In this document: positions 1 through 64,000 of the stretch, piece after piece | How the letters are laid out: the number at the start of each line of letters is the position of its first letter | Numbering within the stretch: position 1 is the first letter of the stretch | Assembly (NCBI GenBank): GCA_973895155.1 | Contig: OZ316891.1 | Location: forward strand, 26,839,972-26,903,971 | Length of the DNA: 64,000 bases | Source of the DNA: Marsupella aquatica | Taxonomy: Eukaryota; Plantae; Marchantiophyta | Direction of reading: 5' to 3' | Position numbers and translations under genes: made by a program | The notes under the pieces: generated by a model | Databases searched by the model: none | Seen by the model: the letters and a program-made list of their open reading frames with translations, nothing else | Told to the model about the DNA's origin: nothing

Positions 1-3000
1 AGCCTCCTACTGTTTCCCCCCTAACAAGGACCGGGTGTTTGAATACAATTTGTTTGTCGTGTTGTAGCATACCATGTTTGCCTTCGATCTAACTGAAAGA
101 AACCAGGCCATAGATACTCAATTAGGAAGCCCTATCTCAGACAGAAGGCCCTATCTCAACTTGCCAAAACTCAAACACAAGGTCCATGGCTCCCTATTTG
201 TTAAATTGCCCCCCGGGTGCACTATTTGAATTCAAGGTCTGGGCCTTCTTTCTGGCCAAAGACTAGGAACAAGCTCCATCTATTTAGGAGATTTAATCCC
301 ATGAAATTAGGAGCATTTGGGTGGTGAGCACATGGATATAACTAAGATGTATACTAAATTGTGCATCTGTAGATACATCTTGGAAGATTGGTGAAAGTGT
401 TGTGTAGCATTAATTTGCCCCGTGGCTCATGGTGAATAAAGCTTGTGGGCTTTGCCCTTTTCTAACAATTCAACCAGAAAGACAATTTCAGAGAAGGAAG
501 AGCTTGGGAATGAACCAAGATTATGCAATGCCATTGATAATATTTCTGCTTACAATATGTGGTCTGTCCACGTTAACAATTAGACTACGATAGGCAAAAA
601 CACTATAATAATTTCTAGTCTGATTGCCCAATCTTTGAGTAAGAATAGAGGGAAGGGCATTCAAGTCCCTTGCCCGTTGTTGATTCACGTCTAATTGGTT
701 GCCAGTGACTCCTCACATGCTACGCCATCCTCAGAGATCCACCTTGACCCCAATCCCCTTTTTCCACCCCTACCTCCAATTTAGGTTGTGCTCCAAAGTC
801 ATGGCCTATATGTTTCACTATAGATTGTAGGCTATAGTAAGTTCAGGTAGCAATTAAAAGGTTAGGTTTGCCAATCTACACTTGTCTGTTGTTTTATTTG
901 GGTTGGTGCAGTATGCTGCCTTTCTAACGCCACTTGCAGGGAGAGCAAGGATCATCATAAAGTCTCACAATCCTAAGGTAAGCCCTAATATCCATGGACC
1001 GTGTAGGTTGAGCAGTAAAAAATAATTATCTACATGTTTGAACTCCTCTGTTGATCATGGAAGGACAAAATTGCAAGTTGTATTGTCTTTCTTTCTTTCT
1101 AAAGTAGGAGAATGACAAATCCATGGGATAGAGTGCCCATGAAATTAAGATTATCAAGGGTTTGGTTTTGTATCCCAAAATATAGAAATATTTTCCGCTG
1201 GGACTGAGATTGTTACCATGATTAAATGTGCAGGATGACTTGATACTACTGCGAATTAGAACTAGAACAAATGAAATAATTATAACATCAGATAAAGATT
1301 TCTATTTAATTGTTGCTCAGAAAACAAGCTTTCTGGAGTTATTTTGACCTGCTTTTCAAAAAGACTCCTGTATATTGATAGTGGTCATTTTCAAACGGGG
1401 CTTGTGAATATTAGATTGTGTTTTGATCACTTTGTAAGTTTACCACCAAAGACATAGTTTATCAAAACCTCATTTCACTATGAAGATTTTGAGAGCATAA
1501 AGAACTGCACTATTGCAGGAGAGTGAGATTTTGCAGAAGTATATGCTTAATAGACCCCAAAACAACAGTTTCTTGCTATCAACCCCCAAAGTCCATTTGT
1601 TACCCAATCAACCTCCTATGATAGTTTTGTTACCAAATCCACCCCTATGATAGTTTATGGTGAAATGTTCTTGTATGGGGCATTAGACTGTAGACTATCA
1701 ATAATGGCACATGAGAATGTGAGCCTAATTCATGGCATAATAGTGTATTGCAATTGTAGTTTACCTAAAGCTGTCCATGGGTGCAAGCGACTAGACAAAC
1801 CGCCAACCACATGGTTTCGGGCCAACCGAGACCCTAACTACCGAGAATTTCAAAAATGATGTAAAGATAGTATGTGTCATGTCTTCAAAGGGTATATATT
1901 GTAATGGAGGTTATTGGGAGGTTGAGTGTCTTTTGGTCAACTTTTGCATGCTATTTGGGTGGCACTGTAATGTTGTCAGGTACACTTAGGGATATTCTCT
2001 TACCCAACCAGGGATTTTCTTAGTTGCAAAAGTTTGCCAAACCTTCATCAGAATCTATCGCCGTTTGTTAAAATTTTGGCAGTTTTTTTGGGACTAATCT
2101 ACCAGCTTCCCACGAAACCAAGGATCCACTAGCCGCAATCTGACAAGCTAGACGGGATTGCAGGTATTCGGGCTCCACATGGACATTGCTGGCTGTACCA
2201 GCCTTTCTGTAGTGGCAAAAATTAAGTAGATTCCACCTCTCTAAAAAGTCTGGATCACTTTTGGCAGAATTTAGTAAGTTAATTTGCTTAGGTTTCTGTC
2301 ATCCATTAGATAGTTTCACTCCTAGATGCTACAGTCTAATGGTCATTTTTAAATCTTGGGTGATCTCCTTCTCATAAATGAATCAAGTAAACATAGGTAC
2401 GTAATATTGTAAGCAGATTCTTTTTCACACAAGGTTACCTGCAAGGTTACAATTGAGGTGTGTCAAAGATTCATTAGTTTGGTCCTGAAAACCCTATAAA
2501 GAAATGGCTGTAACTTCCTACAAAGGGTTGTAAAAGGTTTTTAAAATTTTGTTTACTTTTTGCGGAAAATATTGGTCTTATGCCATTACTATCAATCACT
2601 CTAGAGACTGATGACAGAAGAAACCAAAAAACCAAATTACAGGAACCTGTGAAAAAGTTATGATCATTTATATCATCTTCCAGAATTTTGAAGTGTTTTG
2701 AGTGGCCCTATTAAGGTTACAACAAATAAAGTTATGGACCACGAATTTATAAGTTATTATTTGGTGGTCCGGGTAACTATACTCAAAATATCATCGCTCC
2801 ATACTCCATACCATGTAAACCTCCTTACTTTATTTAAATCAATGAGTGCACATGTTTACCACATTTTAATATGTAATTACAGTTGGGGATAATTTGGTGG
2901 AATAAGGAATGATTACATGCCATCATCATAACTCACTCGTTAAGGTTATTTTACTTTCGTTCGTGTAACAGTCATGAGTCTTCCTAGAAGTACACAACCG

Positions 3001-3009
3001 TGTTCCCCC

Positions 3010-3195
3010 ATATGGGGTAATGTGGGTGCCGCAGAATTGCTCCATTTTCGATACTGGTCAGTGCAAAAAGACATATGGGGTAATGTGGGTGCCGCAGAAT
3101 TGCTCCATTTTCGATACTGGTCAGAGCAAAAAGACATATGGGGTAATGTGGGTGCCGAGAATTGCTCCATTTTCGATACTGGTCAGAGCAAAAAG
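3010..3195. repeat. 63-bp tandem repeat x3
   Basis: Unit ATATGGGGTAATGTGGGTGCCGCAGAATTGCTCCATTTTCGATACTGGTCAG(T/A)GCAAAAAGAC starts at 3010, 3073, 3136; near-identical copies. Confidence 0.9.
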
Positions 3196-4733
3196 AAACT
3201 CAAGGAAGCATTAAAGTACGTCTCTACCATTCCACCAATGTGTAATAATGATGTCACCACTGACTGCTGCTACTCTCGTCAAGAATCCTCCAAACTTTAA
3301 TGACCACCTCGCAAGCAAACAATCGGTTGGTGTGTTGGCATGTCAGCCAGTTGGTCGAAGAGAAGATGAGAGCGAGCCTTCCATCAATTCCCAATTCACT
3401 CTGCGTTGACGCGGGCAGAAATCTTCAAAGCACAAGCACTGAAGTATGCCTCGACGAATGAGATCTTATTGGTGTCACCACTGACAGCTGCCACTCTCTG
3501 CAGAATTCTCCAAACTTTAACTAATGGCCGCCGCGCTAGCAAACTATCCGCTGGAGATAAGACGAGAGCAGGTCTCTTCATTCACGCGGGCAGAAACCTT
3601 CAAAACAAAGCGAGGGATTACTGACCTTCTTTTAAGGCTTTTACTTTTTCGACAGAGTGGCGAATGTGTCGAGTGTGTGGAGGACCCCTAGATTTGATAG
3701 TTAGATTCTTGCTAATGGGGTCTCTGATTAGGTGGGGGCACTGACTAAAAAACACTAGCGAATTTTGGCCAAAAGTGGCCAAAGCTTTTTGGGGAGGTGG
3801 AATTTTGGAGAACGCCACTAAAAAAACGCTGGTCCCAGCCCACTATGGAATGGGAGTGGCTGTGGCGGCTACTGCTACTGCGAAGCAGGCTGACACACAG
3901 CAGCATCAGCAACACCAACTTACTCTCCCAAAGACGGAAGGGGTGGGTCTGTATTGATGGGAGGGACCGAGGAGAAGGTGGCACACTCTTGGAAAGAAGA
4001 CCGTTCCGTAGTCTCCTTAAATCTAGGGACAATGTGAATGTCGTGAATAGGAAATTGGCATGCGGAATATTCTCAGTCCTGCAGGAGAGTATCATAAAGC
4101 TGTCACGAGGGCAAAGTTCAGGCTCCCTCCTTCTATTCCGCGTGCCACATCCGTAAAGTAATTTCACCTCCCCACCACCACGGACGCGAGCTAAGCTAAG
4201 CTAGCCTCCACGCTACCCACCTCTTGTAAGATAATTGAAACGTTATTAGTGGCTGCAGCTGCTCAGTTTTGGATTTATCATTTAATTGCTCCCTCTCCGC
4301 GTTCCCCACCACCGCGTCCCACTTGAGCCTGGAGATGCTGTTCTGTAGTGACTGGGGCTGTTTGTGGTACCGGGCTCATCAATTAGGGGAACAAAGGAAA
4401 TGTACAATATTTGATTGATTCGTGACGAGTCATCGTTGGCCATCACTTAATCAAGTAAAATTATACAGTATCCGATTCGTGACGAGGCATCGTTGGCATC
4501 AATCAATCAGGTTGTTCTGGAGTGGTAATGATTTTCCCAGTGATTCTCAGCGGGTCGAGAACTGGAAAGAAGAGGCACCGGAACTAATAGGTGTCCACAA
4601 CTATTATTGGTTTGAAACCACTGGAGCTAAATTGAAGCTCGGCAAACTTAGATTGGCTTGCAAGTTCAAAGTAGCTACCGTAAATTGAAGCTCGGCTGAG
4701 TATCAACGACACAGTTGTCCCCTAAAACCCTAC

Positions 4734-4819
4734 TGCGGTGGCATGAATCACCGCGATAGCTTGCAGGTGTTCTGCTTGCGGTGGCATGAATCACCGCGAT
4801 AGCTTGCAGGTGTTCTGCT
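4734..4819. repeat. 43-bp perfect tandem duplication, each unit containing a GCGGTG-N8-CACCGC hairpin
   Basis: TGCGGTGGCATGAATCACCGCGATAGCTTGCAGGTGTTCTGCT at 4734-4776 and 4777-4819. Confidence 0.85.
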
Positions 4820-5597
4820 CCCATTGCTCGAGATTTTGAAGTGACTCAAACATACCCTCAAAGATCACTTTATAATCCCACGAATTTACCACCCAGGAAT
4901 TTACTACCGAGTAATGCGTTTTTCTAGCTTCCGTGGACAATATAGCTTTCATAGCCCACACACGGCCGGGCCAGCCCGACAAGTCTCTCGGAAGGTTACC
5001 TCCCAGCCGGGTTGCAGCTGCTGCTCCCGAGCTGCCACACGCCGACCACACTTTTCGCTGACTTCATTTGCTTCAGTCGTCCATAACGCTTGGCATACCA
5101 TGTGAGCTTTACCCCGTAGTGCCTATTAAACTGTTGTCTTGCTCCAGCCATCTTCTTAGTTGTGTTCTTCATGACTCTGTTTCTTCTTCCCTTCGAGTCT
5201 CCTCCAATCTTCGCTCTTCAAAGAAGCCGATTGATTGTGCTTGACATAGAACAACATTTGGGCAGAAGCCATTATGCGGCTGATGGAATTATATCTTCTC
5301 ACGTAGCGGCGTGGTTTTGACTGTTTTAGTGCAGGCTGGGATTGGTTTCACTTCACAGGGCAGGTTCATGTGTGCATGGGACGCTCGGATCGTCAACTTC
5401 TCTTCGACAATTTCTCGTTAGAAACAAGTAATAGTTGGCCTTGCTGAGAGTTGTGGCCAGCTACTAAGTAGTTGTGCTGCTCTATGTTCGGCTGAGCCCA
5501 AGGGGACTGGAGTTTCGGTTGGATTAGCGGATTGGGAATCAGCGACACATCAAGCAGGCCAGGAGTGACTGCTGGTGGAAGACGAGCTGTGGCAGTC

Positions 5598-7109
5598 ATG
5601 GGGCGTCACAGACAGACCGTGTCCATTTTTATTATTGTGCTTCTGGCATGCCAAATATGGTCCGGTGCATCATATAGTAATCAACAGACGAAATGGGTCA
5701 CGAAACATATGTCACAGTTCGAGGGATCCCGAGTAGTTAGCCGACCTGATAGGCACTTGGTGGAGTCGAGGACGACGACAGGTAAAAGTGGGTACAGGGC
5801 GGCTCTCGTTGACGAGGATCACAAGTTGCACACGCGATACAATCTCAGCCCAATGGAGAGGATTCGCCGGGCAGCCGAGAGGTCGATGTCCCGGGCAATA
5901 GGCCTGGATTTCAAGGCAAGGGCGGCACCATATTACAGTAGTGGCAAGGCCGAGAACACAGGACGTAAGGCTCTTCAAGTCGTTGGGACCTCACTGGAGG
6001 CCCCCGTTCAGGCCACTCCAGGATCATATTCCATGGCATTCTCGCTCGGGACTCCCCCACAGCATTTCATCGCCATAGCTGACACGGGCAGCGACCTCGT
6101 GTGGATACAGTGTGCCTCGTGCACTCTCTGCTTCCCTCAGTTGTCCCCTCTCTTCCAACCCGCCAACTCATCGACTTACACCTCTCTCAGCTGCTCCCGG
6201 GCTTGCAACGTACTGGGCAACTTCCTCAGCCAGTGCTCTCCCAATTGCAAATACGCGTATGGGTATGGTGATCAGAGTACCACACAAGGGGATTTTTCTG
6301 CGGACACTGTCAGCCTCGGGGACTTCAATGGAACGGGCACGACTCGCATTCCGGACTTCAAGTTCGGCTGCGGGCTTCGGAATAACGGGACATTCACGAG
6401 TACTGACGGAATTGTTGGCTTGGCCCGAGGTCCTATCTCGTTCCCATCGCAGATTGCACCATACCTCAAGAACGCCACCAAATTCTCGTACTGCCTTGTA
6501 GATAAGACCGAGACTGGCACAAGCCCGATCATATTCGGAGAGGCTGCTGTGCCGACAAACGTGTCTGCGGTCGTGTACACACCAATGCTATCGCCTTACA
6601 ATGTGTCCGTGGTGCCATATTATTACGTGAAGCTGCAGGGCATTTCAGTTGGCGGCGTGAATTTGTCGATCCCGAGCTCAGAGTTCCAGGTCGATGCCAA
6701 TGGCAACGGCGGGACCATATTCGATTCCGGCACGACGTTCACTGTGTTGTCAAGCGTAGCTTACACTGCCGTGGTGAACGAATTCATGCTACAATTAAGC
6801 TCAAGCTATCCGAGTAAGGATTTGTCTCAGCTCACCGGGTTGAGTGTTTGCTATGACATCACCCTTGCGACTACACTCCAGATCCCTTCAGTTGTATTTC
6901 ACTATGAAAACGCAGATTTCAACTTACCTTTCGACAATATCGTAATCATTTTCACCGATAACTTGTCATCTTCTTACATGTGCTTGGCGCTGCTGGAGTC
7001 GCCAGGCATGAACATTTTTGGAAGCACGCAGCAGCAGAACTTCCAGATCGTTTACGAGGAGGATGCTCTCCAGATTGGATGGCTGCCTCTCGACTGCAAA
7101 ACATTGTAA
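5598..7109 (+). CDS. A1-family (nepenthesin/CDR1-like) secreted aspartic protease, intronless, ~503 aa
   Basis: First in-frame ATG 5598 followed by a hydrophobic signal-like stretch (VSIFIIVLLACQIW); catalytic motifs ADTGSDLVW and IFDSGTTFT; Cys-rich nepenthesin-type insert; C-terminal NIFGSTQQQNF..Y and terminal Cys. Confidence 0.93.
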   Translation: MGRHRQTVSIFIIVLLACQIWSGASYSNQQTKWVTKHMSQFEGSRVVSRPDRHLVESRTTTGKSGYRAALVDEDHKLHTRYNLSPMERIRRAAERSMSRAIGLDFKARAAPYYSSGKAENTGRKALQVVGTSLEAPVQATPGSYSMAFSLGTPPQHFIAIADTGSDLVWIQCASCTLCFPQLSPLFQPANSSTYTSLSCSRACNVLGNFLSQCSPNCKYAYGYGDQSTTQGDFSADTVSLGDFNGTGTTRIPDFKFGCGLRNNGTFTSTDGIVGLARGPISFPSQIAPYLKNATKFSYCLVDKTETGTSPIIFGEAAVPTNVSAVVYTPMLSPYNVSVVPYYYVKLQGISVGGVNLSIPSSEFQVDANGNGGTIFDSGTTFTVLSSVAYTAVVNEFMLQLSSSYPSKDLSQLTGLSVCYDITLATTLQIPSVVFHYENADFNLPFDNIVIIFTDNLSSSYMCLALLESPGMNIFGSTQQQNFQIVYEEDALQIGWLPLDCKTL

Positions 7110-8883
7110 ACTGAAATTTTTTTCAACATAATGCTGAGACGTACATTTCGCTCAAGGTGACATCCAACGGATTCATTAAATAGAAGAGCTTTAGGTTTGT
7201 ACCCTACAATTTTTCATTGCTAGCAGAAATCGGCGACACGACGAGCAGAGTATGTTCATGTACCAAAGGGTCTGATGATCTTCCAGTCAATTTCTATGGA
7301 AACACATTTTCTTTGCCATTTCGCTGGATAGATCATACGACATTATCGAGGCAGGAATTTTATTTTTCTTCCACCCGTCCTCAATTCTAACGCTTTACTG
7401 GAAGCTGAGATTCACGTTTGAGCTCTCATTTGAGATATATATATCGAAAACTCTTTCTGCAATCCTGTGAATGCGTTCAATTCGGGGAGTTGTCTCCCAA
7501 TTTCAGTCATGGATTGCAAATTTGGAAGAAGTGGAAATCTTAGATGTTTCAACACCAGTAGTCTGAAGAGTCAGAGTGAAAGCTGTTGTATCCTTGAATG
7601 AGAGTTCCAATCAACTCTCTATGTGCACGCTCCCGGGAAATAGCCTCCCGTGTGTACTTCAATCATAGAGTTTGCAGTATGTGATCACCCATTTTCAAGC
7701 CTCTTTATCCGAGTGAACATTCCAGTGACTCCCACCCTCATTTGTATATCTCTACATCCCTGGCCACAATGTGATCCCCTACCCCATAAGTGCAATTTTA
7801 CTCTACAGAAATATGACAATGCACTCATCAATTACTGTTAAGTGCATGTTTGAGCTTATTCAAAACAGTTCATGTACACTTATCAAGGGTTTTCATTCAT
7901 ACAGCATACAGCAGTCGTTCCGCGACTGTTTTTTGTGAAGTTTACTTTTATTAAGTGTAAAGAGGCAAAAGTAAAATTCACGAGAAAAGGCAAGAACACA
8001 TTTCTTGCAATTGTGCAGGGTTTGTAATTATGGAGTGTGCACTAGTAGAGAGATGACAGTAACAGATTCCTGTTCTAGATTACCGTAGTGGTGGCACCCG
8101 CAGCTGGACGACAGTGTTGTGACGTCTTGCTCAAGCTTCATTATTGAGTTGCTACGTGCATAATTCAATTCACTCTTGTGACGAGTCTTTTGACTTGAAA
8201 CTCAAGACTGTTGCGTCCATGTGACATCATCCTGGTACGTTTTCACCGTGTCAGGGAAGGTGTATATTATTAATGGTGTACCACTATACCGTTGTGCGTT
8301 TATAACGCTCTATCTGGACTAATCCCCAAAACTCCGAGTCGTTGTGATGGTATCAGACTATCAGAGGAGAGGATACCTTCTAGTGAGAGTATTAAAGTAT
8401 TTCCTTCAGCGTATTTATTATACTGTGGTGGGAGGCTTTAGTCAAATTGCACCGCAGTCAAAAGATTTTAACTAGATCTGGTCAAATATTCGAGTCAATG
8501 CATAAAGGATAGCTTTACAAGAAAATAAGAAAATGGCATCCCTATTTGCCCATCAATAACGGACTGTAAAATATATATTTCGAATACGGGTGATTCAAAC
8601 AAAATAATTGAATTTGTCAGAATATATATTATTTTACATAACACACCATATATTAGCACATTGTGAAATGCAGTTGTTGGGAAGTTATTGGGACGTAGGA
8701 AGATGGGGGCACTTGTGAACCATTTGCACTAGCCAACTAGTTTCAGAAGCAAACTTGAAGGGCCTCTTGTAATCTAAAAAACGTCTCTGCACCAAAATCT
8801 TCTGAAAATAACTTCTATAATTGCAAAATGCCCCCTTGGAGAACATTCATGTCTCCCTTGTAGATTAGTTCCCACACTAGATA

Positions 8884-8982
8884 AAAAAAAAACATTCGTG
8901 TAAGCCGCGTTGGTGTCGCACACACGGTATTCTTTAGTAAAAGGCGAAAGAATAGTTCGCTTTGTGCTCAACACACGACTGC
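8884..8982 (-). ncRNA. U5: U5 snRNA-derived copy, 3'-truncated, probable retropseudogene
   Basis: Minus strand reads GCAGTCGTGTGTTGAGCACAAAGCGAACTATTCTTTCGCCTTTTACTAAAGAATACCGTGTG..., containing the invariant U5 loop I GCCUUUUAC (plus 8937-8945) in its plant-type stem. It ends in a T-run at the Sm-site position with no 3' stem-loop and is flanked by an 18-bp direct repeat TAGTTCCCACACTAGATA (8866-8883, 8983-9000). Confidence 0.88.
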
Positions 8983-11900
8983 TAGTTCCCACACTAGATA
9001 GAAACCATTAGCTCATGACAATTTTTGCGTTACATGATGTCTATCACACTAGTAATTTTTTCCCCTTTTTCTAGAGTTTGGGAGATTCCGTGTGCCTTTT
9101 CATTTACTGGTTGGTGTTTGTCCTACCTCCTTTACTTTCCCTCCATTGTACATTGTTTGGCCCTTTTTGGTCAATTATGATCACCTTTCCCTTCTTGAGT
9201 GAAGGAGCAAAAGTTGGGACCACAGGTGGAGGTGGTCTAAAATTCCAGACAAAATGGGCGCTCCACAGCCCATATTTACATGGGCCCATTGTTTGTCATG
9301 TAGGATTTGCAGGCCATGGGCCCCCAAGTTCTTGTAAAGCCATTGGCAGCAGTTCCCACTCACTGCATTATCTAGATTTAATCATAGGGGGTATGAAAAG
9401 AAGACACTCTGCATGCCCCCTTCTTATAAAGCCACCCTTAGGGCATCACTAGTGGAGTGGGGTCCATTGAGCTTTGTAACAGCTAGTAAGAGCATATGGG
9501 ACTGGTTTTGGAAGGATGGCTATCGAGTGTGGCCCCCTATCCCTAACTAGATGGCAGCCAACCTCTCTTCTCACAACCCTACCTACCATACTTGGGAGAA
9601 ATGCTAGCCAGGAGAGAGGTACCTGTATCATGGCTTGTATTCCCATTTATGTCCGAGATTGTGCCAAATGTCACAAAATCCTGGATATGAGATTTTGAAC
9701 ACATCACTTAGTTTGGAGAGAATAGACGTAAATAAGTGGGAATAGTGGGTGACTGGATGTAATATGGGGGCTTTTCTAATTCCAGGCCTCCAAATGATGG
9801 GAAAATTTTTTGGTTTCAATCTGACTGATCAGCTAAACAACTAGAGATACTCTCAGGGCCCTATCACCCCATGTTACATAAAGGTGTGACTTCAATTGCT
9901 TGTTATGTTCTAGGGGATTACTTGTTGTAGCACGTCACCTGGTAGGGGCCCGGGTAGGGGTGACCCGTTCATGCATGTTAAGGATTGCTCTTAGTCTTGT
10001 GACTCAAAGGTTACGGCACTTAGGCTAACCACAGTTAGGGTCTTAGCTGAGGTTAGGTTTAAAGTCTGTGTGACCTTGTATATACCAAGGCTAGTGTAAG
10101 CCGCTGGTGTGTGGTGCTTACTCATTGTAACGGAGCAACTTGAGGAAGAGGGAGAGCATGTGTGTTCGTCTACTCTTGAAGTAAAGCTTGAGTGTTCGTG
10201 TGGACATAGCCTTAGAGAAGAGGTGAACCACGTAGAGATTGTGTCCGATTACGTGTGCATGGAATGAGTAATGATAGGAGCATATATTGGTGACAAAGTA
10301 ATCAATGACGGGATAGAGCGCCTCTGTAACTTGAAAATTGTCTGGATCGGTCGTTCTTGAAGAACAGAAAAGAAAGGAGAACATAGATGGATTCCGTGTC
10401 ATGACAATTTTCTCAACCTTCTGCTGCCACTAGCTTTTTAAGAAGAAGGAAGAAGTGGACAGGATTCTATGCCGCTAAGCATGCGATCCGATTAACGAAG
10501 GCCCGCTTCAGCGCAATCATCACCTACATCGTCAATACTATCTTGGGAGAAACTAAAAACTAACACACCCAGAGACTACAATTGGGACTCATTGATGCCA
10601 TTTAGAAGGAGTAGGATTCATTGCCTCACTTCATCAAACACAAGCAAATTACTCAAAATTGCGGAACATTACTCAATCAAAACAGATGGGGGTCCACAAA
10701 CTAATTTGGAGAATCAGGATTGAGGCCTACTTCTTCCAAGTTGAGCCTTTTGGCACGAGTAGAGTTTTGTGTAGTATGATCATGGTGTGAGAGTGGAGCT
10801 ATGTTGCTTGGCATATAGATCACATTAGGCAAGGTTTTTCTATCATGTGTGTAAACCTGGAGTCCAGCATGGCTAGCGGATGGGTTTGGTTTGACTTATA
10901 GTACATCAAAATGAGGTTTTGTTCGCATAAGATTTGTTGTGGACTTGTGCTTACAAAACATTTTGTGTGTAATGTGTGTGACATTGCTTTATGTTTTATA
11001 TGTTGTGCAATGATATGAGTTGGGTATGATGTTTGTCTGCACAAAAACCCCTTCATATGTCACATCCGACCCCAATAAAGCACCCAACCGGGAGACACAA
11101 TCACACAAGCATGAAACCCACTAATGGGAGAGCCCCAGGATTATAAAATAAAATAAAATTTATTGAGCAAAAACAAGGGAGAACCCCAGGATGACCAAAG
11201 AGCCAGAAAGCCCAGGAGGCTATACCCCCACACCACCACAAGAATTGAACAACCAAAAATGAAAAGCCTAATACCTTATTGATTACCAAACTGAACAACC
11301 TAGTACAGCTGCCTTTGGTGCAAGGGTTTGGCTTGAACCAAAGCTGCCCTTTAAAAGCTACATGCTATCCATAGCTATCCTTACAAGTAATTTTTTATTG
11401 AAATTACAAAGCAAACTGGCATGGTAGAGAAGAAAAGTGAGTGGAACGTGGAAAATGTGGAGTTTTTGGACATTGCCCCCTATATAGGCCCAGTGGTGGG
11501 TTAAGAGCATCTTCAACCCATAGTTCATATATGTCACCAGATTGACATGGGTCTTAACACCAAAAACTTCACTATTGGGTGCCAAATCATATCTTTGTAT
11601 CTAAGGATCACAAAGGGATGCCGTGGAGGCTGGTAAACACCGTTTCATCCCCTTAACACTAGAATCTTATAGTAGGGCTTTCACACATGGCCCAAGCTCA
11701 ACCCCAAGGAAGAACGGGTTGGGAATCAAGTCTAACTATCATGATCATAGATTTAGTGAGAAGGGATCTCCAAATATATTGGTCCTGTATACATAGGGCC
11801 TAGAGCTATGTTGCGCACATATCTATCGTCGTATTCTTACTACCATAGGTATGTTCTATTCCATCGTCAGAACATACTCATAAACCAATGACTCAGATAG

Positions 11901-12847
11901 ACTGGTTCCCGGCTTAGGTTCTAAGCCATTGACTCACCACTCTACTATTCCACTCCCAACAAGCGGAGCCATGACAGACCCTACCCAACCCACTTCAATA
12001 CACCTGGTATACCTCTCAATGACATTGCTGGTCTCATCATACACTCAGATTACCTCACACACACATACATGAGAGAAAATAATCATTATGAGGTTTGAGA
12101 GGAAAACTCAATTAGATTCAAATATGTGCACAATAGTTCATTGATAACACTCTGTCAAAATAATAGGCCGGAAAGCTATCTACTCTAGATTGCAATGTGC
12201 AAGCTCAATCTTGAACTCAACCTCCTTTGCTACACTTTATTCTTTGCAGCACAAATAGGTGTCAAACCTCCATCTAAGAATCACAAGTTATCGCATACAC
12301 AGTTGACTCAACTCCAAAGCTAACTACGATCTACCCTAGACTGCAATGAGGCCCAGCCTCACACTTGCCCTGCAAGCTTAGCTCTAACCATAAATCCCTT
12401 AGTTAGTGCTCTCTCCCAAACAAAGGTTGGGACTCCCCATGGATCATGTATATAGCCTTGCCAAATTGAATAGGAAATCCTCCTCCTGTTGCACCTCAAT
12501 CAATGTCTTGGCCTCCCTAAATGTGCTCACTGCAAAATTGAATTGAAATACTTCCCACGATTTACAATTACCAATATACCACCCATCACCAAGGCTCTAT
12601 ATTGGGGAAAAGGATCCAATTGTGCTGCCTACTAGAAAGAGTCACAATCCAGCTCGCAAACCTGGAAAACCATTGTTGTGAAGCTTGACTGATTATTCTT
12701 TGAATAATTGCACAACTAAGCTTTCCCCAACACACAGCCCTAAACCATGACTCTGGGGGCAGACTTACCGTGAGGCACAATGGTACTCACCATATATTTA
12801 CCTGCAAAGCTTGGGCGCTCAGTCTGGTGTAATCAATCTGGCCACCA

Positions 12848-13501
12848 TCTTCCCCCAAACACAACACCTGGGCATAATGTTCGAAAGTTGAATATTTTTA
12901 GTCTTGGTAAAAAAAAGTAGTTTTAACTTGAACACAAAGTCATTTTAACACAACGTCTGGGCATTGTGTTCAAATTTTCAGGGTTGTGTTTGAGTTTTTC
13001 CTAATCTTGACAGCATTAAGCACAAAAAGTGCAAGTTCATTAATTACAATCAAAGCATAACAAAGTAAACAAAAAGTCTTTGATAGCCTGCACATCTTGA
13101 CAACAATGCTATGAGCAATTTTGGGAGCAATATTGTCCACACATACTCAATTGAAATGACACTTGACAACTCTGCAAATAGTTACATCCATGTGCGAAAG
13201 CAGTAGAAATCAGAGAGTAATTTTCTAAACCGTTGTTCTATTTTGTCTCACCAAATTTGGCCAGGACTGAAATGGTTTGAAAGCATTAGCCTTTCATTCT
13301 GGCTTACACCCTAAATTCTACGCCTATCATTCCTGCTTACATTCTAAATTCATCACAATGCTTAAATTTGAACACAAGGCCACTATTCAAACACAACACC
13401 ACAAGGTAAAAAAATTCCAAAACATAGTGTCGAAACTCAAACACAATGCCCTGGGCACACTATTCAAATATAGTGCCTGGGCACTGTCTTCGGGGGAAGA
13501 C
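12848..13501. mobile_element. Degenerate non-autonomous TIR element (MITE-like)
   Basis: Ends TCTTCCCCC... and ...GGGGGAAGAC are inverted; subterminal CTGGGCATTGTGTT / TTGTGTTTGAGTTT motifs mirror AAACTCAAACACAATGCCCTGGGCAC; no TSD resolved. Confidence 0.35.
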
Positions 13502-13604
13502 AGTAGTTACCAACTTAAAGCCTTCCCTTCCCCCGAAGACCTTGACCCATTCTCAACCCAAGGCTTTAAGTTGGTAACCCTAGGGTCTATTTGGGTGGCT
13601 TCCC

Positions 13605-13686
13605 ATGCTCTGTTTTGGTACTAACCTCAGGTCCGGGTGAAAACCAGTGTGGACCTGAGGTATCAGACCACCATAACAGAAAGCAT
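13605..13686. repeat. Imperfect ~80-nt hairpin with perfect core ACCTCAGGTCC/GGACCTGAGGT
   Basis: 5' arm ATGCTCTGTTTTGGTACTAACCTCAGGTCC pairs with 3' arm GGACCTGAGGTATCAGACCACCATAACAGAAAGCAT. Confidence 0.65.
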
Positions 13687-13703
13687 TTTAAAAGAGCTTT
13701 AAA

Positions 13704-13870
13704 TTTAATCATTTTGTCACTAAAGATGTTCTAATTCATAATATTACCATTGTTTTTTTTTTTATAATAAAAATGTAGCAGTTTGGTATACAGATGACAA
13801 GTTTAAAAAAAAAAAAAAAAACAATGACAGTAGTGTAAATTCAAACATCTTCCGTGACAATGTAATTAAA
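13704..13870. repeat. AT-rich fold-back (MITE-like inverted repeat) upstream of the enoyl-CoA hydratase gene
   Basis: TTTAATCATTTTGTCACTAAAGATGTT...CATTGTTTTTTT mirrored by AAAAAAACAATGACAG...AACATCTTCCGTGACAATGTAATTAAA. Confidence 0.6.
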
Positions 13871-14270
13871 AATTGCATTTTAAAATACACTTAACACACT
13901 GTCACCTTTTTAAAATTGAATTAAATAATAAATAAATGAATCTGGCTAGTGTACTAAATATGAGCTAGGAACTTCCCTTGCCACATCCTCACTGTTCCTT
14001 TTCTTGTTGGTCCCCTTGTGGAGTCTTGGCACATACAGCACAAGGAGTGTGCACTGTATTGCTTTACCTTACAAGGCCCTTCGTCCCTCCCCCACTTTTC
14101 CCCACAATTCAGCGCTGAATTGGAGGCCACGCACTAGAATGTCTGTCGACCCACATCGCCACCATCTTTTGCGATTGTTCGGTTCCATAATTGCCCCATT
14201 TGCTCTTCTTATGCTGCCGTGAAGGTGAAGAAGAAGAAGAAGAAGAAGGGTTTGGCAGATTGCAATCAAA

Positions 14271-18058
<3,788 letters not shown>

Positions 18059-21000
18059 CAAGATTATTAGTGCTGGGGAAGCCAACAATGCTATGACATT
18101 GGAGTGCAGGCAAACTTTCCTTAGTGCTGCAGTGGGGAAGGGGAAAAAGAAGGGATCAGCTAAAGAAGGTTTGTGATCTACTGCCTGCCATAAATTTTAC
18201 TCCCCTTGGAGCCAGACATATAGCATGTACTCTTCTGTAAATACTTTTCAAGTAGGTTGTTTTTGGGCACTTTATAAGTTAGTGACATCCTGTAGGCCTT
18301 TAGAAGGCACGGTGGAATGTGGAAATACACCTTTCTTTCCTGCTGAGTGTGGCTTACAGTCAGTTGGCTGTAGTAGTCTCTTTTCCAGCTCTGCCTATGT
18401 GAAGAGAAGGCGGCTTATGGCAATCCCCGTTCACCAATCTGAGATTTATGATGCCAACTTCACAGCCAATAAAACATACAGAACCCACTTGGAAGGGTTT
18501 TGTGATATTTTTGGAAGCAAAATTGTGTAGCTATTCATATTTTTATTTTGGCCACTGTTTAAGTATGTCTCTCAAAGAATTCAAAGTTTATGTGCTGTTG
18601 AAAGTATCTCACAAACGAAGATCAGATACGGAGTCTTTTGGATTTTGTTCTTGGAGTTTCTTTTTCCCTCTAGTTGCAGAGGAAATGTTTTGCAAAGGCG
18701 GGGGTATGTTTCAGAGCCATCCAAAAATAGAAATTCATGTTTGGGGGGACTGAATGCAAGCCTGTGGCGTGTTTAGACAACTGTATGCATACTCTGCCCA
18801 TTTGTATGCAGTATATGAGCAGTGGCCGGGAAATTGGCTTAACACACATGAACCCACATTAATCATATTAAGGCACGAGCTGAAATTTGAGTCTGCCCAT
18901 ATCCAGCTTTTTAATTGGGAGCTCTGTTGCCTGTCCATACTCCTGACTGTAGTTGTAGGTTATGCACCTAGCCCCATGATCTCAGGATTACTAGGTGGTT
19001 TACTCTGACCCATTAGCGGGGCAATGCTCTCTTTGCGACCTGTTGTCACTCCATTGAGTTGGCAAGGGATGCTACAGTGCCACGTTTGCTCCCAATTGAT
19101 TTTTGCCATGGTTGTTTGGTACTCATTCCGCAGATTGTGGATTTCTCTGATTTATAAGCAAATGAGTTTGCCTTAGGAAACCCTGACTTTATGTCACAAC
19201 ATACTTGTGGGTAACTGTTAGACTTGTGGGGAGGTCTGGATTCCCTATTTTACAAATGATCTGCATGAATGGAATTTAGGGGCACCAGTTCTAGACCTTG
19301 TCATGCTGGCTATCGACTGATTGGAGGGGTATCAGTACCATGGGACCTAACAGGAGTTTTTCCTGCCACAGTGAAAAAATCCTAAATATACACCACTGTC
19401 CCCTGGTAGCAAAAACCTGGTTTCACATACCATCATTTTTGGTCATGGTTTCTTTAGAAAACCCAATATTTCGACTCCTTGTTTGGCTACTGAACTCGGT
19501 GATCATCTGAAGGATTACAAAACAAGGCACTAGAAATGCAACATCAGAGGTTAGCTACCTTGTTGATGAAGAGGTGCCCAGGAGACTCAGTAAATTCATA
19601 CTGAATTTGTGGACGGCTGTGACTCGCTAGCAATGGGGTTAATTTGCCTCAGAAGGGTTCTTCGCTGGCAAAATGTTGCTCACAAAATCTTACAAACTCC
19701 CCTGGCTGGACATCAGTTTGATCATTCTTGGGACAAGTGTAGGATCTACTACCCTTCAATTGTAGCGTGGGATGTGGATTGGACCAGCCCTCACCCTTCA
19801 GAGTCTGAGAATGGCCAATAGGGTGTCTCAAAATTTCAGTTGTTACTGGTCATTGCTTTTGGCGATATAGAAATGGCGGTAACACATGGTTTAGTAAGAG
19901 AATTTTTTAGCTTTTCTCACTAGCCTCAATGGTGACTTGTGGTATGCCATATGAACCCGCTAGCTGGATTCTGAAGCCCGCCACAAAGTTTTGTGAAGGT
20001 GAACAGAAAAGGGTGACGGTAAAAATATTCAGAGTCAAAGAAATATTTATTGGCTAAAATGCTAGTGTACTCACAGCCTTTGGGTAGTCTATTGCTGGTC
20101 AAAACTTATTATTGGGAACTCGCAGGTCACTTGTTCAGCACATGAGTAGTAACCACAAATTGTTTAACCCTCTCAAGGGTAGTAAACTGCGGCAGGAAGG
20201 GTTTCATATAAGATCATTTTTTACAGCAAAAAGTTCTGGCTAATTTTGTCCCTAACCTTAACCTAAAGTAAAACAAATCAGTATACTGTTCACCATAATT
20301 TGTGTGACTAACACTAATTCAACGCACCAATTTTCATGGTCTAAATCACAAATTGGTGTTAGTCAGAGTAATTTTGTGCTAACTCTATTTTCACACACAT
20401 GAATTAGTGTTATTGTGGTCTCAAGAGTGGAAAATAAAGGGAAGAAAACTATTTTTTGACAAATCCACAATAATTAGTGTTACTTTGGACTCATGATCTA
20501 TCCATTTTTCAACGTATTAGTCAATTAAATACTATAATAACCAATTGTGCCTTTTCCCTCATCATCAGTTTACAAAATGCACTTTTGGAGGAAACTCACT
20601 ATGACTTTTCAGTTCTCCGCTCAGTAGGGTGTTAGCCTTCACGGCTCCTTTTTAGGTTTCTTTTTCATCGGCTTTTGGGTCAGGGAGCCCTTTCCCCTCA
20701 TCTTTAATTTCCTCCCCTTCATTGGGTTACTTTGCTTTTGGGATCTTGTCTCCCGGTTTGGAATTTTTTGCCTTTGGGCACCGTGATATATATATACTTT
20801 TGGAACTGAATCACAAAATGTTCTAGTTATGAGATCAGTGAAAGGAAGAATAAAGAGTAAATCCTAGCTTGGGGCATTGATGCAACTGAGCCCACACCTA
20901 GACTCACAGATTGGCATCCATGAAAGGACTCCAATGTCGAGGTAAATACCTCGAGAATGGACTGAAAAATTCTAGCTAGGGCCCCACATTACATTTAACA

Positions 21001-21152
21001 ACTTTTGGACATATGCTCGTCTCCAACTTACTCAGGAATTGTGATGAGAAGCTAGAGTTGCAGTCTAGGTTTCTAGGGTGAAGCCTCTAGACCATGACTT
21101 TAAGGCCTACAAAATTTATGTGGATATGTTATGTTAATATGCTATGCATGTA

Positions 21153-21256
21153 AAAATGATGATAATGCATGATGATTTTTGTCATCATCTCTATTAACAT
21201 TCAAAGAATGGGCAGGCTAGTGATGATAAAAAATTATCATGCATTATCATCATTTT
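21153..21256. repeat. ~35-bp-arm inverted repeat (hairpin/MITE remnant)
   Basis: AAAATGATGATAATGCATGATGATTTTTGTCATCA vs TGATGATAAAAAATTATCATGCATTATCATCATTTT (reverse complement, few mismatches). Confidence 0.75.
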
Positions 21257-22037
21257 GTCATATTTTCTTATTTAAAAAGCACAATCCAATGCTCTTTCCT
21301 GAGCATAAGTAACTGTAAGTGAGGGCATAAGTGAAAATGAGTATGCAAACAAAAACTAGGGATGGGGCAAGTATGAACAGTGTATATGGGCAATCTTTTT
21401 TCTGCAAGGTTTTTTTTTCCTCCTCTGTTTATGTCAAGGAAGAGATAATCAGGCTAGTTCACATCAAGCAAACCAATAGAAAGAGAACAGTATACCTTAC
21501 TTTTTTGAGTTGAAAAGAGATTAGTTATAGAAGAATGAAAAAGAATTTAAAGTCTATGGAGAGGTGAAGATTTTCACTTATTTTTTCTATTCTCTCTATG
21601 AACTATTTTTTCCAAGTTACATTAACCCTAAATCCAAAATTCTCCGAAGCAACAACATCATGGACCAACGATACAATGGCTGCAAAGAATGAAATGGCCC
21701 CAATGATAAGCTGATGATCGTAACTATGAAATGAACTTAAGGGCAATTGTGCTGCAGTGCATGGGCAATGGGTTCATTAGAGGATACTAAAACTACATCA
21801 AACAGTCTGCATAATCTCCTCATGAGCCCCTTGATGCCTGCCATAGCCAGCTTCTTGGGTGGCCAGTTTGGGCCTCTGGGTCTTGCTCTGAGGTGACTAG
21901 TAATGTCTTTCCCATCGATTTTGTGTGTGATGGGAAATTAAAGAGACCCTCAGCTATCGGTCAAAGATCTTTCGAATTGGGAACGGTTTTCTGAGCTCTG
22001 TCTGCAACTACTGCTGCTTTCGGCTCTGCAAGATAGA

Positions 22038-25000
22038 ATGGCCAGGATGGGATTCCAAATCCAAGTAGGAGCACAACCATCTGCGTTTCTGCCCTGGCTC
22101 CCAAGTGGCGGTGGTAGTGGAAGTGGAGCTGGTGTTTCTAGGACACGCCTACATCTGCCAGTGTCCAGAGCTGACTGCTCGCTGCGAAGACGAACAGTGA
22201 GACTGCAGCAGTCAAGTGGAGGCCTCCAATTCAGTGTTTTCCGTCGAAAGGTTTCCAAACGCGGAGTTAAATTAGAGAGAATTGGATGCTCTGTTGCCCC
22301 AAGAAGCAAGCTGGAAGAATTGTCAACTGCCGAGGAGTTGGGTGAAAAGAAATTCTCGAAGGATTTCAATGAGGCAATCAGGGGCAGAGAGGAGAAGAAG
22401 TCATCATCTGTGGCTGCCGCAGATGAAGAGGGTAGTTCATTCAACTGGTTGGCACAATGGTATCCTGTGGCAGTGCTTAAGCACATGGACGAAAGGCAGC
22501 CCCATCCAGTGACCATACTGGGCAGAGAATTGGTAATGTGGTGGGATCGATCCGGTGCCCAATGGCAAGTGTTTGCAGATGCTTGTCCCCACAGACTGGC
22601 ACCCCTTTCGGAAGGGAGAATCAACGAGCAAGGGCACTTGCAATGCTCATATCACGGCTGGTCATTCGCTCCTTCCTCTGGTGCCTGCACCTTGATTCCT
22701 CAAGCCACCAAAGATCAATTCGAGGTCAGTTCGCGCAGAATTTGGGCTGAACTCGAAAAATTGCAAAGAAGCTGACACGGTCATATTTTTGCTAGCTTAG
22801 CAGTATTTGTCACAGTTGCATTTGATGCTTGTTTTACCGTCGGAGAGAACGCTCCAAACCTCTCCCAGGACATATTTTGTGTTGAAAAGGCAATAACAAT
22901 CGACACAAATCCTTATGGTTTTCGTTTCCAAACGTAAATGTTGGGGTTAGTCAATTAAGGACGTCTATACGTTGGGTCAGTTGGCGAACCCCAATTAAGG
23001 ACATGAAAACAAATTGATTTTACAACAACGGAAGGCTGCCAGTTCTGCTGTCTCATGCTGGGATATGAATAGAAGTCTTCTTCGCAGTTTGCATGTTGCA
23101 TGTTGCACATACTTCTGCTGGGTGGGTGAGAACTCATCCTTGGACTGCACGCACTAGAACACTTACTGACAGCTTCTTGGATTTCTTGCGGTTTTGAATT
23201 CAGAAGAGAAATTTGAAGCGGTCTTGCGCAGTGGTTTACCCCTCAAAGGAACAACAGGGCGTTTTGTGGGTTTACATGGACTCCTCTGTAGGTGCAGAAG
23301 AACTTTCTGGGTTGTCCCCTCCTTTTATCCCAGTGCTGAGCGATCCTGATTTTGTCTACGACTTGGGTATGAGCGATTTGCCTTACAGGTATGTTGCAAG
23401 TTAAGAACCAATACAGCTTGACTCCTGTGCTTAAAACAGGAATTCAATTCTTGCAGTCACAATTTCCCATAAGTTGTGCTAAACGGCTTTCATTCAACGT
23501 TTGTGTTTCAGTAAAAACTGTCTCCAAGACGAGTATCGAAACTTCTCCCATGCCTGACTTACCAGGTCTGAAATTTTTGCCTTGTGATTGCCAGCTATGA
23601 GATTCTCAACGAGGACCTTTTTGATCCTGCCCATGTTCACTTTGCTCATCACGGGATCCAGGTGAGCTCGTCATACTAGCTTTCTGATCTTGAGGAATGT
23701 AACTCGCTAAGCCAAGGAATCTACTCTGTCAATGGTTTCTTGAAGCGACGTGCCTCATTTGCAGTAATTGCTATTTTCTCCTCTTTTCTTAACTTTCTAC
23801 CCTGATGATCGATGGTGTGTGTAAATAAATTAGTTCCTCTCCATTGAAGTGAAGCAACTGTTGGGACCCGGAGTAAAAGGGTAATTCATCTGGCAGATGA
23901 ATGTCCACACAAGTTGAGAGCTTTCTCGTGCAACATTTGCAGGGAAGGCGAGAAAATGCAAAGCCCTTGGACTTCCGAGTGGAAGGTATTGAAAGTACAG
24001 GTTTTCGGGGAAGGAAGGATGGCGAACAAACGTTCAATTTTACTGCTCCTTGTGTGTCAACGATGGATTTTACTCTGCCACCTCCAAGTCCGGTATGCCA
24101 AGTGTCTAGCCAAGCAGTTGAATGAACCTACATTCACTTGTTTCTGACTTCGGCCATAGCAAACAGCAAAAATGATTAGATCTATTTCACGCGAGAAATG
24201 TCTAGGCGCCATCAGCTCACATCCTCTGAGCATAGAATATGTGAAGGAAAATGAGATGTCTGAGTTCATGAAGTGAGTGGTCGTGTTGCACCTTTTGCAG
24301 GCAAAGGGACATCCTTGGGCCTTGAAGCTTCGAGAATTTATCATCTCAAAGGGATCTGCAGGCGAAGGTTCGAAGAGGCAAATTTCACTTGTATTTTTTT
24401 CTGTACCAACGTCGCCAGAAAGGAGCAGACTTTTCTTTGCTTTCCCGAGGAATTTTGCAAAGGCTGTACATAATTGGACTCCCAAATGGTGCAATCATGT
24501 AGTGAACATGACTGTTTTTGATTCTGATACGGTGTTACTGCATCTCTTGGTAATTCTTACCCCGTCATTTGGGTGATTCTGCTTGTAGGAAACTGATGCA
24601 TAGAATGAGCTTTTTTGTAAAGCACACATGCGGATGCATTTATGAAGGTTCAGGCAGATGCATAGAATGGGCTGTTGTTGTGAATCAAGTAGGTCCTGCG
24701 CCATATCTTCATTGCCCAGTGGAAACTCAACGCTTCTTACAGACGACAGAGCTTTTTCCAGACGACAGAGCTTTTTCCATCTGACCACTCAAAAGGCCGG
24801 AAACTACAAGAAGCAGTTCCTTTTGGTTCCTTGAAGATCACATTTTTGCCGGTGGTTCTAGGCAAAACGAGTATGATGCAGAACCGCGTTATTTTGCTGG
24901 GTTTCACTTGGAACGATTCCAACGGACCCTGTTAATTGAAAAGAGTCTAATCTTATCTCCTTACCTTCGCTCAGGAACGTCGATTGGAAGACAGAGGTGG

Positions 25001-25773
25001 TGTGGAAAATATTGGAAAGCTTTATTACTGCCCCACTGCGTCGGATGAATTTGTAATCTCATTCCGAAGATGGATGGAGAGGTTTGGAGGTCGCGTACCT
25101 GACTTTGGACCTAAGCCAGCTAATCGACTGCAACCCAGTGTGACAAAAAGGGTATTACTTGACAGGTATGGATAATTCTATGAACTGGACTCCGAATTGT
25201 TTTTTGTGGCATTTGTACTCACTCGTACCCATTTAAGACTTCTTGTGTGACATCAAGTCTCTTTTCTTTGCCTCCCTTCTGGCACCCTGCCAGAAGCTAT
25301 CTTGAGTGAGCACGGTGACAAGATTCCAGAATATTCTTGGCTTTGTTAGCTCATAGTAGTTGAGATGTGGTGTTCGTTTGGAGACACCTCATTTTTGGGT
25401 AAATTGGCGTTAACTTTGGAAGGACCTAACTTGCTTAGTGATTAGGTAGGTTGAGGATACACGAAAGTGTGAATGTTAATACTGGGACAGTTCCTCTTTG
25501 TGATGCAGGCAAAAGTTACATATTGCGGGCTGTACCTATTGCTCTGGCGCGTATCGAAACTTTAAGTTATTAGAATCAGTGCTTCGCGTTTTGCCTTTCG
25601 TATTGATTGGGTTGGTTGCCGCATCAAATTCAAGGGCACTGCGTGGCATAAATGGCTTCAGCGTACCTCTTCTTTCTATAGCTTTTATCAGTTTTTTAGC
25701 TTCCCGGTGGTTGCAAAATTGGATCAAGGAAACCTTTGAATTTCTCGACTATAATCACGCACTTGTAAAGTAA
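22038..25773 (+). CDS. Plastid Rieske-type oxygenase of the PAO/PTC52(ACD1-like)/TIC55 family, most like PTC52; 7 exons, ~597 aa
   Basis: Exons 22038-22724, 23204-23388, 23595-23661, 23943-24092, 24301-24549, 24975-25165, 25509-25773 (1794 nt, in frame). Transit-peptide-like N-terminus; Rieske motif DACPHRLAPLSEG...CSYHGW; mononuclear Fe motif EDLFDPAHVHFAHH; C-terminal CTYC, two TM segments, DYNHALVK end. Confidence 0.9.
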
Positions 25774-26447
25774 ATTTGAGGTTTATAAGCAAAGCTATTA
25801 AGCTTTATGTATTTGGGGAGTCAATCTTCAAATCCAGTATTCCAGAGGATATATGGCAACGATAAAGACCAATGTGCTCATGGTAGCTTTGATCCATGGC
25901 TCTGATCTATGGCAGAAGGTCTGTACCTATCAGCTTCCAAGTCACATCTGAAATGGAAATCCTCCTTGCTTGCGACTGTAATCTTCAGATAGCAACTGAA
26001 GCAAAAACCTTGCTATTGTCATCCTTATCTAGCAAATCTCCACTCCACCGGTTACGGATCCATCTAGAGGTGATCCTTTAGCAGGGTGAAGAACCAATCC
26101 ATCTGCCTCTGTGTAGATGCGGATAAATCGTGGGCAATTGTGAGTTTTCTTTTGTGCCCGATCTATAATTGTCATGGCGTCTCGATTATCTGGCACACTG
26201 TTTTCAGAAGAACCCAATGAATTTGAAGTCGTGTAAGTACTGCGTTCATCCCTCTGAACCGCCTCACGTCATTCGTATCGTTCGTGAGTGCATTGCTAAA
26301 TTGGCACATATCATTCGTTCGTCAGTGCAGTTTGTGAGTGCTGTAGCGCATCGTTTCGTTGAGCAAACCTTGAAGAACTTGCAGCTGTGATTGACAGCTA
26401 CCTTCGCCGTTCGTTCCATTCGGGCATTTGATCCCTCCTGTGGGTGC

Positions 26448-26552
26448 ATTTAGAATTGAGTTGAGTTTAGGTGAGGCGCGCATTTAGAATTGAGTTCAGT
26501 AGTTTAGGTGAGGGGAGTGTTAGAATTGAGTTGAGTTGAGTTTAGGTGAGGG
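26448..26552. repeat. Short tandem repeat x3 (TTAGAATTGAGTTGAGTTTAGGTGAG)
   Basis: Three imperfect copies directly visible. Confidence 0.7.
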
Positions 26553-26665
26553 GAGTGGAGTGAAGCTCGGATCGTATGTAGTCCCCTGATGACTAAAATA
26601 GTACTTGCAATTAAACTCCTATCAGTATTTAAAATACCTCCACTCCATATAAAAAGAGAATTGTC

Positions 26666-26827
26666 CAAAACTTTTCAATTTTTCACATTTTACTCTAGAG
26701 TGAGACCTTGCTCCACAATCTCAGGAAAAAGTAACTAAAAATGGTGCAAAACTTTTCACTTTTTCACATTTTATTCTAGAGTGAGAGCTTGCTCCACAAT
26801 TTCAGGAAAAAGGAACTAAAAATGGTG
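26666..26827. repeat. 81-bp tandem duplication
   Basis: CAAAACTTTTCA...AACTAAAAATGGTG at 26666-26746 and 26747-26827. Confidence 0.85.
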
Positions 26828-27209
26828 AAAGCTGGTGGTTCTAGGTTTTGACATGGACAGTGGCACTTTAAACTAAACATCCACTATTACCTTATTGAGT
26901 ATGTACAATACTTCCTTGCATGGATTATTCAGCCTTAGAATGTCATTTATGGTATTTGTACAATTTGTTGCCCGAGTGACAAAGGCTTGTCTGATCCCAA
27001 CTTTTGGGTGGGTTGGTGTAAAAAGCTTTTGCCCATGGTGAGCTTCAAACCCACAACCTCTGCCTTCCCACTCAGCTCAGTTGCCCTTATGCCCTCAGTC
27101 TGTTGATAAAAAAGAAGGATCCATTTATTTTGATAATGAACATCCTGCCCGGGAAGCATCTGGCAGGCAGGGGGTACAGAGTCATTAATGACTTTCCAGG
27201 GACCCGTAG

Positions 27210-27679
27210 CCCTGAATCATGGATCATGGAGGGAGGACCAGTTGTGGGGATTCTGTACATAAGCTGCCATGGATAGCAATTTTCAATCAGCCACCGCCCT
27301 GAACCCTGAATCATGGATCATGGAGGGAGGACCAGTTGTGGGGATTCTGTACATAAGCTGCCATGGATAGCAATTTTCAATCAGCCACCGCCCTGAACCC
27401 TGAATCATGGATCATGGAGGGAGGACCAGTTGTGGGGATTCTGTACACAAGCTGCCATGGATAGCAATTTTCAATCAGCCACCGCCCTGAACCCTGAATC
27501 ATGGATCATGGAGGGAGGACCAGTTGTGGGGATTCTGTACACAAGCTGCCATGGATAGCAATTTTCAATCAGCCACCGCCCTGAACCCTGAATCATGGAT
27601 CATGGAGGGAGGACCAGTTGTGAGGATTCTGTACATAAGCTGCCATAGATAGCAATTTCCAATCAGCCACCGCCCTGAA
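27210..27679. repeat. 94-bp tandem repeat x5 inside a dispersed repeat that is the MULE insertion target
   Basis: CCCTGAATCATGGATCATGGAGGGAGGACCAGTTGTG...CCACCGCCCTGAA starting 27210, 27304, 27398, 27492, 27586; near-identical. Confidence 0.92.
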
Positions 27680-27813
27680 CGGAAGCCAAGTATTGCTCCA
27701 AAGTGTCCCAAGATCAGGGCACCAATTGAGACTTAGTCTAGCCCACTTGGATGTGGCTTTGTGTGTCCTTCCTGGCTTGCCCTTGAGGTTTCCAAAGGTG
27801 TGAGGTGCTGGTG

Positions 27814-27896
27814 GAGTTATATGCTTGATGGGCCCTCTACGGAACCTTTCTTACCTGATGGGCCCCTTGGAACTTTTTTTACCCAATAGGCCCCCT
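27814..27896 (+). repeat. Left TIR of MULE (three internal TGATGGGCCC-type subrepeats)
   Basis: GAGTTATATGCTTGATGGGCCCTCTACGGAACCTTTCTTACCTGATGGGCCCCT...; reverse complement of 42386-42469. Confidence 0.93.
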
Positions 27897-28536
27897 GTCA
27901 GTATTTTTCGTCAGAAGTTCTTATCATGGGCACTATAACGGGATTTTCCGCCTTGCAGTGACCAACCACGTTTTTAAAAAAGACTATGGTCAACCATGAC
28001 TCCAGGCAAACTGCACAGTCAGACCGTGCGGTCCCTGCATGGTCGATCGACAAACCACGGAAATTATCCGGGACAAACCGCGAAAAGCCGCCGCTGCCAA
28101 AACTGCGATGTGAAGACAATATTCATTATGTCTTCGGATTCGCAATTTTACCAATGGCTGGGTAGTCATGACGTTTGCTTGTATGGGTTTTTTGCTGAGT
28201 CAACATCCTGCAGGAGAAACACGTGAAACCGCGGACACGAAGTGGGAGAAACAAAGAAATATGTGGGAGAAACACGTGAAACCGGGGACATGAAGTGGGA
28301 GAACCACGAAAAGCCGTCGCCGCTGCCCAAGCCGCGACTTGAATACAATATGGATTATGTATTCAAATTGAAATTTTTACCGTATCGCAGGGTCGTCATT
28401 AGGTTTGGTTTTCACACGGTGCACACGGGTTTTTCACGATGTTTTCATGTGCGGCTGACAGCGTAAGTGCGGAGTACCTGCGGAGTACCTCCAAATGTGC
28501 ACAGTGAATATTGAAGTCCAATGATCACAGTCTCCT

Positions 28537-31500
28537 ATGACAATGAACATGTCAGGTGCAGATGAAGAGGATAATGAAGCAGTGCAAGTGCATCTCTGGC
28601 GTAGAGGGGACGTATGCGATGTGGACATCCCGGAAGCTGACAGACCGCCACCTCAAGAGAGTCCATGTTTTGGAAGGAGAAAGAGACCCGCCTCAAACTT
28701 GGCAGCAATTCTGGAAGGGAAGAGTCCTGAGCAAGGTGAGAATTTGGTTTGCTGAAATGTGGGGGTATACTTGTTGTGGGCATTGGGCCTGAATGCCATC
28801 TCACGGCGCACTTGTTATGAAATTAATAGAACCTTGTGCGATGGAGGAAACACCTGATAAATGACTCCAATGCATTTTGGCTCCAATCTACAAGCTTTTG
28901 TTATCTTCCATGAAGATCTGTCTTCCTTGTCATTCAATTGTCAATATGGATCAATATTTATTTAAACTCATGGAATGCTTCTCTGGACTGTTTCTCTGGA
29001 CTGTGGATTCAATTGATTTGGTCTTCTATTGCTGCCTAGTACCTATATTGCCTGTATCGCAAAAGAATTGGCTTCCTGGATTGGAGAAGCATTTTTAGAC
29101 AGAAATCATTATGTCTTCACATAATTTCGTGTCCAGATTATCGTTTTCCAAGGTGAGAATTTGGTTTGCTGAAATGTGGGGGTGCACTTGTTGTTTACTA
29201 TGCCTGAATGCCATCGCCGCACTTGTTATGAAATTAGCAACCTGGATTGGAGAAGCATTTTTAGACACAAATCATTATGTCTTCAAATTATTTCGTGTCC
29301 AGATTATCGTTTTCCTTGAATGAACTATCCTTGAGTGAGTGTATTGAACTAATTGTACCTCTATTGTTTCTGGACTTTGGAAGCATTAGCCTGATTTCAT
29401 TTCATCTTCTATCCCTACACAATAATGGATTTATAGATATGTCCCCAAATAAGTCATAAGGTGTAGTGTCTGTGGACTGTAGAAGTATGTGTAGACGTTA
29501 ATAATGTTGTCTTCACACTGTATGTACAACATCGCTTGCAGTGGAAGCAGAGGCAGCCAGAATTCGCTTGGGCGAGCGATTCAGTGATTTTGAACAGTTT
29601 GGCCGTTGCTTAGATTCATGGGCTATCATGAATGGCCGTGTGGTTTCCAGATATAAAAGTAAAGGAAGCTTTCGAACTAGAGTGTGTCGATTTAGCAATC
29701 CTGTAAGAAAATCTTCCAGGATTCCACCTACTCCAGGAGACTGCAATGGTGGTTTGGTAGCTGAAGATGCTGCTGATGATGATGATGATGATCAAGGTGA
29801 AGGCCAACATGATCGCCAAGATGAAGAGGAAGAGGAATCTGAAGATGAGCTCTTTTGGCACTATGATAGTCGATACGGGGAGTACACTGGCTTCCGTGAC
29901 AAAGGTTCAGGGAAGTCTAAAACTAAGGGTCTTGCTCAGAGTCTAAATCCACATGCACAGTCTATACTCACAGCAGAACAGGTAAGTGCTCACGTGCTTT
30001 CACCAATTCTGGCAACTATCCCTTGTTGCCTTTTCAGTATTTTTGACAATGGGTGTCTTTGGACATTGTGTAGGTGGAAGACATTGAATTTGAGAAGGCT
30101 ATACTATAGATGACAGGATCCCAAAAGCAAGTTCGTGCTCCTCTTGGAGACCTTCATCCAAACAATTTGCTGAGCAAGCAACCGAGAGTCACCGCCACAC
30201 TCCCACCAGCCTTGGGAGTCCTCACAAGCAGACCTACAGCAATCATCAAGCATACTAGTGTTTGGTTGCCTGGCAGGAAATCAGGCAACAAATCAGCAAC
30301 TGGAGCATGTGGGGAGATGTCCAGATTCAGGCCGCCTGAATCTTATGATGAAGAAGGTGTTGATACTTCTTTGTCTTGCCCATTTCGAGTTCGTTGTCAT
30401 CGGCAAGCAGAAACAGGGGCCCATGTGATCACAGTGTGTGATCTCAAACACACTTGTGCAGCGTCAAAACACAAATGGAGAGGCCCAACACAGAAGTTGA
30501 TTTGGTTGGGTGATACCTTGGCTCCAAGAGTAACACGAAATTTGAAAGTGCCAGTGAAAGAATTACTAAATGGCTTCCAGGGGGACTACAAGAAGAGTAC
30601 CACTTACCACCAGATGTGGCGGGCTAAGGACTATATTAAACATATTCACCTTGGTGGACAGGAGGACACGTTCAGAATGATACCGGCACTCATTGCTAGG
30701 TTGAGGGAGGCTGACCCTGCTTGCATTGCAGAGTGGTCTCCTATGGAAGACTCTAACATTTTCTGTAGAGCTTTTATTTGCCCATCGGCTACAAGGAAAG
30801 CTCTCCAATTCGTTCAGCCGTTGATTTCGCTTGATGCCTGTCACACCAAGAACAGAAAGTACCCCACTCAACTCTTCTTGGCAACATGCTTAGATGGCAA
30901 TGCACAGAATTTCATACTTTGTTATGCAGTTGCTCCAGTGGAGAACACTGAGAATTGGATTTGGTTTCTTCAACTAGTTGATAGAGCCCTCTATGGCATT
31001 GAATCCACAATCATGCCAATCATATCAGATCGCCAGAAGGGTCTGGTTGCTGCAGTTAGAGAAGTATGGCCAGGTAAGATCCATGCAGCTTGTGCCAATC
31101 ACTTGAGGGCAAATGTCAAGACCAGGCATGGCAGAACAGCGGCTAATATATTCATTGGTTGCATTTATGCAAACGACATAATTCAGTGAGCATTACATAC
31201 CTTTCCTTTCATTTCTCAATTGCCTGTTGTAAGACATTCAATACACTATATATATACATAATGATGAATGTCTTCACTGCGATTCACAATACATATACAT
31301 AATGATGAATGTCTTCACTGCGATTCACAATACATATACATAATGATGTATGTCTTCTATGTGCCTCTATATGGGTGTGTACTGAATGCTTCAGTACACA
31401 AATGTGCATACATTTAATGATGAATGTCTTCTGTGTGCCTTTGTATGGATGGCTTGTCAATGTTTTTAGTACAGAAGTGTGCATACATAATGATGAATGT

Positions 31501-33020
31501 CTTCTCTTTGCTCAGTACATTAGATGTAGACAAGATTATTTGTCTTCTCTCTACTATTGTAACCGTCTGGTGTCCCCTCTGTGGCGGTATAACAGGTATG
31601 AATCTTCTTTGAGGCGGCTATCCAGTGCCGTACATTCAAGTAAGTCAGATGATGCTGTAAACTACATCAGAACTTTTGATGTTAGACAGTACTCTCGGAT
31701 GGCCTTCCCACTTCCACGGATGGGCAAGGTTACAAGTAACCCTTGTGAGCAAGCTAATTCAGGGTTATTGCCATTTCGGGAATTTGCCCTTTTCAAGTTA
31801 TTAGTTCAACTTTGGATTTACATGCAGCAGAAGCTTAAAGACAGGAGAACAACAGCACTTGCTAGACAGGAAGCATTGACAATTCCAGCCCTCATCAGAT
31901 ACAACAACAACTTGAAAACTTTTGGTCAATGGCAGGTAAACATTTCAAATCTGACTTTCAAATCTGACTTGTACTAGTGTGGTAAGGTTCAATGTCTCGA
32001 TCTCAATGTCTGGTGACATTCAGTAATCAAACAATTGACATGGGCAGGTGTTTGATGATGGACAATCCACTGCAAAAGTACAAACAACATCCGGCAGTGA
32101 AGAGTATCTTGTGTCCCTAGCACCCAAGAAATCTTGCTCATGTTTTGAACTACAAGAAATGGTGTGGCCATGTGAGCACATCATGGCATGGGATGACCAG
32201 GAAGGGCGGAACCCATCTGCACATTTTCATAGGTGTTGGCGAACAGGTTCATTGCTTGCTTTGTATGATGAGGTCATGCCTAGCTTTGTTGTAAGTGACC
32301 TTCAGTTGAGTCCTAATTGTGCCCCTCCAGAGGTTGCTATGAAAAGGGGTCGTCATAGGATAGTTCGATTCCAGCAAGGTGATCGAGGTACAAGGCATGG
32401 ACCCAGGGCTATTAGAGAAGGAGAAGATGTGGTTTACAACACCTCAGGAGAACGTTTCTTGAGGTACCCAGTGTTTGATGACCCCAACAGGGTGGAACCA
32501 TTTTCCCGGTGCAAACACTTATGCTGGACTTCCAGGGATTCAAATTCAGCCACGTAAGAAGAAGCTGCGCCAGTATATCGGCAAGTGTAGGTGCTCCAAT
32601 TGTGGAGAAGCTGGACACAACAGAAGGACTTGTCCCAAAATTGCAGAGGTACAGGATTCCTCAATAAACCACTAAGTTCATTGTTGAGTTTATTACTGAT
32701 TGTGCGGGTGGGTAATGCTTCGCTTTTGTTACCATTTCATTGTGCAGGTGGATAATGCTGGTTCACATACATATCATACTCAGTGGTCACCTCTTCCAGG
32801 AGAAGACCTGGTGGCAACTGAATATTTTATTCCTTCTACAGCACCAAGCACAGGCATTGGTCCAGACAGCACAATTGCAACAAGACATGATGATCCTTTT
32901 CACTCTTACAATGGACCCCCTGAAAACATGCAACGATACTTAGAGTTGGCAGAGGAGGTTGCCATGGAGTGCCGAGGCTTTGGATCACAGTATCAGGAAG
33001 ATATCACTTCATTTGACTAG
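28537..33020 (+). pseudogene. MuDR/MULE transposase (mudrA-like), 6 exons, ~987 codons, disrupted by one in-frame TAG and one +1 frameshift
   Basis: Exons 28537-28735, 29542-29981, 30074-31185, 31596-31935, 32048-32648, 32748-33020. MuDR N-terminal DBD-like (LGERFSDFEQFGRCLDSWAI); DDE residues SLDACHT, IISDRQKGL, SNPCEQANS; CANH motif; SWIM finger CSC...WPCEH; zinc knuckle CSNCGEAGHNRRTC. TAG at 30107-30109; frameshift at ~32501-32504. Confidence 0.88.
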
Positions 33021-33139
33021 TACTTCATTTGACTAACTGTACTTCATGATATGGAACAAACAACTGCTTTGGTTGTGCCCTCAAGAATAGTTAACATAGA
33101 GCTAACTGGCATTTCAGTGTTCGTGTGATCGCATTTTTT

Positions 33140-33316
33140 GAAGACATTTTTCATGTTGTCTTCAGTGTTCAAAAAATGATCTTGTTATTTGAAGACATTT
33201 TTCATGTTGTCTTTAGTGTTCAAAAAATGAATGAGTTACTTGAAGACATATTTCATGTTGTCTTCAGTGTTCAAAACATGATCGAGTTACTTGAAGACAT
33301 TTTTCATGTTGTCTTC
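33140..33316. repeat. 51-bp tandem repeat x4, each unit carrying GAAGAC-N12-GTCTTY
   Basis: GAAGAC at 33140, 33191, 33242, 33293, each followed 12 nt later by GTCTTC/GTCTTT. Confidence 0.9.
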
Positions 33317-33651
33317 ACGTGCACTTTTGGATCCTATGTCGACGGTGCGATATTAGGGTGACCGTTGCGGGGTTTAGGGCGTCCTTAAACCGTCCCCCTG
33401 AGGTAAACCTGTTTCAAGCGCGACGTAGCATGCAGCGTAGCCCATTTGCAACGTCGTGCAAGCGGGAGAGGGGAGCAGAGAGCAGACCATTGAGCAACTT
33501 CAGAGGATAGCAGAGAGTAGTCGATTGAGCACACTTCGGAACAATGGCAAAGGCGAATGCTGACTTTTTGGTTTGATTGTTGTGGGCATTGGGCTTTGGT
33601 GTATGGAACATCTTGGCAATTCTCAGTTACATTTTCTTTGCCATCCATTGT

Positions 33652-34344
33652 ATGCTGGAACGCGCGTGTGCTCTCTTCCCCTATCGAAATGACGATCTAG
33701 GCTGCCTAAGCAGGCTGGCTGTTTGTCGGCCACCTGAATCCAAGTCCCATATTACTTTGGGACCAGTAGATGGGGAGCGTGAAGCAGTTGACAATTCTGG
33801 AGCAGGGACTGTGCGAGCTGATGTTGAGCTCAAATCTGAGGTTGGGGTAGGAAGACTGCAACCTGATGTTGGGCCATTGAAAGTCGATGTTGGCTCCACA
33901 ACAAAAGGCGACAGTCATGTTCAGCTGGAATCTGAGGCTGGTGTAGTGAAAGCTGGACCGTATGGGCGAGTAGAAGGTCTTGTGAGGAGAACGCCTAGAA
34001 GGCTGTCGATTGCTTTGCCTTATAATTGTTATCTAGGCGCGCCCTCTCCAAAGAAATGGTATGGAATTGCAAAGGGCAGGAGTCCTGGGATTTACCGCAC
34101 TTGGGAGGAGGCAGAGGCTCAGGTCACTGGTTTTAGTGGAGCAAATCATAAGTCCTTCAAGTCCCACTCTGAAGCTGAGACATGGCTACAGCGTCAGTTC
34201 AATGCAATGGGGGCACAGTGGAAGGTTCCTAATCTAGCCGATAGGCATAGGGTCAATGTTAAATTGCTTGGAATAGATGAGTCTGGCCATGAAGTGTTCA
34301 AATGTGACTGTTGTGAGGAGATTTTCTGTAGCAATGAACATTAG
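33652..34344 (+). CDS. MULE-borne ORF with RNase H1 N-terminal hybrid-binding / caulimovirus viroplasmin-like domain; no RNase H catalytic domain; Cys-rich C-terminus
   Basis: KKWYGIAKGRSPGIYRTWEEAEAQVTGFSGANHKSFKSHSEAETWL matches the YAVxxGRxPGIYxTWxExxxQVxGFxGAxxKxFxxxxEAxxW signature; ATG 33652 in frame; ends FKCDCCEEIFC. True start and end uncertain. Confidence 0.75.
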   Translation: MLERACALFPYRNDDLGCLSRLAVCRPPESKSHITLGPVDGEREAVDNSGAGTVRADVELKSEVGVGRLQPDVGPLKVDVGSTTKGDSHVQLESEAGVVKAGPYGRVEGLVRRTPRRLSIALPYNCYLGAPSPKKWYGIAKGRSPGIYRTWEEAEAQVTGFSGANHKSFKSHSEAETWLQRQFNAMGAQWKVPNLADRHRVNVKLLGIDESGHEVFKCDCCEEIFCSNEH

Positions 34345-35141
34345 ACCCATACGGGGTAATGGGTATAGCTTACGATTGGCTGAGGTGATGGGTACAATTC
34401 AGGATTCCCTGAGCTCCCACTGTAACTCATTGCAGACTAGGCAGAGGCTAGCAGCAGAAGTAATTGTAGTTTTGCAAATTTTGAAGACTGCATACGCAGA
34501 CGTACTCCACACATTTTGAAATCAGCAATTGAAGCAATTATTGGAATTTGCAATGTTGAGTGCATGGATGTCCATTTCTGTGCAATGTGTATTGAGCTAT
34601 TCTTTGCTGCCTCATGGCATTGTATTCCATTACTATCGGCCTAGGTCTGTTTAGCAGCAAATTGCGCCAAGGTCTACCTCGCGACCGTTCGACCTCCCTG
34701 AACGGGATCTGCAATCGAGTGTCCGCCGCAACAACCCATATATTTTCCTACTTTGGTACGAAGACAAAAACCATATTGTCTTCATGTACATACACCCAAA
34801 GTTGCGTAACAGTGTGGGAACAAAACCAAGTAACTTTGACCCATGCCCCCTGGTAACCATCGTTCTTCTGTCCAAGGAGCATCCAAACACTCAAATTGCC
34901 CCCCTCTTGCAACGGCACAATTTTGGTGGAAGCGTGTAATGAAGACAATAATCATGTTGTGTTCACATGTTTCATTCATTGCATGCTGTATTTTGGACTT
35001 CAAATCACCATTTTTTTCAGGGTAGCCACCATACATACTCAGCATTTTTGTACAAACTTATCAGGATGTTTATGTTGTTAATGGAGATGTTAATGGACCT
35101 GTCACACTTACTCTGGATGCTTATGCTCTTAGAGTTTTTTA

Positions 35142-35454
35142 CTAACTTGTCCCCTAAACTACTACCCAATATTATTAACTTGTTCCTCGGACAAAATTAA
35201 TTATTAACTTAATTGTCCCCCAATTTTCATTTGGGTTAATATTAACTCATATATGGGTTCCCGTAACCAAGTGAGGCCGATGAAGAGGTGCCCTGATGGG
35301 CTCATACGTACGATCCAATAACAACTTGCCAGATGGTAATGGGAACCCATATACATTTTAATATTGATACAAATACAAAATGGAGGACATGTTGATAAAA
35401 AAATTTGTTTTGGGGGCACCTTAGCAATATTAGGTAATTTGGGGGACAGGTTAG
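35142..35454. mobile_element. Nested MITE with TA target duplication (Tc1/mariner-type)
   Basis: TA|CTAACTTGTCCCCTAAA... and ...TTTGGGGGACAGGTTAG|TA; imperfect TIR extends ~55 bp. Confidence 0.65.
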
Positions 35455-35730
35455 TAGGGTTTAGGGGTTTAGAGTTTAGGGCCCTTAATGATCTTGGTAC
35501 ATATATATGCTCAATTGACAAAACTAGGCCTTACTTTGGAGTTTTGTAGCACTGAGGGTGTTATACCAATTTTTAGGTACCCCATTTATTCACAACATAT
35601 TTTGCAAAAGAAAAGGAAGAGGTAGGAGGGGGATCAATTTTGTCAATCTCTTGACCCACTTCAAGTCAAACATCCATACATATTCTCTATTCTTGGGTGT
35701 AATTGAAGCCCTACTTTTTGAACAAATGTA

Positions 35731-35997
35731 TAGGGTTTAGGGTGTATAGCCTACTAGTAGCCTCAAAGAGGGTTTAGGGTGTATAGGCTACTAGGAGTTG
35801 GCAGAGGGTTTAGGGTAGGCCTTCTTTCATTACTTCTAGGCCAGAGGCATAACTCACTAAATGGCCTCATTTGAACAATGGAGATATAGGATGAGTTTTA
35901 TGGGGTTGTTATTCTTGCCTCACCTTATACAATACAAAAGGTCGGAGGAAACTTAGGGTTTAGGGTTTAGGTTTAGGTTTAGGGTTTAGGTTTAGGG
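35731..35997 (+). repeat. Interstitial plant telomere-like repeats (TTTAGGG/TTTAGG) inside the MULE
   Basis: Seven consecutive TTTAGG(G)-type units at 35953-35997; GGGTTTAGGG at ~35733, ~35770, ~35806; more at 35457-35481. Confidence 0.8.
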
Positions 35998-37355
35998 CAT
36001 AATGGTTTACTTAAACTTGTATTTGGGTAAATTTGATAAAGCAAGAATAAATCAAATAAAGGTTAAACTCATACAAGTTCATGCTTTTATGTACACACCT
36101 CCTCTACAGTAAGGAATCATCTCACGACACAAACACACCTGGCCTCATACGTGACCATTGAATTGAAGCAAAAATTAATATTGTCCATCTATGCGGATTT
36201 CATCCATGGTCCCTGCTGCCTCCCAGAACCCCAAGCATGCCGGGGCCAAAGACCCAACATTAATGTGACATATGTAAGAGCCTTCTTACTAATATTGTGC
36301 CAAATGTTCTTTCTTGCTGTGCCTAATGTTCTTCCTTTGCAAGGATGCCACATAACATGAGGGGGTCTAACACAAGGAAAACTATATGTGAAGACATTAT
36401 TAATGTTGTGTTCACATAATTAGCCCTACATATATTTGAGTCTGAATGAAACCCAATTCAGATTATTTGTAATAGTGAGTGAAGACAAAATTAATGGTGT
36501 CTACAAATTTGCCCAAGTCTGCCTACAACCCACACCCCCTTCATCTGGCCGTCCGCACCCGGTCATTTAAATTATGTGTAAGAGTTAGGGAAGACAGCAT
36601 ACATGTTGTCTTCCTTTTTCCAAAGTGTGTAATTAGGAACCCGGGTACCCTTCTTCTGGCTGTCCGCCCCCACCCGGTCTTTCACATTATTTGTAAGTGG
36701 AATGAAGACAAGATCATGGAGTCTACAGGTTTGCCCCGAAAGTTTCCAAGTGTCCTCTTTTTTTGGCCATTTGTGAGTGCGGAAGACAAGATGCGTGTCG
36801 TCTTTTGCATTCTAAACTTCACAGAAGCAGACTGGAATGATCATGTTATAATAGTAAGGAACTCCACTTTGTGACCAGGTTGAACGGAGTTGGCCCCTGC
36901 TTACCATTTGAACGAGACTACCTACTTTAGCATGCATTGTATCCAAACACACATGAGGTGTCATTGGTAATCAATTATGGACAATAATTTCATAATGAAC
37001 ACAACCTTGTAGGTGAAAATTTACTTAAGGAAATGTCTGTACAAGTTATGAGGACCCATTATATGACTACCACTGTTGGGAGCTCATGAAGTACCCATGA
37101 CGCTACCACTGAAAATGGGGAAGGGTGTGGAAGTCAACTGGTAAATTGGGAAGGGTGCAGCAGCTGGTTGATACTCTGCCTGAAAGTATCCTGAGAAGAA
37201 GTGACTTGGGAGTCAATCTGAAGTATTTTTGAAAGCATAAACGTGTCTAAAGTGTAACCATCATCTATTGGAATATCATCCAAGGGACTCGTGACATGAG
37301 ATGGTCCCCCTCTTCCTCGGCCCCTCCCTCTACTTGCCACGCTCTTATGCCGCTT

Positions 37356-40300
37356 CTACTTTTGTATGACACTGTCTTGCACTGCTAGGTCATCATCTTC
37401 AGGGTTCAGAAACACAACATTGGTAGTCGGATCAACTGCGAGTAGAGGAACTATCTTAATAGCCTGACCCTGGTGCGATTTTGAGACCGGTTTCCTCTTC
37501 TTAGAGGCTTGAACAGGTCCTAAGGCCAGTGTAGTTTCTCTCTGTAGTCCATACAATCCAAACAAACATCAGAAGATGTTGCAAACTCTATATTGACATT
37601 ACAAAACTTAAGGCGTTTGACCAGCAAAACATTGATGATAGAAATGTGGCATACCTGGGAGCCCATTGGTGCAGGTGCTGGTGTAGGGGCAGGTGGTGGA
37701 GTAGCTGTAGGGAGCTCATGCACTGATACCCCGGATACCCTTTCTCTTCCCCTTGCCCTGCCTCCCTACAATCCAAACAAACATGCAAAGGCAGTGGAGG
37801 TTAACGTCCTGAACCTGCAAAGCGAAACCACGAATAGAGCAAGGGAATTGGGGGCAGATCCATTCCAGACCTTGGAGGGGTTGGTTGGCGCTGCAGGGGG
37901 CGGTGCTGCTGCTGCTGCTCTGCTCTCCAACAATGCCCCCCTCCTTATTCGTCCCTACACAAAAAAAGATCTAATGTGAACAGGAAGACATCGTGGTTAT
38001 CGTCTCCAACCTGCAGAGCAATTCAAGACGCGTATACAGCAAGGGAATTGGGGGCAGATCCAATCCAGACCTTGGAGGGGTTGGTTGGTGCTGCAGGGGG
38101 CGGTGCTGCTGCTGCTGCTCTGCTCTCCAACAATGCCCCCCTCCTTATTTGTCCCTACACAAAAAAAGATCTAATGTGAACAGGAAGACATCATGGTTAT
38201 CGTCTCCAACCTGCAGAGCAATTCAAGATGCGTATACAGCAAGGGAATTGGGGGCAGATCCAATCCAGACCTTGGAGGGGTTGGTTGGCGCTGCAGGGGG
38301 CGGTGCTGCTGCTGCTGCTGCTGCTATGCTCTCCAACAATGCCCCCCTCCTTCGTCGCTACAAGAAAAAAATGAATGGTGACTTGAAAGACATCATGGTT
38401 CTCATCTCCAACCTGCAAAGCAATTCAAGACACGGAAACAGCAAGGGAATTGGGGGCAGATCCAATCCAGACCTTGGAGGGGTTGGTTGGCACTGCAGGG
38501 GGCGGTGCTGCTGCTAGTGCTGGGATCTCAAGGGATGCCCCCCTCCTTCGTCGCTACAAGAAAAAAAATGAATGGTGACTTGAAAGACATCATGGTTCTT
38601 GTCTCCAACCTGCAAAGCAATTCAAGACACGGAAACAACAAGGGAATTGGGGGCAGATCTATTCCAGACCTTGGAGGGCTTCGTTGGCACTACACAGTAG
38701 ACCTGGAGTTCTGCTGGTGCTGGACTGTCTGGGATGTCCAGGGATACACCCATTCCTCCCTACAATGAAACAAATGCACAACAAACTTAAAAGACAAGAA
38801 GGATCACGTCTTCAACGTGCAAAGCAATTCTAGATATAGGCTAACCAAAGTAATTGGGGCCCAAAGAGGTCAGAAAATGAGTTCCATACGTCGGTGGGAG
38901 GCTCCAACACATGTGCATTCTGTTGAAAGCTGAGGGGGATCTCTGGATGGATAGGAACTTGAAATGCCTCTTCACATAGACAGTCCTCAATAGGAGCTGG
39001 TACCTCCTCTATCCCTTGGGCTTCTTGCTGTGGTTGGTCCTCTGGTGTGTTTTCTGGTACCTCCTCCTCCCCTTGGGCTTCTTGTTGTGGTTGGTCCTCT
39101 GGTGTGTTCTCTGGTACCTCCTCCTCCCCTATCTCTTTTTGCTGTGGTTGTTCCTCTGGTGTGTTCTCTGGTACCTCCTCCTCCCCTATCTCTTCTTGCT
39201 GTGGTTGTTCCTCTGGTGGGTTCTCTGCTACCTCGTCCTCCCCTTGGGCTTCTTGCTGTGCTTGGACCTCTGCTGGCTCGTCATCCCCATGAACTGATTC
39301 ATGAGGTCCATCCTCTTCATCCCCTGCCATTGTTTCTTCCGGGTCTTCCGCTGCTGCACCAGTTATAGCAGGTTCCTGTGGTTCTTCCTTGGGTCCCTCT
39401 TCATCACTTTCCTCACATAGCAAACCCCACTTTGCAGGGCCAATCTCATAATCACTCTCATCAGAGGTGTCCTGCCACACCTCTGAGACTCCAGCCTACA
39501 CAATAACACAGCACTATGAATCTCACATGGCACAGGCATACATTACAAAACAAATAATTCATGGAGCCTAGACTTACCGCCTCCCGAGCACTTCGAACTG
39601 TCATGCCCCTCCTCTTGTATTCTTGGATGAGATTTGTAGTAGACTTTGCAAGCGTTGTGGGCTTCTGGTCTCGCTTCCATTCCCTGTAGTCAGCAGCAGT
39701 AGCTTCGAAATCTACTAGCTTGGGCGCAATCTTCCACTTCAGCAGTGCCCTTTTCTGCTTCAAGTATTCCACTGCCTGACCAATGAGGTTCTCCCAAACC
39801 TCCTCAATGTGCAGAAGATGGGGAGGTTGCACCTCCACATGTAGCTGAGGGAAACAACATTGTAGCATGGCACTGTCCATTTTTAAAGCTACCAGTTTTT
39901 TATCCCTTGGCAGCACAATGGGCATCTGTTTGATAAGCTCAATCCATCCAAACACAATAGGAGAAGTGCCAGCAGACTCCGGAAATTCCAACAACATCTC
40001 AAACATAGAATCATCTAGCAAACAGGACCAACCCTGGTTGCACATGGGATGAATGTGTGCAGCTTTGATAACCCAAACGAGAAGCGTTTTTGTTGGGACA
40101 GTGGGCTCCTCTCCAACAACCAGATATTTCTTCTTCAGCATAGCTTTCCTCCTAGACTTGGATTGCTTCCATCGCAGCTGAACGGTAGACCTCAGGCGCG
40201 TCCATGTTGCTTCATTAGGCTCCTTCACAGCAGCAATCCGACCCGACTTGCGGTTCTTGTCTACACGAGCTGAGAGTTCAAATCTTGAAGCCAACCAAGG

Positions 40301-40504
40301 CAGGCCCGGCTCCAACAGTGCAGCTGGCAACTGCAGGTTGTGGGCAATATACATATGGGTCTGGAATGCCTTGAAAGATGGATGGGAGCGGGGCTTATGG
40401 GTCCCAACTATGCAAAACCAGTTGTGTTTGCCCTTGCCATCAACATGGTGACGGAAGTGGACATCTTCCTTGGCTATGGAGTAATTAGTGCCCTGTGGCG
40501 CCAT
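37356..40504 (-). CDS. MULE accessory gene of unknown function, convergent with the transposase, 9 predicted exons, ~751 aa (possibly ~825 aa originally, to 37134)
   Basis: Exons (minus) 40504-39578, 39495-38890, 38759-38670, 38553-38473, 38357-38271, 38154-38071, 37954-37871, 37765-37655, 37541-37356; all introns GT-AG and phase 0. Contains a His/Cys-rich N-terminus, a basic segment, acidic 19-aa repeats, R/A/P-rich repeats and a KKRK NLS-like motif. The frame continues past the TAG into RGRGRGRGG until 37134. Confidence 0.72.
37838..38690. repeat. ~200-bp tandem repeat x4-5 whose unit is one exon plus one intron of the accessory gene
   Basis: AAGGGAATTGGGGGCAGATC recurs at ~200-bp spacing; on the minus strand each unit has TGTAG|exon...CCAAG|GTCTGG. 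Confidence 0.88.
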
Positions 40505-42385
40505 AGCAACTATGAAGACTACAAAGCAGCCTTGGTTGGGCTCAAGATCTCACCCAACCCTCGTCTGTGCTCTTCAATTGCCACTCCACACCTAGAATGA
40601 CACGCAGGAAATTAAAAAGACATACCAACATACACAGGAAATATAGCAGCATCAAAAGCTCCAAATAAAACTTCACCCTACACAAAGAGTGACCTAGGAG
40701 ATGACGATAATCACACGGAACAGGGGAAGAAACCAGGCGTCAAGTTTTATTTTCCAGGTGCGCACTTCTTAGAGTATGATAATTGAGAGTCCCGATTCCC
40801 GCACGGGAGGTGAAGTGAACTACAGAAGCCATGAACTACAGAAGTTGTCATTGCAAAAATTTGGTTTGCATCAAACTGGGGGCAGATCATGGAATGTTTG
40901 CAATGCCTGTGCATAGAGAGTGCTTGTAAAACTAAGAATTCTCTGCCAACAATTGACTAATGATTAAACCAAATCTAGTAGCAAACAAAATGAGACAGTG
41001 CGAGTAGAACTAAGATTTATTTTAGAGAGCTTTAGAAAATGCTTTGACCTAGTTGCAAACAACTTGAAGGAGACAGACGAAGATTCAAGAACTTTTACAA
41101 AATCATTCAACCTGGGGGACTGTCGTTGCAAACGAATTGACGGGTTGAAAGAGCACTTTTAAAGACTGAGTGAGAGAAAAAGAGAGAACAACGAGAAGCA
41201 ACTATCATGCACCAACACTACAGCAAGAGGTAACGCAAATTTCCGGCCTCTCGATGGCCGCCTAAGATCAATGTAACAGTCTAGTTCTTCCTCACCCGCC
41301 TCTCTTCCAAAACCCTCTTTTGTCTCCCACCAACAAACACTATCGATCTCTCTACGGGAAATTAGTTCATTCTCGTCTGCTACGTCTTTCGACTATTCTT
41401 CAACTACCAAAAATAAAGCAATGCAAGCCAAACTTAAGTATAGGAGAACGTCCAACCTTCAGCCTGCCTACCTCGTTGCTTCAAAGCAAAACGCCCTTGA
41501 ATCTCTCGCGCATTGATGAATCCTATACGGGACCCCTGGGAGTTGGAATGGTTGCAACCTCACAGAGTCACAGGGTCACATTTGGCTCTCGCGAAACCTC
41601 AAACCTCAAAGAGCGGTTCTGACAGCTCGCTGCGGTTCTTTGCCATAGCACTGAGGGGGTCAAACAGCAATGCAAGTTTGCGCAAATAATTTATAGAGGC
41701 CAATCTATAGTCATCACCAGTGAAAACGGGGCTACATTCATTTTTGGTACTCTGAAATGATAATGTTTGGACCATCGGCAATCAGATTGACTCAATGCAA
41801 CAAGACAAAACTTACAGACACATTGGGTAGCCAGTTTGAGTGGTGGGGAACGTCGTCCAGGTGGGGAACGTCGCATTTAGTGGCTGCTGCTCTACAATCA
41901 AATTGGACCCTGCGCTTTGCTTATGCCCATGCTCCCAACAAAAAATGCAACGTGCTGCAACAGTCTTCTCCTACCGAACCCGACCATCAACAAACCCGAT
42001 CATCAACAAGCAACAACATCCACAAAAGTCGAGCATCGATTGAACCCGAGCACCCGCCCGAGCATGGCCAGCAGATCAACAAAACCCGAGAGCTTCTCTT
42101 CTCTCCAAACAACATAGACCGACGATTGTCGGGGTTTAGCGGTAGGGAACCCTAAACCCCCCAAAACAACCGAATACATAATATAATATGTATTCAAATG
42201 TAAACCCGCCCACACCGTATTTACAACCGTGGTGTTGACTGCATTGGACACTCAGTTGGGATCACGGTAACTACGGCGCGGACCACGGAGGACTGGACGT
42301 GACCACGCAGTGTACAACGTTAAGTTACGTTGCGGTAAACTGCAGAGTTTGGCCCTCACAAGAACAGTGAGTACAAATCATTAAG

Positions 42386-42469
42386 AGGGGGCCCATCAGG
42401 TAAAAAAAGTTCCCCAGGGGCCCATCAGGTAAGAAAGGTTCCGTAGAGGGCCCATCAAGCATATACCTC
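42386..42469 (-). repeat. Right TIR of MULE
   Basis: ...AGGGGGCCCATCAGGTAAAAAAAGTTCCCCAGGGGCCCATCAGGTAAGAAAGGTTCCGTAGAGGGCCCATCAAGCATATACCTC followed by the TSD. Confidence 0.93.
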
Positions 42470-44579
42470 GGTGCTGGTGTCAAGAAAGGATTCCCAATCA
42501 AAAACTATAATACATTCTTGTGCCCTTTTTTTGTGGTTGTCATTCAAATTTCATGGTTTTAGTGCCCAAAAAAGGAAAAAAGTTCGTCAAAAGAGAAGAA
42601 TAAAGCAAAAGTGTGAACTTAATTTAGCGTGAATGAAAGGGTAAGGAGAGTCATTAATGTCTTTCCAGGACCCCTAGCCCTGAATCATGGATCTTGGAAT
42701 GGATCATGGATAGAGGATCTTCCTCGATTCTTGAGCATTGTGTTGCTGTCATTATTATGGGTCTAATTATTATGGGTCTAGTTACGGGTCTAGTTAGAGA
42801 CTCTTGTAAATCTAAAAATTCTGTGAAAAATCCACTTCATCCCAAAAATTCTAAACCATTGGATCTGTATAATTGGACCATCTAGATTGATTTCATGTGC
42901 GAGCACTTGTGCAAACACTTGTGTGGAACAAAAGTGAAAATTGATTCTCAGTCATTGGATGTTTCTAATTGGAGCATCTAGATTTCTTGCATGTGGGAAT
43001 AGTTGTATCCATAATGGTGTGGAACAAAAATGAGAACTGGTATCAGATTCCATTCGAATGTCATACCAAAATAGATGCATGTCAATTTCTCATCATTCTT
43101 CTCAACCAAGCCATGCCAAAATGAATGAGTGTACATGTCCAATTAACTTACCCCCCATTCCATGCCTCCACATCTATTTTACATCAACTCATCATCAAAC
43201 ACTATAATACACTATCCACCCAAAAAGTATTGTAGTCTTTTACAAAATAATGAGGAAAATTTGAGAGTCAATCAGACCTGGTCTTTCATCAAAAATTGAA
43301 TTTTTTTGGTACCATCAGATCCACCTAGACACTCCTCCCACCTCAAATGTCTATCCAATGCCTGCCCACATCTGCCCAAAATGGAAATTAAATAAAATTT
43401 GGAAATATGAATATGTAAACTTTTATTAAAATATGTATACAGAGTAACTTAAAAAATAATATATTTAAAATACACTCCCCCATATTGTGCAACCATGCTT
43501 GGACACCCATCACATGTGCCCATGCACTAACCTTCACCCTCCCCAACAACAACACTTTCACAACAACAACCTTGGGGGACTCATGCCAAGGGGGGTCTCA
43601 CATCACATGGAAAGTTTTGGAGGAATAACACCTTAAAATATAAGTAAAAGTATTTATCACATTTTTGCAACCCTTACCTTTTAGTATAATCTTGGAATGT
43701 TCCCCATTCAGTTTTTTAATTTTAATTTTTTAAGGCAAAATCTATGAAACCCCATAGAAAAAGAACATGCAGTCACAACATTTGAACCCAAGATTTATCA
43801 GTCTTTACTCAAGTGAGCTATTACACAACCATGCTTCTCTGGGCCAAAAACCATTATTTTAACTCTTATAACTTTCAAAACTTGATTGAAACACCTCTAA
43901 TGCTCTTCCACAATAATTTATAGGTCTTTCACTAAACCCAATTAAACTGTGGACCCCCATGTTCATCCAAGGAATGTGTGTATGATGAAGTGAAATCAAT
44001 TTTCAGCAAGGCGGTAACCAATGGTTTTGAGTCTCCCGATGGTATTGGTGTGTGCTCGTACAAAAGAAAATGCTCAAAAGATAGAGGAGATATATCAAAC
44101 GGAAGGTTGAATGTGGAGGATTTGAGTTTTTTGACGGTTTTTGCTTACACATTGGAGAAATCGTGTTTCTACCATTCTTGATTGATCGTTTGTGAGTTAC
44201 ATTGAGCATTACGGCCACAAGACAGACTGGAGGACAATACTCAAAGTCTGTTAGCGAAAAAGCGCTTGTCGAGTTCAGTGGGAAGAACACACAAAACGAA
44301 TGAGCCATCACTTCACACGAAGGATTCGTAGTTTTTTATTTAAGAAAACTATGGTGTGAGGGGGAGACCAAAAATTGTTTCTTTGACATAGAGGTTGCAT
44401 TTGGCATCAACCTGTGTCCAGAGTGAGCTTCAGTTGAAGACTAGAGGGATGCAAACAATTCAAGCCAGGAAGCAAGCATTGTGGACAAGCGATAGTGACA
44501 TAATCAAAGAAATCAATTTGCAGGGGCTAAGTTTGTGATAGTGACGAGATTACAGTGATATCTCTTAATCGAGAAAGGG

Positions 44580-45056
44580 TTTCCAATGAGCCTTAGATTG
44601 ACAAATTTTGTCAAGCTCCAAATGAGTTTTTAAATTTCTTTGCCTTTCCAATGAGTGTGAGTATAAGAAATTTTGATCATGAGTTCATGAATTCTTTTAG
44701 TTTTCCAACATTGAGTTTGACATTGACAAATTTTATGTCAGATTTTGTCACGGTACTACAGAAGTCACAAGATTTTCAATGTCTTTAGCTTTCTAATGTG
44801 TGACATTGAGATTAATTGTCAAGAATTAGAGAGATCATGAGTATCTGAATTTCTCTAGCTTTCCAATGAAGCCTAACATTGATAGATTTTGTCAAGTACT
44901 AAAAAGATGCTGAGTTTTTATTTTACTCTAACTTTCCAATGAGTGTGACATTGAGAGATTTTATCAAGATAGTACTAAAGAGGTCACGAGTTTCTAAATC
45001 TTGATCTTGAGTTTTCCAATGATTCAAACATTGATTGATTTTATCAAGTACTAAGG
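44580..45056. repeat. Degenerate 60-85-bp tandem array (~7 units)
   Basis: Recurrent TTCCAATGA...ACATTGA..ATTTTGTCAAG at irregular ~70-bp spacing. Confidence 0.6.
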
Positions 45057-46857
45057 CGATTGATTATTTAGTTTTACAATGTAAAGCCAATTCAAAGGGG
45101 TTTTAACTATGTACATTTCTATCGATTGGTTTTTCAAACTTGCAAATAATTAAAAAAAATACAAGCATTTTGATATAAAACACTTATATCTCTTTGACAA
45201 ACATTAGAATGGTAACTTTATTTTACTAAATGACATTTCTTCCTTTGTATTTTGATTTTTTTTACGTTTAATATCTACGGTATGGCGCCCCAAAAATTAC
45301 ATTTCTTTTGCCACGAACAGGAATGTGCACGTTTGTTATTGTTAAAAGTAAGATCATTCTTGTTTGTGGCTGGTTGTGGTGATGTGGTACAACCTCGTGG
45401 CAGAGAATTTGCAAGAGACCTCTCATGGGGGTCCGTAATTAAAAAATCATATACTTATTTATGCATTATGGGCTAAAAGAAATAAGTGAGGACCTTGGGA
45501 CAACAACAATCACATTAATTTTGCAACACCAACAACCCAACCAAAATGAGTAGACTTTTGCACCCATGAAGTATAGCAAACTATCCCATGCTTTTTACTC
45601 TATCGCTCTATCATGGTCGTCTTCCCAAATTTGGCGTCTTACTTGCCAATGAAAGACAGTGAAGCATGGAAGGACAGACCCAACAAAACAGGGAAAATGG
45701 GAGGGGTGATGATCAAGGAGAAAGGGGGAGAAACATGGATGGGAAGACAAGGAGTAAAAAACTCAATCCATGGGAAAAGGAACAACCTCCTTTACACAAT
45801 GATAACTTTTATGCAAGAAATTCTTTTACATACTTACACCTTTTATTCCACAAAATCTTTAGTTTGCATAACAACATACTTTCTGCAATGATATATTTTT
45901 TTCTCTTTGGCACAATGACCTCTTTATAAAATATATCCTTAATATCATCTTTTATGCAACATCATCTTTTGGGTAACGATGTCTTTTACACAATAACATA
46001 TTTTGTATAACAACATCTCTCGTGTAAGGCTTAGATATTGAGCTACTTTTGCATAATGACCAATCACCCAAACCTTCAAATGTGTTTTTAGAGCCCTTAC
46101 TGGCTGATGGTAGGAATTATATAACATTATCAAAAAATAAACTGAGAAATAAACCTCAACTAAGACTTTCCCCTCAAGTGCTTTCAACACTTAATGGTTC
46201 ATCATTGGATCATTCCAAACTAGCCAGAGTTACTTTGCGGGTTACTTTAGTTCGTCAATAGTGAAAAAAAAGTCAAAATATCATGATTTAACACAAATAG
46301 TGACAAAGTATCCAATTCTATCCTTTTGGTGCCCCTCAACCCTACATTTGACCTAGGATGCGGTACACAACAAGGGCACACGAGAATCTGCAAATCAGGT
46401 TGGACTTATCTAGAGTATTTATAGTTAAATTACCTATTTGGACAGGCTATTTCTTGGACTTCTTGAGGCATGGGGGTATGAAAAATTTCAATTATGTGTT
46501 AGTTGGCTTGAAGTAACAACTTATTGGATGCCCTTGTGTGCAACTCTTTAGACCTTTTCTTATGAGGACTCTAACTAAGTGGCTTGCAGGAGTGTGATTC
46601 CCCGTCAACCAAGCAAAACTTGCTTGTGGACTGAAGCTCACTAAGCCAACTTCATCATTTAGATGATTTTTGTGCTGTCTAAATTCATTTCTATTGCAAT
46701 GGATACAAATAGCTGCAAGTTTATCAATTACAGAATAGACATGATGGTCTATTTTGGTGGAATCTTAGTACCAATGAAGGCCAAAGTTCAGAATTAAACA
46801 AATGCAAAGCCAGTCAATGATTAGCTTTCCACATAAGATACATATTGGGGCACAAAT

Positions 46858-47420
46858 GCATTCTAAGCTAATTTGACCTAGGAAAATTAGACCTGAGCTG
46901 ACCTCACCTACGCCAATCTGACCAGAGAAAACCTGGGCTAAGCCAAGTTGGCCTTTGCCAACCTAATCTATCTAAGCCATCTTCAAAATTTAGACCTGTC
47001 CAGCTTTGCGCATTTTTAATTTCATTTCTATTGGCTAAAACAGGTGTGAATTTATTGCCTGATAGTATAGACATAGCCATATACTCTGGTAAAAGATCAG
47101 TGCCACTAGAGCTTGAAGTTGAGAAATAAAAACGTACAAAGGTATATAAAATAGACTCAGAAATAGACAAAGCTAACCAGTGATCAGTTTGCCGCACTAT
47201 ACACAAATGTCTTCTATATAAGGCCGGTGACACCTAAGATGATTTCACCTATGCTGATTTACCTAAGTTGACCTTAAGTTAACCTGACCTAAGCAGATCT
47301 GACCTCAGCCAAAATTTATCTGGTTAGTTTGTCACAAAAGACATGATTAAATGCCTTCTAAGCTGATTTGACCTAGGCAGATCTGACCTGAGCCAAGCTC
47401 ATCTAACGTGATCTGACCTA
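46858..47420. repeat. Degenerate GACCT-periodic (5/15-nt) repeat with ~68-bp direct repeats at both ends
   Basis: TGCATTCTAAGCTAATTTGACCTAGG... (46858) vs TGCCTTCTAAGCTGATTTGACCTAGG... (47352); GACCT/GATCT periodicity. Confidence 0.55.
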
Positions 47421-48249
47421 GGAAGTCAGCCTTAAAAAAACATTTTCATTATGGGAGTGCTTGCACTCTTGTTTGTTTAGGTTTGATTGGTCCTCATCTT
47501 CTTTCCCCCCTTTATTCTTAAACAAAAGGATTTTAGGGGAAAAAAAAGAAAAACAATTCAATCAATCTAGGAATTAATGTGGCATGGAAGAATTAGTAAC
47601 AAAGTAAACCTAACAACTGTTTCTATGGTATGTGAAGGGTTGTGAGGTGAATGAATGTCTTTTTTCATATGGATGGATTGCTAGTTGTGCCGAGTAGTTG
47701 TGGTGATATACATGTATGAAGGAACCAGTGTACAACATATACAAGGTATGTTGACTTAGAGATGTTTGGTTCACCCAATTTAGGTTGTGTCCATGACCAA
47801 AATAAAAAAATCACTATATACTAACACCATACATTGGCCATAGCTTTGGCAAGTCACAAGCTGAGCTCCGTGACACAATACTCTTGAATTCTCTCTCCAC
47901 TCTCCAACTCTTGACCATTGATATCTAGTGTGAGCACAATGAAGTGTTCCTCCAAGGTATAGGCCCTCTCCACTAGTCTAACCCCAGCAACACTTAAAGA
48001 TGGTTAAGTTTTGCTCAGACAGTTAACTTATATAGCTACTTGCTAGAGTTAAGTATCAACAAGTTGTTAACCCTTTCTACTTTCAACAATGTTGTTATGG
48101 ATGGGGCACTTGTAAAAGAACCCTACACCCTAATTCTCCCCTGCCCCCCACCCCTTTCCCTCATCACATCAAACAACTTTACTAATTTTTTAGCACCAAA
48201 CAGATTTTGCCTTTAATTTGGTACGTAGAGTCCATTTCATAGAAAAGTG

Positions 48250-48930
48250 GTTGGAAAATTGAAGGTCAATAAAGTTATCCTTAATGTAAAGGGGCCAAAC
48301 TCAGGGCCAGAGTCCCTATTTGGTCTTTTAAGTGAGTTTCCTTAAACTCTCCTAAAGTTCCCTTGTAAGAAGTGAGTTAAGTAAATACGCAGGTGAGTTA
48401 AGAGATGGAGCGATGGAGGAACCAAAGCTGGGCTGCAGTGCTCAGCAGCTCGAAGCTATGGAGGCTGCAATGCTCAGCAGCTCGAAGCTATGGAGGGCTG
48501 GGCAATGTCGGGCCTGAGCAGCAGCGATGGAGGCACAATCAGGGGCACGATGCAGCGTGGAGCAATGGAGGCAAGGAAGCTAGACAGTGCTTGATCAGCA
48601 GCTTGAAGCTATGGAGGGCTTGAGCAATGTCGGGCCTGGGCAGGAAGGCACGATGCAACATTGGAGGCACGATGGGCCTGGGCAGGAAAGAGCAGAACGT
48701 CCTGGCACTAACTCGCGGCTGGCACTAACTCGCGGCTGACACTAACTCGCGGTGAGAAGGGCCCGACACTGTTGGAAGGACAAAAAACGGGATTCACCCT
48801 GTTTCTCGCCCTCGAGTACTTGAAGTTTCCAATTAGGTTAACTCACCCTTTAATTTACATACAAGTCACGACCAGTCGCCCTTAATCACGCACATTGCGG
48901 ATAACTTTAATGTTACTAACAAATCCCAAC
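48250..48930. mobile_element. Possible degenerate TIR element with internal short tandem repeats
   Basis: Left GTTGGAAAATTGAAGGTCAATAAAGTTATCCTTAATGT vs right reverse complement GTTGGGATTTGTTAGTAACATTAAAGTTATCCGCAATGT; internal (TGGCACTAACTCGCGGC)x3 and AGCTCGAAGCTATGGAGG repeats. Confidence 0.4.
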
Positions 48931-49007
48931 TAGACCCACATACTGGTTCCTTTTTTGTTTGTTTGTCACATTTGATTCCTTCTCGCTTGCACAATCATGC
49001 AACTCTT

Positions 49008-49371
49008 TTTCATTCACCCTAAATTAAGTTCACACTTTTGCTTATTCCTTCTCTTTTCACCAGATTTTTTCCTTTTGGGGGCACTGCAAGTTACCATAAA
49101 ATTTGAATGACAACCACAGAAAAAAAGGGCACAAGAATGTATTATAGTTTTTGATTGGGAATCCTTTCTTGACACTAGCACGACACACCTTTGGGACCCT
49201 TAAGGGCAAGCCAGGAAGGACACACAAAGCCATATCCAAGTGGGCTAGACTAAGTCTCAATTGGTGCCCTGATCTTGGGACACTTTGGAGCAATACTTGG
49301 CTACCGTTCAGGGTGGTAGCTTATTTGAAAATTGCTACGTGTGGCAACTTATGTACAGAATCCCCACCACT
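49008..49371 (-). repeat. Uninterrupted (empty-site) paralog of the repeat into which the MULE inserted
   Basis: Reverse complement aligns continuously with 27620-27813 joined to 42480-42640; carries a single target copy CGTGCTAGTG (plus 49173-49182). Confidence 0.9.
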
Positions 49372-50735
49372 CAACATTGGAAGATTCCCTATATATATAT
49401 AGCTACCCATGCACAACAAATCAACTTGGTGTTCTTGTTGCAATCTTCAACAAGAGGAATACATCTTACATGTATTGCATTTGAAGCTGCACAGCCTCTC
49501 ACTTATATGGAATTGGGCTTAGTACCCTGTCTGCTTGGCGTCACCCTCTGGTCTTGCTGGTCTCAGTCTTCAGCAAACACACATCTTCATGGCTGAACCT
49601 CTCTACCCGGGTCTCTACCTGGAGAAGAGAGATGTTCCTGTGGCACACCATGTGGGGCTATTGTGTGCTGGAATATTTGGAAAGATCGTAGTGTCGTATG
49701 CTATCAAAAGCAAATATCATCAAATATATGCTAAAAACTTGGTGTTCGTTCCCTTTGAAGAACAAGAATGAGATGAAAAGATATTTTTAAGTGTTTTGAG
49801 TGGTTTAAAGATGGTACTCAACATCTATAAGAAAAATAGAATCTTAAACAAAATACAGAAAATTAACAAATATGAACAAAAGTGACATTTGCTGAATAAT
49901 AGAATCTTAGAGATTTTAGAGGTATAGTTAAATAGCAATATTTAACTCTGTCACCATGTCTTAAGAAAGAGCTATGATATTATTTGAGACGTTGATAAGT
50001 CAAACATAACCTTGCTATAACTACTCTCTAGGTTTCTATCATAAATCTAAGTTTAAGAAATGTCTATGCTCACAAAACCCAAGATAAGTTTCGGATTGTG
50101 TGTATAGTAGTGTGTCATTAAAATGCCGGCAACATATTTCCTTTTTCAGCGATGCACAATTTTGAAGGAAAACTAATGCACATTCAGTATACCACAATGG
50201 TACTTCAAATCTATGAATTAAGAATGTCACTACTTCTTAACATATAGATTTTTCTTTCTTGATTACATGCAATACTTATCGATCTTCCAAAGATAAGTCC
50301 TTCATGTAAATACAGAACTTGACAATAAATGTTGTAGTTTGGATTAAGCACCGACCAACGGATCTTCTAATACATTCCACAAACTGTATTTTTATGGGTT
50401 TTACTTCTTATGATAATTGCAACATGCATTACCATATGAAGGAGGGGTAGACTCCTAGCACAAGAATCAAATTCCAAGGCATACAAATCTTCCTTGCAAA
50501 ATTGTATTACACGTACAAGGGACACAACTCCAAGATGAGAAGATGCAAATAACTATCCACATTGTCTCAAAAATGAGATTGGTATCACAATAAGTACATG
50601 AGATTGCCCACGGGCAAAGGAGAATGAAGAGACATACCTCTTCATTTCCTAAGTCTAAACTAAGTAAAATAAAAGTCAACTTTGACTAAGGGATAGTCAA
50701 ATCTAAGTAAAAGTCTACAAAATAAAGTACTAATC

Positions 50736-52271
50736 TCATACTGTAATAGGAGGAGGGTCGACTACAAGTAGAGGGAGGCGAGCTACATAACCAAGGGCTA
50801 TCTTCCCTTTGGTCTTTTGTCCCTTCAAATACTGTCGACAAAAAAGGTCCTCACGATAACGAATCAAATGAGGCTCACTGGTCTTCCGGATGGGATGTCC
50901 ATCCGGTCCGATCCAATCAAAGTAATCTGATGGCCATGGAATGTCTAGAGTTGGAAGAGAGAAAGGTGCAATGACCTTTCTACAATGATAAACCCAACTC
51001 CAAAGGTCAGGAGTCTCAATCGTGGGTAGTCTCAACTTGTCGATAGGTAGTCATAGACCCGGCCATGAGAAATCGGAACCATGTCGTAGGTGTGTGGAAA
51101 AGGAAAAGACTCACGACCAAACATAAGTGGAGGTAAAGGAGGTACAATAGGAGTGCGTGCGTCGATGAGTGACGTAATCATCCTATCAAACTGGGCGGGA
51201 AGACAAAAAGAGGCTCAATGTCGGCAACAGAAGAGACAATAGGATGCTGAGACATCAGAGGAGTAGGAGCTATAAATGGTACACTGGGAGGCTCTATAGT
51301 CTCAGGCTCAGGGTTGGTCTCGGGAATAGGCTCAGGATTGGATTCATTTCTTTCCCTGGTAGGAGAGGGAAATGAAATATCAAGGGGTGATCTAGGGTGG
51401 TATCCTCAATGGGGAAAAATGGATCTGGAGGGGGTACTAGTGAAGGAGGTAAAGGCTCAGGGGTAGGAGATGGAGGGTGATCAGGTGTAAATATAAGAGG
51501 GATAGGTGATTCGATAATAGGAGAAGGAATGGGATCAGGTAGAGGGGGTGTAAGTGTGGATGGAGGAGTGAGTGAAGGATCAGCAATACTTAAGTATCTC
51601 CGGCTCATCCACATCCATAGGGTGATCAGGCTGTGGTGAAGGTGCAAGGGGTGAAACATGAGGGGGTGGTGTGGTACGAGACTCGGAAAAAAAAGTACGA
51701 ATACAGTCAAGTAACCGCATAGGAGTACAACTCAAGAGTCTAGTGGCCCCGCTAGTGGCCTCATCTACCAAATGCTGGTTGAAACTAGCCACACTGCTAG
51801 TCGCTCAGCATCACCAGCAAAATCAGTCCATGATGTATAAGAAGTGGAAGCAACAAAAGAGGGAGAAGTTATCCCTGGTAAATCAGCCGGTACTGTCGTC
51901 TGCTCCACTAGAGGGGGTCTCGGAGATGTCGTAGGCAGTGGAGTCAACTCTCTTGCTAACTCTGGCTGAGGGAACTCAAAGTGTCTCACTCTCCTCCTCC
52001 AATCGCTCAGCTCCACTGGTAACAAGTAGCCTCTCAAAAAGTAAATGTGCGCCAAGTAGGGTGTCAGATATGTATCATTGGTAGTAGACAAGACAACCAC
52101 CTGCTTGGCGATCACCTCCAAAAGAGCTAGGGCCCAGTTGATCCTCCTCTTGCCGGTCCATGAAATGATGATAGAGTTGGTCAAGTAAACCATAGCCTTG
52201 GTGGGTTTGGTCGGATGAAAGATGGGTGTACAAAGAATTAGAGTAGATGAGCTAACTCTCGGTTCCTGCAC
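50736..52271 (-). pseudogene. Fragmented, probably TE-derived ORF with a Pro-rich linker
   Basis: Successive frameshifted minus ORFs (51765-52271 with INWALALLEVIAKQ...YLTPYLAHIY; Pro-rich 51294-51710; 50736-51035); no splice structure; family not identified. Confidence 0.35.
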
Positions 52272-53777
52272 TGATCAATCTTCCAACCAGACCTCCGGTC
52301 CCTGGTACCTCTAAAGTAGGGGACATTCAAGTCCTCCCCAACAAAAATCAGTCTCTCTCCCTCCTAGCTCAACTGGTACACCTCAGAAACAATGGCGGCG
52401 GTACAAACATCAGCTGAACCTCTAGTAGAACTCCGAAAAGCGCCAGCTCGGGGTGGACAAAGAAAATCGGCAATGATGGACCCATGTACCATATCCCAAG
52501 GAAGAAAAAGTAAGGAACTCAAGCCCATCTCTACCAGGTTAATTACTAAGGAGTCGAAAGTAAGCCTTAGGACCTGGGGGTAAAGTCACCCTAATGGCCT
52601 TACTGATTGGTAAGCTTTTGGGGGCCATAGCTCAAAAAATCTGAGAAAACTCAAGAGCTCTCCTCCTAAAAACGGCTAAGCATTGAGAATCAAGAATGAA
52701 ATCATAGGGATGTAAGGTAGCTGCGCTTGTGTGGGAGCAGAAATGAACTGAAAAGAGATAGAAATGAAGGAGTTTTGATCAGGCGAAGCTCTCGAATCTG
52801 TAATTTCTTCATTTTCAAGAAATCAGAGAGCATCAATGACTCAATACTCCTCAATGTCTCATCAATGGCAGTTCAGAATTGGGGTGAACGATCTCTAGGC
52901 AGTTGCGCTGCTATAGCAAGTGGAATGAGATCAAATGGAGGTCTAACGGATGAGCATCGAAGGTTGAAGCTCGAGCCCTACTGCCGGCCGCCATGGACGT
53001 CCTTGAAGAAAAATGAAGAAAAAGTGTTCGGGCCGGCGCGGACGTCACATTAGGTTGTGGCAGGGTGGACGTCCCTACGTAGAGGCCGTCCAAGACGTCC
53101 TCGAGTTTTCCATGCAGGCCGTCATGGGAGGCGTCGGCTGTCCTTGGGTGAAAAAGTTATAGTCACTAGCCTGAATGCTTGTTGAACTGTGCTCAGGTCC
53201 ACGGTTGCCTTCCCGGCCTGTTGCCTCACCCTAAAATTGCAAATATCTATTCCTCGAATCGTGTTATTATACCTTCAAGCAAATAGACCTGAATGTGTCT
53301 TTTCTCACTGGTATTGAGATGACCATGTTGCTATTGCAGCCAACATTCCCACCAAAAATCCCTCGAATTTACCTCCATTTGTTACATTGGGTGTTTGTAC
53401 ATTTGAACAAATGGACCTGGACGTGTATTTTATTATTGTCATCAATGAGGATAGTGGGCTAGTTTGGCAACCACTTTTCTTGCTAAAACTAGAAGTGGAC
53501 AGTTCGGATGTGGAAGCTGACCTCTACATATGCATCATTGCCAAATGTATTCTCCATCTGGTTCATTGGAGACCTTCTCTAGATTGCTAGAGATACACCC
53601 ATTGCCAAAATTTCTCTCCATCTGATTCATTTGAGACCTCTTTAGAAATAGGAGTGGTTGCCTTTCTGTCAATCCGGCTCATTTGGAGGTTTAGTGGGTA
53701 AAAAGGGGCCCAACCTTTCTCTCATCTACTCCTTCATTTGGAGGTTTGGTGGGTAGAAAGGAGCACATCTAACCAAC

Positions 53778-53840
53778 TGGCACTGGTCAGTTGCCCAGGG
53801 GATGAGCCTAGAACCGAGAGGTCCCAGGTTCAATCCCCCC
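53778..53840 (+). mobile_element. tRNA-derived (SINE head-like) sequence
   Basis: B-box GGTTCAATCCC (53827-53837) preceded by tRNA-like ...TAGAACCGAGAGGTCCCA and a weak A-box TGGTCAGTTG; does not fold into a complete cloverleaf by eye; followed by an ~90-bp duplication (53930-54014 / 54060-54144). Confidence 0.4.
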
Positions 53841-54428
53841 TCCACATGCAAGGGTTGTGGAGGGTGAGTGTAAGTGTGGATGGAGTGTAGTGGTGGGAGT
53901 CCTGGTTTCTCTTCAACCCCTGGCTTATTCGCTTTGGGGCTCTGGTCCAACCCTCTCTCCCTCCTGGTAGTGGGTATGACCCCCTTGTGGGCTACCCTAT
54001 AGAGGTGCATGCTCAGGAGTTTATGGTCTATCTTCTGTTGGATGGGTCAGCGGCAGGTTTGCTTTGGGGCTCTGGTCCAACACTCTTTCCCTCCTGGTGC
54101 TGGGTATGACCCTCTTGTGAGCTACCCTATAGAGGTGCATGCTCCCGAGTTCATCTTTTATCCTCTGTTGGATGCTTTCTGTGTTCTGTATTAAGGCAAA
54201 AAAAAAGGAGCACATATTCAGCTTTCTGTATTAAGGCAGAAAACAAGGAACACATGTTTTCTCGCATCTGGTCTTTCATTCCGAGGTTTAGTGGGTAAAA
54301 CGAAGCACCTGTGGAGATGCTGTAAATGGATCGAGTCGTAAGGTCATTTGACCACAAAAGACGTTTAAACAAGGTGCACCTGAGATTAGGATTGATCTGA
54401 TTTGAACGCAATTGCAGCTACTGTCGTT

Positions 54429-57400
54429 ATGACAGGAAAGCTGGGCGCCCCGCATGGTGTGGAGGGCTGGAAGAGAGTGGCACTGATTGCGTCCTGCGTT
54501 TCGATGTCCCTGCTGACCACGCTCGTGGTGTCTCGGCGATATCGGTTTGTGACAACTCGTCCGCTAGTTGAACTTATGTATCTACTGTTCTCAATTTAAA
54601 TCCCTTGCCATGCATCTACTGTTGGCTCAATCCTCGGTCTTGGCCGACTGCTACCTTTGGGTCCTGTGGCCGTTCACGTACACTCGGTTCCACTTTACGA
54701 TGGTTTTTTCCTGTGGATGAATTGATGAGTCTGTTCGGGTTGTGCTGGCTGATGCTCCGGGATCGTGCAATTTGGGAAATTCTAGTTACTCTGGGAATGA
54801 TGATAATATTCTGTTCCTAAAGTTAGTCCGCATGGTCACCAGGTATGAGAGGCAACTCTGGTTTTGAGGGTTTTGGGTTTTGGGGTTATGGCCTTTGTTT
54901 CGCGTTTTGGGAATCCTGAAAATGCGTGTGCAGCGGCGTTCTTGAACTGCGTTCAATTTCAACTGGGTTAAGGTTTAATGAGCTAAAGTCCCTCGCGCAG
55001 CTATTGATGAGCTGCCTATTAATAAATTGGCAAAATTTGCATCCAGAGGTTCAGGGCTGAAAGGGTGGATACGTTGAGTCAATGGGGAGTACATAGTCGT
55101 GTGCCTGTCTGGACATGTTCTGAAGTTCTAGACAACTCAGCAGTATTATAATGAGTCTGGGTGACTGAAATTTGAACCATTTCGCCTAGGTGATAACAGA
55201 GTGGGGTTCGTATCATTTCAGGAAGTGGGCTTTGGATAGGCTCCGACATTCCCCGTCAGATTCCTCTTTGAAGAGTCATGGCCCCCAACATGGATTGAAC
55301 TTTAAACAGGATGGTACGACTTTGTACTCTATCCCAATCTCCTGACCACCGCCCTCAAATCTTTGACGTTTCAATTGGTGTCATTTGTAAGATAGGTTCT
55401 ACCACTGGTTGGTGACGTCCTCCGTGAGTGGCATTGGGGAGTATCAACTCAGTCATGGCCACTGAGTTGTCAAGATTGGAAAAATTGCCTTCATTCTCCA
55501 AGGTATCTTGTCTTGAATTAGTAGCTCAATACAAATTGGAGCACCTGACATGTGTGTTTGGAACTGTTCTGGGATTGTACAGATATCCCATTACTTCATT
55601 TGTCACCAAAATTCACGGATATGGATTTTACCACTGATGAAATCATTGTTGAACAGTTCACGAGGTTTGCAGTACTTTCATCTCCCTTTCAGCCTTCATA
55701 GATTTGCCACGTTTGGCGTACTATTTTCGTTTAGGTTTATGTCATAAAGCTGATATTCTAAAGACCATTTCAGGACGAATCGTTTTTCCTTACAATAGTA
55801 TCAATTCGACTCTACTGGGAGTGTGACTTTCTTGTGATTTCTTGGCAAGCATGAAATGAATGATGTGGAATGCTGCCTGAAATGCAGGAATATTCAGTTT
55901 TATGGAAAGGAGGGCCAGAAGAAAGTTCATGAAGCTCTGGTGATAGTTATAGGGCTGGGAGGAGTTGGCAGTCACGCTGCCACAATGCTTCTTCGGTCAG
56001 GAGTTGGCAGACTTCGGCTCGTAGATTTTGATCAGGTTCGCGAAGATAGTCTGTTTTTGTTGCTTATGCGAGCTTAATTAAACATTGACGGACATCTGAA
56101 AAGGGATAAGTCGTGGACCGACCTGTAACCCGATCTTTTACACGTGCCAGCTATGGGTGGTTAACGTTTTGGACCGTGCTAAGCAGGTGTCCCTGTCGTC
56201 ATTGAATCGCCACGCAGTGGCAACCCGTGCAGATGTGGGGATTTCAAAGGCTCTGTGTCTTCAAAATCACTTCAAGGCTATATTTCCCGAGTGTGAAGTC
56301 GATGCTCGGGTCCAGATGTTTGATTCATCGTCATCAGAAGAAATCCTCTCCGGATCTCCAGATTTTGTTCTAGATTGTATTGACAACATTGATACAAAGG
56401 TGTGTTCGTACATGATTTGGAAGGGTCATTGAAGTCGTCCTAGTCAGTATGTTTGTCAAGTCGTTTATTCGAAGTGCTACTTGATGTCGGAATGGGGAAT
56501 GGTCTAGACAATTTATTCTTTCTGGACGTGCACTACCTATACCAACTAGGTCTAAATATTGGAGCTTTGAATTTATGTACAGGTAGCCCTTCTCGCAGCT
56601 TGTGTAAAGAAGGGAATGAAGGTTTTATCTGCAACAGGAGCAGGTGCTAGGGCTGACCCGACTCGTGTTCGAATAGCAGATTTAAGTGAATCGTCCACGG
56701 ATCCACTTTCTCGTTCGGTAAGAAACCTTTGCACACAGTACGTAGAAGCGACTCATTTTGTTGTTTTTTTACTTTTTGCAAAACCTTGTGGACGAGAAAA
56801 TGCTAAAGAACATGGAAATACCAAGCAATGTCTTAATGATAAAGAAAGAAAAGTCCTGAGATCTCATGACTACTATAGATCTTCACAGGCTAATTTTGCA
56901 AACGCTACAGTGCACTTGCCCTTCATAGGTCCCCAGAAGTATGGGGAATCCAAAGAGATGTCTAGATGTCGTGGTGCTCTCTAAACTACAGCTGAAGCCG
57001 ATGATCTTCAATGAATCACTGTAATCTGCGCATGCAATAAGTTTGCGGTCAAATTTTTACCAAATAAATGAAGGACACTGAACGTAAACTAGAACCCCTC
57101 TGCAAGATATTTCATTCTGGACAAGGAAGGGCTTCTAACCATCTACAAAGTCCCATGGGCTATAAAGACCACATCATCCAGTCATTCTTCAACACGCGCT
57201 TCTCTTTGCAAGCACGACAAAGGAAATGGACCTTACAGAGAAAGTGGCTTTCTATTTTTACTTGGCCCTGGACGTCTGCTTATGCCGTCGGTCCCTGTGG
57301 GTATGTTCCTGTGCCAGGTCAGACATCGGTTGCGCCGTAAACATGGAATCCTTGGCGGCATACCGGTGGTCTTTTCCACTGAGCGTCCCAAAATGAAGCT

Positions 57401-58654
57401 GCTGCCATTTACTGCACCAGATGAAGGAGCTGCTTCTCCTGCTGACTTTCAGGTAATCCATAATCAGAGCTCATGTCAGAGCCTATGGTTAGCTCTAGAT
57501 GGGTTTTGACAAAGTAAGTGCAGGGCTTAGGATAGGACTGCATCTGTAGTACGACTAAAATTCAATTTAGATCAATTTAGGCGATCCAAGACTGCATAGA
57601 TTAACCACTCAGGGAGTCAATTGTGGACTCAGGTAGTGCCAGGATTCAGAGTACGGACCATTCCTGTACTGGGTACCATTCCTGCTATTTTTGGCCAAGT
57701 CATGGCTTCATATGTGGTAACCAGCATTGCAGGACTCCTCGTCTCAACGGAGCCTGTTGTGAACTTGGATCTGGAGCATTATGGCATGTTGCATCAACGT
57801 CTGATAGAGCGAGAGGAGCTTCTCTTCGGAACTTCTTCAGAAGTTGAGGTAGGAGATAGACGTCTACTTACATCTGATAGTATCTTATTTTTCTGAGCCT
57901 GGTCGAAACTTTTCTCATTGGCTTTCAAAATTGTGAGGTGGATGAAGTGTGAGTCTTGTAATCAATAAAAAAGTAATGAATGCAGTCTATTTGATTATTT
58001 TGGAAGGTGATATGATTTCCATTTCATTTGAAGTGCTAGATGAATTCAACCACGCAACTGGATGACAGGTGGACAAGGAGGAGGTAGCTTATATTGTCCG
58101 AGAGATTTGGCGAGGCAGAAGTGCAAGGCAGCAAAGTTCACAAGATGTCGGTCGTGGGATGTGGCAGTCCATGAAAGCGTTGACCCTGACCAGGTTTGAA
58201 GTAATACCATGCAAATGAATTACAGCTAACTCTCGAATGATGCCAAAATGACCACACCTCACTCGGCGCTTAATGAAATTTCCTGAAATCTATGACTGTA
58301 CCAGGTGGGACCAGTCGCAGCCCCCATCAATAGCCAACCTGGTCCTCCTTACATTTCCTGAGGTGTGTATGCTTTGAGCTTTTACTGAATGTTCTGATTT
58401 CTACTTTGTACTTCGCACAAACTGTTCTTCCCATCACTCAATCTGGGAACTCTTCTAAGGGATGGAGACACTATCAAAGCTCCCACCTAATCATGAACGA
58501 ACCAAAAACCCGTGAATGTATTAACTATCATTTTCTTTTGCAGGCGGAGGACCACGAGGAGAAAACCCTCCTGGATCTGCGGTCTCAGGAGCCAGAGTAT
58601 TATGCCATGGTAGAGGGCAAGCTGAAGATGGTCCGCCAGCAGTTTGCAGTCTAG
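54429..58654 (+). CDS. tRNA threonylcarbamoyladenosine dehydratase (TcdA/CsdL/TCD1-like, ThiF/E1 family), 11 exons, ~476 aa
   Basis: Exons 54429-54544, 55222-55313, 55583-55664, 55888-56035, 56187-56399, 56583-56717, 57318-57452, 57633-57848, 58069-58193, 58305-58362, 58544-58654 (1431 nt in frame). N-terminal TM anchor; EQFTRNIQFYG, VIGLGGVGSH, DFDQVSLSSLNRH, LDCIDNIDTK, GAGARADPTR, DPLSRSVRHRLR, PVLGTIPAIFG. Confidence 0.9.
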
Positions 58655-59486
58655 GGCTAGGTGATTCATCACTGATGAACTCGTGGGAGCTCCGTTCCAT
58701 CACAAGGTTTTAGCTTGAGGATGAATTTCTATGAGATCTCTTCGAGGGAACATACCTCAGGAGTCATCGGCATGGAGTAGCGATTAGGACAGCTGGTAGG
58801 GAAACTGGGAATGTGGATTGCAGATGTATAATTTAACATGAGACGATGTGGTTTCCCTCTTGCCTTCGTTCGACCGTATTGGATTTTGTGTTCTTTCACA
58901 TGTGCATTTTTCTGGTTGGATCAATGGCAGTACGCTATGGCAGTGTTCTCCCAGTCACAGTAAACTCTGACATCCACCTGATTTCTCCACGTCTCCTCTA
59001 CCTGGAAAGAATCATAGCCCAAAGTCTGCGTCGTCCATGACTTGGTCATTTGTCTTTAGAATCGCGGGCAATGACGAGGCTTTAATTGAGACAAGAGCTC
59101 AACTTGCCACCTTCCCTCAGGTCAGGATCAAAGCCTTCCAGATCCCTTTTAGTTGTGAAGGACACCGCCGCTACTTTTGTATACCCAAACAAACAGTGCC
59201 AGCCAATGCATAATGTCGAGAACAGAGCTTTTTAGAACTCCCGATTCACAATCGGAAGGTTCTATTTGGGTTACAGGTTCCAGAGAATAAAATTCTGGCT
59301 ATTTTGACTGTCACCCATGACAGGTTAACAGAGAGCAACACGTCTAATCTCATCAGCTGAAATTCTCAGTTATGATGATGAAGCGAGTTGATACGGGCTT
59401 TCTCGAGGGGTTTCGTCTCTTGACTTGTATTAGTCAAACTTACCTGCACCTCAAAATTTACAAGTTGCTCACTGTCTACTGTGGTC

Positions 59487-62400
59487 TCACCTACCATCCA
59501 AGGAGTTCGTATCTGAACCACTATAATCCCATGACCTGGAACCGAAAACCTCCACAGGCGAGGTTGGGCCTGGGTCTTCACGAGATAATGACAGATATTG
59601 CTCCCAACTACGACCATCAAAAGATACACTGACATCATGAACCTCTTCGCCATAGTGCTTCTTACGCTTGGGAAAAGGAGGTACAGCAGCTTGATTAGAA
59701 AGCATGCGTAGCACTTGGCTCATGGAAGGACGCAAGCTATGAGAATAATCAGTGCACCAAATAGCAACTCTCAACATCGTAGTGGCCTCACTGAGCACGT
59801 AGTCTTTGCCAAGCCGCTTGTCCACCATTTCCCCGAAGTCCCCAGCCATGAACATCTGCCATGCCCAGTGGCACAGAGGTATCTGCTGTCGTGATCCAAC
59901 TGCAGTCTGCATTCCCCGCCTTCCAGTCACCAGTTCCAGTAACACTACCCCAAAGCTGAAAACATCCACCTTGTCCGACAGCTGCCCATTCATTGCATAT
60001 TCTGCGAAGGAGGCGTTTCAATCAAGATAAGCTTTTGGAAGGAGAGCAAATTTACCAAAAAAATGGTACAACAAAATCAGGAGAAAAACCAGCAGATGAC
60101 CGAAAAAAACCTGAGGAAAACCCCAACCAAAGACCTACAGAAGATCACCTACGCTAAAGTAAAGGTACTAATGATCTGCATCCAATCCAATGTCGAGCTA
60201 AATCTACGAGGAGTGGATCAAAATCCTCTCCACAATTTCTGTACGGAAAGAAGATGAAAGAAGGAGTGATATGCTTACCTGGAGCCATGTAGCCTCTCGT
60301 TCCCATAACACCCGTGATGATCTCAAGTTCTTGCTCTTCCAGGAGACGAGCCATACCAAAGTCGGCAATATATGCACTGTTGTGATCAAGTAGTATGTTG
60401 CTCGGCTTGACATCCCTGTGTACAATCTTCTGAATAGTCTCCTCGTGTAAGTAGTTTAGGCCTCGGGCGATGTCCAACGCAATCTTACACCTGGCAGACC
60501 AAGGAAGAATGGGGGACAAGGATTCCTTGAACAGAGCGTCGTGAAGGTTTCCGTTGGGCATGAACTGGCAAACGATGATTGGGCTCCCCTTCTCCAAGCA
60601 GCATCCGATTAGTGGGACCAAATTTCTGTGGCGCACCGTGCTAATCACCAGCAGCTCATTCTGCAGACTCTCCAGGGAGCATGTGTTCGGAAAGCTGAGC
60701 TGCTTGATGGCTATGAAGGCACCGTTTGGAAGCACTCCCTTGTACACACTCCCGAACGCGCCCTGTCCTAATAAATTCCGCTCACTGAAATTGTTGGTGG
60801 CAGCTTCCAATTCGGCATACTTGAAGGACAACAATCCCACGTTGTCCCACGCACCAGCAATTAGCCGGGCCCTTCTTCTCCTTCGACATAGCATCCAACT
60901 CACACAAACCAACAACACCGCAAGACCAAATAAACTTCCTCCGGCCACAGCTGCGACTATAAGCCCGGCCTGGCTTTTAGAATTTTGTCCTTGACGTTGG
61001 ATGTTGAGAGCAGAGAGAATCGGCCCGCGGTAAACCTTCATCTGCTCCTGTGTTGCAGGCCAGCTGCCTCGCCCCACGAGCCGGATATCGATCACACCGT
61101 GGGAGATAGAGACCGGGAACGGGAGAATTAGAGGGCTCATTGTGCCTCCTGTTCTGCCGAAGATGTCCAGAGATGCAATCCTGAGTTCCCCTTGGATGTA
61201 GACACTAAACACCCGTTGCCCGGATCGATTCACTAAGATATCGAGCTCTGCGAAGAAGAGGTCAACGACATACTCTCCTGGTGTCAAATTTCCGATTCTA
61301 TAGGAGAGAGTATCCCCTCCTACACGAGCTGTCTGGAAGATTGTCCAGTCCTGGATCCACTCGGGTTCTGGCATCAAACCAGGTAGACTATCTGTAGGAG
61401 GACTGGCGCTGGAGGTGATGATGCTTGTCCCGCTTTCTTGGACCGCTCCTTGCTCACTCATAACCCAGGGCGTTGTCCCACTATTGTTGTTTAACGAGTA
61501 TTCATAAGAACCCAATAGGGAGGTAAAGCTATCATCAGCAACAAATTGCAGTCCTGAGAATCTAGACTGGACCTGAGGACCACCGGCATTGATTGCCAAT
61601 CCATTGGAGAAACCAAAACGTAGGCACTGTTGATTCAATGAGGTGTTCAGCAGCTGCGTACAGGCCCTGCTCCCTTGAACTGCCAACCACGAACTCTGGT
61701 CAAAGTCGTTGAAAATCAGGTTGGCTTGCACGCGGTCGGAGTTGAGAGTTGACACCAGCAGGGATGGAATAGACCCATTGAGCTGATTGTTGGAGAGGTC
61801 GAGGAATTCCAGGTTTCCCAGTTGACTCACATCTGAGGGAATTGGCCCTGTTAGACTATTATTGCACATTGAGAGAAACTTGAGCCCTGCCATCGGGGCA
61901 GCTACTGGCGTGTTTCGAGGATCAGGAAGTGAACCAGTAAATCTGTTGAATCCTAGGCTGATGTTCGTCAACGACCCGAGGAGCAACGTCTCCCAGGGAA
62001 TCTCTCCCTCCAGTTCGTTGAAGTGGACGTAGAGACTTTGAAGGCTTTTCAGGCGAGGCCAAATGCTTTTCGGTAATGTTCCATTGAGTCGATTGCCTTG
62101 AAGCTGCAGCTCCTGGAGCAATGTCAGGTTTCCCAAACTCTCTGGCAGGGGCCCAGCGAGCTGATTAACATGAAGGAAGAGTACCGTGAGTTGCGTGAGA
62201 TTGCCAATATCTTCCGGAATGTTACCAGTGAGCTGGTTATCAAACAGCCGGAGCTTGTGCAAGCTCCGCACACTGCAAATGCTGATAGGGATCGGTCCAG
62301 AGAACTGATTGGAGTCCAGGTACAGCTCCTGCAGTTTGCTCATCCGGTTCATATCCACAGGAAGCCCTCCCGCTAATAAGTTCCCACTGAGATGCAGCTT

Positions 62401-63192
62401 CGTCAGATTTGACAACCCTGTGAGAGAAGCAGGCAGCGGTCCCATCAACGAATTCAGTCCGAGGTCCAGCACCGTGAGCGCCTCTAGCTGGCCGAGCGAT
62501 TCGGGCAGTGACTCGTTCAGACTATTGTGACTAATATTCAGCACAGAGAGACTGGACAGGGTCCCCAGGCACGGAGGGATGCGACCTTCAAGAGAGTTAC
62601 CGCCCAACACCAAAACTGACATTGACGAGGCTCGACAGATATCTTCGGGCACTTGTCCTCGCAGCTGATTCTGGGCGAGTGACAGGCTCTGGAGAAACGG
62701 AAAGTCGCCAAAAATTCCGGGGATTTCTCCGACGAAAGAATTCCCACTCAAATCTAAAACCCGGAGAGTTGACAGATTCGAGAGACTGCCTGAGAGATCG
62801 GAGAGACTGCCAGTGAGGCTACAATTGGCGAGAGAGAGAGAATTAAGGCGTGGCAAACGTCCAATGCTGGAAAAGAATGCAACGGAGATGATTCCACCGG
62901 TACCATTAAGATTGATGGCGACGACATGTTGCAGAGGAGTCCCACCGTCGCATGTGATACCTTGCCAAGCATTTCTGCACGGGTCCGGCCCCGTCTTGTT
63001 CAGCCATGCGTTGGCGTTGATACTTTGTAGCGCGTCAAGCTCGTCTGTGTAGGTCGGGCTCGGGGCTGCCGCTGCGGCGGCTGTACTTGAGAGGGGGAGA
63101 GAACTCGAAACGAGAAGTAAGAAGTTGAGGATGCTCAGGCTAGCTCTTGCCAAAGCCCTTCTTCTACTATCCCAGGACCTCATCATCTCCAT
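59487..63192 (-). CDS. LRR-malectin receptor-like kinase (RD kinase), 2 exons, ~1142 aa
   Basis: Exons 63192-60279 and 60001-59487 joined as GYMAP|EYA. Signal peptide, C..W.GITC cap, ~16 24-aa plant LRRs, malectin domain (AINAGG...TAR...YVVDLFFAE...RVFSVYIQG...GPILSAL), TM, kinase GQGAFGSVYKG, HRDVKPSN, DFG, DVFSFGV. Confidence 0.93.
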
Positions 63193-64000
63193 CGTCAGCA
63201 GTGCATGCGCCTCCTGCCAATTTAAAGACCTCGAGCTAGCTACACTCGATTGTGTCCCAACATCAGTCTCTGGATCCTTGCCTTCATGAATTCTGATCTG
63301 CTTCTGTCACCCAGAGGTAGATTGAGTGACTAGAATGGATGACTTCTTCCCGGCGCCATTGGGACTCATTTCTGAGTGAGATCAATAATGGAGAGTCAGA
63401 CTGACATATATAAGGACTCAATTTTAGAGAGATGAATGGAGACTGAGGCAGACCGTCATTGTGCATCGTCTACAGTAGATGTTAGTACATACAATGATCC
63501 CGTCAAGTCGTGTCGATATTGCATCACTGGAGTGCGTTCCTGCAGGAGTTTTCACCGCTTTGCTTCGGTCATGCAATCAGCAACGAACCGTGCATCAATG
63601 ATACTGTAGGCATTCAAATGAAATCTAGACAGTCTGTTCTGCTCACTTTGACTCTCACAGTCAGTCCCAATTGGACCTGTCGACGTACTCGGTACCAATC
63701 GCCTGGAACGCATGATCGATTCAGAGACTAAGCAGCGGAGAATCGAGAGTCCAGGCAATTCTTAACAACTGATCATGCATTTCGCATTGCTGCCATCGTT
63801 TCGGAGCAGTTTGTAGACAGGATGGAGGATCAGAGATTCAACACGTCGAAGACGAAGAGCAGCCGGCAAATGCAAGCAGATCTTCGCGGAGCAGTGTGTA
63901 GCAGCAATCTGATGCTCACAAAACAACCAGATACCGTGGGAGACCATGTAATTATAGGAGGGGAAGACCCAGATTTCTCGCTGGGAGCTTTGAAAGTTTC

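Follow-up and report, generated by a model that had tools for sequence, protein, structure and literature searches.

A Mutator-like element (MULE) of 14.66 kb (27814-42469), having 84-bp terminal inverted repeats (TIRs), a 10-bp target site duplication (TSD), and three genes, carries about 26 copies of one 24-26-bp word, GAAGAC-N12-GTCTTC, in its non-coding parts only, as judged in the 64-kb window, i.e., the whole stretch of DNA that was analysed. It is quite possible, if somewhat short of probable, that this word represents the binding sites of the protein encoded by the convergent accessory gene, and that the two form an independently evolved, VANC-like self-activation system. This reading is favoured by the confinement of the word to one family, its fixed spacing, its location in non-coding DNA outside the TIRs, and the retention of CpG around its palindromic copies. 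We infer that the accessory protein binds DNA, and this word in particular.

The element and its genes

The element was assigned to the Mutator superfamily from PF10551 (E 1.6e-13) and PF04434 (SWIM; E 1e-4) in the transposase, and from TIRs that are 92.9% identical over 84 nt together with the TSD of 10 bp; the TSDs of MULEs are 9-11 bp long. The left TIR (27814-27896, forward strand) contains 28-29-bp internal repeats and was aligned over 84 nt with the right TIR (42386-42469, reverse strand). An identical 10-mer flanks them at 27804-27813 and 42470-42479. The host repeat has a paralogue with an empty site (about 49008-49371), in which this 10-mer occurs once; this confirms the TSD. A TIR-bearing MULE had been proposed in an earlier, sequence-only reading, and the transposase domains, the TIRs, and the TSD bear it out. 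Past 42469, 25 contigs in run X1 and 32 in run X3 run into dissimilar flanks. All three genes are broken in the present copy, a decayed member of a multicopy plant element that is probably from a liverwort; therefore, any activity would have to be supplied in trans by sister copies.

The transposase gene (28543-33020, forward strand) was modelled with six spliced exons and encodes PF10551, SWIM, and weak zf-CCHC motifs. Exon 3 has a premature stop, and the frame shifts once in the stretch that separates SWIM from CCHC; the transposase core had no sequence match in the PDB. Gene 2 (33544-34519, forward strand, ends approximate) was delineated from its frames. Its domain at about 34054-34185 matches PF01693 (hybrid-binding, Cauli_VI; E 1e-18) and the RNase H1 N-terminal structures 1qhk (E 1.9e-8) and 3bsu (E 2e-5); beyond this domain, a Cys/His-rich stretch is broken by a stop. 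Gene 2 is absent from the sequence-only reading.

The accessory gene (37134-40504, reverse strand) is convergent, like the second gene of MuDR, and was defined from homologues, spliced frames, and structure models. Exon 1 (40504-39579) codes for three parts, namely a zinc-finger-like domain, a basic helix, and a domain that is helical; the product of exon 2 is acidic and contains repeats of 19 aa. The 3' part is composed of amplified units of an ~84-nt exon and an ~116-nt intron, and the last exon has a premature stop. A homologue search at E<=1e-3 gave 14 hits, one of which, P0014, was a low-complexity artefact; exon 1 has 13 homologues, one of them from the liverwort Calypogeia, and no longer homologues were found. 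Residues C31, H50, and H55, together with H/C36, are invariant in 7/7 alignment rows. The N-terminus was modelled as beta-beta-alpha with a pLDDT of 94, and may be a C2H2-type zinc finger. The segment of residues 73-130 is basic (18 K/R versus 4 D/E). The accessory proteins constitute an undescribed, zinc-finger-like family.

A Pfam scan at E<=0.1 of three segments, namely the ORFs of exons 1 and 2 and the 3' portion of the final exon, gave no match; nor did the family have a PDB sequence match. For the whole exon 1, no Foldseek match was found at E<=0.001, and the best VIA Z, 7.5, was to generic helical hairpins. The best match of the N-terminal domain (Serrate 3ax1; Z 3.7, rmsd 2.7, 46 aligned) and its weak Kaiso zinc-finger rows were below significance. 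VANC21 was not among the fold-search matches listed. The best ESM Atlas scores, 0.77 and 0.88, are leads only. A homodimer prediction for exon 1, in which the alignment was unused and the fold was uncertain, gave a score of 0.00 and counts neither for nor against a dimer. A metagenome scan with the accessory alignment returned 226 pattern matches and 0 relatives.

Distribution of the word

The exact word occurs 6 times inside 27814-42469 and 0 times outside; the corresponding counts were 15 and 0 at <=1 mismatch, and 21 and 3 at <=2. None of the 24 other spacer lengths in the range 0-24 gave an exact match inside or outside, and at <=1 mismatch their maximum was 3 inside. Dinucleotide shuffles gave an expectation of 0.24 matches at <=1 mismatch, and 0/100 reached 15. 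The sharp peak at a spacer of 12, anticipated in the sequence-only reading, was thus obtained on the 64-kb window, with all sites of <=1 mismatch inside the element. In addition, GAAGACA/TGTCTTC is the top enriched 7-mer of the element versus the rest of the window (31 versus 10).

All 25 sites listed in that reading were found (25/25). Its figure of about 25 copies holds as to position, but 31252, 31293, 31334, and 38386 have three mismatches, and two sites had been overlooked, 31408 (degenerate) and 36704 (11-nt spacer), which were added. Likewise, none of the 25 listed sites overlaps the exon model, which is made of ORFs and GT-AG sites and covers 6413/14656 nt (p about 0.001 with about 12 independent clusters). 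The flanks of the ~12 separate clusters are unrelated (identity 0.33-0.34). A comparable cluster had been said to be missing from the rest of the window; indeed no cluster is present, although one degenerate copy was located at 1863, within a related but diverged MULE end (1536-2000, forward strand) that has a TIR-like start and TIR repeats unlike those of the element. Helical phasing of 16 inter-site distances was weak (R<=0.37) and was dropped as evidence.

Upstream of the transposase gene, the perfect site 28112 and the GAATAC..GTATTC site 28341 (28112-28364) lie in paralogous ~105-bp blocks, in a zone with a CpG o/e of 1.17-1.44. By motif scanning against the spliced model, intron 1 of the transposase gene contains three imperfect sites (29095-29514, forward strand), and five imperfect, mostly one-arm sites (31252, 31293, 31334, 31408, and 31481; 31252-31504, forward strand) are in the 41-/74-bp repeats of intron 3. 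Four sites form a 51-bp tandem array (33140-33316) immediately 5' of a CpG-rich stretch and gene 2. The perfect site 34760, which is followed by the imperfect site 34941 (34760-34964), adjoins an internal CpG-rich patch (34614-34813). Five sites are intergenic (36390, 36481, 36590, 36704, and 36782; 36390-36805), three of them in ~110-bp degenerate repeats. The 200-bp exon-intron repeat of the accessory gene carries five imperfect sites (37984-38813), each in its own intron; in the paralogous intron at about 37767-37871, the site has been lost. The right subterminal GAATAC..GTATTC site (42172-42195) lies upstream of the accessory gene, where the DNA is again rich in CpG. The palindromic variants described earlier for both subterminal regions (28341 and 42172) are therefore present. 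Each of the three genes has a fully palindromic site upstream of it (28341, 33293, and 42172). The accessory zinc-finger-like protein might dock at these upstream positions and along the introns, and such docking would keep the element transcribed and locally unmethylated.

The subterminal sites, 193-298 bp inside both element ends, also bear on an alternative which we consider improbable, namely that the word is a secondary binding site of the transposase, for synapsis or self-activation (cf. AtMu1 and MURA). Palindromic GAATAC variants are found at both ends, and a site is at the equivalent position in the related MULE end. Furthermore, MULE transposases can self-activate, and can lower the methylation of their own copies, in the absence of accessory proteins (bioRxiv 10.64898/2026.08.24.746577; MURA, PMC10398659). 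However, the site scan detected no GAAGAC sites inside the TIRs, whose repeats are a different, 28-29-bp unit. Most sites are kilobases from the ends, five of them in accessory-gene introns, whereas the binding of AtMu1 peaks at TIRs (bioRxiv 10.64898/2026.08.24.746577).

A host transcription factor site, recruited and amplified as promoter or enhancer modules, is likewise a poor prospect in our estimate. The best copies are 5' of each gene in CpG-rich, promoter-like DNA, and the word is common to MULEs with different TIR repeats. GGGCCC repeats in the TIRs and telomere-like repeats, also in the element, may resemble host promoter elements. Against this, the 49 kb of the window outside the element, made up of host genes and repeats, contains 0 sites at <=1 mismatch, the closest outside match being in a MULE end. 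We know of no plant factor with such a 6-12-6 site; an auxin response factor site was considered on account of the TGTC in the word.

Conservation and CpG retention

The sequence-only reading held that the spacers are unrelated to each other and that only the arms and the spacing are kept. This does not hold: among 16 representatives, about one per tandem array, the mean spacer identity was 0.55, versus 0.37 +/- 0.014 in shuffles, 0/500 of which equalled it. The oriented consensus is t-GAAGAC-A-w-n-A-T-G-w-w-T-w-w-T-GTCTTC-a. One arm is nearly invariant and the other is variable; this means that the site is directional. The spacer is also conserved and directional, which weakens the argument for a symmetric dimer as the reader. 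Two fingers of the accessory protein might contact the inverted half-sites, and the reading of one of these and of part of the spacer would be stricter. A conserved, directional spacer would also be expected if a single ancestral module had been copied.

In 12 paralogous repeat pairs, 125/144 arm, 110/144 spacer, and 544/829 flank bases are identical, in a comparison ascertained on the arms, with end gaps included in the flanks and with pairs that are not independent. In an unbiased comparison of sister copies (471 nt, 4 runs), no excess conservation of the arms was seen: 3/22 substitutions fell in ~55 arm bases, the same as the flank rate. Runs X1 and X2 differ at 38808, within the strong arm of site 38790. 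The spacer of 36704 is 11 nt here and 12 nt in organisms B and C, where three spacer differences shift toward the consensus. The degenerate site 1863 in the diverged MULE end is at a position homologous to 28112, and this homology survives motif masking (z 5.3, 0/200 shuffles). A metagenome motif scan gave 110 loci, which were taken as chance matches because none had a second site or homology to the element (blastn and tblastx).

Some of these features would be expected if the copies were a functionless relic of one 26-30-bp module, propagated by slippage, template switching, or tandem duplication, or if they acted as an RNA hairpin; we regard this explanation as distinctly unlikely. The similarity among spacers is ancestry-like, and some distant sites are 87-90% alike over 29-32 nt. 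The sister copies, in which arm conservation is not in excess, and the site missing from one paralogous intron point in the same direction. On the other hand, the ~12 clusters with unrelated flanks are all non-coding, the arms outlast the spacers in diverged pairs (38790/38583: 11/12 versus 6/12 identical), and both arms were changed in concert between the paralogues 28112 and 28341. An RNA hairpin was ruled out as a general explanation, since many intron copies cannot pair (folding energies of -0.4 to -5), sites are present upstream of genes, and no Rfam match was found.

The flanking CpG o/e was 1.04 at the six fully palindromic sites (five clusters) and 0.36 at 14 imperfect sites, compared with 0.54 at random non-coding positions and 0.33 in coding DNA. 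The excess at palindromic sites, a post hoc comparison, had a cluster-level p of 0.002-0.004. On removal of the subterminal and gene-2 promoter zones the link was gone (o/e 0.51, 0.32, 0.30, 0.43, and 0.49 with distance), and most of it is thus accounted for by ordinary hypomethylation of promoters. The patch at 34760 is the only CpG-rich patch independent of promoter zones. The footprint at perfect sites is compatible with local protection from methylation and is confounded with promoters; under the accessory-protein reading, CpG retention would reflect the action of that protein.

Relation to known self-activating elements

Like the present element, VANDAL21/VANC21 and VANDAL6/VANC6 are three-gene MULEs (Hosaka et al. 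2017, PMC5735166; Sasaki et al. 2023, PMC10398659). VANC targets are short, family-confined, tandem-amplified motifs in introns, intergenic DNA, and terminal non-coding DNA, and VANC21 binds in these three locations (PMC5735166); the present motif is likewise short, tandem-amplified, and non-coding, its specificity being gauged within the 64-kb window. VANC genes combine a conserved domain with a variable part that is rich in tandem repeats and has amplified exons (PMC5735166), a composition shared by the accessory gene, and a local CG effect is expected at bound sites in both. The VANC family is defined by the DUF1985 and DUF287 domains (PMC5735166), whereas 0/14 accessory family members match either (PMD-related) domain at E<=1. 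The layout of the VANC-like system proposed in the sequence-only reading thus stands, but the zinc-finger-like accessory protein does not appear to be a VANC and is an analogue at best. The VANC motif is an 8-9-bp word arrayed in one orientation, unlike the present 24-26-bp spaced quasi-palindrome. VANDAL TIRs are absent or degenerate (PMC10398659, PMC6446971), whereas those of the present element are intact (92.9% over 84 nt), and its gene 2, with an RNase H1 N-terminal domain, is a further difference.

In Spm/CACTA, the element-encoded accessory protein TnpA likewise has clustered, family-specific motifs, and its binding causes local hypomethylation and activation (bioRxiv 10.64898/2026.08.24.746577). 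This is another superfamily; TnpA sites are confined to the termini, and TnpA is derived from the DNA-binding domain of a transposase. AtMu1 and MuDR are TIR-bearing MULEs whose transposase can self-activate (bioRxiv 10.64898/2026.08.24.746577, PMC12973397, PMC10398659); known binding is at TIRs, whereas the present sites are outside them, and MURB is described as a transposase partner rather than a reader of a DNA motif, the present accessory protein having no Pfam match.

A broader proposal, which at present seems rather unlikely, is a non-VANC mode of self-activation in liverwort MULEs: a zinc-finger protein would read the 26-bp palindrome, symmetric sites would keep promoters CG-unmethylated over evolutionary time, and gene 2 may act against RNA-guided silencing through its RNA:DNA-hybrid/dsRNA-binding domain. 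In the diverged MULE end, the word has been kept despite different TIR repeats, in contrast to the fast, family-specific turnover of VANC motifs; a host factor is also compatible with this observation.

Sequence-specific anti-silencing by an accessory protein is already established for VANC, derived from MAIN/PMD proteins, and for TnpA. VANC has been reported as dicot-specific (PMC13547354). Literature searches on MULE accessory and zinc-finger proteins, on bryophyte or Marchantia Mutator elements, and on Cauli_VI/RNase H1 domains in transposons and MULEs yielded no account of the present system. The finding supplies a defined protein and a site that is both long and specific, and it predicts a methylation footprint; as a tool for targeted epigenome activation, the 26-bp site would be much more specific than VANC words of 8-9 bp. 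If the accessory protein binds the word, the strategy arose again in an early-diverging lineage of land plants on an unrelated scaffold, and anti-silencing by accessory proteins would have evolved repeatedly instead of being peculiar to dicots.

Structure of the repeated word

The array of GAAGAC-N12-GTCTTC sites in the MULE at 27814-42469 is a real feature, and all 25 site coordinates of the sequence-only reading were correct. When spacer lengths of 0-24 were scanned, a single sharp peak appeared at 12, as had been claimed: 6 sites matched exactly, 15 with ≤1 mismatch and 21 with ≤2 mismatches within the element, against 0, 0 and 3 in the remaining 49 kb of the window, and no other length gave an exact match in the window. 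Shuffled sequences predict 0.24 matches with ≤1 mismatch, and none of 100 shuffles reached 15. An unbiased count of 7-mers also ranked the half-site first for enrichment in the element. Matrix scanning added 31408, a degenerate site, and at 36704 there is one whose spacer is 11 nt long.

The spacers had been regarded as mutually unrelated. This does not hold: their mean identity (16 representatives) was 0.55, versus 0.37 ± 0.014 after shuffling (0/500 reached it), whereas the site flanks were unrelated (0.33-0.34). The oriented consensus is t-GAAGAC-A-w-n-A-T-G-w-w-T-w-w-T-GTCTTC-a, in which spacer positions A10, T11 and G12 are retained in 15, 12 and 11 of the 16 representatives, respectively. 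In oriented sites the GTCTTC arm shows almost no variation, and the opposite arm differs at positions 1, 2 and 4. This means that the word is one directional quasi-palindrome of 24-26 bp, not a pair of arms flanking free DNA. A weak match (score 12.6) lies at 41-64, where the window edge cuts off its surroundings. Two short MITE-like self-inverted repeats occur at 21153-21256 and 13704-13870, the first with a weak matrix match at 21163.

The element and its genes

The element is bounded by 84-nt TIRs (92.9% identical) with a 10-bp TSD; at ~49008-49371 the host repeat recurs with the site empty, and the TSD is present there once. The repeat into which the MULE is inserted (also ~27180-27813 and 42470-42700) contains five 94-bp tandem units, and a copy in inverted orientation occurs at another place in the window. 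In public sequencing runs from three organisms the element is covered by contigs, of which 25 (run X1) and 32 (run X3) cross 42469 into dissimilar flanks, so that the family is multicopy. At ~1536-2200 (+) lies an end of a related but diverged MULE, whose TIR repeats of 29-30 bp are its own; its second end was not found within the window. From their translations alone, we take four ordinary host genes to encode an aspartyl protease (5496-7106), an enoyl-CoA hydratase-like protein (14229-15761), a Rieske oxygenase-like protein (21942-22772) and an LRR receptor kinase (59490-63306).

Three genes are present. The transposase matches MULE, SWIM and, weakly, CCHC, and its frame contains one premature stop and one frameshift. 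Gene 2 (33544-34519, +), on the same strand and absent from the sequence-only reading, encodes an RNase H1 N-terminal domain (Cauli_VI, hybrid/dsRNA-binding; E 1e-18; structure 1qhk, E 1.9e-8), followed by a Cys/His-rich stretch broken by a stop; no nuclease domain was seen in it. This region is covered in the runs of all three organisms, and no MULE cargo with this domain was found described in the literature searched. The first exon of the convergent accessory gene encodes 308 aa; an acidic exon of repeats and amplified mini-exons come next, and its last exon contains a premature stop. Since all three genes are broken, the copy in the window is dead. The intergenic segments 35140-35456 and 35730-36000 contain a ~320-bp imperfect inverted repeat and runs of telomere-like repeats, possibly a nested small element.

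A full-library search gave 14 accessory homologues at E ≤ 1e-3, and 13 after P0014, a low-complexity repeat, was dropped; among ten looked up, the single one assigned to a species comes from Calypogeia fissa (25% identity, E 2.8e-5), pointing to a liverwort host. None of the family matched Pfam significantly. In the N-terminus, C31, H50 and H55 are invariant and residue 36 is H or C. It was confidently modelled as beta-beta-alpha (pLDDT 94), with structural matches below significance, and may be read as zinc-finger-like. A basic linker and helix follow, then a helical domain. DUF1985 and DUF287 are the defining domains of VANC proteins (PMC5735166), which are related to PMD/MAIN and called dicot-specific (PMC13547354); the accessory protein is not a member of this family.

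Placement, CpG footprint and conservation

The claimed absence from exons was borne out: no site overlapped the exon model, built from ORFs and splice signals only, which codes 6413 of 14656 nt (p ~0.001 for 12 clusters). Each of the three genes has a fully palindromic site upstream; introns and intergenic DNA contain all the others, a placement like that of VANC21 (PMC5735166). The TIRs, built on their own repeat, contain no site. This differs from the AtMu1 transposase, whose binding peaks at TIRs (bioRxiv 10.64898/2026.08.24.746577); that the word represents transposase sites seems unlikely. In the accessory gene, an exon-intron unit (~84 + ~116 nt) was tandemly duplicated at 37838-38834 (-), enlarging the gene; each duplicated intron has one site, and the outermost paralogous intron has lost its own.

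CpG is depleted in the element (o/e 0.33 in coding DNA). In a post hoc comparison with palindromic sites sampled one per tandem array, flanking CpG o/e was 1.04 at six fully palindromic sites (five clusters) versus 0.36 at 14 imperfect sites and 0.54 at random non-coding positions (cluster p 0.002-0.004). Site 36590 showed little effect (0.56). Distance from sites had no effect once the end and gene-2 promoter zones were removed, and hence only the patch beside the perfect site 34760 is independent of promoters. This isolated CpG-rich patch (34614-34813), to which no gene was assigned, could be a relic promoter. Recognition of the word by a host factor is about as improbable as recognition by the transposase.

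In 12 paralogous pairs, chosen on their arms and mutually non-independent, identity was 87% in arms, 76% in spacers and 66% in flanks, and both arms changed in concert between 28112 and 28341. With the motif masked, the diverged end at ~1536 aligned with the left end of the element (z 5.3, 0/200 shuffles) and has a site at the equivalent position. Between sister copies over 36360-36830 there are 22 substitutions and 3 indels. About 55 arm bases were covered, and 3 of the substitutions lie in them, which amounts to no excess conservation of the arms. Judged by hand, three changes in the spacer were toward the consensus and two in the arms away from it. The spacer at 36704 is 12 nt in the two other organisms, and runs X1 and X2 differ within the strong arm of site 38790. 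This mixed evidence leans toward maintenance of the site; a copied relic or an RNA hairpin is the least probable explanation.

Possible function

We found no account of this system in the literature searched. We tentatively prefer, at somewhat below even chances, that the word is bound by the accessory protein, which intact sister copies would supply; that the protein binds, how it oligomerizes and any effect on methylation are inferred. Sites of full symmetry would mark promoters, and weaker ones would spread occupancy along the element body. The bound protein would keep the element active and locally unmethylated. By analogy, such a system likely resembles VANC or TnpA in its working, outside both families.

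Follow-up and report, generated by a model that had tools for sequence, protein, structure and literature searches.

Sequence-specific anti-silencing by DNA transposons has been established in few systems. Among the closest are the Mutator-like elements (MULEs) VANDAL21 (Hiun) and VANDAL6, which carry a transposase and two extra genes and whose VANC21 and VANC6 proteins combine a conserved part with variable regions holding tandem peptide motifs; the VANC motif is reported to be a directional 8-9-mer found in non-coding tandem repeats, VANC's own introns included (PMC5735166). VANC is described as specific to dicots and derived from MAIN (PMC13547354), and VANDAL elements as having terminal inverted repeats (TIRs) that are short and degenerate, or none at all (PMC6446971). 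A second system is Spm/CACTA, in which TnpA is described as an element-encoded, transposase-derived activator with sequence specificity that depends on clusters of its cognate motifs, with its sites at the termini (bioRxiv 10.64898/2026.08.24.746577). Here we describe a MULE of Marsupella aquatica that carries both a candidate regulator seemingly unrelated to VANC and an exact candidate target.

Results

A MULE with TIRs and an antisense accessory gene

The accessory gene lies antisense inside a 14,656-bp MULE at positions 27814-42469 of the window, the whole 64,000-nt stretch of M. aquatica DNA that was analysed. Features of the host element are as follows.

27804..27813, +: left target-site duplication (TSD), 10 bp (GGTGCTGGTG), identical to 42470-42479
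27814..27897, +: left TIR, GAG start, repeated TGATGGGCCC units inside
29505..32680, +: gene for the MULE transposase, with introns, limits approximate (Pfam MULE, SWIM, D-D-CxxH-E residues)
33577..34344, +: third ORF, RNase H1 N-terminal hybrid-binding (Cauli_VI) domain (E 1e-18)
42386..42469, -: right TIR
42470..42479, +: right TSD, 10 bp, same letters as the left TSD

The left and right TIRs, 84 nt each, are 92.9% identical, and an empty-site paralog of the insertion lies inverted at ~49008-49371. The transposase ends in a CCHC knuckle, and the third ORF also matches structure 1qhk (E 1.9e-8). With its TIRs, 10-bp TSD and DDE transposase with CxxH and SWIM, the element appears to be an autonomous-type MULE, and this copy looks intact. 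A CACTA identity was considered and rejected: the termini start with GAG, the transposase is of the MULE type, the TSD is 10 bp long and the palindromic motif described below is not in the TIRs. The element was not set apart by CpG depletion (0.45, against 0.47-0.55 in its flanks). Within each sequencing run, contig depth over the transposase was close to that over the accessory gene; depth is no copy number.

Exons and introns of the accessory gene

The sequence-only reading had proposed that scattered minus-strand ORFs are joined into one nine-exon frame by eight phase-0 GT-AG introns. The gene model is given below.

40504-39578, -: exon 1, 309 aa (finger C31, H36, H50, H55; basic helix 98-126; all-helical domain)
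39495-38890, -: predicted exon 2, 202 aa (Asp/Glu count 66; four or more repeats of 19 aa, 57 bp each)
38759-38670, -: predicted exon 3, 30 aa
38553-38473, -: predicted exon 4, 27 aa
38357-38271, -: predicted exon 5, 29 aa
38154-38071, -: predicted exon 6, 28 aa
37954-37871, -: predicted exon 7, 28 aa
37765-37655, -: predicted exon 8, 37 aa
37541-37134, -: predicted exon 9, 136 codons (KKRK, TAG 37358-37356, RG box, stop 37136-37134)
37655..38759, -: predicted block of six symmetric mini-exons (81-111 nt each) plus introns (tandem duplication of a 200-bp unit)

Judged from its sequence, this antisense gene is a real one. The length of every predicted exon (9/9) is divisible by 3, and all eight predicted introns run from GT to AG over 82-130 nt. 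The T fraction is 0.36-0.43 in predicted introns versus 0.08-0.24 in exons; intron length is not divisible by 3 in seven of the eight, and read-through would meet stops in six. Lengths and boundaries therefore fit the eight proposed introns, but introns 2-7 all go back to a single duplicated exon-plus-intron unit of 200 bp (TRF 4.3 copies; alignment), so that the eight phase-0 introns represent about two or three independent events. Introns 3-7 have weak donors (AAG/GTCTGG) and each has a second acceptor-like site, for which reason splicing of the tail is given as predicted. Contigs from the sequencing runs cross the predicted introns without joints and so behave as genomic DNA, uninformative on splicing.

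The other landmarks of the protein were examined as well. The C-x4-H-x13-H-x4-H site, the basic stretch, the KKRK motif and the RG box were all found as claimed. The 19-aa acidic repeats are present, but the sequence quoted for them is a consensus that exactly matches none of the four units aligned, and the description of the mini-exons as basic does not hold for exon 3.

Exon 1 defines an unnamed protein family

A phmmer search with exon 1 returned 14 matches, 13 of which are plausible homologs (25-76% identity); P0013 was dropped as a repetitive chance match. A further relative, P0015, is identical at 242 of 309 residues, and identity across the family ranges from 25 to 78%, bearing out the expectation that exon 1 would be conserved among family members. 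Of the 10 relatives that extend as far as the predicted first donor, 9 lose similarity there, and relatives at 32-78% identity retain both the reading frame and the place of the first donor. Distant homologs include two annotated Calypogeia fissa proteins (CAM6122973.1 and CAM6097530.1). P0014, an annotated Calypogeia homolog, lacks the Val at the junction and its tail is shorter, indicating that gene structure varies in distant members. Homolog clusters mostly have one or two members.

No Pfam domain was found in the exon 1 family, DUF1985, DUF287 and PMD/MAIN-like domains included, in any of 13 alignment members (E<=1) or five further queries (E<=10). Pfam and fold searches likewise found no named host family and no homology to an ordinary host enzyme. 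Homologs of 701-2000 aa numbered 0 among 3,977 candidates in a weak search, and those of 542-700 aa were covered by one separate search only. Two scans of metagenomes, aimed at the loci of relatives, gave 65 and 237 pattern matches, of which none was confirmed, and no MURB-type named match was among the homolog-search matches listed. The proposed globular head and acidic tail are borne out in a conserved, transposon-borne gene with a folded head and an acidic, low-complexity tail. Exon 1 belongs to a family of proteins that has no name and whose helical domain is conserved.

A probable C2H2-like finger and a basic helix

C31, H50 and H55 are invariant in all eight sequences that span the N-terminus, while the second ligand of the putative finger is His in six and Cys in two. 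The basic helix (W.RLRST..LRW) is conserved among relatives. The predicted structure over the ligands consists of strands and a helix (pLDDT 82), and all 13 matches of the N-terminal profile to PDB sequences are C2H2 zinc-finger proteins, matched weakly (E 0.057-6.9). Compared with classical C2H2 fingers (BCL11A, AEBP2, Kaiso, SWI5), exon 1 has the same Cys..(Cys/His)..aromatic..hydrophobic..His-x4-His spacing and a predicted strand-strand-helix fold. It differs in having a single finger, a second ligand that is usually His, a run of 12-14 residues ahead of the first helix His, an extra N-terminal strand and no Pfam zf-C2H2 match, its matches lying below significance. From alignment and model together, the site is likely a conserved C2H2-like finger, predicted to bind zinc.

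Fold comparisons were less specific. Foldseek aligned 40 columns of the N-terminus with Kaiso at an rmsd of 1.9-2.6 (probability 0.57, E about 1). The best N-terminal VIA match by Z was Arabidopsis Serrate, an RNA-processing protein (Z 3.9, rmsd 3.5, 53 aligned), and the other top rows included TUT1 and spliceosomal fingers, all with Z under 4. For the 309-aa model, nothing reached E<=0.001 in PDB or BFVD, and the best VIA match (Z 7.3) was on generic long helices. The fold check suggested for exon 1, a predicted model with Foldseek, gave no significant match to any DNA-binding protein. A VANC or MAIN fold was absent from the fold-search matches, an absence that excludes nothing. In the ESM Atlas, the single lead for exon 1 (0.80) was a cluster that combines zf-C2H2 and RVT_3, and residues 90-309 of P0015 gave none.

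A spaced palindrome confined to the element

A GAAGAC-N12-GTCTTC array had been put forward as the target of the accessory protein. Its sites, which have no strand, are distributed as follows.

28112..42195: dispersed palindrome, 16 AGAC-N12-GTCT cores, 24 sites by tolerant scan, none of them in predicted coding DNA
33140..33316: 51-bp tandem array, four GAAGAC-N12-GTCTTC-type palindromes
37984..38813: four AGAC-N12-GTCT sites in introns 6, 5, 3 and 2 (37984, 38184, 38583, 38790)

The core scan and shuffles support a genuine array that lies in non-coding DNA and does not extend beyond the element. Within the window, all 16 AGAC-N12-GTCT cores lie inside the element and 0 outside, compared with a mean of 0.16 and a maximum of 2 cores in 200 shuffles; other spacers (6-20) gave 0-1 half-site pairs inside the element. 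The sites fall in 10 separate flanking contexts, and none of the 24 tolerant sites is in a coding interval (coding DNA makes up ~39% of the element). The copy number of the palindrome grew inside the introns of the accessory gene. AGAC/GTCT half-sites are absent from the TIRs, which hold their own, different repeat. Since TIRs are where a MULE transposase has been reported to bind (bioRxiv 10.64898/2026.08.24.746577), the lack of half-sites there points to a second reader of the palindrome. The accessory protein and the palindrome are connected only by co-residence in one element.

Comparison with VANC, MuDR and TnpA

Like VANDAL21 and VANDAL6, the host element is a MULE with a transposase and two extra genes, one of which encodes a conserved part followed by variable tandem peptide repeats, here through predicted splicing; in both cases a short element-specific motif is dense in non-coding DNA, tandem-amplified and also present in the gene's own introns (PMC5735166). 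The differences are that the accessory protein has a C2H2-like finger and not DUF1985, DUF287 or PMD, that the motif is a spaced palindrome, and that the TIRs are real. TIRs, a 10-bp TSD and an antisense accessory gene are shared with maize MuDR and its mudrB and with the antisense PMD ORFs of angiosperm MULEs (PMC6446971). The element differs from them in that no PMD domain is present, and internal palindrome arrays and an RNase H1 hybrid-binding third ORF are. The accessory protein is a candidate analog of TnpA from a different superfamily, with sites that are internal and no detected transposase homology. Judged by titles and abstract openings, no report of such a bryophyte gene was found, nor was literature linking Cauli_VI with transposons or a MULE-encoded C2H2 finger with moss; subscription journals were mostly outside the coverage of these searches.

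The in-frame TAG is private to this copy

An in-frame TAG before the RG box is present in this copy, as had been noticed, but is not a family feature: the position (37358-37356) reads CAG in contigs of all three sequencing runs that were compared. On this comparison, the TAG is a private lesion of this copy. Because the premature stop lies in the last exon and is missing from sister copies, a full-length product would have to come from other copies in trans. The RG box is retained in sister copies and lengthened in frame. Exon 1 differs from the contigs at five or more positions, and the five among the 40 of 2,786 rows listed are all non-synonymous; exons 8-9 show 3 synonymous versus 5 non-synonymous or stop differences, and the acidic repeats 3 versus 8. 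Differences in these three regions give no short-range signal of purifying selection.

Possible functions of the accessory protein

We give about an even chance to the accessory protein being an independently evolved, element-specific DNA-binding regulator, a reading that draws on sequence features and on analogy with the systems above. The predicted zinc finger and basic helix would likely bind the element's own GAAGACA-N10-TGTCTTC sites, perhaps as a dimer on the two half-sites. The acidic repetitive tail would then recruit host chromatin or transcription factors, and this recruitment would keep the element expressed and mobile, with anti-silencing as the presumed output. Several points count against this reading. 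There is no significant structural match to a DNA-binding protein, and the short-range purifying signal is missing. One zinc finger usually reads only 3-4 bp. The AtMu1 transposase alone is reported to activate cognate copies (bioRxiv 10.64898/2026.08.24.746577), and the third ORF of the element could itself be the regulator. A broader proposal, possible but tentative, is that bryophyte MULEs invented VANC-style anti-silencing independently: a dimer of an unrelated CHHH/C2H2 finger-plus-helical-domain protein would read a CG-free spaced palindrome, exon-intron duplication would grow sites and tail together, and a third gene that binds RNA/DNA hybrids would be paired with them. A delimited element in which the candidate regulator is unrelated and the candidate target exact makes the repeated evolution of such systems testable. 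If the regulator reading is true, the protein would also be a new module, compact and sequence-specific, for binding DNA or opening chromatin.

The protein could instead be a MURB-like helper that aids integration or target choice via the transposase or chromatin, with the palindrome read by the transposase, the hybrid-binding-domain protein or a host transcription factor; even then, its family is an unnamed one whose helical domain is conserved. In MuDR, mudrA and mudrB are convergent, with mudrB antisense, and the element, with its two facing genes, its TIRs and its 10-bp TSD, has that layout. Moreover, mudrB is described as "apparently required for integration" (PMC6446971), and transposases are reported to be able to regulate themselves (bioRxiv 10.64898/2026.08.24.746577). 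We consider the helper role unlikely, however, since the palindrome is not in the TIRs, which carry their own repeat, and has multiplied inside the accessory gene's introns, while the conserved finger and basic helix suggest nucleic-acid binding.

Nucleic-acid binding might also mean RNA. The finger and RG box could bind RNA or the small-RNA machinery and, with the neighbouring hybrid-binding ORF of the same element, protect element transcripts, the palindrome being unrelated. Serrate, TUT1 and spliceosomal fingers among the top N-terminal fold rows are consistent with such counter-defence, as is the RG box kept and lengthened in sister copies, but those fold scores are within the noise range, the sequence profile matches solely DNA-binding-type C2H2 proteins and the motif is left unexplained, making this improbable. 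More improbable still is a captured host gene or decaying cargo, Pack-MULE-like and with no role in element propagation. The premature stop and the lack of a purifying signal would suit decay; the stop, however, is not in contigs of any of the three runs, and frame and first donor position are preserved among diverged relatives. The searches found no named host family and no Pfam domain for the protein, and most of its homolog clusters are small, unlike those of a conserved host gene.

An unnamed protein family in a MULE with two motif systems

The element carrying the accessory gene was delimited by comparing the window with itself. It spans 27814-42469 (14,656 bp), its inverted ends (84 bp) are 92.9% identical, and the same 10-bp duplication lies on each side. 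It sits within another repeat (27178-27813 and 42470-42698), which carries a tandem array (94 bp, 5 copies, 98% matches); an uninterrupted inverted paralog of this target sequence, 6.5 kb downstream (approximately 49008-49371), represents the empty site. Plant genes (an LRR-malectin kinase, a xylanase-inhibitor-type aspartyl protease and a Rieske protein) flank the element. Its plus-strand transposase gene (Pfam MULE, E 1.6e-13; SWIM), in which the D, D, CxxH and E residues could be placed, shares the element with the minus-strand accessory gene and a third ORF:

33577-34344, plus strand, third ORF, RNase H1 N-terminal hybrid-binding domain (Pfam Cauli_VI, E 1e-18)

The third ORF is rich in Cys and His at its end, where a stop follows, and its product could bind element-derived R-loops or dsRNA.

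The palindrome AGAC-N12-GTCT occurs 16 times inside the element and not once in the remaining 49 kb of the window. Other spacers within 6 to 20 gave zero or one occurrence inside the element, and 200 dinucleotide shuffles of the element gave a mean of 0.16 (maximum, 2). The 16 sites span 10 unrelated flanking contexts. A more tolerant scan found 28 sites in the window, 24 of them within the element and none in the approximate coding intervals, which make up ~39% of the element; the chance of this is ~0.007 for 10 independent sites. Four palindromes lie inside introns of the accessory gene and four degenerate sites inside a transposase intron. The TIRs lack the half-site and instead contain a different repeat: both (27814-27897 and 42386-42469) consist of units of ~29 bp containing TGATGGGCCC, which are probable transposase sites.

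Exon 1 is conserved, and its relatives mark the first donor

A phmmer search with exon 1 (39578-40504, minus strand), the 309-aa head of the accessory protein, against 1.84 billion representatives gave 14 matches at E≤0.001, one of which, a repetitive protein, was discarded. Conservation of exon 1, on which the sequence-only reading depended, was thus found, with retained relatives 25 to 76% identical; P0015, a cluster member, matches 242 of the 309 residues. Named homologs are limited to a pair of proteins from Calypogeia fissa (23 to 26% identity).

Ten of 13 relatives examined can be aligned as far as the exon 1 end or close to it. In nine of these, spanning eight clusters, the next residue is Val, as expected if a phase-0 GT donor is read through, and the residue after it is Ser, Cys or Arg in six of the seven clusters having one; at the protein level, these residues would fit a G at donor position +5. 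In these nine, similarity stops at the predicted donor. No such Val is present in the tenth, an annotated Calypogeia model, and the one in P0011, the relative nearest to it, could be coding. P0001 and P0015 track one window frame across most of intron 1 and another beyond, indicating a frame-changing indel inside this predicted intron. Together, the Val residues, the end of similarity and the frame switch make the predicted first donor well supported.

Neither exon 1 nor exon 2 matched a Pfam family, and none of the 13 alignment members has a credible one. The AlphaFold2 model of exon 1 (mean pLDDT, 79; pTM, 0.49) opens with a small N-terminal strand-strand-helix domain; after a disordered linker (residues 73-94) come a long basic helix (98-126) and then a bundle of helices. 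Fold searches with it gave no significant match. The atypical zinc site suspected earlier holds up as a predicted finger. C31, H50 and H55 are invariant in eight of eight N-terminal sequences, six of which have His and two Cys as the second ligand; metal sites tolerate His/Cys exchange. The N-terminal profile matched 13 PDB sequences, all of C2H2 proteins (with BCL11A, AEBP2 and ZNF410 among them), at weak E values of 0.057 to 6.9, and weak fold rows for this domain include Kaiso, Serrate and SWI5 fingers.

The nine-exon model and the premature stop

Nine exons and eight GT-AG introns could be rebuilt from the window sequence, giving a predicted splicing model. Each exon length (927, 606, 90, 81, 87, 84, 84, 111 and 408 nt) is divisible by three, the introns measure 82, 130, 116, 115, 116, 116, 105 and 113 nt, and the T fraction is 0.36 to 0.43 in introns versus 0.08 to 0.24 in exons. 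The encoded tail is acidic first (66 D/E per 202 aa) and Ala/Pro/Arg-rich after. Introns 2 to 7 are mutually alignable and exons 3 to 8 are related; a single symmetric exon-intron unit, duplicated in tandem, has expanded the predicted tail. Because introns 2 to 7 are duplicates, the eight introns of the sequence-only reading reduce to two or three independent ones. Length differences among duplicated exons are all multiples of three, whereas those among duplicated introns are 1, 11 or 14 nt, an internal test that the predicted exon model passes. The model is weakest at introns 3 to 7, which have GTCTGG donors and each contain an extra acceptor-like site.

Sister copies were compared in contigs of X1, X3 and X4, three of four sequencing runs found, from two coded organisms. 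The RG box had been placed past an in-frame TAG; this codon is CAG in all three, and the sister RG boxes carry an in-frame 6-nt insertion relative to the window, so the box belongs to the family's reading frame. The predicted window product is shortened by 74 residues. X3 has a 3-nt deletion in intron 8. Among the 18 substitutions listed, where a share filter partly masked the repeat-covered end of the intron 7-exon 8 stretch, intron 7 (105 nt) has seven and exon 8 (111 nt) one. Exons 8 and 9 have three synonymous versus five other changes, the acidic repeats have three synonymous versus eight non-synonymous codon differences, and all five exon 1 differences among the rows listed are non-synonymous. 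These counts weigh against a coding reading; the samples are small, and several of the changes are private to this copy.

A candidate reader of the internal palindromes

The existence of two separate motif systems points to two readers. One, acting on the TIRs, would be the transposase, as bioRxiv 10.64898/2026.08.24.746577 reports for AtMu1. A second protein would act on the internal palindromes, and the predicted accessory protein is the best candidate, given its conserved finger and basic helix and the amplification of the site in its own gene. From the symmetry of the site it would bind as a dimer, with the acidic tail recruiting host factors. We consider the chances of this overall reading to be even; its full anti-silencing version is somewhat less likely than not. 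The earlier description of the gene is confirmed with corrections, and its interpretation is supported in part.

The overall layout is shared with VANDAL/VANC (PMC5735166), but the Marsupella aquatica element has true TIRs and a palindromic motif, and the accessory protein has no DUF1985, DUF287 or PMD match. By these features, the predicted protein is not a VANC; PMC13547354 terms VANC dicot-specific and MAIN-derived. Extra MULE ORFs named in PMC6446971 include mudrB, an antisense PMD and the C2H2 ORF of the aphid Spectre element, the last a precedent for accessory finger genes in MULEs. Nothing relevant turned up in a term search of PMC10398659. A MURB-like helper is an unlikely identity for the accessory protein, an RNA-level counter-defence factor a rather improbable one, and we give still less credence to the gene being neutral cargo. 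No description of the exon-1 family was found in the literature searched, whose coverage was incomplete and excluded supplements; the accessory gene represents an unnamed protein family in an arrangement of known type.

Other features of the element and its surroundings

In each of the four runs, contigs were several-fold deeper at both element ends than in the interior, a hint of non-autonomous derivatives. Further observations were as follows.

32700-33020, plus strand, open frame of 106 codons directly past the transposase stop, with GT/AG-like sites and no Pfam match; possibly an extra exon or small gene
35140-35456, imperfect fold-back in the middle of the element (317 bp, 65% self-complementary); a possible hairpin or small-RNA source
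35953-35997, plant telomere-like GGTTTA(GG) repeats in the non-coding middle of the element
43675-45675, degenerate repeats of 72-80 bp, at very high contig depth in each of the four runs; probably a MITE or satellite present in many copies
46854-47418, minus strand, degenerate repeats of 15-bp period, resembling a pentapeptide-repeat coding stretch
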